Shown here: one piece after another, positions 1 to 64,000 of the stretch
Position numbering within the stretch: position 1 is the first letter of the stretch
Layout of the letters: every line of letters begins with the position of its first letter
The notes under the pieces: model-generated
Told to the model about the DNA's origin: nothing
Databases searched by the model: none
Seen by the model: only the letters and a program-made list of their open reading frames with translations
Source of the DNA: Macrostomum hystrix
Lineage: Eukaryota > Animalia > Platyhelminthes
DNA length: 64,000 nucleotides
Reading direction: 5' to 3'
NCBI GenBank assembly: GCA_950097015.1
Contig: CATNEN010000007.1
Location: forward strand, 2,852,001 to 2,916,000
Made by a program: the position numbers and the translations under genes

Positions 1-618
1 CACAGATGGATAGAACTAACTGACCAATCACAGCTGGATAGAACTAACTGACCAATCACAGCTGGATAGAACTAACTGACCAATCACAGCTGGATAGAAC
101 TAACTGACATATCACAGATGGATAGAACTAACTGAAATATCACAGATGGATAGAACTAACTGACCAATCACAGCTGGATAGAACCAACTGACCAATCACA
201 GCTGGATAGAACTAACTGACCAATCACAGCTGGATAGAACTAACTGACCAATCACAGCTGGATAGAACTAACTGACCAATCACAGCTGGATATAACTAAC
301 TGACCAATCACAGCTGGATAGAACTAACTGACCAATCACAGCTGGATAGAACTAACTGACATATCACAGATGGATAGAACTAACTGACCAATCACAGCTG
401 GATAGAACCAACTGACCAATCACAGCTGGATAGAATTAACTGACCAATCACAGCTGGATAGAAATAATGACCAATCACAGCTGGATAGAAGTAACTGACC
501 AATCACAGGAGAGAGAACTTACTGACCAATCACAGCTGGATATAACTTTCTGACCAATCATAGGAGAGAGAAGTGATCGACAAATCCCAACTGGGTAGAG
601 CTAACTGACCAATCACAG
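1..618. repeat. 28-bp minisatellite, ~22 units, truncated by window start
   Basis: Unit CACAGCTGGATAGAACTAACTGACCAAT recurs at 1, 29, 57 etc.; it degenerates after ~480. Confidence 0.95.
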
Positions 619-1057
619 TTGAAATAAATTATAGATAACATACAGTCACTGGCATTTTAACATACAGTATTTGATAAAATACGTTTTTGAAGGAAAAATA
701 AAAACATCTTTCTACTTATATTATGCTCTACTTTGAGTAGACCCAATGCGACACGTAACAAACAAGAGCTAAGAAAATGTTAATATCCATGAGGGGTATG
801 TCTACTAGAGGCAATTAATTAAGTTTGCATTTTTCCTACCGCAGATGCCAATCGATTTTTTGGCTGTATTAGGAGAGCTATCGGACTGGCATTGCGGAAA
901 GCTGCCCCCAGAGAGACACGAAGCACAGGGTGTATGAGAACTGGCTGTCACAGAATCGACAAAAATGGAGTTAAATGAGACAGCTCGGAACAGTGCAAGT
1001 TACTTGACAGCTGCATGTTGCACTTATAGTTGTGCCTGGACTGCCTAAATTGCTCGT

Positions 1058-1165
1058 GACAAGCCGCGGATGCCCCAGATGAACGTGGCCTCGCCGCGGA
1101 ATCGAACTCACGGACTCTCCTGTTGTGTAAAAGCAGAGTTCCAGTTCAGAATACACCAAGAAACC
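1058..1165 (-). mobile_element. tRNA-derived SINE-like copy
   Basis: Minus strand reads GAGTTCGATTCCGCGGCGAGGCC (Pol III B-box GTTCGATTCC). The same core occurs at 12.8, 46.1 and 50.6 kb. Confidence 0.55.
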
Positions 1166-2244
1166 AGCTTCAATACTAAAATGCTAGTTTATTCTTTTCG
1201 CAGGACATGGGAACTCACAGAAGTCCCGAGTCCCAATCCATGACAAGCAGGAAAAAACTTGTAAGTATCAAATTAGTCCGCGATATTACTCCTATAACAG
1301 TGTTTACTCGTAAAAGTAAATCAGTAGGACTAAATTGGAGTTAACGACAATGCAATTCCGCAAGCAGCCAGTTCTTTAATCTAGCCGCGGCTTATTGAGC
1401 AAATCGAGTTCAAAACTGAGATTGAGCATGAGCACTCTGAGCCGCTTGAGCAGTTTCTGAAAATTTTCTTCGCTCCGGTGACAATTATTTCAAATCGATT
1501 GTCAGTTTAATTCCAAAAACTGTAATCAAATTTATGAGCAGTTTAATTAGTCACCGACAAAAATTTTTCTGATGAATGTTCAAGGTCAACTTAATGACTT
1601 AGGACCGGAAACGAGCCAATTCATGGCGAAAAAAGCATATGAGGCTCGTTTAAAAGCATTGTTCTATGGCCAATCCGTATGCGCATGCTTTCAGTTGCCA
1701 ATGTATACTCGTATCATATTTGACTTTTTGATAGGCAGTCAGAAGGCGGGTGCAGGGTCGGTTTTCTTAAATGTTGAATAGTTTTATTACATAAAGTAAA
1801 CGCGGTGAAAATACACAATGGGAAAGCTGTACATGCAGCACATGTATAAGGGCGAAGGAGCGGTCTTTGTTCCTCGTTGAACATAACCCTTGAAGAAACA
1901 GTTGGTGAGGCGCACGCAGCAATCCCAGAACATCTGCTTCAGGGAAGTAAAACTCGCCAACGGCAGCAAATAATTTCCGCACTCGCAAAGCACAGGACGG
2001 TGATCGCAGCGAAATGAAGCATCCGAAACAGAGGCAAGCAAAATTGAACAGCCACTTTGGCAGGTGCTTCAACTTTCCCCGGGAAATCATTTCATGATTG
2101 CTTTGATGACGTCTGAACAGTGAATGGATGCTCGGAGTTCAGTCCACGATGGCAGCGTGTCGCGCTCTCAAAATTCTACGAGTACTGCGAGTACTAGTTC
2201 ATCTTGGAAAAGTCATTGTTCGGACAACAGCATGGCCCTTCCCT

Positions 2245-2877
2245 CCTAAATAAAATCCTAATCCTAATCCTAAATAAAACCCTAATCCTAAATCCTAAAT
2301 AAAATCCTAATCCTAAATCCGAAATAAAATCCTAATCCGAAATCCGAAATAAAATCCTAATCCTAAATCCTAAATAAAAACCTAATCCTAAATCCTAAAT
2401 ACAATCCTAATCCTAAATCCTAAATAAAATCCTAATCCTAAATCCTAAATAAAATCCTAATCCCAAATACTAAATAAAATCCTAATCCTAATCCTAAATA
2501 AAATCCTAATCCTAAATCCTAAATAAAAGCCTAATCCTAAATCCAAAATAAAACCGTAATCCTAAATCCTAAATAAAATCCTAATCCTAAATCCTAAATA
2601 AAATCCTAATCCTAAATCCTAAATAAAATCCTAATCCCAAATACTAAATAAAATCCTAATCCTAATCCTAAATAAAATCCTAATCCTAAATCCTAAATAA
2701 AAGCCTAATCCTAAATCCAAAATAAAACCGTAATCCTAAATCCTAAATAAAATCCTAATCCTAAATCCTAAATAAAATCCTAATCCTAAATCCTAAATAA
2801 AAACCTAATCCTAAATCCTAAATAAAACCCTAATCCTAAATCCTAAATAAAATCCTAATCCTAAATCCTAAATAAAA
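2245..2877. repeat. 25-bp AT-rich minisatellite
   Basis: Unit TAAATAAAATCCTAATCCTAAATCC, ~25 copies. Confidence 0.95.
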
Positions 2878-3329
2878 GTTCATTTGAGACGCTACAATAT
2901 ATTAGACAGATTTTGCTCATTTTCTCGGCCAGACTAGTCCAGATGAAACGAAAGGAAGGTTTTTATTCAGATATAAAAATATCCAACAAGCTTTAAAGCC
3001 GCCAGAACTTCAAAGGCAGAGTCTGTTTGATCGGCATCAATACCACACTAACTTGGCCTGTTTGATTGTTAAAAAAAAGTTTCAATCAAATTAAAGCAGC
3101 GGCCACTCTGATTTCTGAAGAGAACTAAATGACTTTTGCTGCTCTTAGCAACGCATCGACGCCATTTTAGCAAGATAGATCTATGAAAATTGCGATTTTG
3201 AGAAGGTAGATTTGTGAAAGGTGAGATTTGAGGATGGAGAGTTTGAGAATTCTGAGATTCATTAAAGGTGAGTTTTAGGGAAGGTAAGATGTATGAGAGC
3301 TGAGATATAGGGAGGGTGAGCATTAGGAA

Positions 3330-4107
3330 AGGTGAGATTGAAGGAAATTGAGATTTATGAAAGGGTATATTTAGAGAAGGGGAGGTTTAGCAAAGAGGGG
3401 TTTAGGAAAGGGGAGATTTAGGGAGGTGAGATTTAGGGAAGGTGAGATATAGGGAAGGTGAGATTTAGGAAAGTGTGAGATTTAGGGAAGGTGAGATTTA
3501 GGTAAGTGTGAGATTTAGGGAAGGTGAGATTTAGGTAAGTGTGAGATTTAGGGAAGTGAGATTTAGGAAAGTGAGATTTATGGAAGGTGAGATTTAGGAA
3601 AGTGTGAGATTTAGGGAAGGTGAGATTTAGGTAAGTGTGAGATTTAGGGAAGGTGAGATTTAGGAAAGTGTGAGATTTAGGGAAGGTGAGATTTAGGAAA
3701 GTGTGAGATTTAGGGAAGGTGAGATTTAGGAAAGTGTGAGATTTAGGGAAGGTGAGATTTAGGAAAGTATGAGATTTAGGGAAGGTGAGATTTAGGAAAG
3801 TGTGAGATTTAGGGAAGGTGAGATTTAGGAAAGTGTGAGATTTATGGAAGGTGAGATTTAGGAAAGTGTGAGATTTAGGGAAGGTGAGATTTAGGGAAGT
3901 GTGAGATTTATGGAAGGTAAGATTTAGGGAAGTTGAGATTTAGGAAAGTGAGATTTAGGAAAGTGAGATTTAGGAAAGTGAGATTTAGGGAAGTTGCGAT
4001 TTAGGAAAGTGAGATTTATGGAAGGTGAGATTTAGGAAAGTGAGATTTAGGAAAGTGAGATTTAGGGAATTTGAGAATTAGGAAAGTGAGATTTAGGGAA
4101 GGTGAAG
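3330..4107. repeat. 16/17-bp purine-rich minisatellite
   Basis: Alternating GTGAGATTTAGGGAAG and GTGAGATTTAGGAAAGT units, with a degenerate left flank from ~3200. Confidence 0.95.
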
Positions 4108-4927
4108 TTTTTGTAGCTCATAAAATAGAGAGAATCTTGGGGATGATGTATTTTTTCTAGCTCGTAATTAGTGATTCGTTCGGGACAGAACATAGCTTTT
4201 ATGTTTATATAGATGAACAGAGCAAATTAACGATGATTTTTACGAGCGTGTTCTTAAACCCCATCAGGCATTACTATTCGGCAATTTTATAGTGCATTCA
4301 CAATTATGAGGAACTTTACACTCCGACAGACGGTAGTCAGCTTTTGGTAGATAGGCATTCACCAGTCACCCAGGCCGCCACCCGATCTGACTAATAGAAA
4401 TTACCCAAATTTCTATTCCCATTTCCTGTTCCCATTTCGGTGGGGATTGGCAGCCCAAATCACAAGCCGTTTACTGCCACCTCCCCACCCGCAGGAAATT
4501 GAACTCGCAGCACACGTGCAGACAGGCTGTTAACGGGCCGGTAATTCCATGGTAGGGAATTGACATTTTTTGGCGGTATTTACTCGAACTAGTCTAGGCT
4601 GAGACTTAGTAAAAAAGTCGCTACGAAAACTGAGACTTTGAGAAGATGTGAGCAGAAAAATATCAAGAATTTGCTCAGCTGAACTGACAGTTCCTTTGCT
4701 GAGCTAGAGATACCTCAGATATTTTTGTCTCCATGGAGACTAATTTTCGAAAAATATTTTTTGATGAGGCGTTTGAAAACAATAGGCTGTGTAAAACTGT
4801 TTAGTCCATGGACTGGGCGCAAGGGGGTGCCACCACCACACAAGCCTCAGTCCCAACAAAGATTAATGGTTAAGGGGTCTTTTCTAAACGATTCAAAACT
4901 AATTTAAGAAAAGAAAATAATAGAGCA

Positions 4928-5605
4928 GAATGGAATAGAATGGAATAGAATGGAATAGAATGGAATAGTATGCAATGGAATGGAATAGAATGGAATAGAA
5001 TGGAATAGAATGGAATAGAATGGAATAGAATGGAATAGAATGGAATAGAATGGAATAGAATGGAATAGAATGGAATAGAATGGAATAGAATGGAATAGAA
5101 TGGAATAGAATGGAATAGAATGGAATAGAATGGAATAGAATGGTATAGAATGGAATATAATGGAATAGAATGGAATAGAATGGAATATAATGGAATAGAA
5201 TGGAATAGAATGGAATAGAATGGAATAGAAAGGAATAGAATGGAATAGAATGGAATAGAATGGAATAGAATGGTATAGAATGGAATAGAATGGAATATAA
5301 TGGAATAGAATGGAATAGAATGGAATAGAATGGAATAGAAAGGAATAGAATGGAATAGAATGGAATAGAATGGAATAGAATGGTATAGAATGGAATAGAA
5401 TGGAATAGAATGGAATAGAATGGAATAGAATGGAATGGAATGGAATAGAATGGAATAGAATGGAATAGAATGGAATAGAATGGAATAGAATGGAATAGAA
5501 TGGAATAGAATGGAATAGAATGGAATAGAATGGAATAGAATGGAATAGAATAGAATAGAATAGAATATAATAAAATAGAATAGAATAGAATAGAATAGAA
5601 TAGAA
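4928..5605. repeat. (GAATGGAATA)n satellite ending in (AGAAT)n
   Basis: Direct reading: 10-bp period built from GAATG/GAATA pentamers. Confidence 0.97.
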
Positions 5606-5944
5606 AATATCTATTTGTACAATAAATAAGTTTTCAGTCGAGTTGTTACTTGTCTAACAGCTTTATATTAGATCTAAACGTGCTCTATGGTGCATTTCTT
5701 AGGTCAAAGCTTTCAGTTTGCATCCGGGTTTCGAAAGTGGAAGCCTTTCTTGCCCATAGTGCACCACCTGTCTAACTGACTTGTCTAAAAGGGCTTGAAA
5801 GTCAAATGCGCTATTTATCCTCTTGGCATTTTACCACTGGGGAAGACCACGGATGTATTTCAAATACCCACTGCCTATTTCACGACAGCTCCCAAACCGA
5901 ATGACCAATTTTTTTCTGCACTTTTCTGTGAACTAACTTTTAAA

Positions 5945-6062
5945 TAGCATAGCATAGCATAGCATAGCATAGCATAGCATAGCATAGCATAGCATAGCAT
6001 AGCATAGCATAGCATAGCATAGCATAGCATAGCATAGCATAGCATAGCATAGCATAGCATAG
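5945..6062. repeat. (ATAGC)n microsatellite
   Basis: Perfect pentamer run; it explains the MLCYA ORF at 5875-6060. Confidence 0.97.
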
Positions 6063-6529
6063 CTCAGAGCTAGAATATCTCATGGAACATCTAATACCTA
6101 TGACAGAAATTCATTGCACTCGTCGGATACTGAAATGTTTCATGACCACAAGTTAGCCACAAAATTTATCGTGATGTGCAAAGTTTTGATGATTTAAAAA
6201 GACATTCATAAAATCTCACAGAAGGTTTTGATGACGTTAAATCCATCTTACACTCGTGTAATTTTATCAGAGCTTTTAATATCTCAATTGCGTAAAGGAA
6301 AAAGGATTTGTCCATCAGACATTCTGTCAGTTCAAAACGGAAATAGGATCGAGCTAACAGTAGCTTCTTTTACACTCGTAGATATAAAACGATACCTAAT
6401 TGACCTTCGGGGTGGGAGGTTACACAGAAAATGGGAAATGTTACAATGGTACTCGGGTATTAGATTTCATGTGCTCATATGTGTTATGAAAATGTCAATT
6501 TGACCCCGCTCAGTTTTTTTTCGCATAAA

Positions 6530-7346
6530 CATCACGTGATGTGAGACAAACGTCCTTCATTTGAATGCAATAATTGCTTAAATATCACGTGATGCTTTGA
6601 CGAACGGCCTTGAATGCAAGAATAGCATAAACGTCACGTGATGCTTTGACGAACGGCCTTGAATGCAAGAATAGCATAAACGTCACGTGATGCTTTGACG
6701 AACGGCCTTGAATGCAAGAATAGCATAAACGTCACGTGATGCTTTGACGAACGGCCTTGAATGCAAGAATAGCATAAACGTCACGTGATGCTTTGACGAA
6801 CGGCCTTGAATGCAAGAATAGTGTAAACATCATGTGATGTTAGACAAACGGCCTTGAATGCAAGAATAGTGTAAACATCATGTGATGTTAGACGAACGGC
6901 CTTGAATGCAAGAATAGTGTAATCATCATGTGATGTTAGACGAACGGCCTTGAATGCAAGAATAGTGTAATCATCATGTGATGTTAGACGAACGGCCTTG
7001 AATGCAAGAATAGTGTAAACATCATGTGATGTTAGACGAACGGCCTTGAATGCAAGAATAGTGTAAACATCATGTGATGTTAGACGAACGGCCTTGAATG
7101 CAAGAATAGTGTAAACATCATGTGATGTTAGACGAACCGCCTTAAATGCAAGAATAGTGTAAACATCATGTGATGTTAGACGAACCGCCTTGAATGCAAG
7201 AATAGTGTAAACATCATGTGATGTTAGACGAACCGCCTTGAATGCAAGAATAGTGTAAACATCATGTGATGTTAGACGAACCGCCTTGAATGCAAGAATA
7301 GTGTAAACATCATGTGATGTTAGACGAACGGCCTTGAATGCAAGAA
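6530..7346. repeat. 49-bp minisatellite with two sequential variants
   Basis: GAACGGCCTTGAATGCAAGAATAG... at 6602 and 6651 gives a period of 49; the variant switches near 6820. Confidence 0.95.
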
Positions 7347-7696
7347 CGACCTAACACAATCGTTAACAATCGTTTAAAATTCCGCATAGTCTTTAATCTT
7401 TTCCAACCTCGAAATCGGAGAATGTTCACTTTCACTCCGGGTGTCAGTGTCAGAGCAATATGTTTTTCCTGTTTAATTTTTCGACAGAATCATGTCACAC
7501 TTTCATGAAAAATGAGTAGCAAAGGATTAACTTGGAATTCAATCTTATCAAGAGGCTGAAAATCCCTTGAAGAATATCTGCCTCCCAGCGTCTCGTCTAT
7601 CGTTATAATTCATGCGAAATTCTCCCTATCAAGTAGAGGGCACGCACAACAGACCAGAGCGCCCGGAATTCGCAGTGAATAGTTCCGTCAGAGACG

Positions 7697-7737
7697 TGCT
7701 GCTGCTGCTGCTGCTGCTGCTGCTCCTGCTGCTGCTG
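7697..7737. repeat. (CTG)n trinucleotide repeat
   Basis: About 13 CTG units with one CTC interruption. Confidence 0.9.
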
Positions 7738-7955
7738 AATACAGTGGTATAGCTGAGCATTTTCATCCAGATCCCTAGTTCGGCTGTGCCAAACGTCTAA
7801 CCCCTCTCATACTGTGTGCTCATGCCATGGCTTACATTTTCTGGCTTAGTATAATTAGACACACACACACACACGCTGCAGCTGATTAGCTGCGGACCTT
7901 GAGAAAGCAAAACTCAACAGAGTGACGGAAAAGATATGACGGGTTCCAGGATTAG

Positions 7956-10052
7956 AAGGGTTGCAGTCCCATAGACACTGTCAGAATGGAAGGGTTGCAG
8001 TCCCGTAGACACTGTCAGAATGGAAGGGTTGCAGTCCCGTAGACACTGTCAGAATGGAAGGGTTGCAGTCCCGTAGACACTGTCAGAATGGAAGGGTTGC
8101 AGTCCCGTAGACACTGTCAGAATGGAAGGGTTGCAGTCCCATAGACACTGTCAGAATGGAAGGGTTGCTGTCCCATAGACACTGTCAGAATGGAAGGGTT
8201 GCTGTCCCATAGACACTGTCAGAATGGAATGGTTGCAGTCCCATAGACACTGTCAGAATGGAAGGGTTGCTGTCCCATAGACACTGTCAGAATGGAAGGG
8301 TTGCAGTCCCATAGACACTGTCAGAATGGAAGGGTTGCAGCCCCATAGACACTGTCAGAATGGAAGGGTTGCAGTCCCATAGACACTGTCAGAATGGAAG
8401 GGTTGCAGCCCCATAGACACTGTCAGAATGGAAGGGTTGCAGCCCCATAGACACTGTCAGAATGGAATGGTTGCAGTCCCATAGACACTGTCAGAATGGA
8501 AGGGTTGCTGTCCCATAGACACTGTCAGAATGGAAGGGTTGCAGTCCCATAGACACTGTCAGAATGGAAGGGTTGCTGTCCCATAGACACTGTCAGAATG
8601 GAAGGGTTGCTGTCCCATAGACACTGTCAGAATGGAAGGGTTGCAGTCCCATAGACACTGTCAGAATGGAAGGGTTGCAGTCCCATAGACACTGTCAGAA
8701 TGGAAGGGTTGCTGTCCCATAGACACTGTCAGAATGGAAGGGTTGCAGTCCCATAGACACTGTCAGAATGGAAGGGTTGCAGTCCCATAGACCCTGTCAG
8801 AATGGAAGGGTTGCTGTCCCATAGACACTGTCAGAATGGAAGGGTTGCAGTCCCATAGACACTGTCAGAATGGAAGGGTTGCAGTCCCATAGACACTGTC
8901 AGAATGGAAGGGTTGCTGTCCCATAGACACTGTCAGAATGGAAGGGTTGCAGTCCCATAGACACTGTCAGAATGGAAGGGTTGCTGTCCCATAGACACTG
9001 TCAGAATGGAAGGGTTGCTGTCCCATAGACACTGTCAGAATGGAAGGGTTGCAGTCCCATAGACACTGTCAGAATGGAAGGGTTGCAGTCCCATAGACAC
9101 TGTCAGAATGGAAGGGTTGCTGTCCCATAGACACTGTCAGAATGGAAGGGTTGCAGTCCCATAGACACTGTCAGAATGGAAGGGTTGCTGTCCCATAGAC
9201 ACTGTCAGAATGGAAGGGTTGCAGTCCCATAGACACTGTCAGAATGGAAGGGTTGCAGTCCCATAGACCCTGTCAGAATGGAAGGGTTGCTGTCCCATAG
9301 ACACTGTCAGAATGGAAGGGTTGCAGTCCCATAGACACTGTCAGAATGGAAGGGTTGCTGTCCCATAGACACTGTCAGAATGGAAGGGTTGCTGTCCCAT
9401 AGACACTGTCAGAATGGAAGGGTTGCAGTCCCATAGACACTGTCAGAATGGAAGGGTTGCAGTCCCATAGACACTGTCAGAATGGAAGGGTTGCTGTCCC
9501 ATAGACACTGTCAGAATGGAAGGGTTGCTGTCCCATAGACACTGTCAGAATGGAAGGGTTGCTGTCCCATAGACACTGTCAGAATGGAAGGGTTGCTGTC
9601 CCATAGACACTGTCAGAATGGAAGGGTTGCAGTCCCATAGACACTGTCAGAATGGAAGGGTTGCTGTCCCATAGACACTGTCAGAATGGAAGGGTTGCTG
9701 TCCCATAGACACTGTCAGAATGGAAGGGTTGCAGTCCCATAGACACTGTCAGAATGGAAGGGTTGCAGTCCCATAGACACTGTCAGAATGGAAGGGTTGC
9801 TGTCCCATAGACACTGTCAGAATGGAAGGGTTGCTGTCCCATAGACACTGTCAGAATGGAAGGGTTGCTGTCCCATAGACACTGTCAGAATGGAAGGGTT
9901 GCTGTCCCATAGACACTGTCAGAATGGAAGGGTTGCTGTCCCATAGACACTGTCAGAATGGAAGGGTTGCTGTCCCATAGACACTGTCAGAATGGAAGGG
10001 TTGCTGTCCCATAGACACTGTCAGAATGGAAGGGTTGCTGTCCCATAGACAC
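7956..10052. repeat. 34-bp minisatellite, ~61 units
   Basis: Unit AGAATGGAAGGGTTGC(A/T)GTCCCATAGACACTGTC; period 34 (7983 to 8017). Confidence 0.97.
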
Positions 10053-10734
10053 TAATCATAATAATCATTTTATTTATTATAATACTGACAATCTATTTTG
10101 GCAGCAGCGCCCGCAGCGCCAGGTATGGACAATCTAGAACACTCGCCGTGGCATTGAAGAAGGCACTTGACTGAGCTCTCGGAGCAAGTCTAGCAGCTGC
10201 TGGGCTCTCACTTGTAATAATTTTTTTCTGCTTATCTTCTCCCTTGCAGCAGCAAACAGTTTGAGAGCACTCCAAAGAGGTTTTCATATTCCACTCCAGA
10301 GGGTCATGCGGTGGCTCACTCTTCCATTCTGCAGAGCACACTTCCCCGCTACAGCTTCACTTTCCTGTGAGAAATGATGCTTGCATGTCTAATTGAAGGC
10401 TCAAAGATGTACCTTTCATTCATCGAAGGACAGATATTTCCATCTTTGGGCTTGCTTTCGATAAGCTGCGTTTTATTCGCCCATTAAAAAAGTAACTCGC
10501 GAGACTGCTTTTCCAGAAGGATATATTGAAATATTCTGTTCAGCGGGAGTAATTATTTTCATTTCTTCAGGTCCGATACTGCTCATCGAATTGAAAAATG
10601 AGGTCAGTGCGGAGTCAGGTTAATGGGAGTGAGGATGGTGCGGACTGAGGTTGGCGCCGAGGTTAAAGCCTTGTGAAGATGGTGCGGGGTGAATATAAAA
10701 CGGAGTAAGGTATGTGTGAAGCGAGGTTGTTGCA

Positions 10735-11082
10735 GAGTGAGGTATGTGCGGAGTGAGGTTTGTGCGGAGTGAGGTTGGTGTAAAGTGAGGTTGGTGTAGA
10801 GTGAGGTTGGTGCGGAGTGAGGTTGGTGTAAAGTGTGGTTGGTGTAGAGTGAGGTTGGTGCGGAGTGAGTTTGGTGTTAAGTGAGGTTGGTGTTGAGTGA
10901 GGTTGGTGCGGAGTGAGGTTGGTGTTGAGTGAGGTTGTTGCGGAGTGAGGTTGGTGTAAAGTGAGGTATGTGCGGAGTGAGGTTGGTGCGGAGTGAGGTT
11001 GGTGCGGAGTGAGGTTGGTGCGGAGTGAGGTTGGTGTAGAGTGAGGTTGGTGTAGAGTGAGGATGGTGCGAGTGAGGTTGGA
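10735..11082. repeat. 16-bp minisatellite, array 1
   Basis: Unit GAGTGAGGTTGGTGCG and variants; explains the ORF at 10663-11160. Confidence 0.92.
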
Positions 11083-11956
11083 GCGGGGGAAAATGATGTA
11101 AGAAATCGTCCTCGTATAAAACATGAAAACTTCTGCGAGCTTAATTAAACGCGCTGCCAAAAGGTGTCATCACGTGCATTGATACAAGTGTGTGAAAAAA
11201 ACTATTGTTTGCATGTTCAAAATGTAGATAAAATCCCAGCTCATCTGTAGTCGAGTAAGTCGATATTCCTAGCCTATCCAAATATTGTACTTTTGGAAAT
11301 TTTCAGTCCATTTATCTCGCCGCAGTAAAAGCGGTGGAAGCTTTCGGGAATCAATCGATTCCCTAACGACCCTACACAGACGCGTTTCAGAGGGTCAGTG
11401 AGGTTGAAATTATATGCGAATGACCAACTGCTGTTTTACAGGTTAGATTCATGTGTCCAGACTAAATTACTAAAACTGTAAATTTGCTGATGCACCAGAG
11501 TCGTCCACTTTCGGCATTTTTCTTGAGTTCTTCTATACTTCTAATAGCAAGCAAGCCAGCGAAGTCTTTACACACCCCTCACACAATCTGAGTGGAAATC
11601 TAATCTCACCGATAGTGGTTGTCTGCTCGAGAGAGAGACTCTTTCGACCCGTCATCGCCGCCTCTTCTCAGCTCATCTTCCCGCCCCCCGGCCGTGATCC
11701 AGAAGGGTGGATTATGATGGATCTGGGAGTCGGCACGCGCCGAACCGCGTGCCGACGCGTGCAGTCAATAAGTCCAGTCAATAAATCAGTCGACAGGATG
11801 AGGCCGAGAGCCGCCTCCCACTGTGAGCTGATGAGAGATAAAATATATATTATGGATCGCGTATTTTATAAACTGTTGAGTTTCCCTTTCGCAAGCCTGT
11901 GTGATAGTTTGCTTTATTAAAATATTTAGAAGCTGGAGGAATGGGGGCGGTAGCAT

Positions 11957-12168
11957 AGTGAGGTTGGCGCGGAGTGAGGTTGGAGCGGAGTGAGGTTGGT
12001 GTTGAGTGAGTTCGGAGCGGAGTGAGGTTGGTGCGGAGTGAGGTTGGTGTTGAGTGAGGTTGGAGCGGAGTGAGGTTGGTGCGGAGTGAGGTTGGTGCGG
12101 AGTGAGGTTGGTGCGGAGTGAGGTTGGTACGGAGTGAGGTTGGTGTAAAGTGAGGTTTTTGCGGAGTT
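11957..12168. repeat. 16-bp minisatellite, array 2 (same family and orientation as 10735-11082)
   Basis: Same GAGTGAGGTTGGTGCG unit. Confidence 0.92.
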
Positions 12169-12774
12169 AAATGGGGCCCAAGACAGTTCGGTTAGTTGTT
12201 AAAAGTGATTAACGATATGTGAGTCAAGAGTTTTGTTTTCATTCTGTAATGAAGCTAGTCAAATCGTACTTTAAAGATGATTCGATTCATAGTCGATAGA
12301 ATTAATAACTTCACCTTCATTTAGCTAATCGGCAAAAGCATGCAAATGCATGGTTTGGCTGTATAATTTAGGCTGAAAATCACAGTGCACTCGTAAAATC
12401 AATGTTAGACAGGAGATAACTCCGGCGAAACGGAAGTTTGGCCGATGTCGAACATGAACGAACTCAGGGTGGCGCAGGATGGCGACTTCCAAGCAATCAG
12501 GCAAATGTTAGCCATCGATCACGCTGCAACTTCTTGGCCAACAAATTCTCCACCGAGTCGAATTTAGGGCCGAAAATTGGAGAACTTGTGAACGAGTGAG
12601 GGCGCGTTTTCAGAACCGCTATTTGGACGAGATATTGAGCAATGCACTTCTAAAGACTTTATATGAACAGCAGAATTTAATAATGGCATCATTGCTTGTA
12701 ACCGAGCTCCCCGATCATTTTCACAATCAAACGCTTTAATTGATTTTCAAGCGTTCCCCTATCGATTTAAGCAA

Positions 12775-12885
12775 GCGCCAAGGTCCCTGAGCTCGATTCC
12801 GCGGCGAGGCCTTATTTATCTGGGGCGCAGCCGCTGAGAGAAGGCTTGTGGGCTTGTCGCGTGCAATTTACGTCCTTGAGGGCCG
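12775..12885 (+). mobile_element. tRNA-derived SINE-like copy
   Basis: CAAGGTCCCTGAGCTCGATTCCGCGGCGAGGCC...GGGCGCAGCCGCTGAGAGAAGGCTTG matches the reverse complement of 46053-46125. Its 3' part recurs at ~13298-13332. Confidence 0.6.
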
Positions 12886-13397
12886 TCGATTTCAACGTTT
12901 CTTTGTTGTCGCATTGTTGAAGCACTATTTTTCTAAACTAAACAAAACGTGTCTTCTGAAAGAAAATATTTTACAAATCTGCTTACACGGTCGTAATGTG
13001 ACTCCCTGCGTGTTGAAAGATTGCTGCTTCTTTTTCAAGTCACTTTATACGAGTACAGTCTCGTGACGCCACTGAGAAATGAAAAAATAAAGCTCTTTCA
13101 ATTAATTTTTTACTTTATTTTTAAAGACGATAGCACACTGTGGCCATAGCGGCTTTCACTTACCGAAGTAACTTCTTATCTGGAGATTTCTCACGAAATT
13201 TTAACTCCTGTTTACTTTGCGCCGTCAATAAAAAGGGATATTTAATTTGAAAAATTCGTTTTTAGGACTGGGAATAAAACAGTTGATGTCCTATCGTGGG
13301 GGCTTGTCGTGCAATTTACACCCTTGAGGGCCAACCTTGAGGGTACAGTGAAAGTGTACACTGCCTGACAATGGGAAAGTCCGGACAGATGTACACA

Positions 13398-14285
13398 CCT
13401 GTGTGACTGTGTGCCTGTGTACAGTATCTGTGTGAGTGTGTGCCTGTGTACAGTATCTGTGTGAGTGTGTGCCTGTGTACAGTACCTGTGTGAGTGTGTG
13501 CCTGTGTACAGTATCTGTGTGCGTTTGTGCCTGTGTACAGTATCTGTGTGCGTTTGTGCCTGTGTACAGTATCTGTGTGAGTGTGTGCCTGTGTACAGTA
13601 TCTGTGTGAGTGTGTGCCTGTGTACAGTATCTGTGTGAGTGTGTGCCTGTGTACAGTATCTGTGTGCGTTTGTGCCTGTGTACAGTATCTGTGTGAGTGT
13701 GTGCCTGTGTACAGTATCTGTGTGAGTGTGTGTGCCTGTGTACAGTATCTGTGTGAGTGTGTGTGCCTGTGTACAGTATCTGTGTGAGTGTGTGTGCCTG
13801 TGTACAGTATCTGTGTGAGTGTGTGTGCCTGTGTACAGTATCTGTGTGAGTGTGTGTGCCTGTGTACAGTATCTGTGTGAGTGTGTGTGCCTGTGTACAG
13901 TATCTGTGTGAGTGTGTGTGCCTGTGTACAGTATCTGTGTGAGTGTGTGTGCCTGTGTACAGTATCTGTGTGAGTGTGTGTGCCTGTGTACAGTATCTGT
14001 GTGAGTGTGTGTGCCTGTGTACAGTATCTGTGTGAGTGTGTGTGCCTGTGTACAGTATCTGTGTGAGTGTGTGTGCCTGTGTACAGTATCTGTGTGAGTG
14101 TGTGTGCCTGTGTACAGTATCTGTGTGAGTGTGTGTGCCTGTGTACAGTATCTGTGTGAGTGTGTGTGCCTGTGTACAGTATCTGTGTGAGTGTGTGTGC
14201 CTGTGTACAGTATCTGTGTGAGTGTGTGTGCCTGTGTACAGTATCTGTGTGAGTGTGTGTGCCTGTGTACAGTATCTGTGTGCGC
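13398..14285. repeat. 28/30-bp TG-rich minisatellite
   Basis: Unit TGTGCCTGTGTACAGTATCTGTGTGAG(TG)1-2; explains the 414-aa His/Thr-rich ORF. Confidence 0.96.
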
Positions 14286-15789
14286 GTGTGTGCTCAGGAG
14301 TCAGCGAAATCAGCAGAATAGCCTCCACGCTGGCTGCGGGTCTAGTGTCATCAGATGATGTGCCATCAGCGGAGAGCAAACAGTTCCTACCTGCATCTGC
14401 TGGAGATTTAGTTTTCAAATCGAGAATTTCTCCCACCCCCCGAAACTTCCCCATCCCGGCCCAACAAAGAGCTGTCAGTGGATCTAGTTTCCGCAGGTAG
14501 GGAAATCTATGTTGTAGGCTGCTGTTTTTTTCCACACATCTTTAAGCTCTTCCCCGTCGCATCAGCGGTGGCCTCGTTCTCTGTTTCTAGTAGCTTTGCA
14601 AAAGCAATCGCCGTCAGAACGGCTAGACATTGCAAGTCGGCTAGCGCTGGTTCATAGCAAATTCTAAGAATAAACATTCCAAGAAATGTTGGCTGCCCCT
14701 GCTTTGACAATTAATTATTTCTAACTTAGAATTCTCTGTTCAGAAAGCTGGTAGAGAAAATACAGGAATCAGGACTTTCTGTCTGCGCTCCAAGCAGTTG
14801 CTGAAAAGCCAGATGTGCTTTTGGAATTTTCAAAAGTTTCACTAAAACTATTTCACTTCAGCAATGGTTCAACCGATCAGCTAAATAGCAACAAGACATT
14901 GTTGCTTATTCTTAAAAATTCTTCTGTTAGAAATCTTTCCGTTTGGAAAATTACTTCCGCTGAAAACCATCCGCCGGAATTGACAAGGGCTGAAACGAAT
15001 TTCGATAGTAATTCGTTACAAAGCTAGAAAAATAACCTGCACTAAAATTAGATTTGTTACTCATAACTCAGAATTCGAACCCAGGGCCATTGCAGCACAA
15101 AACATTTTCACTTCCGTTGGCCTAACTTTTCGGCTCTAGACTGGCACAATGGCTAGGCCCGAGTGAATGGTAAGCTATTGTACAGCCGCATATTATTCTG
15201 TCTCATTTCCAGTTGATCGATGCCGAACTTTGTAGCCAAATTAATTTGGCATTCCAACGAAGAATCGGAGATTTATTAACGCGAATTTGGCCGAATATAA
15301 TTTACGATACGCAGCTGAATTGGAAAGCCACACCACTAAATCTCATAGCAATGCTATATCACGGGAGAATTAGATCTGGTTAATTAGGGGATCTGGGAAA
15401 GGCTAGAAGAGGGAAAATGGGAGAGCTGGGAAGGGCATGACTTCTGGACATTCTTTTTTGCTGCTGCGAGACGCCAGTGCCGCAGCAGTGCCGCTCGTTG
15501 GGGACTTTGGCACCGGGGGTGGGGTAGTGAGTAGGTGGCGGCACTCTCAGCTATCAAAGGCGCCGCGTGGGCTTCATTGAGGGATTATTGCCCACTTCCC
15601 GGTTCGGCTGGCAAAACTTTATGACTCCGTCTTAATCCAATAACATTTATTAGCTTTGAAAGCAGCAGGAATGAAATGTGGATCATTTTCCCTACCGGTT
15701 CGCTCCTGAAACTAAACGTCACACAGTGCTTATCCAGCCTGGAAGCACTCGCGTTATCCCATCAAAAGCCACCGATTCTTCAGATTAGG

Positions 15790-16265
15790 CGAATCCGCAG
15801 TCCTAAGTTCGATTCCTTAAATTACGAGTTTAATTCCTATAATCCAGAGTTCAGTTTGTCAAATCCTAAGTCTGATTCGCATATTCCAGAGTTCCATTCC
15901 TAAAATTCCGAGTTCAATTTGTAAAATCCCTAAAAGTAAAGTTTATTAAATCATGAGTTCGATTGATAAAATCCCAAATTCGATTCCTGAAGTCCCAAAT
16001 TCGATTCCTACAATAAAAAGTTTGATTCCTAAAATCCAGAGTTCGATTCCTAAAATCCCAAGTTCGATTCCTGCAGTCCCAAATTCGATTCCTACAATAA
16101 AAAGTTTGATTCCTAAAATCCAGAGTTCAATTCCTAAAATCCAGAGTTCGATTCCTAAAATACCAAATTCGATTCCTAAAAAACCCAAATTCGATTCCTG
16201 CAATAAAAAGTTTGATTCCTAAAATCCAGAGTTCGATTCCTAAAATACCTAATTCGATTCCTAAA
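15790..16265. repeat. 21-bp minisatellite, array 1
   Basis: Unit TTCGATTCCTAAAATCCCAAG and variants; left part degenerate. Confidence 0.9.
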
Positions 16266-16699
16266 ACCCACTTTAGCTTTTTTCGAAAGTCAGTAAGCGC
16301 AACAATTTAACAATGCATGGTATTCGTTACAATAAAAGGCTAAACTGGTGTAACAGCCGGGCTGCATTTAGCAGGACTAGAGTTATTCTAGCTAACAATA
16401 ACCCTAGCTGCACTGCTTTGTCAGTCGCTTCGTGCCGATAATGTATTTCAGCAAGCCTTTATCCAAAACCAAGGCAACCCTCACGCTGAGGCATTTACAA
16501 TGGCTGGCTATGCACAACGAATACGAGTAGAGAAACAGACAAGTTGTAGTACGAGTATATGCTATCAAACACTCTACATTTGCTTCTAGTCTGTGACTTG
16601 CTTTCAACATACGAGCTACAACTACTTTTTCTAATTCTGAATTAGCGAAAATTTCAATTTTAAGGGTACTTCTTAAACATTTTTACGGAAGAAATCACA

Positions 16700-17216
16700 T
16701 TAGGAATCGCAGCAGGACTCAATTTAGGAATCACAGCAGCAGCTCGGATTAGGAATCGCAGCAGGACTGTTAAGAATCGCAGCAGGACTGTTAGGAATCG
16801 CAGCAGGGCTACTGCTAGGAATCGCAGCAAGAATGGTATTAGGAATCGCAGCAGGAATCGTATTAGGAATTGCAGCAGGATTCGTATTAGGAATTGCAGC
16901 AGGATTCGTATTAGGAATCCTGGCAGGACCACTGTTAGGAATCGCAGCAAGAATGGTATTAGGAATCGCAGCAGGAATCGTGTTAAGAATCGCAGCAGGA
17001 CTCGTGTTAGGAATCGCAGCAATCGTATCAAGAATCGCAGTAGGGCTACTGTTAGGAATCGCAGCAAGAATAGTATTAGGAATCGCAGCAGGAATCGTAT
17101 TAGGAATTGCAGCAGGATTCTTATTAGGAATCCTGGCAGGACCACTGTTAGGAATCGCAGCAAGAATGGTATTAGGAATCGCAGCAGGAATCGTGTTAGG
17201 AATCGCAGCAGGACTC
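16700..17216. repeat. 24-bp minisatellite
   Basis: Unit TTAGGAATCGCAGCAGGAATCGTA; its reverse complement carries the CGATTCCT core of the flanking 21-bp arrays twice. Confidence 0.92.
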
Positions 17217-17764
17217 ATAGTAGCGCATGGCAAGTAGGACGACAAGCATGACATGGCAAGCAGGAAAGTATTTTTGGAATCGAAGCAAGAACAAGAGTCG
17301 TAGCTAGAACCATACGATCGATACGATTCGTTACTTGGGTGCATTTTGGAATTGACTAGTCAAGAACCGGTTTATAAGAATTTTCCGAGAAACAGAAATC
17401 GAATCTGTTCTTGAAGTTAGCGACATCATTTTTGATCCTGTTGTTATCGTAACGAATGAAAGAGATTAGTCGAGTCCGTGGGATGCGAGACTGTGATCAG
17501 TTGTAGATAATCCTCAAAATGATTGCTTTGCTGTTAAAAGCAGTCGTTACCCATTTCTGATGCCTAAAGTTGCACAGCTTTCCATTAGCAATTGGAAGTG
17601 AGCCTGCGGAGTAACAAAGTTTGAGAACTTTTTGTACAATGTCTACTATGGGCTGTCAAGCGCCTGAAATAGGCCCAGACCTGTTTCCTCAAAATCCTCC
17701 GGTTGAACCTTCCAACTGGTTCGACTTCGACTCCTAAACTCACTAGCGCAATTCCTTAATTACT

Positions 17765-18330
17765 GAGTTCGATTCCGACAATCCCAAGCTCGATTCCTAC
17801 AATCCCAAGTTCTATCCCTAAATCCTTAGCTGGATTCCTACAATCCAAAGTTTGATTCCAAAATCCTCAGCTCGATTCCTACAATCCCAAATTCGATTCC
17901 TACAGTCCCAAGTTCGATTCCTACAATCCCAAGTTTGATTCCTACAGTCCCAAGTTCGATTCCTACAATCCCAAGTTCGATTCCTCAAATCCCAAGTTCG
18001 ATTCCTACAATCCCAAGTTCGATTCCTACAATCCCAAGTTTGATTCCTCAAATCCCAAATTCGATTCCTACAGTCCCAAGTTCGATTCCTACAATCCCAA
18101 GTTCGATTCCTACAATCCCAAGTTCGATTCCTACAATCCCAAGTTCGATTCCTACAATCCCAAGTTCGATTCCTCAAATCCCAAGTTCGATTCCTACAAT
18201 CCCAAGTTCGATTCCTACAATCCCAAGTTCGATTCGTACAATCCCAAGTTCGATTCCTACAATCCCAAGTTCGATTCGTAAAATTCCGAGTTCAAGTCCC
18301 ACAATTTCGTGTTAGTTTCCTATAATCCAG
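17765..18330. repeat. 21-bp minisatellite, array 2
   Basis: Unit TTCGATTCCTACAATCCCAAG; same family as 15790-16265. Confidence 0.94.
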
Positions 18331-18539
18331 AGTTTAAATTGTAAAATCCCAAGTTTGATATCTAAAACATAGATTTAAAATCTTACAATCTGGAGTTTGA
18401 TTACTATAATCCAGAGTTAAGTTCCTAAAATCTCGACTTCAATTTTTTAAACTCCCAACTTCCCAAAATCCCATAGACCAACTGCGGCAGGCAATGATCG
18501 CATTGCGATTAGGAGGTTCGAGAAAAAACTTGTCACTTT

Positions 18540-18635
18540 TTAAACAAATCCCGCCTCGAATTGCTCGTCCGATGATTCGTCTGATTGTTTGCCACGATTC
18601 AGCAGATCCACTTCCTCAGGCGGCGGCGGCGGAGG

Positions 18636-18667
<32 letters not shown>

Positions 18668-19931
18668 GCCGCGGTGTCGAAGGCTGCTGACTTACGGGAG
18701 TCGGCAGCAGCATCGGGGAGTCAGAAGGTCGCGTCCTGACGGCACAGTTGTGGTTGGCGGACCAGCTGAGCCGGATGTTTGCAGGGGGGTTCGCTGACCG
18801 GATCATTGTGTAGTTGCCGCTGTTGGGGTGCCCGGCGCCCTTTGGAGCCGGCAGTCCGAGCAGGCGCCGCACCGTTTCCCGGAAGGTGTTGCTGGTGCTG
18901 CTGTACACGATGAAGTTGCTGAAGCTGTCCAGGCAGACTAGAATGTTCCCGATGAAGGTGGTGTGCAGCCTGACTGTTCCGTAGTTTGACAGCCTCTTGA
19001 AGGCGGTGTTGTTGAGCACGAAGAACACGAAGGTGGGCAGTTCAAATGCTACGAAGCAGATTAGCAGCACCATGACAGTCTTGGTGGCGGCATCCTGGCT
19101 CCGCGCAGCGCCGCCACCTCCGAGGCCGCCCGGCTGCTGGTTGAACTGTCGCCGGCGCAGAGTGAAGATGATGAGGAAGCTGAGAGCACTGATCAGAAAG
19201 ATAGGAGCCACAGTCTGCATGGGGTACAGCAGCAGAGTCTTGTAGTGCTTGTACTCGGGCAGGCTGTCCAGTTTCTGATGCGTGACAATCGTCAGTAGGT
19301 AGGCCGATGAGTCGTTTCCGGACGCGTTGCATGGAAATGGAAAAACAGTCCAGGTGAACTCAAACATGCGCGGAGAGCACAGGATGAAGCTGATGGCCGC
19401 CAGGGCGATGTAGCCGCCCAGTGTTCTGGTGGGGCTGAACAGCTGGCCGCTGCGAGTGCTCAGCGGGTTGCGTACCACCTCGCAGCGGCTGCCGGCGATC
19501 ATCACCAGGCACCAGTTGCGGATCATGATGTAGGCATTGAACAGGCTGAAGGACAGGAAGAAGCTGCCAGTGATGATGTTGGCCGGACTCGTGGATTGAA
19601 AGGCCTGCCTGTGATTGCCCACCCACAGCATGACGGTAAAGTTGGAGGCCAGGCAGATGTTGAGTATGGTCTCAGACAGCGACAGCAGCAGCAGCAGCCG
19701 GCGCATGATAATATTTTTCCGGTCCAAGATGAACACAATCAGTGAGAAGCCATTGGTCAGTGTGTTCAGGTAGCCAAGAATACATGTGATCCACAGGTAC
19801 ACTGTCACATTGCCACCGTTACCGCCTCCGCCTCCGCCGCCGCCAGAACGGCTGGAGTTGCCGCGTGGAGCTCCGGTCATGAGGGTCGTCATGTTGACAC
19901 ACTCCTCTACGCTGGCCAAATGGGCTAGCAT
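18540..19931 (-). CDS. Intronless rhodopsin-class (class A) GPCR, peptide/FMRFamide-receptor-like, 463 aa from the first ATG
   Basis: Seven hydrophobic segments with family hallmarks: TM1 GYLNTLTN, TM2 LSLSE, TM3 IAGSRC, TM4 SPRMFE, TM5 APIF, TM6 FVAFELP, TM7 LDSFSNFIVY. The track start at 19961 is TTG; the first ATG is 19931 and an alternative ATG is 19892. Confidence 0.9.
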
Positions 19932-20257
19932 TGGGTGTGCTTCAGTTCTATTTCTCAACAAAAAATAATTTTGATTAGAGAAGCTAATAAACAGTCATCT
20001 CAGGTAGATTTTAGATATTCCTTCGAGACAGGTGCAAGGTATTTTAGGCCGGGCAGGTTGGTTTGACTGGACGGCAAAGAAACTGAACCATTTACCGTAT
20101 AGGCCTGCCCGCTATTCTGATTGGTTGATAGTGTCTGAGCCAATGAGAATTGCCGTTAAATGTGGATTAGAAATGTTTCATTCAGCATTGCGAGCGGGAT
20201 ATCAGTGGCAAAATTGAAAGCAATGCCTTCAGAATTATCAGAGGTTAATGGCTACAT

Positions 20258-21790
20258 GACCAAATAGGAACCCATCCTCCATGATCAGATGGAACCCATC
20301 CTCTATGACCATATAGGAACCCATCCTCCATGACCAGATGCAACCCATCCTCCATGACCAGATGGAACCCGGGAACCCATCCTTCATGACCAGATGGAAC
20401 CCTGGAACCCTGGAACCCATCCTCCATGACAAGATACAACCCATCCTCCATGACCAGATGGAACCCTGGAACCCATCCTCCATGACCAGATGGAACCCTG
20501 GAACCCATCCTCCATGACCAGATGGAACCCTGGAACCCATCCTCTATGACCATATTGGAACCCAGCTTCCATGACCAGATGAACCCATCCTCTATGACCA
20601 TATTGGAACCCAGCTTCCATGACCAGATGAACCCATCCTCTATGACCATATTGGAACCCATCGTTCATGACCAGATGTAACCCATCCTTCATGACCAGAT
20701 GGAACCCATTCTCCATGACCAGATGGAACCCATCCTTCATGACCAGATGGAACCCATCCTCCATGACCAGATGGAACCCATCCTTCATGGCCAGATGGAA
20801 CCCATCCTCCATGACCATATTGGAACCCAGCTTCCATGATCAGATGAACCCATCCTCTATGACCAGATACAACCCATCCTCCATGACCAGATGAACCCAT
20901 CCTCTATGACCAGATACAACCCATCCTCCATGACCAGATGGAACCCTGGAACCCATCCTCCATGACCAGATGGAACCCATCCTTCATGACCAGATGGAAC
21001 CCATCCTCCATGACCAGATGGAACCCATCCTTCATGGCCAGATGGAACCCATCCTCCATGACCAGATGGAACCCATCCTCCATGACCAGATGTAACCCAT
21101 CCTTCATGACCAGATGGAACCCATCCTCCATGACCAGATGGAACCCATCTTTCATGACCAGATGGAACCCATCCTTCATGGCCAGATGGAACCCATCCTC
21201 CATGACCATATTGGAACCCAGCTTCCATGACCAGATGAACCCATCCTCTATGACCAGATACAACCCATCCTCCATGACCAGATGAACCCATCCTCTATGA
21301 CCAGATACAACCCATCCTCCATGACCAGATGGAACCCTGGAACCCATCCTCCATGACCAGATGGAACCCATCCTTCATGACCAGATGGAACCCATCCTCC
21401 ATGACCAGATGGAACCCATCCTTCATGGCCAGATGGAACCCATCCTTCATGACCAGATGGAACCCATCCTCCATGACCAGATGGAACCCATCCTTCATGG
21501 CCAGATGGAACCCATCCTTCATGGCCAGATGGAACCCATCCTTCATGGCCAGATGGAACCCATCCTTCATGACCAGATGGAACCCATCCTCCATGACCAG
21601 ATGGAACCCATCCTTCATGGCCAGATGGAACCCATCCTTCATGGCCAGATGGAACCCATCCTCCATGACCAGATGGCGCCCATCGTTTATGACCGATGCA
21701 ACCCAACTTCCCTGACCAGATGGAACCAAGCTTCTATGAGCAGATGGAACCAAGCTTCTATGAGCAGATGGAACCAAGTCTCAATGACCA
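20258..21790. repeat. 24-bp minisatellite (GAACCCATCCTCCATGACCAGATG), array 1
   Basis: Direct reading; generates all the MEDGF/GHGGW ORFs in 20.2-21.8 kb. Confidence 0.96.
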
Positions 21791-22429
21791 ATTGGAAACC
21801 ACATTTTTATAGCTATGAAACATAATTAGCAAGGAAAGTTAATAACTTAAGTCGCACATCAGTTTTTAGTTGCTTAAAACGAGTTTATGACGATGCAACA
21901 GTAAAACGGCGCACGTTTTTAATTATTGTATTCTGTTGAAATTTATCGGTAAAACTCCTGGGTTCAGCAGCTAAACAGCAACACAAAACATAAGAATGTG
22001 AATAGAAGCACTTTAACATTCATGACACACTGATTCTGTTTAAATAAAACGAACTATTTTGTTAGATTAGAGCACGAAAATGATGTAATAAAATCACAAA
22101 ATGTCAGGTACATAAAAATACGCGAAAAAGTCCTTATTAGTTATGCGCAAAACTCACAATAACTCAAGGGCAGAGAATATATTCGTTTACACATTGCATG
22201 CCTAACTCTACTCTAAGATGTAACAAAACAATAGCTAAAATATTACACAAAACTGCAACAACATACTGACTGCTAATGACGGCGAAATGCATGCACAGAC
22301 AGGCTTCAACAGACTAAACAAAACATTTAAGGATTTGGGATTCTGAATGCAACTAAAATCTATTCAGAAATAACATTCACGGTAACTAAAAAATCATAGA
22401 TGAGCTGAAGGCTGTCACAACACATCATC

Positions 22430-23610
22430 TCACCGACTAACTCACTGATTTATCTCGCCGACTCAACTTAACTCAACTCTCGCCGACTCAACTCACCGAC
22501 TCATCTTACCGACTCATCTCACTGACTCATCTCACTGACTCAACAAACTGACTCATCTCACTGACTCAACTCACCGACTCATCTTACCGACTCATCTCAC
22601 TGACTCATCTCACTGACTCAACAAACTGACTCATCTCACTGACTCAACTCACCGGCTCATCTTACCGACTCATCTCACTGACTCATCTCACTGACTCAAC
22701 AAACTGACTCATCTCACTGACTCAACTCACTGACTCATCTCACTGACTCATCTCACTGACTCATCTCACTGACTCAACAAACTGACTCATCTCACTGACT
22801 CAACTCACCGGCTCATCTTACCGACTCATCTCACTGACTCATCTCACTGACTCATCTCACTGACTCATCTCACTGACTCAACTCACCGACTCATCTTACC
22901 GACTCATCTCTCTGACTCATCTCACTGACTCAACAAACTGACTCATCTCGCCGACTTAACAAACTGACTCATCTCACTGACTCAACTCACCGACTCATCT
23001 TACCGACTCATCTCACTGACTCATCTCACTGACTCAACAAACTGACTCATCTCACTGACTCAACTCACCGACTCATCTCACTGACTCAACTCACCGACTC
23101 ATCTTACCGACTCATCTCACTGACTCATCTCACTGACTCAACAAACTGACTCATCTCACTGACTCAACTCACCGGCTCATCTTACCGACTCATCTCACTG
23201 ACTCATCTCACTGACTCAACAAACTGACTCATCTCACTGACTCAACTCACCGGCTCATCTTACCGACTCATCTCACTGACTCATCTCACTGACTCATCTC
23301 ACTGACTCATCTCACTGACTCAACTCACCGACTCATCTTACCGACTCATCTCTCTGACTCATCTCACTGACTCAACAAACTGACTCATCTCGCCGACTTA
23401 ACAAACTGACTCATCTCACTGACTCAACTCACCGGCTCATCTTACCGACTCATCTCACTGACTCATCTCACTGACTCATCTCACTGACTCATCTCTCTGA
23501 CTCATCTCTCTGACTCATCTCACTGACTCAACAAACTGACTCATCTCGCCGACTTAAGTAACTGACTCATCTCAATGATTCATCTCGCCGACTCAACCAA
23601 CTGACTCATC
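22430..23610. repeat. 13-bp monomer satellite with ~78-bp higher-order repeat
   Basis: Four monomer types (ACTCATCTCACTG, ACTCAACAAACTG, ACTCAACTCACCG, ACTCATCTTACCG); ACTCAACTCACCG lies at 22486 and 22564. Confidence 0.93.
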
Positions 23611-24096
23611 TAAATGTGCACGAAATCTAAATAAAGCAAAATTTATGGCATTTTAATTATTAATTTGTTCCCGAATGAAAACAATTTTTTCCCCTGAATA
23701 ACCGGAGAGAAGAAAATGTGCCAGCTATCGTGACTCAAATAAGTCATTATTTAATAGTAATGCGCAAATTATACCAAAATTCCTTGCTGCCCCAAGGCCA
23801 CAGACAAGAATTCCTGTTTTTCTTTCAGTCGCTGTCAAAATAGGCGCCCCTGCTAAAACTCATCTGAGCTGGCCGGCCCAGGATGGCAGACAGGGCCTTC
23901 AGTGGAAGATGGATGGATGGGGAACAGCCACACAGGGCAATTGTAAGCGCTTCAACTCAGTACTGCGGCTTCTCCGCTCTGCCCCGCGTCTCCATTTCCA
24001 ACCCGTCAAAGCTGTGATGTCCCGCAGAAAAGAACTATTTGCCAGAGTTTGCCAATCCGCCAGCTGAGAATAGCGGGCCAACAAGATCTGCTGTCG

Positions 24097-24246
24097 TCAG
24101 TCTTTCAACAGCTGCGCCTTCTCCGTGCCACCACGGCCAGGCTGGGCCGCCGAGTTACCAGTGACACCGGTGACGTTGGCGACGACCGCAGCTCCGTAGC
24201 CGCCGGCGGGCGCAACGTCCTCCGGGTCGGATGATCTGCGATTGGT
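24097..24246 (-). CDS. TMEM184B: TMEM184B-like, exon 7 (terminal)
   Basis: Acceptor ttatctctccag|ACC in phase 0, matching the exon 6 donor. Encodes TNRRSS...TEKAQLLKD*, with an ExxxLL dileucine motif resembling the vertebrate TMEM184B tail. Confidence 0.75.
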   Translation of the reverse strand, partial: TNRRSSDPEDVAPAGGYGAAVVANVTGVTGNSAAQPGRGGTEKAQLLKD

Positions 24247-24426
24247 CTGGAGAGATAACAGGAATCTTATCTGACAAGCAAATCTTACAAAAGTCAAATA
24301 ACTATTTCTCAGAATAGATATGTCACTTCACCAGCCCATCACACTGATGCATTGATGAAAACTGAGCTTAGAAAATGTGCTTTGAAAATTTCGCAACGCT
24401 TCCAAAGGCTGTGTGTACATGCCTGT

Positions 24427-25815
24427 GGAACCCAGCTTCCATGACCTGATGGGAACCCATCCTCCATGACCTGATGGGAACCCATCCTCCATGACCTGAT
24501 GGGAACCCATCCTCCATGACCTGATGGGAACCCATCCTCCATGACCAGATGGAACCCATCCTCCATGACCTGATGGGAACCCATCATCCATGACCTTATG
24601 GGAACCCATCCTCCTTGACCAGAAGGAACCCATCCTCCATGACCTGATGGGAACCCATCATCCATGACCTTATGGGAACCTATCCTCCTTGACCAGAAGG
24701 AACCCATCCTCATTGGCCTGATAGGAACTCATCCTCCATGACCTGATGGAACCTGGGAATCCATCCTCCATGACCTGATGGAACCTGGGAACCCATCCTC
24801 CATGAGCTGATGGGAACTCATCCTCCATGACCTGATGGAACCTGGGAATCCATCCTCCATGACCTGAGGGAACCTGGGAATCCATCCTCCATGACCTGAT
24901 GGAACCTGGGAATCCATCCTCCATGACCTGAGGGAACCTGGGAACCCATCCTACATGACCTGATGGAACCTGGGAACCCATCCTCCATAACATGATGGAA
25001 CCTGGGAACCCATCCTCCATGACCTGATGGAACCTGGGAATCCATCCTCCATGACCTGATGGAACCTGGGAATCCATCCTCCATGACCTGATGGAACCTG
25101 GGAATCCATCCTCCATGACCTGATGGAACCTGGGAATCCATCCTCCATGACCTGATGGAACCTGGGAATCCATCCTCCATGACCTGATGGAACCTGAGAA
25201 TCCATCCTCCATGACCTGATGGAACCTGGGAATCCATCCTCCATGACCTGATGGAACCTGGGAACCCATCCTCCATGACCTGATGGAACCTGGGAACCCA
25301 TCCTCCATGAGCTGATGGGAACTCATCCTCCATGACCTGATGGAACCTGGGAATCCATCCTCCATGACCTGAGGGAACCTGGGAACCCATCCTACATGAC
25401 CTGATGGAACCTGGGAACCCATCCTCCATAACATGATGGAACCTGGGAACCCATCCTCCATGACCTGATGGAACCTGGGAACCCATCCTCCATGACCTGA
25501 TGGAACCTGGGAACCCATCCTCCATGACCTGATGGAACCTGGGAACCCATCCTCTATGACCATATTGGAACCCAGCTTCCATGACCAGATGGAACCCATC
25601 CTCCATGACCAGATACAACCCATCCTCCATGACCAGATGGAACCCTGGAACCCATCCTCCATGACCAGATGGAACCCATCCTTCATGACCAGATGGAACC
25701 CATCCTCCATGACCTGATGGGAACTCATCCTCCATGACCTGATGGGAACCCATCCTCCATGACCTGATGGGAACCCATCCTCCATGACCAGATGGAACCC
25801 ATCCTCCATGACCTG
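24427..25815. repeat. 24/25/32-bp minisatellite, array 2 of the 20.3-kb family, inside TMEM184B intron 6
   Basis: Same CCATCCTCCATGACC core with a 32-bp derivative, GAACCTGGGAATCCATCCTCCATGACCTGATG. Confidence 0.95.
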
Positions 25816-26071
25816 ATTTAGATTCGCATACAGGTTTATACTGAGCAATGTTAGTTGCCATTGTCACTGGTGTTTTTTGACAACAATCGCTGAATATCTG
25901 GACGATGCTGACGGCTTTGAAAGTTACGAGTTCATTGTAAAGGGTGGAAAATTTTAATCTATATGTTGTAAATTCCCAAAACTCCATCTGCCTGCCTGCT
26001 TCTGTTCCTCATTGCTGGCCAATCCATCACAAAGCTTATTTCTTATAAGAGGCTTTGAATTGCTGAGGTCA

Positions 26072-26794
<723 letters not shown>

Positions 26795-27044
26795 TCATAG
26801 TCAACTTTGCTAAGCCTGTCTGATGAATTACTAATGACCTGAACGGCGTTGGGTTTTCAGTGAATATTACAGATCGGAAGCCTGGAAAACCTGGCGGAAC
26901 ACTTTAAGTACTTTGTGCGTGAGTTAGTTCGCATGTCCTTTAGACAAACAAGATTTTGGGTCTCGATTGAAACTATGTCCTTAGCTTTCCTGTCAGTTTA
27001 TAAGACTTTTATTTGTCAATTTTAGTACTGCACAAAGATCAATC

Positions 27045-28928
27045 AGGTGATGTACACAGAATCAATCAGGTGATGTACACAGAATCAATCAGGTGATGTA
27101 CACAGAATCAATCAGGTGATGTACACAGAATCAATCAGGTGATTACACAGAATCAATCAGTTGATGTACACAGAATCAATCAGTTGATGTACACAGAATC
27201 AATCAGGTGATGTACACAGAATCAATCAGGTGATGTACACAGAATCAATCAGGTGATGTACACAGAATCAATCAGGTGATGTACACAGAATCAATCAGGT
27301 GATGTACACAGAATCAATCAGGTGATTACACAGAATCAATCAGTTGATGTACACAGAATCAATCAGTTGATGTACACAGAATCAATCAGGTGATGTACAC
27401 AGAATCAATCAGGTGATTACACAGAATCAATCAGGTGATGTACACAGAATCAATCAGGTGATGTACACAGAATCAATCAGGTGATGTACACAGAATCAAT
27501 CAGTTGATGTACACAGAATCAATCAGTTGATGTACACAGAATCAATCAGGTGATGTACACAGAATCAATCAGATGATGTACACAGAATCAATCAGGTGAT
27601 GTACACAGAATCAATCAGGTGATGTACACAGAATCAATCAGTTGATGTACACAGAATCAATCAGTTGATGTACACAGAATCAATCAGGTGATGTACACAG
27701 AATCAATCAGGTGATGTACACAGAATCAATCAGGTGATGTACACAGAATCAATCAGGTGATGTACACAGAATCAATCAGTTGATGTACACAGAATCAATC
27801 AGTTGATGTACACAGAATCAATCAGTTGATGTACACAGAATCAATCAGGTGATGTACACAGAATCAATCAGTTGATGTACACAGAATCAATCAGGTGATG
27901 TACACAGAATCAATCAGGTGATGTACACAGAATCAATCAGTTGATGTACACAGAATCAATCAGGTGATGTACACAGAATCAATCAGTTGATGTACACAGA
28001 ATCAATCAGGTGATGTACACAGAATCAATCAGGTGATGTACACAGAATCAATCAGGTGATGTACACAGAATCAATCAGGTGATGTACACAGAATCAATCA
28101 GTTGATGTACACAGAATCAATCAGGTGATGTACACAGAATCAATCAGGTGATGTACACAGAATCAATCAGGTGATGTACACAGAATCAATCAGTTGATGT
28201 ACACAGAATCAATCAGGTGATGTACACAGAATCAATCAGGTGATGTACACAGAATCAATCAGTTGATGTACACAGAATCAATCAGTTGATGTACACAGAA
28301 TCAATCAGGTGATGTACACAGAATCAATCAGTTGATGTACACAGAATCAATCAGTTGATGCACACAGAATCAATCAGTTGATGTACACAGAATCAATCAG
28401 TTGATGTACACAGAATTAATCAGTTGATGTACACAGAATCAATCAGGTGATGTACACAGAATCAATCAGGTGATGTACACAGAATCAATCAGGTGATGTA
28501 CACAGAATCAATCAGTTGATGTACACAGAATCAATCAGGTGATGTACACAGAATCAATCAGGTGATGTACACAGAATCAATCAGGTGATGTACACAGAAT
28601 CAATCAGGTGATGTACACAGAATCAATCAGGTGATGTACACAGAATCAATCAGTTGATGTACACAGAATCAATCAGGTGATGTACACAGAATCAATCAGG
28701 TGATGTACACAGAATCAATCAGGTGACGTACACAGAATCAATCAGGTGATGTACACAGAATCAATCAGGTGATGTACACAGAATCAATCAGGTGATGTAC
28801 ACAGAATCAATCAGGTGACGTACACAGAATCAATCAGGTGATGTACACAGAATCAATCAGGTGATGTACACAGAATCAATCAGGTGACGTACACAGAATC
28901 AATCAGGTGATGTACACAGAATCAATCA
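27045..28928. repeat. 23-bp minisatellite, ~82 units, in TMEM184B intron 5
   Basis: Unit AATCAATCAG(G/T)TGATGTACACAG; period 23 (27061 to 27084). Confidence 0.97.
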
Positions 28929-29699
28929 TTTTAGGAACGCGAACTGTACAAATTTGGCAAAAGATTCTGGAAAATAAAAACACAAAAACACAGATTTGAC
29001 GAAATTATAAAATTAAATTATACATTAAAAATTTTCACGAAGAAAACAATTTAAAAAAAAGTTGGATTAAGAAGGTTTCATTCTTAGGAACAATTTCTGA
29101 TGGATTTTTGGGTTCGTGACAATTGTACAGGTCCGCTTGATTAACTCGACTTTCTGTTTGCTTCTGAGAAGCAGTGCCAACTATTCATTTTATTTTAACT
29201 TTCTGTCTGTAATTAGCATTCTAGTCCACCTTAATTACGGTTAAAGAGAGCCTAACTGATGCCACCAAAGGCGACCGAGGCAGACTGTCTCTGGCTTGTG
29301 TTTCATCTTTGTCGACAGCTTCTGAGCAGATTACTTGAGTTGAGCTGACAGGCGTGACTTAATTCACTTTCTTTGAGAACAGGTCTTTATATCGAGATAA
29401 AAATAGGATACTAATTTAGTCTTTGGAAATGTCGCGAAAAAATACGAGTATATACTTGAGTTTTGCGGATTAGTATAACTAATTAACTGTTTCATTAATT
29501 TGATTAGATAAGATTATTTCAATTAGATTCGGAAACAGGCGATTCGGAAAGAGCGATTGTTTAAGCAGGAAATTTAGAATAAATGAATTCGAAATTGTAT
29601 GGAAACAAAGCACCAAGCACAAAGCAAAGCAAAGAACTGGGGAATAAAAAAAATTCAAAAATTTCTTATGAAAATGCAGTTTCTAAATACATGGTCTGC

Positions 29700-30105
29700 G
29701 GAATCCTGGAATCCTGGAACCATGGAACCAGGAACCGTGGAATTGTGGAATCGTGGAATGATGGAATGATGGAATGATGGAATGATGGAATCATGGAATC
29801 ATGGAATCATGGAATCATGGAACGATGGAACTAGACAATTATGGAATAATAAATGATGGAATGATGGAACGATGGAATGATGGAATGATGGAATGATGGA
29901 ATCATGGAATCATGGAATCATGGAATCATGGAATCATGGAATCATGGAATCATGGAATCATGAAATCATGGAATCATGGAATCATGGAACGATGGAACTA
30001 GACAATTATGGAATAATAAATGATGGAATGATGGAACGATGGAATGATAGAATGATAGAATGATGTTATGATGGAATGGTGGAATCATGGAATCGTGAGT
30101 TCATG
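29700..30105. repeat. 8-bp ATGGAATC/ATGGAATG repeat with an internal duplicated block
   Basis: Direct reading; the block GGAACGATGGAACTAGACAATTATGGAATAATAAATG occurs at ~29819 and ~29986. Confidence 0.9.
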
Positions 30106-30525
30106 GAATCTAGGATCTGGGTTGTCTACGAATGCTAATAGTTTTTCGATGACGTCATAGCCTGGCTTCAGCTGCTGATTCGATGCAATCCATTAAAGTA
30201 ACATTCCATTAGTCCCTGGATTCTTAATAGAAGAGTGTAAAATATCAGTTTGAGTCAACTGCAGCTGCTGAATATTCTTTAGCTTCAATTTCAAGATGTT
30301 TAAATATGGGCGTGGCCTTGTGCTATGTAAATGCTGCATTAAGTTAATTTTAATGGGGACATTTTACTGCGAGTCACCTGACAATTATCCTTAATTATAA
30401 ATATACATTCAATAATCCTAAAGTAAACTAGCACATGTAGCAGCTCTGCACTAAGAGGGAAGAATTTCTTTACACTATAACAATTAAGGCGGATTTAAAT
30501 ACTTGTTTATAAAAAGTAATGTTCA

Positions 30526-30729
<204 letters not shown>

Positions 30730-30770
30730 CTACTATTAGTAGCGTGTATACAGAATTTTTTACAACAGAC

Positions 30771-30846
30771 CTGTTTGCAGAAGCGCAGGAACTCGATCGT
30801 GTAGGATTGGCCGGCAAAGCAACAGGTGCAATAGGTCCAGCTTAAC
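30771..30846 (-). CDS. TMEM184B: TMEM184B-like, exon 4
   Basis: Hand translation (not in the ORF track): ccaaag|G LSWTYCTCCFAGQSYTIEFLRFCKQ|gtctgt, matching the family TCC...Y.I.FLRFCKQ motif. Confidence 0.9.
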
Positions 30847-30982
30847 CTTTGGAAACGTAATAAAAATTGAATTTAGTTCCTAATGTTTCTTCAACTATGG
30901 CAACAACAATGACGTCACTTGTCTAAATTGTTATGACGTCATAGACAGATGTACATGCTTTCTAGTGACGCCACGGCGCTCA

Positions 30983-31550
<568 letters not shown>

Positions 31551-32344
31551 CGAGACCATCACTCTCCCAGTAATGTACGTTCCGTAAATTCGGGCTTAAT
31601 AATCACGGCTAGGTAATTTGCCCATAGAAAAAACTTGGATCCGTTCAAACAAAAATATTTTTTCTTCGTCTTAATATCTACACTTGTAGCTTCGTTGTTG
31701 AGAAGCCTCAAGGCGAATCTACTCATAGTAGCATGCAAGTAGCTCGTAAACTGTAGAATAGCCTTTGCAGTCAGGACTCAGAAAAATCGAATAAGATTTT
31801 AAAACATAGTCGGCTAGGGAAAAGGCGAGATAACACTAAGCAGTATCGAGTAAAGGACACGGGGAGTTGCTTGACTCCCTACTCTCTGAGTTGCACGGGG
31901 AGTCACGTGCCGAAATCCCAGCTCCCGCAGCCTTCCCAGCCTTGCTGGCTCGCTTCCCATTTTTAAGGCCTCTCTTCCTCTATCCCAGCAGAACCGAGCA
32001 GTCCCATTTTTCCTGATCAACATCAAGTCAGGCCTGTGCTATTATTTTTTTTTGTTAAAATCGGGAGCTGAGCATCTCGGTGGGGACCCGAGTCGGATGC
32101 TGATCCCAAACCGGCGGGCCGCGAATTTCCCCTTTCCCGATTTCAAGCGACCGGCTAGCAGGGCATCCTGTTAGTCAGACTATTTTTGTTCTCATCTCTC
32201 AGCCAGCCATGCTCAGGGCTGGACATGATTAGGAATCGTAATTAGTGAGTCTGAGTGATGAAGTGTTGAGGGTCAGCCTATGCTCCTTCCTCATCTGACC
32301 AACTGACTCAGCTTTCAATCATACTGCTTTTGGAAAGGCCCTCT

Positions 32345-32610
32345 TAACCTAACTCCTTCCTTCTCTCTCCTATCTTTCTAACCCTCATTCTTCTCTCTCC
32401 TATCTTTCTAACCCTCATTCTTCTCTCTCCAATCTTCTAACCCTCATTCTTCTCTCTCCTATCTTTCTAACCCTCATTCTTCTCTCTCCTATCTTTCTAA
32501 CCCTCATTCTTCTCTCGATCCTATCTTTCTAACCCTCATTCTTCTCTCTCCTATCTTTCTAACCCTCATTCTTCTCTCTCCTATCTTTCTAATCTTCCTT
32601 CTTCTCTCTC
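32345..32610. repeat. 30-bp pyrimidine-rich minisatellite
   Basis: Unit CTATCTTTCTAACCCTCATTCTTCTCTCTC, ~8 copies. Confidence 0.92.
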
Positions 32611-33252
32611 AAATCACTGCATCGCATCGCATGGAAAGCATCTCATCACTGTCCAAGAGTCAAAGTCTGCGACTAGGTGGCCATAGACATCTTAAGGCGC
32701 AAACATCACAAGCAGCAGATACCTTGTACATTGGAGCCACTCAGCCCAGCATATGTCGTATGTCTCTGTCTCGTATCGTTTTCTCTATGCCACATTCTCT
32801 ACGCGCCATCGCCCTCCCCAACCGCCCACCCGAGCTGCCTTTCGGTCGAATCTCGTAGGTGCAGGAGCAGTAGAAAAAGAAATGGACGAGATGAAGGAGA
32901 GAAGGAGGATAGGAGAGTGGGGAAGATGGCTAGATCGATACTGGGAAGAGAAATCTTGCGTGGAAATTTTCCGCGCGCACCCTACGTCCAACGGCCAGAC
33001 CCACCTAAACTAGTTCAGAGACAAGGCAAATAGCAATGAAAGAGAGGGAGAGAAGGACAAGAGCGCTAGAGGAAGGAGACTGATTCATGAGACCTCATTT
33101 TTAAAGCAGCACTCTGTGCTCAGTTCCCGCCAAACTGTTGGATGAATTTAGGAAAATGAGGCGCAGGGTTGTAGTGGGAAGTACGTCAAACTAGATACTC
33201 AGTTGGTAATCCTCAATGTCAAGCTGAATGGAATTGAGACAGCAAAGGGAGT

Positions 33253-34270
33253 AGACTAGAGATGTGAAAGACTGCGACTAGACTAGAGATGTGAAAGACT
33301 GCGACTAGACTAGAGATGTGAAAGACTGCGACTAGACTAGAGATGTGAAAGACTGCGACTAGACTAGAGATGTGAAAGACTGCGACTAGACTAGAGATGT
33401 GAAAGACTGCGACTAGACTAGATGGAGAAAGACTGAGACTAGACTAGATGGAGAAAGACTGAGACTAGACTAGATGGAGAAAGACTGTGACTAAACTAGA
33501 TGGAGAAAGACTGCGACTAGACTAGATGGAGAAAGACTGAGACTAGACTAGATGGAGAAAGACTGCGACTAGACTAGAGATGTGAAAGACTGCGACTAGA
33601 CTAGATGGAGAAAGACTGCGACTAGACTAGAGATGTGAAAGACTGCGACTAGACTAGATGGAGAAAGACTGCGACTAGACTAGATGGAGAAAGACTGAGA
33701 CTAGACTAGATGGAGAAAGACTGCGACTAGACTAGATGGAGAAAGACTGAGATTAGACTAGATGGAGAAAGACTGCGACTAGACTAGAGATGTGAAAGAC
33801 TGCGACTAGACTAGATGGAGAAAGACTGCGACTAGACTAGATGGAGAAAGACTGAGACTAGACTAGATGGAGAAAGACTGAGACTAGACTAGATGGAGAA
33901 AGACTGAGACTAGACTAGATGGAGAAAGACTGCGACTAAACTAGATGGTGAAAGACTGCGACTAGACTAGATGGAGAAAGACTGCGACTAGACTAGATGG
34001 AGAAAGACTGAGACTAGACTAGATGGAGAAAGACTGCGACTAGACTAGATGGAGAAAGACTGAGACTAGACTAGATGGAGAAAGACTGCGACTAGACTAG
34101 AGATGTGAAAGACTGCGACTAGACTAGATGGAGAAAGACTGCGACTAGACTAGATGGAGAAAGACTGAGACTAGACTAGATGGTGAAAGACTGCGACTAG
34201 ACTAGATGGAGAAAGACTGCGACTAGACTAGATGGAGAAAGACTGCGACTAGACTAGATGGAGAAAGACA
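33253..34270. repeat. 26/27-bp minisatellite
   Basis: GACTAGACTAGATGGAGAAAGACTG(C/A) and GACTAGACTAGAGATGTGAAAGACTGC units. Confidence 0.95.
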
Positions 34271-34787
34271 GAATAGACAGACTTGACAGAATCGGGGTCA
34301 GTTAGAATAGAAAGAACTACCACCTCGCGGGCTGTCGACTTTTGTCAAACAATTGCGCCCACGGCCCCGTAGCAGGGTTGTTGACTACACAAAAGCACTC
34401 AGTCATTTCGATATACTTCTTTACAGCGTTTCAAACGAGTGACCATAATCCATATCGCAGCACCCGCCGCCAACATCAGCATCATCTGCATGCAGACATC
34501 AATGAGCGCATTGCGCCAAGAGTCAGGAGCAAAGATTCATGGCTAAGGATTTCTACAGATTCTATGTATAATTGACATATTGATGCTAAATCCTTTATAA
34601 CACCGTTTTAAAACACAATTTTGTGTTTGAATCGAACGATTCGGCCTTAGACCATAGACAAAACAGAAGAAGAGAGTTAATTGCCGTCGGACCTCCCTCA
34701 CTTTATTCAGGCAGAAACACAGCTGAAAGATTTAGATTTAATCGCGTGCACTTTTTCTACTCAAAGCAGATAGCAGCAATCATAAGC

Positions 34788-35909
34788 ATGTCGGCCCCCT
34801 GCTCTCTGTTCATCCAGAGCCTCAAAGCTCCCCAGAAGCGGATTATGCCCAATCGATTTCTTCGATCGGCAGGGTTGCCAGAAGGTGCCGCTGCTCGTCT
34901 GCCGCAGCGATTATTCTCTAGAAACAACAACTCGTCTTCGACTGCCCATGGACCGCAGCAGCCATGGCAGGAGCGGCAGCAGCACTTAGTTGTCGGGAAC
35001 CTGCCCTACGTGCCGAGCTCGGTTCACTGCCCGATCGAGCTGAACCCTATCACAAATTCTCTAGGCGAGTTCGTGCCATTTGCCAACGCTCTGCGCAGCG
35101 TTCGCAGTCGCTGCCTGCCCACGGACATTGGCAACCGATTCGACGCAGATGACGAATTTGAATGGCTGGATCAGGCCAACAACAGTTCCTGTGAGTCTAG
35201 CTCGCGAAAGTTGGCCACCAAGGAGGCCGCCAAGCGAGAAAGCGACAGTTATTTCTTCTTGTATTTTCGCATCCGCATGGAGAACTATGTGGCACTGGTG
35301 ACGGCACTGAAGCAGAGCTGCAAGGATGAGAGCATCTTCAACGAGGAGAACTTGGACCGCTGGACGCACAAATACAAGTTCAAAATCCGTCGTTTGTCGC
35401 CGCTTAAGAAGGTAAGCCTTGCTCAGCACTTTTCAGCCTTTAGACTTGATGGCAATTTCAGCTGCGGAATATCCCAGTTACGATTCAACCTTAAATATAT
35501 TCGCTTTTTGCACAAGCTAATCATATTAAAAATATCTAACACATTTCGCCAGGTTCTGTTGGCCTTCTCCAGTCGAATGGGCGTCGAAGGCGACCCGGAT
35601 GTGATATACTGCATCGACGGCTTCTACGGGGATGCTTTCACCGGCCGGATGTATCACAGACTCGAGGTGCCAAACAACCGTGTCCTACCATCCAACACCT
35701 GCGTGTTAAGCGGGCTCAACAACGGCTCCAGCATCTTTGTCAGCCGGATCAATGACGCTGAGCGTCAGGACGCCGTCGCGCAGCTGCAGTTGGATCTGAT
35801 GCGTGGCAACGAGCTATCAGAAGATGAAGAAGGCGAGACGCAGGCGTCAGCTGCCACGAGAACAACAGGGGAACAAACTGACAACAAGAAAGTCGATACT
35901 CAAAACTAA
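34788..35909 (+). CDS. Nested antisense gene in TMEM184B intron 2; protein with a divergent SUMO-like (ubiquitin-fold) domain; probably 2 exons (34788-35411, 35553-35909; 326 aa)
   Basis: Long non-repetitive GC-rich ORF with first ATG at 34788. [23 protein letters not shown]...IYCIDG and [21 protein letters not shown] align by eye with the SUMO beta2-helix-beta3 and C-terminal strands once an AT-richer gtaagc...ttcgccag intron (35412-35552) is removed. Confidence 0.7.
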   Translation: [373 protein letters not shown]

Positions 35910-36944
35910 ACAGGCTGGAACCATGCAGCACTGACAATTTGTTGCATGCGCAGTTGTGATTGGTTGGTCAAAATGATTTCATTTCTATGTATTGGAGTTG
36001 CAATAGTAGCTGCTCTGACTGTCCTTGATCAATCTCATATTAGAAGATTGCTAGAACTGGTACCAGTTCTGCGATTTTCAAAGACCCTTGAGCTGCTTCT
36101 TGAGCAGCTCTTTTCTTTTTTGTCAGTCTTCATTTATTCAGAAATTAATTTTTAGAACATACGAGAGTTTTTCATTTTCGCATCCCGAGAACTCGTGTCA
36201 TTTTGTTTGAATTAAAATTACAGCTCTTCCAAAAGTCTTAAGCTTGCGAAACGTGCAAAGCTTGAACTTTATAAACAGAAACACAATTTTTGGTTGCTTT
36301 ATCTCTATAAAATGTATGAATAAAAGTCTCGCCATCCTTGTGTTTCTGAGCGAAAACAAATCTTTAAGCAATAGAGCTCCATCTCGGGGTAAACTGGTGT
36401 TGGAGAGCAGTCAGTTGCTCCTTTTAGGACTTGTCCTTGCACTTCGCTGGCGCAATTGCGGTTCTCAGAATTGAGTGCGCCTCTCCTAGAGTAGACTAGA
36501 GATGGAGAAAGACAGAGATTAGAGAAGAGATGGGAAAAGAGAGAGTAGAGGGTGCATGTGGAATGAGACAGATCAGCAAAAATCGACAAATCGCAAAGAG
36601 TTCATTCGCAGTTTAAGCTGGAGTATAAACAGCTGCCCTAAATTTAAATTGTCAGTTTCCGGGTTGTCCATTCTGCTCTTTCGGGGTCTCACATTTCTGC
36701 TTTTCGTTTGTCCCCATATTTCCTTGAATAAGGAGCTGCATTTGCCTTTACGCTATCTTTATACATCATTTGGTTTAGTTGAATGGTTTCATCATGATTC
36801 ACATTGATGCTGATGCTGGCACCGTGTTGTGAGTTTTTTAATACAATTTCATGCTTGATAGACTGTGGCATCTGATGATTGGGGTGTCTGTTTGTTAATT
36901 GGGGTCTCTTGTTATAGGTTGCTCTGACGGTACATTCTGGTGTC

Positions 36945-37618
36945 TGGTTGTCGATGGGGTGTCTGGTTGTAGATTGGGGTGTCTGGTAGTAGAATGAGGT
37001 GTCTGGTAGTAGACTGAGGGGTCTGGTAGTAGATTGGGGTGTCTGGTTGTAGACTGAGGTGTCTGGTAGTAGAATGAGGTGTCTGGTTGTAGATTGGGGT
37101 GTCTGGTAGTAGAATGAGGTGTCTGGTAGTAGACTGAGGTGTCTGGTAGTAGATTGGGGTGTCTGGTTGTAGACTGAGGTGTCTGGTAGTAGAATGAGGT
37201 GTCTGGTTGTAGATTGGGGTGTCTGGTAGTAGACTGAGGTGTCTGGTTGTAGATTGGGGTGTCTGGTTGTAGACTGAGGTGTCTGGTTGTAGACTGAGGT
37301 GTCTGGTAGTAGATTGGGGTGTCTGGTTGTAGACTGAGGTGTCTGGTTGTACACTGAGGTGTCTGGTTGTAGACTGAGGTGTCTGGTTGTAGACTGAGGT
37401 GTCTGGTTGTAGAGTGTCTGGTTGGGGTGTCTGGTTGTAGACTGAGGTGTCTGGCTGTAGATTGGGTGTCTGGTAGTAGATTGGGGTGTCTGGTAGTAGA
37501 TTGGGGTATCTGGTTGTAGACTGAGGTGTCTGGTTGTAGACTGAGGTGTCTGGTTGTAGACTGAGGTGTCTGGTTGTAGATTGGGGGTTTCTGGTAGTAG
37601 ATTGGGGTGGCTGGTTAA
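36945..37618. repeat. 20-bp minisatellite in TMEM184B intron 2
   Basis: Unit GTGTCTGGT(T/A)GTAGA(CTGAG/TTGGG); explains the ORFs at 36689-37697. Confidence 0.94.
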
Positions 37619-37683
37619 CCAGCACTGGTTTTGTCTCTGTTGTCGGTTGTTCATTCCTCGTACATTGGTTTATGTACAGTTCA

Positions 37684-37941
<258 letters not shown>

Positions 37942-37965
37942 TTAATTTCTTTATCATTCACGCAC

Positions 37966-38109
37966 CTGGTAGGAGGTCATGATGACGGCAGTGATGGAGG
38001 AAATTCCGGCGATGCTCTGAGCCGCCGGTGTCTGCAAGAAGATCGGCGCTATCGGCGGACCTAGAGTAGTGTCGTCTGGCCCAATGGTGATGTTACTGTT
38101 GTTGGACAT
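37966..38109 (-). CDS. TMEM184B: TMEM184B-like, exon 1 (OST-alpha/Solute_trans_a family multipass membrane protein; 7 exons total 1218 nt = 405 aa + stop)
   Basis: ATG at 38109; MSNNSNITIG...PIFLQTPAAQSIAGISSITAVIMTSYQ|gtgcgt. The PIFLQT.AAQ.I.G motif is typical of TMEM184A/B. Confidence 0.88.
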
Positions 38110-38717
38110 TGCTGCCTGCTGTTTTGGGTAAAAGTTGTTTGTATTTTTAACAGATCTACAATACAAATGCATAAACACACAGTGAGATACACATGCTTCC
38201 AGTTACAATTAATTTTTTAAATAATATCAGCAAGCAGAAAACATAACAAAACACGTTAACTTATCCGAAATATATATTAGTATACTTTTTTAATTCAATT
38301 TACTTAAAGGATTCGACCAAAGATATACTTAAATTTAAACATAAAACTTTTTTAAAGTTAATAAATACTAATTATTACTACATTAATTAGAACATGAATA
38401 TAGCATACCTGTTTGAACTTTGATAGGGTTGTCCTTTTCTTTTTTTGTTTAGAGTTATTTTTAAAAAACTAGTGTAGCATTTTCGTTTATTTCTACAGTT
38501 GGCATTTTTTGTATAATAAATTAGAATCTACGCCATTTTATTATCATCTTTAAAATGCATCCAAGTTTATATTACATTACATCTCAGTACAAAACAAAAA
38601 TAATTACGGCAGTCCGTCCTTATAGTTTTGGGCTTGAATTTACTGAATTTTCTATAATGTTGTTTTAATGAAAAAATCCGGAATTGTTTTGATTGCGAAG
38701 TTTGTCATCTAAACGTT

Positions 38718-39130
38718 CTAATCTAAACTAATCGTCCGAGACAACGCCACTTTGTTTGAAAACTTTAGTATTTTATTGTAGTGCTCGACGCTTTCCGTTC
38801 GCTTATGTCCAGTCACAGCTTGAATCTTGAGAACGTCTTCAATCAGGTTTGTGACCACGCTTTTTTGGATGCAGTGGTTGGTGTGATTCCGGCCAGCAAG
38901 ACCAGCAAGTTCGCACAGCGTCTTCATGAAGCTGTTTAGCCAGTTCTTTCCTAGTACGAGATTATTGTGATACCAGTAGCCGTCAGTATTGTAACCGTGT
39001 TGGATTGGCTTTGGCCAGAGACATTCAACGCCCGTCGGTATCTTGCTCAGGTATAATTCAACTGCGCGCACTGGACACGTGGTAGGCTCATTTGGAGTCT
39101 CGACAAGAATGTATAATTCTTGAACGCTTA
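38718..39130 (-). mobile_element. Crypton-type tyrosine recombinase relic (C-terminal half only)
   Basis: CPVRAVELYL...WYHNNLVLGKNWLNSFMKTLCELAGL...TNHCIQK...TGHKRTESVEHY. The HxxR arginine is replaced by Q. Confidence 0.75.
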
Positions 39131-39209
39131 CGAGTGCGTCAATGGGAAAAGCACGAGTGCGCGAAGCGTGCGTTATATTTCTACGCACTGTCTAGTCTAA
39201 TCTGCTTTC

Positions 39210-40365
39210 GAGCCGGCTTGTTTCGGTATTTCAGGCGTACGAGGGCCATTAACATCATTGAAGGTGAAAAGTTTCATATTGCGAATTTAGCCTTGAAGGC
39301 CGTTAGTCGAATGTTCCTAAAAAATGGCGGTCGCATTCGGCATTACGAAGCGATGGAGAAGGACGATCTGAACAAACTGTGGACGTACTTCGACCGCTCA
39401 AATGGGACGAAGCTTCTACACGAGGTGTACTTCATTCTGCTCTATTACTTCGGTCAGCGAGGTCGTGAATGGCTCCGATCGCTCAATGTCAACAGTCTGG
39501 TGTTTGAGTTGTGGAGTGGAGTGGAGACTGTGCGACTTAATGGAGGACTCGAGAAAACCGTCGGCACAAGACTATCGCCGGGCGCAATGGAAGACAATCG
39601 AGAAGCCATTGTGAAGTCGACCGGCGGAGAGCACTGCCCTGTGGCTGCGATCAAGTTGTACTTGGAAAAGCGGGAGGCTAGCCTTTCGGCTGGGACTTCC
39701 TAGAGTAACATGCCTCTGTTTCTTATGCCTAGCATCGGCAAAAAGGCTGCTCACTGGTACACAACAAAGCCAATGGGCGTGAATGCGCTTCAGAATCTGA
39801 TGGCCCGGATTTCAGCGACTGCACAGTTGTCCAAAGTCTACACTGGGCACAACGTTCGTCCAACCGTCATTTCTGAGTTGCACGAAGCTGGCTTTCGTTT
39901 GGAGCAGATCTGCAAAATAACTGGCCATAAAGACGTGAAGACTGTTCAGCGGTAAGTGTCAGCATCGGGCTGCCAATAAAATTCTCCTGTTTGTAGTACA
40001 TTGTGTACTTAAAAGTAAAAAAACATTTTTGTACGTACTTTCGTTAAGCTACTTAACAAATGGCAAGCGCAAGGCGAGTGAACTGGGCAAGATGTCCGAC
40101 GTGTTGTCAGCATCGCTGTTCGTCTTCCGCGACCAACGATAAGTCTGTGGCTATCGTCGGACCATCTGGTGATATGGATTCGGCGGGGGATGCTACGTCT
40201 ATCTCCGAGGTCCCAAAGCGGGTGGCAAGTGTCGGAATGACGACGTCAATCCAAAATGTCAAGGTTGACGTTCAAGCATCTTCGGCCGATACTGTTCGAC
40301 CGGAGCTACATATTCATCTGAGTGGTAGTTTCAGCAATTGCAACTTCAAATTCGGTGATCAGTGA
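39210..40365 (+). mobile_element. Crypton-type tyrosine recombinase pseudogene with an intron
   Basis: YFGQRGRE (first catalytic R), HCPV, GHNVRPT (HxxR), TGHK, then intron 39952-40048 (gtaagt...ttaag) restoring TVQR-Y-LTNG...MSDVLS. In-frame TAG at 39701, a frameshift near 40120, and a terminal FSNCNFKF motif. Confidence 0.8.
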
Positions 40366-40515
40366 GTACTGATGAGTACTGAGTGAGTTACTGAGTTTTC
40401 GAGTTACTACTAGAGCACTGACTACTAGACAAAGAGCTCGTTAAAAAAGTTCAACTATTTGCTACGTTTGCTTTTTGTAAAATATAAACGATGACACGAG
40501 CAATCATGTCGACTT

Positions 40516-40860
40516 CGCTGGAGTGCTTGTTGAATGTGTATCACCATTTTCTCCGTGACGTTTAGACGAAAAACTCGACCGTCGTTTAATTTTGATAAGA
40601 GAGCTTGATTTATATAGCGAGAGAAAATTTATAGTTGAAATCTTGAGAATAGTTTGTAAGCTTGGCTACCCTATGCGTTACTAAAAATATTTTCTCGTCG
40701 CTGTCTGGAGGGAGTCGCTAAATCAATTTTAAATAATTGTTCCTCTAGTACCTGTTTACTGCTAGTATATTAGCAACTTCTTTTAGAATCTAAAGTTGTT
40801 GAAACACAAAACTATTGATAGTTGTTAATAGATCGTGTTACAATAAGTTAATAAACTAAA
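40516..40860 (+). pseudogene. 3' remnant of a PAN-lectin gene (last ~13 codons) plus 3' flank; paralogue of 62463-62805
   Basis: GCTGGAGTGCTTGTTGAATGTGTATCACCATTTTCTCCGTGA (AGVLVECVSPFSP*) is identical to the end of the 61771-62505 gene, and the flank aligns for ~340 bp. Confidence 0.85.
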
Positions 40861-41156
40861 TGTTAGTCGAGACAAGCCAAGGCGAGAGTTTGCGATATGA
40901 CGAAAACCAACTGAGAAAAGCCAGGCGAAAGCGATGCGATAGTCAATATATTGTGGCTCAATAACACACTGGAGTTGAGCAGCCCCAACCCCAGGACTAA
41001 AACCAGCCATGTACATGCTAGATAAGATAAGCAATATAACGATAGCACGCGCACAGCAGGACTGAGAGCGATAACAAGTACATAGCCAGCAAGTCATAAC
41101 GCAACGCACAGTAAAGCCCGCCAAGCCCAGAGTCACGCAGAGTGAACAGTCTAATG
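40861..41156 (-). repeat. 3' LTR
   Basis: Matches 45215-45510 except for 3 internal substitutions and the inner terminal dinucleotide (CA instead of TG on the element strand). Confidence 0.92.
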
Positions 41157-41276
41157 CTGCTCTGCGCAGAAAACCCATAGACAAAAGCGCAAAACACAAA
41201 TGCAGCAAACATGAATAAAAAGAAATTAAAAGCAATTGAACAGTCCATTAAACAGTCCATAGTCATAAAAATCAAG

Positions 41277-44200
41277 TCACTTGTAGCAGACTGGCTGCCA
41301 AGGACGAAGCCCGTACGGCTCCCGGATCTCCGGGTTCCGGTCCCGGTTGTCCCTTATTGCTGGAGACTCCAGGCCTGGAGGCAGGTCGACCTCATCCAGT
41401 TCCACCGGAGCAGCACCGGGTTCAGAAGCCTCTGATGGCTTCGGAGTCTCTGGTCGGCCGCTCCACTGGTTCGCGTGCGCCAGCCGCAAGCCACCGTCGG
41501 GCAGGTCAGCAGGAGCAACCAGCGCCGCTTTCAGGCCGTGCTGCACCACGAACTTGGCCGGAATCGGCGGGGTTCCGGGACGCATCCTCAGCCAGATTCG
41601 CCCGCCTGCTCAGTCATCGTTAGCGGGTGGCGAAGCCGACGGCCCCACATGAGGACGTCCGGGGACGCGGTCGTTGTATGCCTTGCAAATACGCTTCAGA
41701 ACATTGTATTTGCATGGCTCACATGATTCGCGTACACGACGAGGCGTCCGTGGATCGATACGGCCCAGGAATGGGAGGAAGAAGTTCGGCGAGCGTTCGC
41801 TGGGGAGCGTGTGCGTGTGGGACGAAGAAACGGCTGCCCCTGTGTTAGCAATCTCCCAGCGTTTCTCCCTCTCTCCCCATTCTGCCTCTGTTGTGCGCGC
41901 TGCTTGAATTTAAATACACTGGAAGCGAGAGGCAGAGCTTCGCTGCCGCTTTTCATGTGACTCCGGAGTCCACACAGAAACGGGCCTCTGGCCCGTGGAG
42001 CGTTTATCTCTCTGTTGCTGTGGCAGAAGGTAACAGGAAGACAAAACTTTCCTGTTATAATCGTCAACAGCAGCTTCTACAGGAAGTGGTCAAACGGCAC
42101 CACCTTCGTCCACGCCTTGAGCCCATCCTTGAGGATCCTCACCAGCCTTTCTGCCTGACCGTTGGAGGCGGGGTGATACGGCGGAGTGTGCAACTCCCGG
42201 CATCCAATGCTCTCCAGCCACCGAGAAACTTTCTCACTTTCAGCTGGCCAAACATCAATCTTCCTCGGCAGCACTGGACGCGCTTCTGAGCACTGCTGGC
42301 ACCGCTGCACAAAATCTCGGACATCTCGATCCAGGCCAGGCCACCAGAACTCCTTGGCAATGTGCGCCTTGGTTTTATCCGCGCTCGGGTGCACTTCATC
42401 ATGGGCAGCCTCTAGAATCCGCCTGCAGAGAATGGGTGGCGGCACAATTCTGGTTCCATGGATCACCAACCCGTCTTCCACTGGCAATGCTTGCCGGGAG
42501 GCCTTTCAACCTGCGACACCTGGCCCCATCTGCCTGATCTGATTCTCTGCTGCAGCCGTCTCAGCAACGAGCATGTCTTGGTCCCTTCTCGTAGCTCCTG
42601 AAGAGTCACCAGCGTCCCTTCCGAGATGAACTCTGACTCAAGCTGATGGACCGACTCATTCAGCAGGTCTTGGTTGACAAAGCTCAGGCGAGACAGCGCA
42701 TCAGCATCCACCATCAGCCTTCCAGGCACGTACTCCACCTCATAGTCAAAGGCCGATAGCCGCAGGGCCCAGCGCGTTAATCTTGCCGACACAGTTTTAG
42801 GCAGGTTTTTGCTCGGATTGAAGATGTACTTCAGAGGCTCATGGTCCGTCTGAAGCGTGAACCTCTTGCCCAGCAGCATCTTGCGAGCTCTTTCCACCGC
42901 CCACACAATGGCCAGCGCCTCTCTCTCAGTATTCGAATAGTTCGCTTCAGCTTTTGTCAAGGCCCGAGACAGGTACATGACAGGATGGCCGGACTGAACT
43001 AAGACAGCTCCTAACGACTGCTCGCTAGCATCGACTCCCAGGCACACTGGGGCGTTGACGTCAAACGGTTTCACGCAGGCACTCAGGCACTTCGAACTCA
43101 GGCACTCCTTCACTTGGGCGAAAGCTGCTTCAGCTGCCGGACTCCAGTCAAACACACGATCCAATTGGCGAAGTTCCTGCAGCGGCCGGCACTTCTCGGC
43201 AAAATTGGGGACCAGCCGACCATAGAACTGGGCCAGCCCTGGAAAGCGCTCCAGATCTTTCTTGTTCCTCGGAGCTTCAGCTTGCTGAATTCTCAGAAAC
43301 ATTCCGGGATCTGGTTTAATTCCGTCGACATCAATGATATGGCCCAGGAACTTAAGACTGCTAGCCTCCATGATGCACTTTGCCTCATTGATTTTCACAT
43401 TCGCCGCTCGCAGCTTGCCTAGCACCACTTCCCGGATGCTCTCCAGCTCTGCACGGGACACCGCTCCCACGAGGACGTCATCCTGGTACACAATGACGCT
43501 CGGGTGCTCACCCAGCAGCTTCTCCATCTCACGCTGAAACACCGAAGGAGAGACCTTAATGCCGTACGCAGGCGGTTGAATCGGTAGCAGCCGAACGGCG
43601 TGTTGATGGTGGTGATGTCCATGGACTCGTCCTCCGGCGGAATCTGATAGTAGGCGTCAGACAGGTCCAGTCGGCAGAACAGCTTCTTGTTGGCCTTCTT
43701 GGAGAATGCGGTCTCAATTGATGGGGTCAGGTACGTTTAATCCTGCACCCACTGATTGACAGCCGTGTAGTCTCCGCAGATCCGCACCGACGCCTTGTCC
43801 GACTTCACGGTCACCACGATCGGGCTGCCCCACTCAGACGACGCTACCTTCTTGACTATTCCCGCCTTCTCCATCAGGTCCAGCTCCTTCTTCACTAACG
43901 GCCGCAAAGCCAACGGCAGCTCGCGGGCTGTTTGAAAAATCGGCCGAGCTCCTGCCTTCAACCGGATCTCTCCTAGGGCTCCCTTGATGCCCAACAGACT
44001 CTCGTACCTGTTGTTGCTGGCTGGCCCCGCCTCGTTCGAATGGTGCGCTGTCGAGCAGGTCCCTGCCGAGCAGTCCGAACTTCTGCTGGCAGTCAATAAC
44101 AGGCAGCTCCGCCGCGGTGAAACAGCCGCCAGAGCCATCAGTCTCCAGAAGGCACTCCAGGATGCCGAGCTGCTTCATCACATGGCCGTCATAAGCCAGC

Positions 44201-45187
44201 ATCCGTGACTTCATTGACTTTAGTGGCGGCCTTCCAAGATCCTCCCGGATCCTTTTCGAGATGTCCTTCTCCATCTTCACCTGCTTGCTGTTGATTCGCA
44301 CCATGCAGAAGGCGGCCGGGCTGCCCTCGCCGCAGTAGAACACCGGATCGTCGCGGGTCACTACTGAGACGGCAACCCTTGGCTTCGGTCGGTGTGGCGA
44401 AGTGAGTCCTGGCGCTCCGACAGACCTTGGTGAAGTGGCCGTGTTTCCCGCACTGCTTGCAGGTGGCCTTCAGGGCCCAGCAGTCAGTAGGCCGGCGATG
44501 TGACATTCGGCCGCAGCGCTGGCAGCTTTGAGCCTCATTCGGCTGCCTCTGCTTCCACTTCTGAACTGCATTCACGCTATCCACTTCTAGCTCCTTTGAT
44601 GGCATCTCAGGTGTCAAGCTATCCATCTGGTGCACCGTGGAGTCCAGCGCAGCTGAGGCCCCTGACGAGAAAGTGCTCACCATCTGAAGCTGCTGAACAT
44701 AGTCGGTGATCTGGTCGACTGATAACGCAGCCGTGACCTCGCGCTCGAGAACCTTGCTCCTGACCTCCTGATTGTTGAGGCCGGCGATGAGTCGCATCTT
44801 GACCAGCTGCTCTGCTGGGTCAACGTCCTTGTCCTTCAGCTTTTCAAACTCGCACGCCACCGCCTGTTCTCGAAGACGGCTATGGTCTCGCCCTCGCCCT
44901 GGCGCAGGGACATCAAGGCCGCTCTCTCTGCGATCAGCAGCCTCTTCTGCGGTTCCAGAAACTTTACGAGACTCGACTTGATGTCGTTCCACTTCATCTT
45001 TGAAAGCTGACTAGGTGCAACCAGCTGCTTCACCTTGAGGCAGCCCAGGAAAGCGTCAGTCAGTGCCAGGTTGCCATCGGTGTCCTGAATTCCTTTTGAT
45101 CGCGCCTGTGCGTCAAAAACTTCAACCCATGCTCGCAGCTCATCTATGTTGCCGAGAGGCAATTGGGTCCCGCAGCTTGATTGACAT
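41277..45187 (-). pseudogene. gag-pol of the Gypsy element, disrupted
   Basis: ATG at 45187. Domains are split over ORFs 44836-45162, 44189-44992, 43834-44361, 43737-44138, 43419-43622, 42463-43542, 42077-42487 and 41277-41585, with stops at 43737 and 42077 and several frameshifts. Confidence 0.9.
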
Positions 45188-45214
45188 CCGATGATCCTGC
45201 TTGGGACGCCAAAA

Positions 45215-45510
45215 TGTTAGTCGAGACAAGCCAAGGCGAGAGTTTGCGATATGACAAAAACCAACTGAGAAAAGCCAGGCGAAAGCGATGCGATAGTCAA
45301 TATATTGTGGCTCAATAACACACTGGAGTTGAGCAGCCCCAACCCCAGGACTAAAACCAGCCATGTACATGCTAGATAAGATAAGCAATATAACGATAGC
45401 ACGCGCACAGCAGGACTGAGAGCGATAACAAGTACATAGCCAGCAAATCATAGCGCAACGCACAGTAAAGCCCGCCAAGCCCAGAGTCACGCAGAGTGAA
45501 CAGTCTAACA
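45215..45510 (-). repeat. 5' LTR
   Basis: TGTTAGAC...CTAACA termini on the minus strand, followed by the PBS-like sequence. Confidence 0.93.
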
Positions 45511-45712
45511 CTAAAGACTTGTTAAACTATTTAGCAACGAACACGCCAGTGAGAGGAACTAAGCGGTGAAAGAGGGCTGAACGAGTCATTCTTTTTAGGC
45601 AGAAGACTAAAGTTTTTCTATATTCTGAAAAAATAGACATGCTCGCATCAGAAGTCATAGCCCTATTTGATATCTAGAGTCTGCGCTCGGCAAATTCTTC
45701 AGAGCGTCTTGC

Positions 45713-45742
45713 TCAAGCCTCTTCGCCTTCTTCCTCGCCGGC
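45713..45742 (-). pseudogene. Probable tubulin C-terminal tail remnant
   Basis: Minus strand GCC GGC GAG GAA GAA GGC GAA GAG GCT TGA (AGEEEGEEA*). It lies where the beta-tubulin 3' end sits in the paralogous block at 62801-62990. Confidence 0.5.
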
Positions 45743-46039
45743 CGAAAACATGTTTTTTTTCTAGGGTCACTCAGAAATCATTCTGACATGTTCTTGACTA
45801 ATAACAAAGACAAAATTTATAAGCAGCGCTAACTAAACTAAACTGCCTGCGCTCACACAGGTGCATAGGCAGACAACCAGGTCAGGTTGCTGTCTGACTG
45901 CAATTGGCGGGGTGGCTAGTGTCTACTCACCTGGCCTTTTAGATGCGAATCTTACTGAAAACTGTAGGAATTAGGAATTAAAGTAACCATAAAAAATAAT
46001 TACGCAAACAAACTAAATTTTGTCTCAATACCAAAGCTC

Positions 46040-46160
46040 AGGTGAAGCCCTCCAAGCCTTCTCTCCGCGGCTGCGCCCTAAATGAATGTGGCCTCACCGC
46101 GGAATCGAGCTCAAGGACCTTGTCACGAGAGGCAAATGCGTTAACCGCTGTGCCAATCAA
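46040..46160 (-). mobile_element. tRNA-derived SINE-like copy (best-preserved head)
   Basis: A-box TGGCACAGCGG (46155-46145) and B-box-like GAGCTCGATTCC (46112-46101) at tRNA spacing. Confidence 0.62.
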
Positions 46161-46831
46161 CATCTTGCCGCAGAAGTTGCTGAATGAATGTAAAGAGTTA
46201 AAACGACAAGCACACTTGCACTCACGGAATTACGATTGGAATTTTCGAAAAATTAATCTCGTTAGCAGAAAAAGCTTTCCAGGTTTCAAAATACAAGGTG
46301 TAGATTTTTTTAACCGAAAATAAATTAACCAAAATTGACTCACTCGTACGAATACTTAACAATGGTCAATTTCTCGTAGAAGAAATCCAGAAGTTAATGA
46401 AAAAAATAACGCTTGTTAACGGACCAATGCCCAAAACTGGTTGTTATAAACAAAAGTGCAAAGTGTATACTACGTTTCGAAGTGTTTCGAATACTTTATT
46501 GAAGCGATCAGGGCTTACATCAAGTTTCACAAGAAAGTATAATAGTACTTCAGAGTCACAGAAGCGTCTCGGAAATTGTATCTATTGTAATTTTCTCGCC
46601 GCCACTTGAGATTGGAGAGCGAGAGCTGTTAGAATGGGAGTCAGATCCTCCTCTAAATTCCGGCACAATAAGAACAGCGAAACTTAATCCTATCAGTCCT
46701 TAAATTTAACATATAAGGAGTGTAAATCGATGAAGAATTGTCGTTGCCAGTCAGTATTTAAAGTGCTGGGGTACAAAAACGATTGGATTCAAAGCGCGAT
46801 GAGGAAAGCACAATGCGCATCACATTCAGCG

Positions 46832-47563
46832 ATGCTTCTTGCACTGTACCTGACTGCTAGCGCGTGTGCTGTGGCAGACGGAGCAGGAATTCACACAGCC
46901 ATTAGCGGACTGCAGTGCGTCAGACCCGAGTTTGTCGAGACTCACAGCAATGCGAAATCCAAGATCGAGTGCGCGAGTCTGTGCGATGCCAAGCACGACT
47001 GCCAGGCATTCAGTGTGGCCGACGGTCCGTGCCAGCTGTTCGTGTTCAACAGGTGCAGCAAGTACGTGAGAGACTGCAGCTGTACTCGCATCAAGCAGGT
47101 GTTTGTGAAGCAGCAGCCGGGACTGCCGCCCGGAGCTCTGTGTCCTGCCGGATTCGCTGACGACTTTTGCGGCACGAAGTACAAGTTCTACACCGGCATT
47201 CAAGACTGGAATGTCGCCAAAGCTGCGATTGACGCATTGCCAGGTCTCACAATCATGGCTGATGTTACAGACTCGATGGAGATGAGCCATTTAACTGGCT
47301 ACTTCTCGGCAAACAGCCTCGCAAACGTCATTCTCGGCGGCTGGCAGATTCCGGGCAGTGCGGAGCCATTTGACGGCTGGCAGTGGGTCGCCTGCAACTC
47401 CAGCGTCAGTCCCGCTCTCTGGGCCACCGGACAGCCGAGCAACGCAGGCGGTGCAGAGAACTACCTGTCCAGTGGGACTGCTTTTGGCAGTTTGAACGAT
47501 GGCAAAGTCTTCTCGTTTAATTATGACAGCGTTTTAGCCGAGTGCCGGTCGCCATTTGACTAG
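46832..47563 (+). CDS. Secreted PAN/apple + C-type lectin-like protein, copy 1 (243 aa)
   Basis: Signal-like MLLALYLTASACAVA at ATG 46832 (upstream in-frame ATG at 46730 is less likely). PAN spacing C-x17-CASLC-x5-CQAF-x6-CQL; CPAGF...CG; W.W...W..GQPSN...EN...LND...EC. Confidence 0.85.
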   Translation: MLLALYLTASACAVADGAGIHTAISGLQCVRPEFVETHSNAKSKIECASLCDAKHDCQAFSVADGPCQLFVFNRCSKYVRDCSCTRIKQVFVKQQPGLPPGALCPAGFADDFCGTKYKFYTGIQDWNVAKAAIDALPGLTIMADVTDSMEMSHLTGYFSANSLANVILGGWQIPGSAEPFDGWQWVACNSSVSPALWATGQPSNAGGAENYLSSGTAFGSLNDGKVFSFNYDSVLAECRSPFD

Positions 47564-48589
47564 TGTTCGAATATTTACAGTTTTTGGTCCGATACGAACC
47601 ATTGTTGCAGGGGTCTTGAAGGACATTGAAGGAACGCAAATCGATGACGGACGGAATTTGACTGTTTTAGCGGTAATAAGGAAGTTATAATAGAATCGAT
47701 TCGGACTCTTATGCGAAGGGAAACCTTACTGAGCTCCAGAATGAGCCGAGTGCATGAGTTGGTGTAGAATAGACTCCTGCGAGAATCAATGCGTTGTCTA
47801 GCCATAGCTCGTACGAGTGTAGTGCAGCTAAAGCATAGCAGTCTTACACTAAAGCTGCTCACTGCTTACTCATTTAGGCATTCATAGTTCAAGCAATCAA
47901 CAGAAAATCTGAAAGCTTCAAACACACATGGAGGAACTGTTAATGTGAGTAATAGCCATTCCGCTGTACAAGCCCCATACATCAATTAATCGCTAAAGAG
48001 ACCTTTTATACAGGTTTTTGTCTACCTGAGCCTCTGGAAGCATAAAGGTTTTTTATGAGACTTTCCGTTTCCTAACTAGACATAAATTTACATTAAAGTA
48101 AAGCAACCATCAGTTAAATAGGAAATCCAGTCGATTCATCGTAAATGCAAAAGTTTTAATAATTTAGAATATTGGGAGTTTCTATAGGGAACAAAAGGGA
48201 TTAGAGATAATGCCGGAAGTAAAAATGTTTTTAACAAATGAAGGCAGCATCATTTTATTATAACCCGACAACACCATCAGTTCCCGCTTAAGCAGTAGAT
48301 TTTGCTCAACAGGTTTGAGTGGCTCAGTCTGTCCCTACACTTTCCAGTATTTCTCGACTGATCGGACTTTCATCTGTAGAATGTATCAGCAGACAGCGGA
48401 TGTTGCAGGGAAAGTAAAGTGGACCTGGTGGCTAGAGGCGATGTCTGGATTGCTTAGTCCTATCTAGATGCTGTCGTGCCTACAGCATTGTCTGGATTGC
48501 TTAGTCCTATCTAGATGCTGTCGTGCCTACAGAATTGTTTTTCCCAGCCACATATAAAAAAATTAGTTTCCCACTATCCAACGTAATGT

Positions 48590-49086
48590 TGTAGCCTTGA
48601 ATCTTCGGTTGGAGTGTACCTTATAGGATACAAGCATACGAGTACTAACTCATGGGCCCTTGCTGGCCTGCGTCAGAACGCGAGCGCCCACAATCCCAAA
48701 TCGGAAGCTTCAGGACGCTCCCATGTGTTATGGCTCCCGTGTAGAGACGCATAAGTATCAGTAAACTTTCGCAAGGCGTCAGGACACACAAGCTAGCGAA
48801 TTAGTGCAGCGAGAGTACAGTAGGGAGAAATCCTTTGTCTGATCCTTGGCATAGCTCCCAGCTATAATAGTACGCGTCAGGATGCACGTGCTGTGCGTAC
48901 CCAGCTATGGCAACCGAAATAAACAAGATAAGGTGGCGATCTTCTTAGATGTAAACCTGGCTGAACCATTTATTTATCAAGTTTGGGCTCGCTAGGCGAT
49001 AAGTTGGGACTTCGCTGTGGCTGTCTTTCGGGAGCTTGCAGGGTGACCAACGTTCAGAGATCTCGAGAGAAATGCAGCGCACTACA
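48590..49086 (-). mobile_element. Possible solitary or terminal LTR
   Basis: TGTAG...CTACA inverted termini with a short GGGAGG purine run just upstream on the minus strand; no TSD found. Confidence 0.3.
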
Positions 49087-50569
49087 CCTCCCAGAGCCGC
49101 GCATCTTTTACCGCCACGGCTCATCTGGGGCCGGGGTACGCCCAAAATTCCACCCCAAAATCCTGCCCCCCAACCCTGCCACCCACTGGCAAATCACAGC
49201 GCAGCAGGGGGGAAGGCTGCCAAGGGCAAGAGCCAGACAGGGTGACAGCCAATCCGCTCGCAGTAAACAAGCGATTATGCACCGGGGGTAAATGATGCCT
49301 AGCAGAAAAGAAGTTTGTGCAAGACACAATGAGACGTGAGGCTTTGCACTCAACAGTGCTGATGCATTAAGGGGGGTACACGTGACGCATTACGCAGAGG
49401 AATGCAGGGTGTGCCTGCACTGTGAAGTGCACGAATGCAGCAATACACTCACTATAGAATTTATTGCTTTGAAAGATCCCCACGACTAACTGGAATCAGT
49501 GATTGGAATCAAGGAGGGCATCCTATGAACCCATCTTTGAAGTGTGAATTGCGGAGAATGCATAAGCTTTGAGAAAATTGACTCACAAATCACATACTCG
49601 TAGTTTTTACGGAGGAACAAAACTAATTTGAAAGCATTTGGATGCACAGAGGCAGCGGCTCATTAAAAAAGTATACGAGCTTGAAAATAATAAAAATCTG
49701 AGAAAACTCTGGAATACTTCCTCCCCCACAGCGAATCTGTGTAAAAAAACTAAGGTTTATTCACTATGCAAAGTATAATGCAACTAAAACTAGTTTCCGC
49801 TTTAATGGGAAGTAGCAAGACTGGTGTTCTGGAGTGAACAAAAAATCCTGCTCACAGAATGCAGCCAAGAACGGACGTTTGCTTTGGAAACATCGGCCGC
49901 CTTTCAACTCAATTCCAAGCCGTATGGAAAAGGAGATTGGACAAAAAGGACTAGGCGTTCTTTCAGATCGACATCTGGCTTTCTCAGCGTTTCATCGTTT
50001 TCGATGGCCTAATATCTGTTAAATATATATTCAAACAGGCACTGGTTAGCACACTTCTCTTAGCCTGAGCTATTATTATTATTATTATTATTACTAATGT
50101 GATATTACTAATGTGATATCCAGCAATTTGATTACATTTGATGGATGATTCACGAACAGATAGCTGTGAACAATTTTTTAACACCTAAGAATTTTCAACA
50201 GCTGTCAAACACCCAGTGTCTCATGGGAGATATAGGCGAATTCGCTATTAAAAAAATTCTGGCTGCAACCTGTACAGGATGGCGGCAGTCTTACGCGGTG
50301 AATTTCTTGAAAAAAAGTATATATTTGTTTCAAAAGCGAACATGATTTTGGGACAGAAGACCCACAAAAAGGGGCAATTCTACTCTTTACCAATTCTACT
50401 CTTTGCACATGGATACCATTCAGAGACACACACTCACAATGGGTGTAAATCTAACTAGAATATTTTGTCAGGCTGTTTACACTCTCATTGTGCCTTGAAC
50501 GTTGGCTCTTAACGGCGCAAACCGCACGATGAGCTACTCAAGCGCTCTCTCGGTGGCTGGGACTCAACA

Positions 50570-50640
50570 TAATCTGCACCTTCGCGGAATCCAGCTCAGA
50601 GACCTTGGTAGGACATTCAGTTAACCGCTCCGCTAATCAC
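50570..50640 (-). mobile_element. tRNA-derived SINE-like copy
   Basis: Minus strand GATTAGCGGAGCGGTTAAC...CAAGGTCTCTGAGCTGGATTCCGCG aligns with the 46.1-kb copy. Confidence 0.55.
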
Positions 50641-50930
50641 CCCTATCTCGCAAGAGAGGTGTAACTTTGAAGTTGAAACTTGTCATTTTTCACGTTTAAA
50701 GTTAGGTCTGTATAGGTAATTAAAACTGCTTTTGTCCAAGCGATTTTATAATCAGGGTGGCCTAGCAAATCAAATTTCACGACGATTGCAGGAAACTAAG
50801 CTATCGTTAAATTTTGATCCTATCTTGCCTAGCCCTACATAGTGTATATAGACACCATCGCAGAAGGATTTTCACGGAACTAACAACCTGCAAGCTTTGA
50901 AGCTCTCTAACTTGTGGACCATTGGGTGCA

Positions 50931-51662
50931 ATGAATTTCGTCTACTTTCTCATCGTCTTCGCAGTTGCCGAGGCCCGCGCTAGCACTTATTTTGAAATCG
51001 AAGCACTGCAATGTACCAGAGCCGACTTCCTGGAGACTCGCAGTGATGTCAAGTCCAAGATCGAGTGCGCGAGTCTGTGCGATGCCAAGCACGACTGCCA
51101 GGCATTCAGTGTGGCCGACAGTCCGTGCCAGCTGTTCGTGTTCAACAGGTGCAGCAAGTACGTGAGAGACTGCAGCTGTACTCGCATCAAGCAGGTGTTT
51201 GTGAAGCAGCAGCCGGGACTGCCGCCCGGAGCTCTGTGTCCTGCCGGATTCTCAGATAACTTGTGCGGCACAAAGTACCAGTTCTACGCTGATCTGAAGA
51301 ACTGGACTGTCGCCAAGGCTGCGTTCGACGCACTTCCAGGCCTCACAATCATGGCTGACGTTGCGGATCAAACTGAGATGAATCATTTGGGCTCCATGTT
51401 TTCTCGGGACAGTCGCACCAGAGTGCTTCTTGGAGGCTTTCAACTGCCGGGCAGTGCGGAGCCTTCTGGCGGATGGGTCTGGGCCAGCTGCAACTCCAGC
51501 ATCGGCAACAGCTTTTGGACCTCTGGTGAACCAAATAATGCTGGAGAAGTTGAGAATTATATCGTTAGTGGCACTGCGTACGGAGTCGGAATCAACGACA
51601 ATATGGAATACAAGTGGTACTTCGACGGCTCACTGGGAAAGTGCATCTCTCCGTTCGACTAG
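50931..51662 (+). CDS. Secreted PAN/apple + C-type lectin-like protein, copy 2 (243 aa)
   Basis: ATG at 50931 (track start is TTG); signal-like MNFVYFLIVFAVAEARA; same architecture; EPNN at the lectin Ca/sugar loop. Confidence 0.87.
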   Translation: MNFVYFLIVFAVAEARASTYFEIEALQCTRADFLETRSDVKSKIECASLCDAKHDCQAFSVADSPCQLFVFNRCSKYVRDCSCTRIKQVFVKQQPGLPPGALCPAGFSDNLCGTKYQFYADLKNWTVAKAAFDALPGLTIMADVADQTEMNHLGSMFSRDSRTRVLLGGFQLPGSAEPSGGWVWASCNSSIGNSFWTSGEPNNAGEVENYIVSGTAYGVGINDNMEYKWYFDGSLGKCISPFD

Positions 51663-52102
51663 CAGCCAAGAACGTTTAAATCTTATTGAAGCCCACGTAC
51701 TTACTAGCTAATCTCAGCTGGAAATCTAGAAACAATAATTTACGATCAAAATGGTAAGCAACGGACAGTCACACGTACGCAGTACAAAGTACACAGATCA
51801 ATAACGACACAATCAAAGTCTGTTTACATCTATCTGATGTAAAGTAAAAACTATCTTCATTTCATTTTCTAAACAACGGTCGTACTGCCAAAATTTATGG
51901 CTGTTTTCTTGTATGTAGCTTGTATGTAGTATGTAGATCGACTTTGAGAACTTCGGTAAACAGAGCTTCTAGCGAGATTGCGCTCTCAATTCTGCAATGA
52001 AAATATTTGTCCGTCCAAACCTTTTATGTCTCAAAACGAGGCCACAGCCCTGAAACTACAATGTACAGTTATCTATTTCAAAATGCTTTTGTTGAGACGC
52101 AA

Positions 52103-52165
52103 GTGCTGCTTCACAAACACCTGCTTGATGTGAATGGAGTTTCTCAAGTACTTGCCGCACCTGTT
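52103..52165 (-). pseudogene. Inverted fragment of the PAN-lectin conserved core
   Basis: Minus strand encodes NRCGKYLRNSIHIKQVFVKQH versus NRCSKYVRDCSCTRIKQVFVKQQ in the intact copies. Confidence 0.75.
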
Positions 52166-52299
52166 AAAAGTGTTTTAACAAAATGTTGAAGTATTTTATC
52201 CGACAAAAAAAATTAGTTTTTTTAGTAACTTAAGATAAAAAATGTTCATTAAAACAAAAAAACGTAATTTTTTTTTCGTTTTTCTCTTTTTAATGTTTG

Positions 52300-52468
52300 C
52301 AACTAGGCTAGTACTGAAGTCGGTGACTTATTACGGGATGAGTGAGCCGTGATGCATATCAAATACTGATAAAGACTTATTAAAGACTCTGACTGACCCC
52401 TGCCCTTCCGTTCTCTCTCCCAGACCCGCCATAAATCTCTTGGCGTTCAGTGATTTCTCAAACTTTCA
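52300..52468. repeat. Dispersed ~170-bp repeat, partial copy of the element at 56.2 kb
   Basis: ACTAGGCTAGTA.TGAAGTCGGTGACTTATTACGGGATGAGTGAGCC...CAAACTTTC is shared with 56201-56380. Confidence 0.85.
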
Positions 52469-52632
52469 ATAAAGAGATGGGGCGCAGTGTCTTTAATCAT
52501 TCGTCCAACTTTCTTTATTATCAATGCCCGCTATATCAAAGTCTAAATTTCTATCGTCTGCTAAAGTACGGCCCATTTCAATAAGCCATATATTTTAACA
52601 ACGCAAAGGAAAGGGACCCTCTGCACTGCGTG

Positions 52633-52730
52633 TAGGGGTCGCAATCCCGGGATCCCGGGATTCGGCCCCTTTTTCGAGATTTCTCAATCCCGGGATTCCG
52701 GGTCGGGATCCCGGAAAAGTCGGGATTTGA
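52633..52730 (+). mobile_element. Possible DNA-transposon/MITE terminus
   Basis: TAGGGGTCGCAATCCCGGGATCCCGGGATT followed by clustered ATCCCGGGAT palindromes; no matching opposite end seen. Confidence 0.35.
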
Positions 52731-53758
52731 TTAAGATAGAAAAATAATTTTTTTTAATCCATTTTCAGAACCAAATGCCATTGTTGTTGTTCAGAAAAAC
52801 ATGTATTTTCACAACCTCACCAAGCATCACATGCCATTAGATGCTAAAAATAGCCCAGGTCAGTGAGGTTGACGCTTAACAGCCTTAACGGCTTAAGTGT
52901 TAATCGAACTCTCCCGGGAATGCACACACTAATGTGATATTTTGACTTAGGTCTCTCTTTGCGTTGAGATCCCTAAATGAGGTCGGGTGTCCTACTCTTT
53001 GCGAGAGACTCTATTGCCGTGACTCGAAAATAACGAAGACAAGACGGTTCAGGATTCCAAGCTAAACAGCTGATAATTAAGTGTTAGTTAATTAACAAGA
53101 GAAGGCTATGGATGATTAATTCCCCTGGCAGCGCTCTTTCCGTCCCCTGCCAGGTACTGTACTTGATTAAATATTAGGCTCACAACCCGCACTGGTAAAT
53201 TACTAATAAAATCTCGGTAGCCTCAACACAAGAACACGCGAACTCTACTCGAAAATACTCTAGACACATACAAGAACTCACGAAAATAACGCGACAATTA
53301 ACACCTATACAAAAGCATAGTCCCTATGACAAAACAAGACAAATAATACAACCTAACCCAAAGTCCTTAGTCTGAACCGAGGCGACCAGCAAGCACTTCC
53401 GCACTATGGCACAACGATAGTTCTATCGTGCCCCACCTAATGTCAATTTGACGGCGTCCCACCGATGATGGTCGGCGAAATGGAGAGTACTTCCGTGCTT
53501 GCCAATCCCTATCTAACACTCCGTCAGCAGTTGGCCAGACGTACCGAGCTCAGCGCAAGCTACTTACTGACGTGGGATTGAGTGTGGGGTTTTCTTTGGC
53601 TAACTAGTTGGACCGGCTTACCTGTCCCGGTATCTATTACTAGGATGCGTTCAACGATTGCAACGAAGACGCACGAAAATGCACGCGAAAAGAGACACGA
53701 CGATGATACACACGATAAGACACACGACGATGAATCAAAATGACAACGCAATAGTCAG

Positions 53759-53930
53759 TTATATAGTCAAGCGCCCGCCCCAACCCTCATCAAAGCCTGG
53801 GTGCCGGCCGCGCCGCATGTTCTCCTGCCAGGTCGACCCTGCCGGTTAGCGAACTGACTGCTGATTGGCCCGGCCCGGGGTATCGCGCTTAAGTCGGTCG
53901 CATCAAATTGGCTAGCCGTCCTCCTATTGG
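53759..53930 (-). promoter_or_regulatory. Pol II promoter-like motif cluster, possibly the U3 of a long solo LTR
   Basis: On the minus strand: three CCAAT boxes (53930, 53911, 53868), a GGGGCGGGCG GC-box (53781-72) and TATATAA (53765-59), in the canonical order. Confidence 0.4.
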
Positions 53931-54162
53931 CTGGGCCCACCAGACCGGGGTCAGTCCAACGCCTTGGCTGTAGAGCAGGGTGACCGGCCGATCGCGTGCG
54001 TAGGCCTGGCTGGCGCGCATGTACAAAAACAACCCTGCTACAATAATTCATTAATGTTGAGTGCGCGAAAATGTTACTTCAAGTAGAAATATACGCATTA
54101 TAAAATAAACATGCCGACACTACACTAATGAAAATTGAAACCGAAATTTTATTAGTTGAAGC

Positions 54163-54421
54163 CACAGATACTATATTAAAGTTAATATAGTATCTGTGGA
54201 CCAAACCAATGCACATTTTCTTGAACTGATAACAGAGTCGTATGGGTCATGTGACTCTCTCTTTCTCGTTCTCGTTGTTGCAATCTTTAAACCACTTGAT
54301 TTGTTCATCCTTACAAAAAATACAAGCCATATTCTTTACTTGCTACCGAACAGAAAGTAGCTAAAATATTTAACAACATAAGTAAATGGAAGTGAACTAT
54401 CTAGTTAATATAGTATCTGTG
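54163..54421. mobile_element. 259-bp MITE with 17-bp TIRs and 8-bp TSD
   Basis: TIR CACAGATACTATATTAA / TTAATATAGTATCTGTG; TSD GTTGAAGC at 54155-62 and 54422-29; an uninterrupted paralogous site at ~54955-55020. Confidence 0.88.
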
Positions 54422-56155
54422 GTTGAAGCTTGACTTAGAAATAGAATACACAGGCTACAGCCCTCCATGCATTTGTCAGTGTTTGTTTGTGGGGACGAGA
54501 TTTCTGTCTATTGAGGTTTGAATGTAGATAAAGCCTCAAGGCTGTGCCGCCCGATCGATAAAAATCGAGGGGGAGGGGGTTCTCTCAGCCTGAGTGTCTG
54601 TGGCTTGAAGGGGGCCATCCAGCCCCTCCCTTTTGTTTAATGTACATGGCCCAGCTGAGATTGTCTTATCTAAGTACATGCAAGGTAAATTTTGTAAAAA
54701 CGATCTTGCGAATTTTTATATGTACAGAGACGAAATGTACCCAATACTATGCTGCATCGGATGAGCAGCTGCATTAGTGTTGGAAAATTCGATTTTTCGA
54801 AATGGAAGGCACATTGCAGCAATTTTGACACCCGGGGCCTATGCCAATTTCTCATAAGATTACTCATAAGATTTTAGTAGTGCAATTTCTCGAATCAAGT
54901 TTGGTGTCGTTGGATAGCATTTAGAGCCCTCTTCAAAAGGACAGCATCCACATAAAAATCGAAACCGAAATTTCATTAGTTGAAGCTTGACTTAAAATTA
55001 GAATACACGGGCTACAGCAATTTTACCTTGCAAAATTGCATGCTTTTTTTAATTTCTACGAAAACAACACGTTTTCCAACTGCAAATCAAGATTTAGCAT
55101 CTGGAATGTGACGCTGACTTTAAGTTGACATGTCATTCTCTTTCAAACATCCACATGCGTCTATTGAGACCATTTGCAGTTCAATACGACAAAGTGCACT
55201 ATCGTAGAGGCAGAAATGGCAAACTTTTTCTCTCATACGTACACCTGTACAGGTACATATTTTAGTACAGATGGCCAACTACTGAATGTGTGTACACGAG
55301 TCTAGTATCAAATGAAAGAGGGTCCTAATTGCAATTCAGCAACGCTTAGCGCAACACCAATGGATGCATCAATCAAAAGTTATGACTGATCCCGTTTTGC
55401 ATATTTAGCTCCCCGGGGGGGGTCAAAATTTGGGATTTTCGCATCCACCTTCGGGGCAAGTGGATGCTTAGAAAATTCAAAATATAAATTTTGTGCGCAC
55501 ATCTGTTGCGCTTCTAAAAACTGAAGCCGAATTCAAATCGCACACCAAATACGTTCTGGCCATGCAGTTTTGTACCTCGAAAAATGACTAAAAATGACCA
55601 AAATCACGTTTTTGGGATTTAATTACCCACATCTTCGGTAAACAACATCCAATCAGACTGAAACCAACATTTTCGGATAGGCGACACCCAAGAAAGTTGG
55701 TTGACATGTGTTGAAATGCAATTCAAGTCACCTGTCTGTGTCATAGAGGCGTCCAAAGTGCACACTGTACTAAAAGTAGTTTAAAAGTGCACATTTTTTT
55801 TCAATCATAAAAGTACACGGTCAAAAAATTTCTTCACCATCAAGTAGGCCCATGTGTTGGGGTTACGACCCAGCAAGTCAAAGTTTAAAAACATGCACAT
55901 TTTTTCAACCTCAAAAACCCGTTTTTTGACCCTTTGACCCAGAAGATGGGTCAGCAAGAAAAATTCCATATCAAATCATTGTAGGCTTCTATAGCTTGCA
56001 TCGACTGGATAGAGTCCAGACCGCATCCAAATCGGTTCAACTGGGCAAAAGCGGCAATCGTTAAAATTTGAAAGACGTGCTTTCCTATCCCGACACGTTG
56101 GCTACGTCTTATCAAGATGAGATATCGCATCCTTAATGCTCAAGAGAAGGACTCG

Positions 56156-56429
56156 CTTACGCTCGGCTTCCTCTTGGCCATTACTGGCTCACTCATCCCA
56201 ACTAGGCTAGTAATGAAGTCGGTGACTTATTACGGGATGAGTGAGCCGTGATGCATATCAAAGTACTGACTACTGATAAAGACTTATTAAAGACTCTGAC
56301 TGAGACTGACCCCTGCCCTTGTGTTCTCTCTCCTAGACCCGCCATAAATCCCTTGGCGTACAGTGATTTTTCAAACTTTCTTACGCTCGGCTTCCTCTTG
56401 TTCATTACTGGCTCACTCATCCCAACTAG
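56156..56429. repeat. Short element bounded by 50-bp direct repeats and containing 14-bp inverted repeats
   Basis: Direct repeats at 56156-56205 and 56380-56429 end in AACTAG; GGCTCACTCATCCC within them is the reverse complement of the internal GGGATGAGTGAGCC. Confidence 0.75.
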
Positions 56430-56895
56430 CTCGTATGCTTTCTTCGAATCAAGCCAAGTAACACCATAGAACTTATTCACCTGACTCTAGGTAGTCCTAA
56501 ATCAGCGCAGCATATTAGTGCTATTAAATTCTATTGTAGTCAGCTCAAAATCAGAGAAAGCTTGTTCAAAGCGGCTGCAAAGCGGGAGCGATGTTTGAAG
56601 TTAAAAAAGTTAAAAAACACATGCATGCATGATGAAAATGTGAATACAAAGCCTTGTTGAGCCTGAATATGCTGGAAAAACAGCATTTTAAGAGGTAAAA
56701 AACTGCAGCTCGCATTTCAGTTCTTAGCTTCCAGATCACAATTGAAAACATGGGTCTTGTGTTTATGCTTACCTGCAGGCACAATGCCGTGCAAAAAATG
56801 CCGAAGGAAAATATATTTAGACCTTTTTGCGACTGTCAAACAAAAGCATAAATGTGCCGACAAAACTGAAATACAAAAGCATCTGATTTCGGATC

Positions 56896-57672
56896 ATGGC
56901 GTCATCCATTGCCATGAAAATTTACTGTCGTCTGAGTATCGTCAGCCTAGTAATCGCAGCTGCTCGCTGCACAATGCCAAAGTGCCCTGCAAAGCGGCTG
57001 TTCCGCGAAACCCTGGGTCTACAGTGCCTGAGGCCTGAGTTCGTTCTGACGTACCAAGGACTGAAGTGCGTAACAGAGTGCGCGCTCTTATGCGATCGAG
57101 TCACTGATTGCCAGGCCTTCAGCATGGCCGATGGGCCGTGCCAGCTGTTCGTGTTCAACAGGTGCAGCAAGTACGTGAGAGACTGCAGCTGCACTCGCAT
57201 CAAGCAGGTGTTTGTGAAGCAGCAGTCGGGACTGCCACCCGGAACTCTGTGTCCTGCCGGATTCGCTGACGACTTTTGCGGTACCAAGTACAAGCTCTAT
57301 GAAAACTGGACCGACTGGGATTTGGCAAATGAGGCAGTCGATGCTTTGCCAGGCCTCACAATCATGGCTGACGTCACCGACCAGACTGAGATGGGCCATT
57401 TGCAAGCAGTTTTCAACCGGGATCGACTGACGAGGGTGATAATGGGAGGCATGCAGCTTCCAGGCAGCTCTGAGCCAGCCGGTGGATGGATCTGGGCCAG
57501 CTGCAACCTCAGCATCAGTGCCGACCTGTGGGCAGCAAAGCAGCCCAGCGATTTTGCCGGAATCGAAGATGTCGTAGTTGCTGGCTCGGACTTTCTGGGC
57601 TTGAACGACGGAAAGCGTTCGAAATCGATATTTGAAGGTGCATTTGTCGAGTGCGTGTCGCCGTTTAATTGA
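56896..57672 (+). CDS. Secreted PAN/apple + C-type lectin-like protein, copy 3 (258 aa; alternative ATG 56914)
   Basis: Hydrophobic LSIVSLVIAAARC leader, PAN cysteines, shared core, lectin-like domain with QPSD and LND. Confidence 0.85.
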   Translation: MASSIAMKIYCRLSIVSLVIAAARCTMPKCPAKRLFRETLGLQCLRPEFVLTYQGLKCVTECALLCDRVTDCQAFSMADGPCQLFVFNRCSKYVRDCSCTRIKQVFVKQQSGLPPGTLCPAGFADDFCGTKYKLYENWTDWDLANEAVDALPGLTIMADVTDQTEMGHLQAVFNRDRLTRVIMGGMQLPGSSEPAGGWIWASCNLSISADLWAAKQPSDFAGIEDVVVAGSDFLGLNDGKRSKSIFEGAFVECVSPFN

Positions 57673-57861
57673 AGCTGTGGACAGTCAATGTGTAAACTCA
57701 GTGCGTAATAGCCTAACAGGATGCTTAGAGAGAAAGGACTGCTAATTAGAAGGTGTCTTAACTTCATATCTATAAAATCTTGAGTATACAGATCGGCCAA
57801 AAATATGAATTTTAATAAACTGAATGTTTTTTGAGTGATTCTAATGTGCCAATGATCTAAT

Positions 57862-58935
57862 GATCAAGACGAAATCTGCGAGCCAACCGAGGAACCAGAA
57901 CCCCGCTAACCCTGTACGTGCGAATCGACGCGCGCCACCATCTCGATTTGAAGAGGGAGATGAGATGGAGCTTGACTGGTGGCTTGAATCGACTTGCTTG
58001 TTTAATTAACTTGAACTGACTTATTTACATCACCACATATTTACTATTCCTTTGTTCGTTTGTTTGAACCCACTGCAAGTTTGTGCTCATTCCTTTTCTA
58101 ATATAAGTAACTCCACTTGTCTACCTGTATGCGTGTTGGCCCACCAGCCCAAATATTTTCACCTTCCACCCTTCTCTTTTGATCGCTATAAAACACCTCG
58201 CAATTGCTGAGTCTCGCAAATATACCAAAGGAAATTCATCTCGTCTCTTTTTAGCAACAACGAAAACTAACGCCAACTTGGCGTACTTATTTGCGACACA
58301 ACACTTTTATATGTCTGGCCGGCGAGTAAAACGATTTCTTGGTAATGTTTATCATCAATTAGAAAGCAAAAGACTGCTTTGTATCTCAATTAATTTGTGT
58401 CTAGGTTTCAGAATAGAGTGAAACTCTTTCGTATTTGAAAGACGCATAGAATTCGGTAGTTTTCGTCAATAAAAACTGTTCTCGGTACTGAAAAATTCCC
58501 TCAAAAGACCGGTTTTTTCCGGTTTGAAAAAACTGATTTTGCGTCCCCAACTCGAACTCATCTGTGGGCGGAGCTGTCAATCAATAACTCATTGTTCTGT
58601 TTCTGGCCAAAATTTACCTTACAGGTAGCGTCTCCAGCCAAAAAAACACTAAAAAGAGATCTCGCACAGTGGCTCCAACGCATTGTAATCAAGTAAGCTT
58701 TCACAGATCAAGGCCCCTCAGCAGATAAAGGTTTTATCGTCCATTGTCTTTAAACGACGACGTAAATAGGCTTTGTGTATGTTACGCATCATCTATAGAA
58801 GTGCTGATTTTCATATTTAAAGAGCTAAACAAAACTTCCAGCTTTGTCTGCTTCAGTCCGAGTATTTATCCTCAAGTTAAAGTTTAAAAATCTCCCACTG
58901 GCTTCATAGGTGGCCAAGACTTAGACTCGTTTACA
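57862..58935 (+). repeat. Segmental duplicate of 60696-61770 (upstream region of lectin copies 4 and 5)
   Basis: Near-identical over ~1.07 kb; I counted only about ten differences by eye. Confidence 0.93.
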
Positions 58936-59664
58936 ATGCTGTTCCAACTGATAACTAGTTTAGCATTGCTGGCCACACCTGCAGCTAGCAGCGTATTCTA
59001 TGAAACAGTCGGGCAGCAGTGCATAAGAGCACAGTTCATGAGGTGCTTCATCAACATTTCGAGAAAGACGGAATGCGCCCTTCTGTGCGCCATTTCTACC
59101 GACTGCCAGGCATTCAGCGTGGCCGATGGTCCGTGCCAGCTGTTCGTGTTCAACAGGTGCAGCAAGTACGTGAGAGACTGCAGCTGCACTCGCATCAAGC
59201 AGGTGTTTGTGAAGCAGCAGTCGGGACTGCCACCCGGAGCTCTGTGTCCTGCTGGATTCGCTGACGACTTTTGCGGTACCAAGTACAAGCTCTATGAAAA
59301 CTGGACCGACTGGGATTTGGCAAAGGAGGCAGTCGATGCTTTGCCAGGCCTCACAATCATGGCTGACGTCACCGACCAGACTGAGATGGGCCATTGGCAA
59401 GCAGTTTTCAACCGGGACCGACTGATGAGGGTGATAATGGGAGGCATGCAGCTTCCAGGCAGCTCTGAGCCAGCCGGTGGATGGATCTGGGCCAGCTGCA
59501 ACCTCAGCATTAGTGCCGACCTGTGGGCAGCAAAGCAGCCCAGCAATGCCGGAATCGAAGATGTCGTAGTTGCTGGCTCGGACTTTCTTGGCTTGAACGA
59601 TGGAAAGCGTTCGAGTTCAAGATATGAAGGAGCATTTGTCGAGTGCGTGTCGCCGTTTAATTGA
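58936..59664 (+). CDS. Secreted PAN/apple + C-type lectin-like protein, copy 4 (242 aa), chimera of the copy 5 N-terminus and copy 3 C-terminus
   Basis: Protein is identical to copy 5 from the start to the core, then ~95% identical to copy 3 through the stop and 170 bp of 3' flank. Confidence 0.88.
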   Translation: MLFQLITSLALLATPAASSVFYETVGQQCIRAQFMRCFINISRKTECALLCAISTDCQAFSVADGPCQLFVFNRCSKYVRDCSCTRIKQVFVKQQSGLPPGALCPAGFADDFCGTKYKLYENWTDWDLAKEAVDALPGLTIMADVTDQTEMGHWQAVFNRDRLMRVIMGGMQLPGSSEPAGGWIWASCNLSISADLWAAKQPSNAGIEDVVVAGSDFLGLNDGKRSSSRYEGAFVECVSPFN

Positions 59665-60088
59665 AGCTGTTGACAGTGAATGTGCAAACTCAGTGCGTAA
59701 TAGCCTAACAGGATGCTTAGAGAGAAAGGACTGCTAATTAGAAGGTGTCTTAACTTCATATCTTTAAAATCTTGAGTATACAGATCGGCCAAAAATATGG
59801 ATTTTAATAAACTGAATGTTTTTCGAGTGATTCTAATGGCCTTTTATCTGTAAATTTTACAACAAGCTCCACTAGAACTGCTTATGACCTGCCCTAGTTC
59901 TCCGATCTCATATTTACCCACTGAAATTCACAGGAGCAATACATCAACATTATTTAAGAGCGTAAAATACTTTTTACCTGTCCAGTTAAGCAGTTTTCGT
60001 TCATATTTCATGTCTCATGTTCCATATCCTTCGAGCTCATGTAGAGCTCGTTTGAGATCAGGAAGCTGATAACATTGCCAAGGTCATC

Positions 60089-60800
60089 TTGATGGATGGC
60101 CATTCAACAGATGTGGATCTTCCACACCGTCAATCGTCTAGCGGGTGCTACAGGCTGTCTTCGAGAGAACCGGACTGCCCCACGTGCTGCGGAGCACCAT
60201 GGCGCAGATCTGCTCGCCTGGCTTTGGAGGATCGCTCTGCTAAGACGCCACCGAGACACCCGCAATCCAACGGCCTTGCGGACCGGATGTTCCAATCCGT
60301 CAAGAGAGCATCCTTGGACTCCTGAACTCCTGAATCCTTGGCTCCTGAACTACAGGTGCGCACCGCATGCGAGCCGGTTCAGAGCCCGACGCAACCCGAT
60401 CACGATGCAGACGCCAATTGGAGCGAGCGTCTGGCAAACGCCCGGGGGGCAAGCTGGCCCAAGAGCGAGTCGAGCTCGTGGCACAGAAGGGCACAAAAAT
60501 GCACAGAAGGGCACTAACACAGCACTGATCGCGCGACACGGAGGCCAGGTCACCCTGGCTCACGCTGACCAGCTGACTCACATCATCGAGAAGTGGCAGA
60601 CAGAGGAGGCACACCAGCTTGATGAGTCCGCCCTGCAGCAGCCCAGCGGTCCTGTTGAGCAGCAGCGAAGTCGGCAGCATCAACCGGACGGCCTCGATCA
60701 AGACAAAATCTGCGAGCCAACCGAGGAACCAGAACCCCGCTAACCCTGTACGTGCGAATCGACGCGCGCCACCATCTCGATTTGAAGAGGGAGATGAGAT
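60089..60800 (+). mobile_element. Degenerate Gypsy integrase 3' remnant
   Basis: TPPRHPQSNGLADR, LLNYRCAPHA, LAHADQL and RANRRAPPSRF motifs across shifted frames, followed by the purine tract GAAGAGGGAGATGAGA. Confidence 0.7.
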
Positions 60801-61770
60801 GGAGCTTGACTGGTGGCTTGAATCGACTTGCTTGTTTAATTAACTTGAACTGACTTATTTACATCACCACATATTTACTATTCCTTTGTTCGTTTGTTTG
60901 AACCCACTGCAAGTTTGTGCTCATTCCTTTTCTAATATAAGTAACTCCACTTGTCTACCTGTATGCGTGTTGGCCCACCAGCCCAAATATTTTCACCTTC
61001 CACCCTTCTCTTTTGATCGCTATAAAACACCTCGCAATTGCTGAGTCTCGCAAATATACCAAAGGAAATTCATCTCGTCTCTTTTTAGCAACAACGAAAA
61101 CTAACGCCAACTTGGCGTAGTTATTTGCGACACAACACTTTTATATGTCAGGCCGGCGAGCAAAAAGGATTTCTTGGAAATGTTTATCATCAATTAGAAA
61201 GCAAAAGACTGCTTTGTATCTCAATTAATTTGTGTCTAGGTTTCAGAATAGAGTAAAACTCTTTCGTATTTGAAAGACGCATAGAATTCGGTAGTTTTCG
61301 TCAATAAAAACTGTTCTCGGTACTGAAAAATTCCCTCAAAAGACCGGTTTTTTCCGGTTTGAAAAAACTGATTTTGCGTCCCCAACTCGAACTCATCTGT
61401 GGGCGGAGCTGTCAATCAATAACTCATTGTTCTGTTTCTGGCCAAAATTTACCTTACAGGTAGCGTCTCCAGCCAAAAAAACACTAAAAAGAGATCTCGC
61501 ACAGTGGCTCCAACGCATTGTAATCAAGTAAGCTTTCACAGATCAAGGCCCCTCAGCAGATAAAGGTTTTATCGTCCATTGTCTTTAAACGACGACGTAA
61601 ATAGGCTTTGTGTATGTTACGCATCATCTATAGAAGTGCTGATTTTCATATTTAAAGAGCTAAACAAAACTTCCAGCTTTGTCTGCTTTAGTCCGAGTAT
61701 TTATCCTCAAGTTAAAGTTTAAAAATCTCCCACTGGCTTCATAGGTGGCCAAGACTTAGACTCGTTTACA

Positions 61771-62505
61771 ATGCTGTTCCAACTGATAACTAGTTTAGCA
61801 TTGCTGGCCACACCTGCAGCTAGCAGCGTATTCTATGAAACAGTCGGGCAGCAGTGCATAAGAGCACAGTTCATGAGGTGCTTCATCAACATTTCGAGAA
61901 AGACGGAATGCGCCCTTCTGTGCGCCATTTCTACCGACTGCCAGGCATTCAGCGTGGCCGATGGTCCGTGCCAGCTGTTCGTGTTCAACAGGTGCAGCAA
62001 GTATGTGAGAGACTGCAGCTGCACTCGCATCAAGCAGGTGTTTGTGAAGCAGCAGTCGGGACTGCCACCCGGAGCTCTGTGTCCCGCCGGATTCGCTGAC
62101 GACTTTTGTGGCACCAAGTACACGCTGTACTCTGGAATCGCAAAATGGGACTTAGCCAAGGCTGCTGTGGATGCGCTGCCCGGCCTCACAATCATGGCTG
62201 ATGTAACTGACCTGACGGAAATGACTCACATTAATGCAATCGTGACCAGGGACAATCTGAGGAAAGTAATCACAGGAGGCTGGCAGGCCCCAGGCAGCTC
62301 TGAGCCAGACGGTGGTTGGATCTGGGTGGTCTGCAACTCCAGCATCGACCCGAGTCTCTGGGCTGCACAGCAGCCCAGCAACTATTTAAATAAGGAGAAC
62401 TATGTGTCCATCGGGTCGGGCGCATTCGGGCTGAACGATGACTCGAGAACTCATGTCCTCTACGCTGGAGTGCTTGTTGAATGTGTATCACCATTTTCTC
62501 CGTGA
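61771..62505 (+). CDS. Secreted PAN/apple + C-type lectin-like protein, copy 5 (244 aa)
   Basis: Signal-like MLFQLITSLALLATPAASS; same architecture; QPSN and LND. Confidence 0.88.
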   Translation: MLFQLITSLALLATPAASSVFYETVGQQCIRAQFMRCFINISRKTECALLCAISTDCQAFSVADGPCQLFVFNRCSKYVRDCSCTRIKQVFVKQQSGLPPGALCPAGFADDFCGTKYTLYSGIAKWDLAKAAVDALPGLTIMADVTDLTEMTHINAIVTRDNLRKVITGGWQAPGSSEPDGGWIWVVCNSSIDPSLWAAQQPSNYLNKENYVSIGSGAFGLNDDSRTHVLYAGVLVECVSPFSP

Positions 62506-62949
62506 CGCTTAGACGAAAAACTCGACCATTGTTTGATTTTGATAAGAGAGCTTGATTTATATAGCGAGAGAAAATTTATAGTTGAAATCTTGAGAATAGT
62601 TTGCAAGCTTGGCTACCATATGCCCTACTGAAATTATTTTCTCGTCGCTGTCTGGAGTGAGTCACTAAATCAATGTTAAATAAATGTTCCTCTGGTACCT
62701 GTGTACTGCTCGAATATTAGCAACTTTTTTAGAATCTCTGGTTGTTGAAAAACGAAACTATTGATAGCTGTTCATAGGTCGTGTTACAATAAGTAATAAA
62801 CTAAAGACTTATTAAACTATTTAGCAAAGAAAACATAAGGTGAGAGGAACTAAGCGGTGAACGAGGGCTGAACGAGTTATTCTTTTGAAGCAGAAGTATG
62901 CAAAAAGACTAAAGTTTTTCTAAATTCTGAAAAAATAGACATGCTTGCA

Positions 62950-64000
<1,051 letters not shown>

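Follow-up and report, generated by a model that had tools for sequence, protein, structure and literature searches.

The described systems closest to the protein analysed here are SUMO itself and the RENi family (Rad60, Esc2 and NIP45). SUMO proper (Smt3, SUMO1 and SUMO2/3; PF11976, ubiquitin clan) has a beta-grasp core of the order beta-beta-alpha-beta-beta-(3-10)-beta, in which beta1 and beta2 are joined by a tight hairpin, and the beta2-alpha1 segment forms the SIM-binding groove. In Rad60, Esc2 and NIP45, SUMO-like domains that cannot be conjugated guide the SUMO E2 enzyme in genome maintenance. Members of the RENi family carry two such domains (SLDs) in tandem at the C-terminus, and are characterized by Ubc9 binding and by Smc5/6-linked genome maintenance. 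The SLD2 of Esc2, Rad60 and NIP45 binds via the Ubc9-backside contact surface, for which D68 is the decisive residue in Smt3; SLD2 can be substituted by a SUMO that is not conjugatable, but not by one with the D68R change (PMC7849368).

The stretch of 64,000 nucleotides from Macrostomum hystrix analysed here, hereafter called the window, contains on its plus strand a two-exon gene whose product is best described as a member of a SUMO-derived, insertion-bearing, single-domain protein family private to Macrostomum. The gene and the parts of its predicted product are listed below, with H and E numbers counted along the structural model of the orthologous domain.

34788..35411, plus strand: exon 1 of the nested gene, from the ATG start to the splice donor, 208 codons (from the translation; the ends match the Macrostomum lignano orthologue P0001)
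35412..35552, plus strand: intron of the nested gene, 141 nt, gtaagc...cag, phase 0
35553..35909, plus strand: exon 2 of the nested gene, 118 codons plus TAA (from the translation and the alignment)
35250..35750, plus strand: predicted SUMO-like beta-grasp domain, split by the intron (window residues about 155-274, equal to P0001 143-262)
35277..35363, plus strand: insertion 1, a stretch of about 29 residues which separates beta1 from beta2 and contains two short helices (H51-61 and H70-73 in the model, between E39-47 and E77-85)
35622..35681, plus strand: insertion 2, directly after the invariant Asp-Gly, 20 residues with family-invariant Phe, Gly and Pro (pLDDT >90)
35754..35801, plus strand: predicted C-terminal helix in place of the flexible ..QTGG tail of SUMO (model helix H160-175), followed by an acidic tail and the stop

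Exon 1 codes for an N-terminal extension of about 150 amino acids with conserved short motifs, followed by beta1, insertion 1, beta2 and alpha1 up to its middle. Exon 2 completes alpha1 and adds beta3, the invariant Asp-Gly, insertion 2 and beta4/beta5, ending with the C-terminal helix and an acidic tail that has no Gly-Gly. From the ATG at 34788 to the TAA stop codon at 35907-35909, the predicted product is about 326 amino acids long (208 + 118 codons). The 141-nt intron is by chance stop-free in frame, so that a mechanical list of open reading frames gives a single long ORF, hereafter the read-through ORF. The peptides quoted in an earlier note on this DNA were found in the exon translations where that note had placed them.

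When the read-through ORF was compared with 5.8 billion proteins in a word search, a single match was obtained, P0001, a 317-amino acid 'hypothetical protein' of M. lignano. BLASTP aligned the read-through ORF with P0001 from end to end, with one gap of 47 residues which corresponds exactly to the proposed intron. Three exons make up the gene of the M. lignano orthologue (locus L001, 10001-11890). The second of its introns lies at the same codon boundary as the intron in the window, after PLKK, and the first, with a tetranucleotide microsatellite in it, is without counterpart in the window. In a codon comparison made exon by exon, 191 of the 302 codons aligned between the window gene and P0001 were identical (63 %), with dN 0.27, dS 1.2 and dN/dS about 0.22; the dN/dS for exon 1 was in the range 0.12-0.27, and the central piece had a dN/dS of 0.12 and 82 % identity. 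Since the gap coincides with the intron, the intron position is shared and dN/dS is 0.22, the ORF is a conserved gene under purifying selection, and at the level of sequence the comparison confirmed it as a real coding gene rather than a chance ORF. Conservation of the ORF in a relative, which had been set beforehand as a test, is thus provided by the M. lignano orthologue.

The ORF in M. hystrix could also be a decaying or non-expressed copy, only the M. lignano copy being functional, and the window's own protein was indeed absent from the protein collections searched. However, the window gene has kept its start and stop codons, its splice sites and its reading frame intact, and non-synonymous divergence is about one fifth of the synonymous, with the smallest value in the domain core, which makes a decayed copy very improbable.

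Pfam searches with the window exons and the read-through ORF gave nothing at threshold; a match to DUF1707 was noise only and was rejected as an identity. No match at threshold, to PF11976 or to any other Pfam model, was obtained with the whole P0001 sequence or with the 14 family members that were scanned whole. The only Pfam match of the P0001 domain was to Rad60-SLD (PF11976), with E 0.19 over 28 residues (profile 11-38), scoring 12 bits where the cut-off is 23.8. The profile comparison with Rad60-SLD proposed in the earlier note therefore gave the match looked for, but below threshold.

All 45 sub-threshold matches of P0001 in a phmmer search of the PDB were SUMO or SUMO fusions. The ESM-feature clusters nearest to P0001 were those of Rad60-SLD (score 0.83), taken as a lead only. 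A profile made from the family domain matched Drosophila SUMO with E 0.012 and tandem (di-)SUMO2 with E 3.8e-5, the per-domain sequence E-values being only 0.01-0.9, and the best 60 of its 83 matches were nearly all SUMO or SUMO fusions. The pattern which the flatworm domain has in common with SUMO proper consists of FKI[KR]..PL..L..A[FY]..R.G......F..DG, covering beta2-alpha1-beta3 with the DG after beta3, and of I..N.T..L..GD.I.V at the beta4/beta5 end; the HMMER alignments to SUMO break at the DG and resume at the second of these motifs. In sequence, beta2-alpha1 is the segment of the domain most similar to SUMO. The residues D218-G219, R204 and G206, which are nearly invariant in the family, align with the DG and R..G positions of SUMO, and the Asp-Gly pair corresponds by alignment to Asp68-Gly69 of Smt3. 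Literature searches on Macrostomum together with SUMO, and on the M. lignano locus tag, returned nothing relevant.

The structure of the domain was predicted with AlphaFold2 for the M. lignano orthologue, using an alignment of 13 family rows in which the two exon pieces of the window were included as separate rows, and the domain coordinates in the window were carried over via the gap-free core of the alignment between the window and P0001. A model of full-length P0001 from a 3-row alignment was unusable (pLDDT 37) and was replaced by the domain model. The model of P0001:105-285 had a pLDDT of 83.4 and a pTM of 0.77, with the core above 90. In P0001 numbering, beta1 was predicted at 143-151 (FF.YFRIR), as the strand proposed in the earlier note, two short helices at 155-165 and 174-177 between beta1 and beta2, beta2 at 181-189, alpha1 at 195-204 and beta3 at 213-216, followed by a long ordered loop; beta5 was predicted at 256-261 and a further helix at 264-279.

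In Foldseek comparison of the model with the PDB, the best 50 or so matches were nearly all SUMO, with target-normalised TM values of 0.7-0.86. A scan of 48,161 chains, independent of Foldseek, placed SUMO at ranks 1-11 (Z 8.6-10.2, 19-23 % identity), with ubiquitin and other UBLs at Z <= 8.4 and 5-10 % identity, the NFATC2IP UBL (2jxx) at Z 8.2 and 17 % identity, and Rad60 SLD2 (3rcz) at Z 7.7 and 10 % identity. VIA-align of the model with SUMO2 gave Z 10.2 and an rmsd of 1.4 A, with 73 of 73 SUMO2 residues aligned at 22 % identity over model residues 39-158; the whole beta-grasp core of SUMO proper thus superposes on the flatworm model. The structural neighbours of the model in the ESM Atlas were the ubiquitin/Rad60-SLD clusters. 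The insertions were not covered by any solved structure, and no more than about 80 of the domain's 120 residues could be aligned. A predicted beta-grasp, the other outcome set beforehand as a test, was therefore obtained with high confidence by AlphaFold and Foldseek, with the best matches all SUMO, and the modelling supports assignment of the domain to the SUMO-type beta-grasp.

Upstream of the domain, the claimed N-terminal extension of about 150 amino acids was borne out by the alignment and the model. Residues 1-130 had no Pfam match and a low-confidence prediction without a beta-grasp (3-row model), in agreement with the claim that only one domain is recognisable, and the N-terminal residues, about 150 in number, are probably disordered, with conserved short motifs. 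The domain is preceded by a conserved acidic F.W motif, which was predicted in the P0001 model as a short strand with moderate confidence and could serve as an in-cis pseudo-SIM.

Relative to SUMO, insertion 1 adds about 25-29 amino acids and is present in all family members. An insert after beta1 (FFLYFRIR) had been proposed earlier and does exist, although at this length and not at the approximately 35 amino acids claimed. Insertion 2 adds about 18-20 amino acids in the alignments and the model, close to the approximately 19 claimed for the insert after the DG, and contains the nearly invariant columns F220, G222 and P236. Together, the two insertions amount to about 45 residues beyond SUMO.

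The acidic tail encoded by exon 2 of the window gene contains no GG, as had been claimed, and a GG within 23 residues after beta5 was found in none of the 19 family members. Only P0003 has GG pairs, located 24-30 residues after beta5 in a Gly/Glu-rich tail. In the P0001 model, the predicted helix begins where SUMO has its ..QTGG. These GG pairs of P0003 are what speaks for the protein being a true modifier which is conjugated after unusual C-terminal processing. Against this, no member has a GG at the position of that in SUMO, a helix is predicted after beta5, the tails are not conserved and an N-terminal extension of 150 amino acids is atypical of modifiers. A true modifier is thus hardly credible, and an identity as conjugatable SUMO was rejected on the missing GG at SUMO's position.

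An exhaustive HMMER (phmmer) search with P0001 of 1.84 billion representatives found 13 proteins at E <= 0.001. Nine of these were from M. lignano and one from a 1-kb Logan contig, and the other three look, from their sequences, like chimeric models of the paralogue P0002. With no more than 56-59 % identity between its product and the nearest M. lignano paralogues, the Logan contig stems from a different species. P0025 was the only further member obtained in a word search with the domain alignment (A3); the word search with the full-length family alignment was dominated by low-complexity words and gave at least three proteins. Counting P0025, the family comprises about ten paralogue groups; a second family copy was found neither in the 64-kb window nor in the M. 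lignano locus. The paralogue P0013 carries the automatic UniProt name 'Rad60-SLD domain-containing protein'. Judged by these searches, the protein encoded in the window is one of a multigene family rather than a single oddity, and the exhaustive search is consistent with the earlier suggestion of lineage specificity, the family having been seen so far only in Macrostomum. The core, including both insertions, is common to all family members, and its nearly invariant positions are W180, T181, R204, G206, D218, G219, F220, G222 and P236.

Compared with SUMO proper, the flatworm protein lacks the Gly-Gly and has a predicted helix after beta5 instead of a flexible tail. It further differs in its two conserved insertions, its 150-amino acid N-terminal extension and its sub-threshold Pfam score, and in being restricted to Macrostomum with many paralogues. 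With the RENi SLDs (NIP45 SLD2, 3a4r; NFATC2IP UBL, 2jxx; Rad60 SLD2, 3rcz) it shares the arrangement of a C-terminal SUMO-shaped, presumably non-conjugatable domain in a longer protein, and the acidic residue matching Smt3 D68 in RENi SLD2 is also retained in the flatworm family. The RENi proteins, however, have two tandem SLDs whereas the flatworm protein has one domain, their SLDs are without the insertions carried by the flatworm domain, and the N-terminal parts have no recognisable relationship. RENi SLD2 is also further from the flatworm domain (Z 7.7-8.2, 10-17 % identity) than SUMO2 is (Z 10.2, 22 %). As the protein has a single domain, and one which resembles SUMO more than it does SLD2, membership in the RENi family was rejected. 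Of the earlier proposal of a SUMO domain in the manner of Rad60/Esc2/NIP45 without GG, the SUMO-like fold and the lack of GG were retained, but the likeness is closer to bona fide SUMO than to the RENi SLDs.

On balance, we consider it probable that the window contains a functional two-exon gene with a SUMO-derived domain, the product of which is a non-conjugatable, non-covalent SUMO look-alike belonging to a Macrostomum family of about ten groups. According to the mechanism proposed, the protein would not be conjugated and would act non-covalently as a look-alike of SUMO. Binding to Ubc9 and/or SIM-containing partners would tune or redirect sumoylation, and the insertions together with the variable N-terminal parts would determine the specificity of each paralogue. 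Because beta2-alpha1 and the Asp-Gly are held in common with SUMO and are nearly invariant among the paralogues, a non-covalent SUMO mimic engaging Ubc9 and/or SIM-bearing partners is favoured, tentatively, with a likelihood somewhat short of even. Insertion 2 lies beside the Asp which would make the Ubc9 contact, and it could obstruct this surface instead of maintaining it.

Alternatively, the domain may be a generic interaction or scaffolding module without a role in the SUMO pathway, the likeness of its surface to that of SUMO being a historical residue. UBL domains are widely reused and many UBLs gave Z 7-8 against the model, both conserved insertions change the hairpin and the loop beside the Asp-Gly, and no SUMO counterpart is named for the family-invariant W180, T181, F220, G222 and P236, all of which would fit such a module. 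The most SUMO-like stretch of the domain is nevertheless the SIM-groove segment together with the DG, which is among the best conserved in the family, and this would be unexpected if these surfaces were unused. A generic module is thus considered rather unlikely, though a serious competitor to the SUMO mimic. A more elaborate form of the SUMO mimic, which we regard as improbable, is that a duplicated SUMO gene gave rise to a private Macrostomum family of non-conjugatable decoys, in which insertion 2 and the acidic F.W strand would make the proteins switchable regulators of the E2/SIM-reader type.

If the SUMO mimic is real, such mimics would have arisen independently a second time, suggesting that the SUMO fold is readily recruited as a regulator. 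The Macrostomum set would be closer to SUMO itself, would carry conserved insertions next to the residue of the E2 contact, and would have expanded within a single flatworm lineage to about ten paralogue groups. Macrostomum is a genetically tractable model for stem-cell-driven regeneration, and if the switchable decoys were also real they would constitute a lineage-specific layer of sumoylation control in a regenerating animal. The SUMO mimic, if real, would also make the members of the family candidate lineage-specific SUMO-pathway proteins. So far annotated as 'hypothetical protein' and missed by Pfam, the family is now provided with a predicted fold, an alignment of its members and the boundaries of its domain.

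The gene is flanked on both sides by minus-strand exons of a host gene, a membrane-transporter gene of the TMEM184/OSTalpha family, Pfam PF03619 (Solute_trans_a), as follows.

37963..38112, minus strand: probable first coding exon of the host, ATG then MSNNSN... (tblastx 80 % identical to L001 8330-8479)
37684..37941, minus strand: stop-free segment with the upstream flanking host exon, conserved exon about 37717-37932 (PF03619 E 5e-19, 69 bits, profile 14-71)
30983..31177, minus strand: stop-free segment with the downstream flanking host exon in its 3' part (PF03619 E 4.6e-6, 26.6 bits, profile 71-101)
26072..26764, minus strand: last large coding exon of the host (PF03619 E 1e-37, 130 bits, profile 158-267)

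The three exons matching PF03619 (130, 69 and 26.6 bits) are all above its gathering cut-off of 24.9 bits, and Pfam gave no match of its own for 37963-38112. As the profile positions 14-71 are continued by 71-101, the two flanking exons are adjacent and the nested gene lies inside the intron between them. The sequence thus confirmed a complete plus-strand gene antisense within one intron, of approximately 6.5 kb, of a PF03619 (TMEM184/OSTalpha-type) gene, and the nested antisense placement claimed earlier was upheld by the PF03619 exons on either side.

In M. lignano, host exons are found on the minus strand at L001 8076-8291, to which the host exon at 37684-37941 is 82 % identical, and at 8330-8479, both on the 5' side of the orthologue. 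The orthologue itself starts about 1.5 kb from the probable first host coding exon and is outside this intron. Conserved nesting in relatives, also raised by the earlier note, was hence observed for the neighbourhood and the relative orientation, but not for the position within this intron. The arrangement is the same as that of other genes nested antisense in introns of larger hosts, with a position that is not fixed between Macrostomum species. The host intron of approximately 6.5 kb in the window also carries four minisatellite arrays. In M. lignano, the gene model P0012 has a Hydantoinase_A (oxoprolinase) part fused to a segment of the P0002 paralogue.

In both M. hystrix and M. lignano, the SUMO-like gene adjoins coding exons 1 and 2 of the TMEM184-like gene on the same relative strands, with the order swapped. 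The features compared between the window and L001, the M. lignano locus, were the following, in addition to the nested gene itself.

Window 37717-38112, minus strand: first two TMEM184-like coding exons, M. hystrix
L001 8076-8479, minus strand: first two TMEM184-like coding exons, M. lignano
L001 10001-11890, plus strand: SUMO-like gene, M. lignano

In the window, the SUMO-like gene is located 3' of these exons (in the host sense), within an intron, whereas in M. lignano it is located on their 5' side in head-to-head orientation, at a distance of about 1.5 kb. The swapped order points to either a small local transposition or a misassembly in one of the two genomes. The M. lignano orthologue contains an extra intron after ..EWLDQ (L001 10352-10576), which is packed with a (CAGA)n-type microsatellite. 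No intron is present at the matching position of the window gene, and one of the two lineages has thus gained or lost an intron.

Four minisatellite arrays were found within the host intron, the third and fourth of which flank the nested gene.

31157-31569: 24 bp, 18 copies
32360-32610: 30 bp, 8 copies
33266-34269: 26 bp, 38 copies
36939-37616: 20 bp, 33 copies

Similar arrays are also found at 20.2-21.8 kb and 24.3-25.9 kb of the window, and account for the long spurious ORFs there.

An LTR-type retrotransposon fragment is located immediately 5' of the host gene, its domains spread across several frames, and further ORFs were noted nearby.

42080-43542, minus strand: LTR-type retrotransposon fragment (RVT_1, RT_RNaseH and Integrase_H2C2 domains)
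43737-45162, minus strand: ORFs upstream of the fragment, resembling a zinc-knuckle gag
38721-39700, both strands: a pair of ORFs that overlap on opposite strands

The minus-strand ORF of the overlapping pair matched DUF3504 below threshold (20.4 bits, cut-off 29.7). This ORF may be what is left of a tyrosine-recombinase-type element.

The N-terminal part of the window protein is variable apart from short motifs at residues about 70-130 (34995-35177, plus strand), which are kept across several paralogues.

LPYVPSS..CP.EL.P
VPFA..L..VR.RCLPT
acidic F.W.D, then NNS..ESSSRK

These motifs had neither a Pfam match nor a confident structure. Several public M. lignano models of one paralogue (P0002, P0006, P0008 and P0012) are chimeras or fragments. 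P0012 fuses a Hydantoinase_A (oxoprolinase) part with segments of the SUMO-like family, suggesting that the OPLAH locus houses this paralogue in M. lignano.

What the first reader, a model, noticed from the sequence alone, without database searches (positions are those of the whole stretch)
46832..62505. Mix-and-match secreted PAN-lectin cluster: invariant hinge joining exchangeable N- and C-terminal modules
Seen: five intact intronless genes share a ~170-nt block (DCQAFS...CPAGF.D; e.g. 46998-47165, 59101-59270) that is almost identical even at synonymous sites. The flanking modules are far more divergent. The N-terminal PAN half comes in three types (copies 1+2, copy 3, copies 4+5; copies 1 and 2 have different signal peptides). 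The lectin domain comes in four types (1, 2, 3+4, 5). The five genes are therefore five different N x C pairings. Inference: recombination or gene conversion through the conserved block reshuffles the modules, a germline combinatorial diversification that would suit innate-immune, mucus or adhesion recognition. I do not recall a described family with this PAN + Cys-poor C-type lectin layout, but I could not search.
Basis: partly seen in the sequence, partly recalled or inferred. Interest (0 to 1): 0.85.

Follow-up and report, generated by a model that had tools for sequence, protein, structure and literature searches.

The report
Flatworm lectin cluster with one chimera
Five neighbouring secreted lectin genes of a Macrostomum flatworm are four old, diverged copies whose central 160–200 bases are kept nearly identical by gene conversion, plus one hybrid gene formed by recombination inside that shared stretch; this is a clean but familiar kind of gene-family evolution, not a module-shuffling system.

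Summary
Observation largely confirmed. Five intact intronless ORFs encode signal peptide + PAN/apple + C-type lectin (AlphaFold pLDDT 97; lectin fold Z 17.7). A 53-codon core has pS 0–0.19 against about 0.7 elsewhere (same-amino-acid codon test p 5e-4 to 5e-9). The core is ordinary in relatives: 53–69% amino-acid identity, synonymous sites diverged. M. lignano tandem copies have their own identical core. This is region-limited concerted evolution, not an invariant signal. The combinatorial reading mostly fails. Copy 4 is the only demonstrable chimera (5' from copy 5, 3' from copy 3; 15 and 44 informative sites, none conflicting). Copies 1, 2, 3 and 5 give the same split in every segment that has signal; copies 1 and 2 only share a conversion tract 39 nt longer. 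The 'hinge' is the second half of the PAN domain, the linker and the start of the lectin domain. PAN+lectin proteins are common in molluscs. The host is a non-lignano Macrostomum. The scan has noted the same pattern before on other DNA of this genome, in lectin and housekeeping genes alike.

The parts
46832..47563 (+). Copy 1: secreted PAN + C-type lectin ORF, 243 aa (in-frame upstream ATGs at 46730 and 46799; 46832 fits the signal peptide)
46958..47155 (+). Homogenised tract of copy 1; 1 mismatch in 198 nt to copy 2 (core proper 46997-47155)
50931..51662 (+). Copy 2: 243 aa; EPN-type sugar-site motif; modelled with pLDDT 97
51054..51251 (+). Homogenised tract of copy 2 (core proper 51093-51251)
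52104..52168 (-). Inverted, degenerate 65-nt copy of the most invariant part of the core (about 82% identical, 27 nt perfect, 6-nt deletion), about 440 nt after the copy-2 stop
   Evidence: nhmmer E 1.3e-15
56896..57672 (+). Copy 3: 258 aa; source type of the lectin half of copy 4
57106..57264 (+). Core of copy 3
57136..57846 (+). Copy-3 core, lectin domain and 3' flank, duplicated at 59131-59838 (22 substitutions + 1 codon indel, 3.2%)
57847..57861 (+). 15-nt filler at a non-homologous junction; the copy 3-4 spacer lacks 857 nt (59839-60695) that the copy 4-5 spacer has
57862..59130 (+). Copy-5-type upstream region, signal peptide and PAN front half in copy 4, matching 60696-61965 (8 substitutions + 1 indel in the 1236 nt up to 59097, 0.7%)
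58936..59664 (+). Copy 4: chimeric ORF, 242 aa, copy-5 front and copy-3 lectin domain; switch point between 59131 and 59277
59101..59259 (+). Core of copy 4 (contains the recombination junction)
61771..62505 (+). Copy 5: 244 aa; source type of the front half of copy 4
61936..62094 (+). Core of copy 5
40485..40857 (+). Remnant of a sixth, copy-5-like gene: last ~25 codons and 3' flank, 91% to 62434-62805; continues at 45510-45656 after an inserted LTR retroelement

Best explanation
This is a lineage-specific tandem family of small secreted PAN/apple + C-type lectin proteins in a non-lignano Macrostomum. Four copies (1, 2, 3, 5) arose by old duplications and are near saturation at synonymous sites. 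Their central 53 codons carry 7 of the 12 conserved cysteines and the PAN-lectin junction, so they are under stronger purifying selection than the rest (shown by cross-species identity). That kept them similar enough to go on pairing, and recurrent gene conversion between neighbours keeps resetting the block (pattern shown, mechanism inferred). The ligand-facing PAN front and the sugar-binding loops diverged past the point where conversion works, or conversion there is selected against (inferred). As a by-product the block is the only place where these genes can recombine homologously. One such event made copy 4: copy-5 promoter, signal peptide and PAN front fused to a copy-3-type lectin domain (shown in sequence). 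The likely effect is a copy-3-like binding site under copy-5 control. The proteins probably act as Ca2+-dependent glycan-binding molecules in mucus, gut or epidermis, with different specificities (EPN in copy 2, QPS in the others; inferred from motifs only).
For: Synonymous deficit confined to the core with sharp edges. Neighbours share more: 1=2 over 198 nt, and five diagnostic core sites split 1,2 from 3,4,5. Across lineages the core is only 53-69% identical in protein, and third-position differences are 0.45-0.58 against L003 and L011, as in the lectin part, so there is no deep nucleotide constraint. M. lignano tandem units in P0004 show the same profile with a different core sequence: N 79%, core 100%, lectin 70%. 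Three other M. lignano relatives share their own core type (76-82% to each other against 33-45% in the lectin part). No Rfam hit and no unusual RNA fold (z -1.3 to +0.2). Copy-4 chimera: 15 N sites group it with copy 5, 44 lectin sites with copy 3, none conflict, and the flanks follow the same pattern. The process is textbook (PMC3924837, PMC3966226).
Against: No true orthologues from a close sister species, so conversion could not be dated on a species tree. M. lignano evidence is protein-only, from imperfect gene models. One relative (L001) has somewhat lower third-position divergence in the core (0.25-0.35) than in the lectin part (0.36-0.52), so some nucleotide-level constraint is possible. 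The two duplicated halves of copy 4 differ in age (3.2% against 0.7%, p 5e-5), so one simple unequal crossover is not sufficient: a two-step origin or later conversion is needed. No reads could be checked. Function is untested.
Confidence: 0.75

Rival explanations
1. Selected germline mix-and-match system: the core is maintained as a recombination cassette and crossovers through it repeatedly generate new front x lectin pairings that are favoured for recognition diversity.
For: One real chimera with an intact frame. A sixth-gene remnant and an inverted core fragment show turnover. Five of the eight amino-acid differences plus the codon deletion between copies 3 and 4 cluster around the predicted sugar site. 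Unchecked notes report several similar clusters in this genome.
Against: Only 1 of 5 genes is recombinant; the other four are congruent. The pN/pS of lectins 3 and 4 is about 0.4, with no sign of positive selection. A different core sequence is homogenised in M. lignano. Unchecked notes report the same mosaics in housekeeping paralogues.
Confidence: 0.12
2. Copy 4 is an assembly artefact: two haplotypes of the core3-to-core5 unit were joined in tandem through the repeated core.
For: The duplicated unit begins and ends in the core repeat, and its two copies differ like alleles (0.7-3.2% plus an 857-nt indel). Published Macrostomum assemblies reported separately assembled haplotypes (PMC10468722).
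Against: The unit is only 2.0-2.8 kb, well inside long-read span if this is a long-read assembly (not known for certain). The divergence step coincides with a filler junction, which is easier to explain as a real rearrangement. This rival would not touch the homogenised core of the other four genes.
Confidence: 0.1
3. The core is held constant by nucleotide-level selection, for example as the target of an antisense or small RNA from the inverted fragment at 52104-52168, which may lie in the 3' UTR of copy 2 and could co-regulate all copies.
For: The fragment matches exactly the most invariant stretch, with 27 nt perfectly complementary to all five genes. It lies before the first polyadenylation-like hexamers after copy 2 (52248, 52468) and folds into a long stem.
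Against: The fold is not significant (z -1.6 to -1.7) and has large bulges. A 22-30 nt target cannot explain 160-200 nt of identity or its neighbour-wise hierarchy. Synonymous sites of the core are not conserved across lineages. No Rfam hit.
Confidence: 0.05
4. Simple duplication with strong purifying selection on the core protein, and no conversion.
For: The core is the most conserved part of the protein across species (65-69% against 36-42%).
Against: It cannot explain the absence of synonymous change (four-fold sites, p 7e-3 to 8e-5). GC3 differs only mildly (0.75 against 0.61).
Confidence: 0.03

Closest known systems
Domain-limited gene conversion in clustered protocadherins (Noonan et al. 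2004, as reviewed in PMC3966226)
   Same: Tandem paralogues in which one domain-sized segment is homogenised lineage by lineage while the rest stays divergent.
   Different: Here the genes are whole intronless secreted lectins, with no constant exon and no promoter-choice or splicing combinatorics; the tract straddles two domains.
Conversion-versus-selection mosaics such as RHD/RHCE and red/green opsins (PMC3924837, PMC3966226)
   Same: Sharp alternation of low and high synonymous divergence; conversion stronger between near neighbours; chimeric copies as a by-product.
   Different: Inverted proportions: a small island of identity in mostly saturated genes, not a small peak of divergence.
Chimeric genes from unequal crossover (haemoglobin Lepore/anti-Lepore, glycophorin hybrids, plant Cf-4/Cf-9-type R genes; from my own knowledge)
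   Same: An extra hybrid gene sits between its two parents, with the 5' part of the downstream gene and the 3' part of the upstream gene (anti-Lepore geometry).
   Different: The two halves have different divergence and there is a filler junction, so the history is two-step or overwritten.
Invertebrate PAN/apple + C-type lectin proteins (ESM Atlas cluster of 231 aa, Lectin_C 96% + PAN_1 39%, 326 members, mostly Mollusca; M. lignano UniRef A0A1I8HTM9, A0A1I8H311, A0A1I8H3Z5)
   Same: Same architecture and size; M. lignano relatives are 39-46% identical and share the extra-Cys PAN core.
   Different: These five have lost the helix-1 Cys with its partner, the Cys pair of the binding loop, and the Trp of WND; they fall below Pfam cut-offs. 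I found no paper that describes the Macrostomum family.
Diversified invertebrate immune families (SpTrf/Sp185-333, FREPs)
   Same: Clustered, secreted, recombination-prone genes (PMC1988830, PMC5103432 seen in the search lists; not read).
   Different: No mosaic element patterns, no flanking microsatellites, no evidence of somatic change or immune induction.

Membership tests
C-type lectin-like domain | CTLD fold | tested here: met
   Model pLDDT 97, pTM 0.91; Foldseek probability 1.0 to CEL-I, langerin, codakine; Z 17.7, rmsd 2.2 over 126 residues
C-type lectin-like domain | Pfam Lectin_C above cut-off | tested here: not met
   No hit at E<=1; distant homologues do pass
C-type lectin-like domain | Canonical C1-C4 and C2-C3 disulfides | tested here: not met
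   Helix-1 Cys and the first Cys of the terminal CEC motif are both lost, while most relatives keep them
Ca2+-dependent sugar-binding CRD | Site-2 residues (EPN/QPD, Glu, xND) | tested here: inconclusive
   EPN in copy 2, QPS in the others; Glu and L/I-N-D kept in all five; binding not tested
PAN/apple domain | CxxxC...C...C pattern, beta-alpha-beta layout, profile similarity | tested here: met
   Profile hits to MIC5, MIC4, factor XI apple and HGF N domain, E 3e-5 to 7e-4; PAN_1/PAN_4 hits across members; secondary structure. Single sequences are below Pfam cut-off
Secreted protein | Signal peptide, no membrane anchor | tested here: inconclusive
   Hydrophobic N-termini and no C-terminal hydrophobic stretch by eye; no predictor available
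Region-limited concerted evolution | Local deficit of synonymous divergence between old paralogues | tested here: met
Region-limited concerted evolution | Segment groups by genome or neighbourhood, and differs between lineages | tested here: met
   no strict one-to-one orthologues were available
Chimeric gene by crossover | Colinear switch of ancestry including flanks | tested here: met
Chimeric gene by crossover | Equal divergence of both duplicated halves (single event) | tested here: not met
   3.2% against 0.7%, p 5e-5
Chimeric gene by crossover | Present in raw reads | not testable with these tools
Combinatorial diversification system | Repeated independent N x C reassortments | tested here: not met
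   Only copy 4 is incongruent
Combinatorial diversification system | Dedicated signal or recombinase, somatic variants, immune induction | tested here: inconclusive
   No flanking repeat signal; the core sequence differs between subfamilies; somatic and expression data were not available

The most novel reading that the evidence does not exclude
Macrostomum PAN-lectin clusters keep a conversion-homogenised, disulfide-rich core that works as a standing recombination cassette. Across the many clusters and across individuals, crossovers through it reassort promoter/PAN fronts with lectin binding domains often enough to be a selected source of recognition diversity, possibly with cluster-wide control by an antisense core fragment.
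Probability: 0.12. Interest if true: 0.7.

Novelty: new member of a known kind. Interest (0 to 1): 0.33.

Why it matters
It is a compact, well-resolved example of how selection on a structural core sustains gene conversion, and how the converted island then becomes the only site for domain-swapping recombination, with a hybrid gene lying between its parents. It also flags an undescribed, expanded lectin family in a model flatworm whose immune and mucus effectors are little known. If population data showed frequent reassortment, it would give a testable route to recognition diversity in flatworms. On present evidence it is ordinary gene-family dynamics.

Tried and rejected
The first AlphaFold run with 8 sequences failed (pLDDT 43); 120 sequences fixed it. 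A single-sequence homologue search with copy 2 found nothing. P0001 has no contig on record. The fetched M. lignano loci (L002, L006-L011) held only distant relatives (an intron-containing gene and near-identical TSP1-fused copies), so no DNA-level test in M. lignano was possible. The run-length permutation test flags only pairs 1-2, 3-4 and 4-5 strongly, because it ignores sites invariant in all five; the synonymous-site test was the informative one. Rejected: structured RNA in the core; codon bias; overlapping antisense ORFs (their ends differ between copies); microsatellite-driven rearrangement; a role for the nearby tyrosine-recombinase remnant (broken, 7 kb away); the host being M. lignano (neighbouring GPCR 72% identical). 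The Fisher test used slightly miscounted totals; one search is the corrected one. Paper searches found no description of the family.
Full report
Setting. The window is animal DNA rich in simple repeats. All close relatives of the five proteins are Macrostomum lignano proteins or Logan transcripts at 39-46% identity. A neighbouring GPCR is 72% identical to its M. lignano relative. The host is therefore another Macrostomum species. M. hystrix and M. cliftonense have published long-read assemblies (PMC10468722), but I did not determine the species. Nothing here looked human.

The genes. Five intact intronless ORFs lie on the + strand: 46832-47563, 50931-51662, 56896-57672, 58936-59664 and 61771-62505. 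Pfam gives only sub-threshold PAN hits and no Lectin_C hit. An AlphaFold model of copy 2 built on 120 sequences has pLDDT 97 and pTM 0.91. Its residues 84-223 match C-type lectin domains (Foldseek probability 1.0; Z 17.7 to codakine). The fold searches did not test the N-terminal 80 residues. A profile of that part matches solved apple/PAN domains (MIC5, MIC4, factor XI, HGF; E down to 3e-5). The lectin domain has lost the helix-1 Cys together with its terminal partner, but keeps candidate Ca2+ site residues: EPN in copy 2, QPS in the others, a Glu and an xND in all. The PAN+lectin layout at about 230 aa is common: an Atlas cluster of 326 mostly molluscan proteins has it, and several distant hits carry both Pfam domains. 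I found no paper on the Macrostomum family.

The shared block is real. Over 53 codons from DCQAFS to CPAGF the genes are 93-99% identical with pS 0-0.19. The lectin domain has pS 0.66-0.78 and the distinct N parts 0.7-0.8. Among codons that keep the same amino acid, third-position differences are far rarer in the core (p 4.6e-4 to 5e-9), also at four-fold sites alone. Edges are sharp. The block is not a hinge. It spans the second half of PAN, the linker and the lectin N-terminal hairpin, and holds 7 of the 12 conserved cysteines. Patterns of Cys loss in two distant relatives hint at disulfides between PAN and lectin domains; this is inference, as I could not read the model's coordinates.

Why it is constant. 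Across lineages the core is the best-conserved part of the protein, but far from invariant: 53-69% identity, with third positions as diverged as in the lectin part for two of three relatives and a little less for the third. M. lignano proteins share their own version of the core (76-82% among three of them against 33-45% in the lectin part). Two tandem units inside the fused model P0004 are 100% identical in a quite different core, but 79% and 70% on either side. Within the window neighbours share more: copies 1 and 2 differ at one site in 198 nt, and five sites separate 1,2 from 3,4,5. No RNA family or unusual fold explains it. This is the known pattern of conversion persisting where selection keeps paralogues similar and failing where they have diverged (PMC3924837; the protocadherin case in PMC3966226).

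How much mixing. Copy 4 is a chimera. Its 1.2 kb upstream region, signal peptide and PAN front match copy 5 (314 nt identical across the start codon). Its lectin domain and 175 nt of 3' flank match copy 3. Fifteen informative sites in the N part group it with copy 5 and 44 in the lectin part with copy 3, with none conflicting. The switch lies between 59131 and 59277. The halves differ in age (3.2% against 0.7%, p 5e-5), and the step coincides with an 857-nt deletion and a 15-nt filler at 57846-57862. A two-step history, or a crossover followed by later conversion, fits better than one clean unequal crossover. A false duplication of two haplotypes cannot be excluded without reads. The other four genes show no swap. 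Copies 1 and 2 differ at 31 of 75 nt in the front and share only a 39-nt extension of the converted tract. The split (1,2)|(3,5) is found in the distal N part (6:0:0 sites), the core (5:0:0) and the lectin tree (83% support, although site counts there are nearly star-like at 21:12:19). So there are four old paralogues and one hybrid, not a grid of exchanged modules. Between copies 3 and 4 pN/pS is about 0.4, but most amino-acid changes sit around the predicted sugar site.

Surroundings. An inverted, degenerate 65-nt copy of the most invariant core stretch lies at 52104-52168, possibly within the 3' UTR of copy 2. It may be a dead paralogue visible only through its core, a captured repair fragment or, less likely, a source of antisense RNA; its hairpin is not significant. 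A 3' remnant of a copy-5-like sixth gene lies at 40485-40857 and 45510-45656, split by a broken Gypsy-type LTR retroelement with a 5-bp target duplication.

Earlier notes of the scan. Another reader noted the copy-4 chimera (s1-410625); I had recorded it as my reading before seeing that note. Other notes describe homogenised cores in further PAN-lectin clusters and in unrelated paralogues such as TPMT, HHAT, VPS4 and EGFR. These are unchecked leads, but they suggest a genome-wide tendency, not an immune-specific device.

Verdict. The mechanism is region-limited gene conversion plus one recombination-made hybrid gene (confidence 0.75). A selected combinatorial system remains possible at about 0.12. 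It is a new member of a known kind; interest 0.33.

Noticed in passing
window 52104-52168 (-): Inverted degenerate copy of the most invariant core stretch, 27 nt perfectly complementary to all five genes, upstream of copy 2's first polyadenylation-like hexamers (52248, 52468); forms a weak long hairpin on the + strand.
   Followed up: partly
window 40485-40857 and 45510-45656: 3' remnant of a sixth, copy-5-like gene with its flank (91% and 85% to 62434-62958).
   Followed up: partly
window 40858-45508: Broken Gypsy-type LTR retroelement on - (LTRs 40858-41154 and 45212-45508, 99% identical; 5-bp target duplication; RT, RNase H and integrase pieces in separate frames).
   Followed up: partly
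window about 39086-39955 (+): Broken tyrosine-recombinase gene (Phage_integrase E 2e-7, weak DUF3504), Crypton-like transposon remnant; pieces searched apart.
   Followed up: partly
window 62950-64000 (-): Beta-tubulin-like sequence with frameshifts and stops, no obvious introns: probable pseudogene next to copy 5.
   Followed up: no
window 59839-60743: 857-nt stretch absent from the copy 3-4 spacer; holds most of a 215-aa ORF (60096-60743) with no Pfam hit.
   Followed up: partly
window 58286-58343 vs 61120-61178: Five substitutions and one indel clustered in 60 nt within an otherwise about 99.7% identical duplicate; looks like a micro-conversion tract from another source.
   Followed up: no
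window 18540-19931 (-): Intronless Srw/rhodopsin-type GPCR, 72% identical to an M. lignano protein; used to place the host.
   Followed up: partly
window 34590-35909 (+): 439-aa open frame without a Pfam hit.
   Followed up: no
P0004 (M. lignano UniRef A0A1I8H3Z5): A 3072-aa gene model that fuses at least four tandem PAN-lectin units; two neighbours have identical cores with diverged ends.
   Followed up: partly
P0010 residues 197-360 (M. lignano): Frameshifted model holding the closest relative of this subfamily: it also lacks the helix-1 Cys and shares a copy-3-like motif after the WxxC segment.
   Followed up: partly
L006-L011 (M. lignano contigs): The same PAN-lectin module is fused as a last exon to TSP1 repeats in several near-identical copies, many with the same frameshift.
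   Followed up: no
window 52300-52467 and 56199-56380: Dispersed ~170-nt repeat (88% identical) in the copy 2-3 spacer.
   Followed up: no
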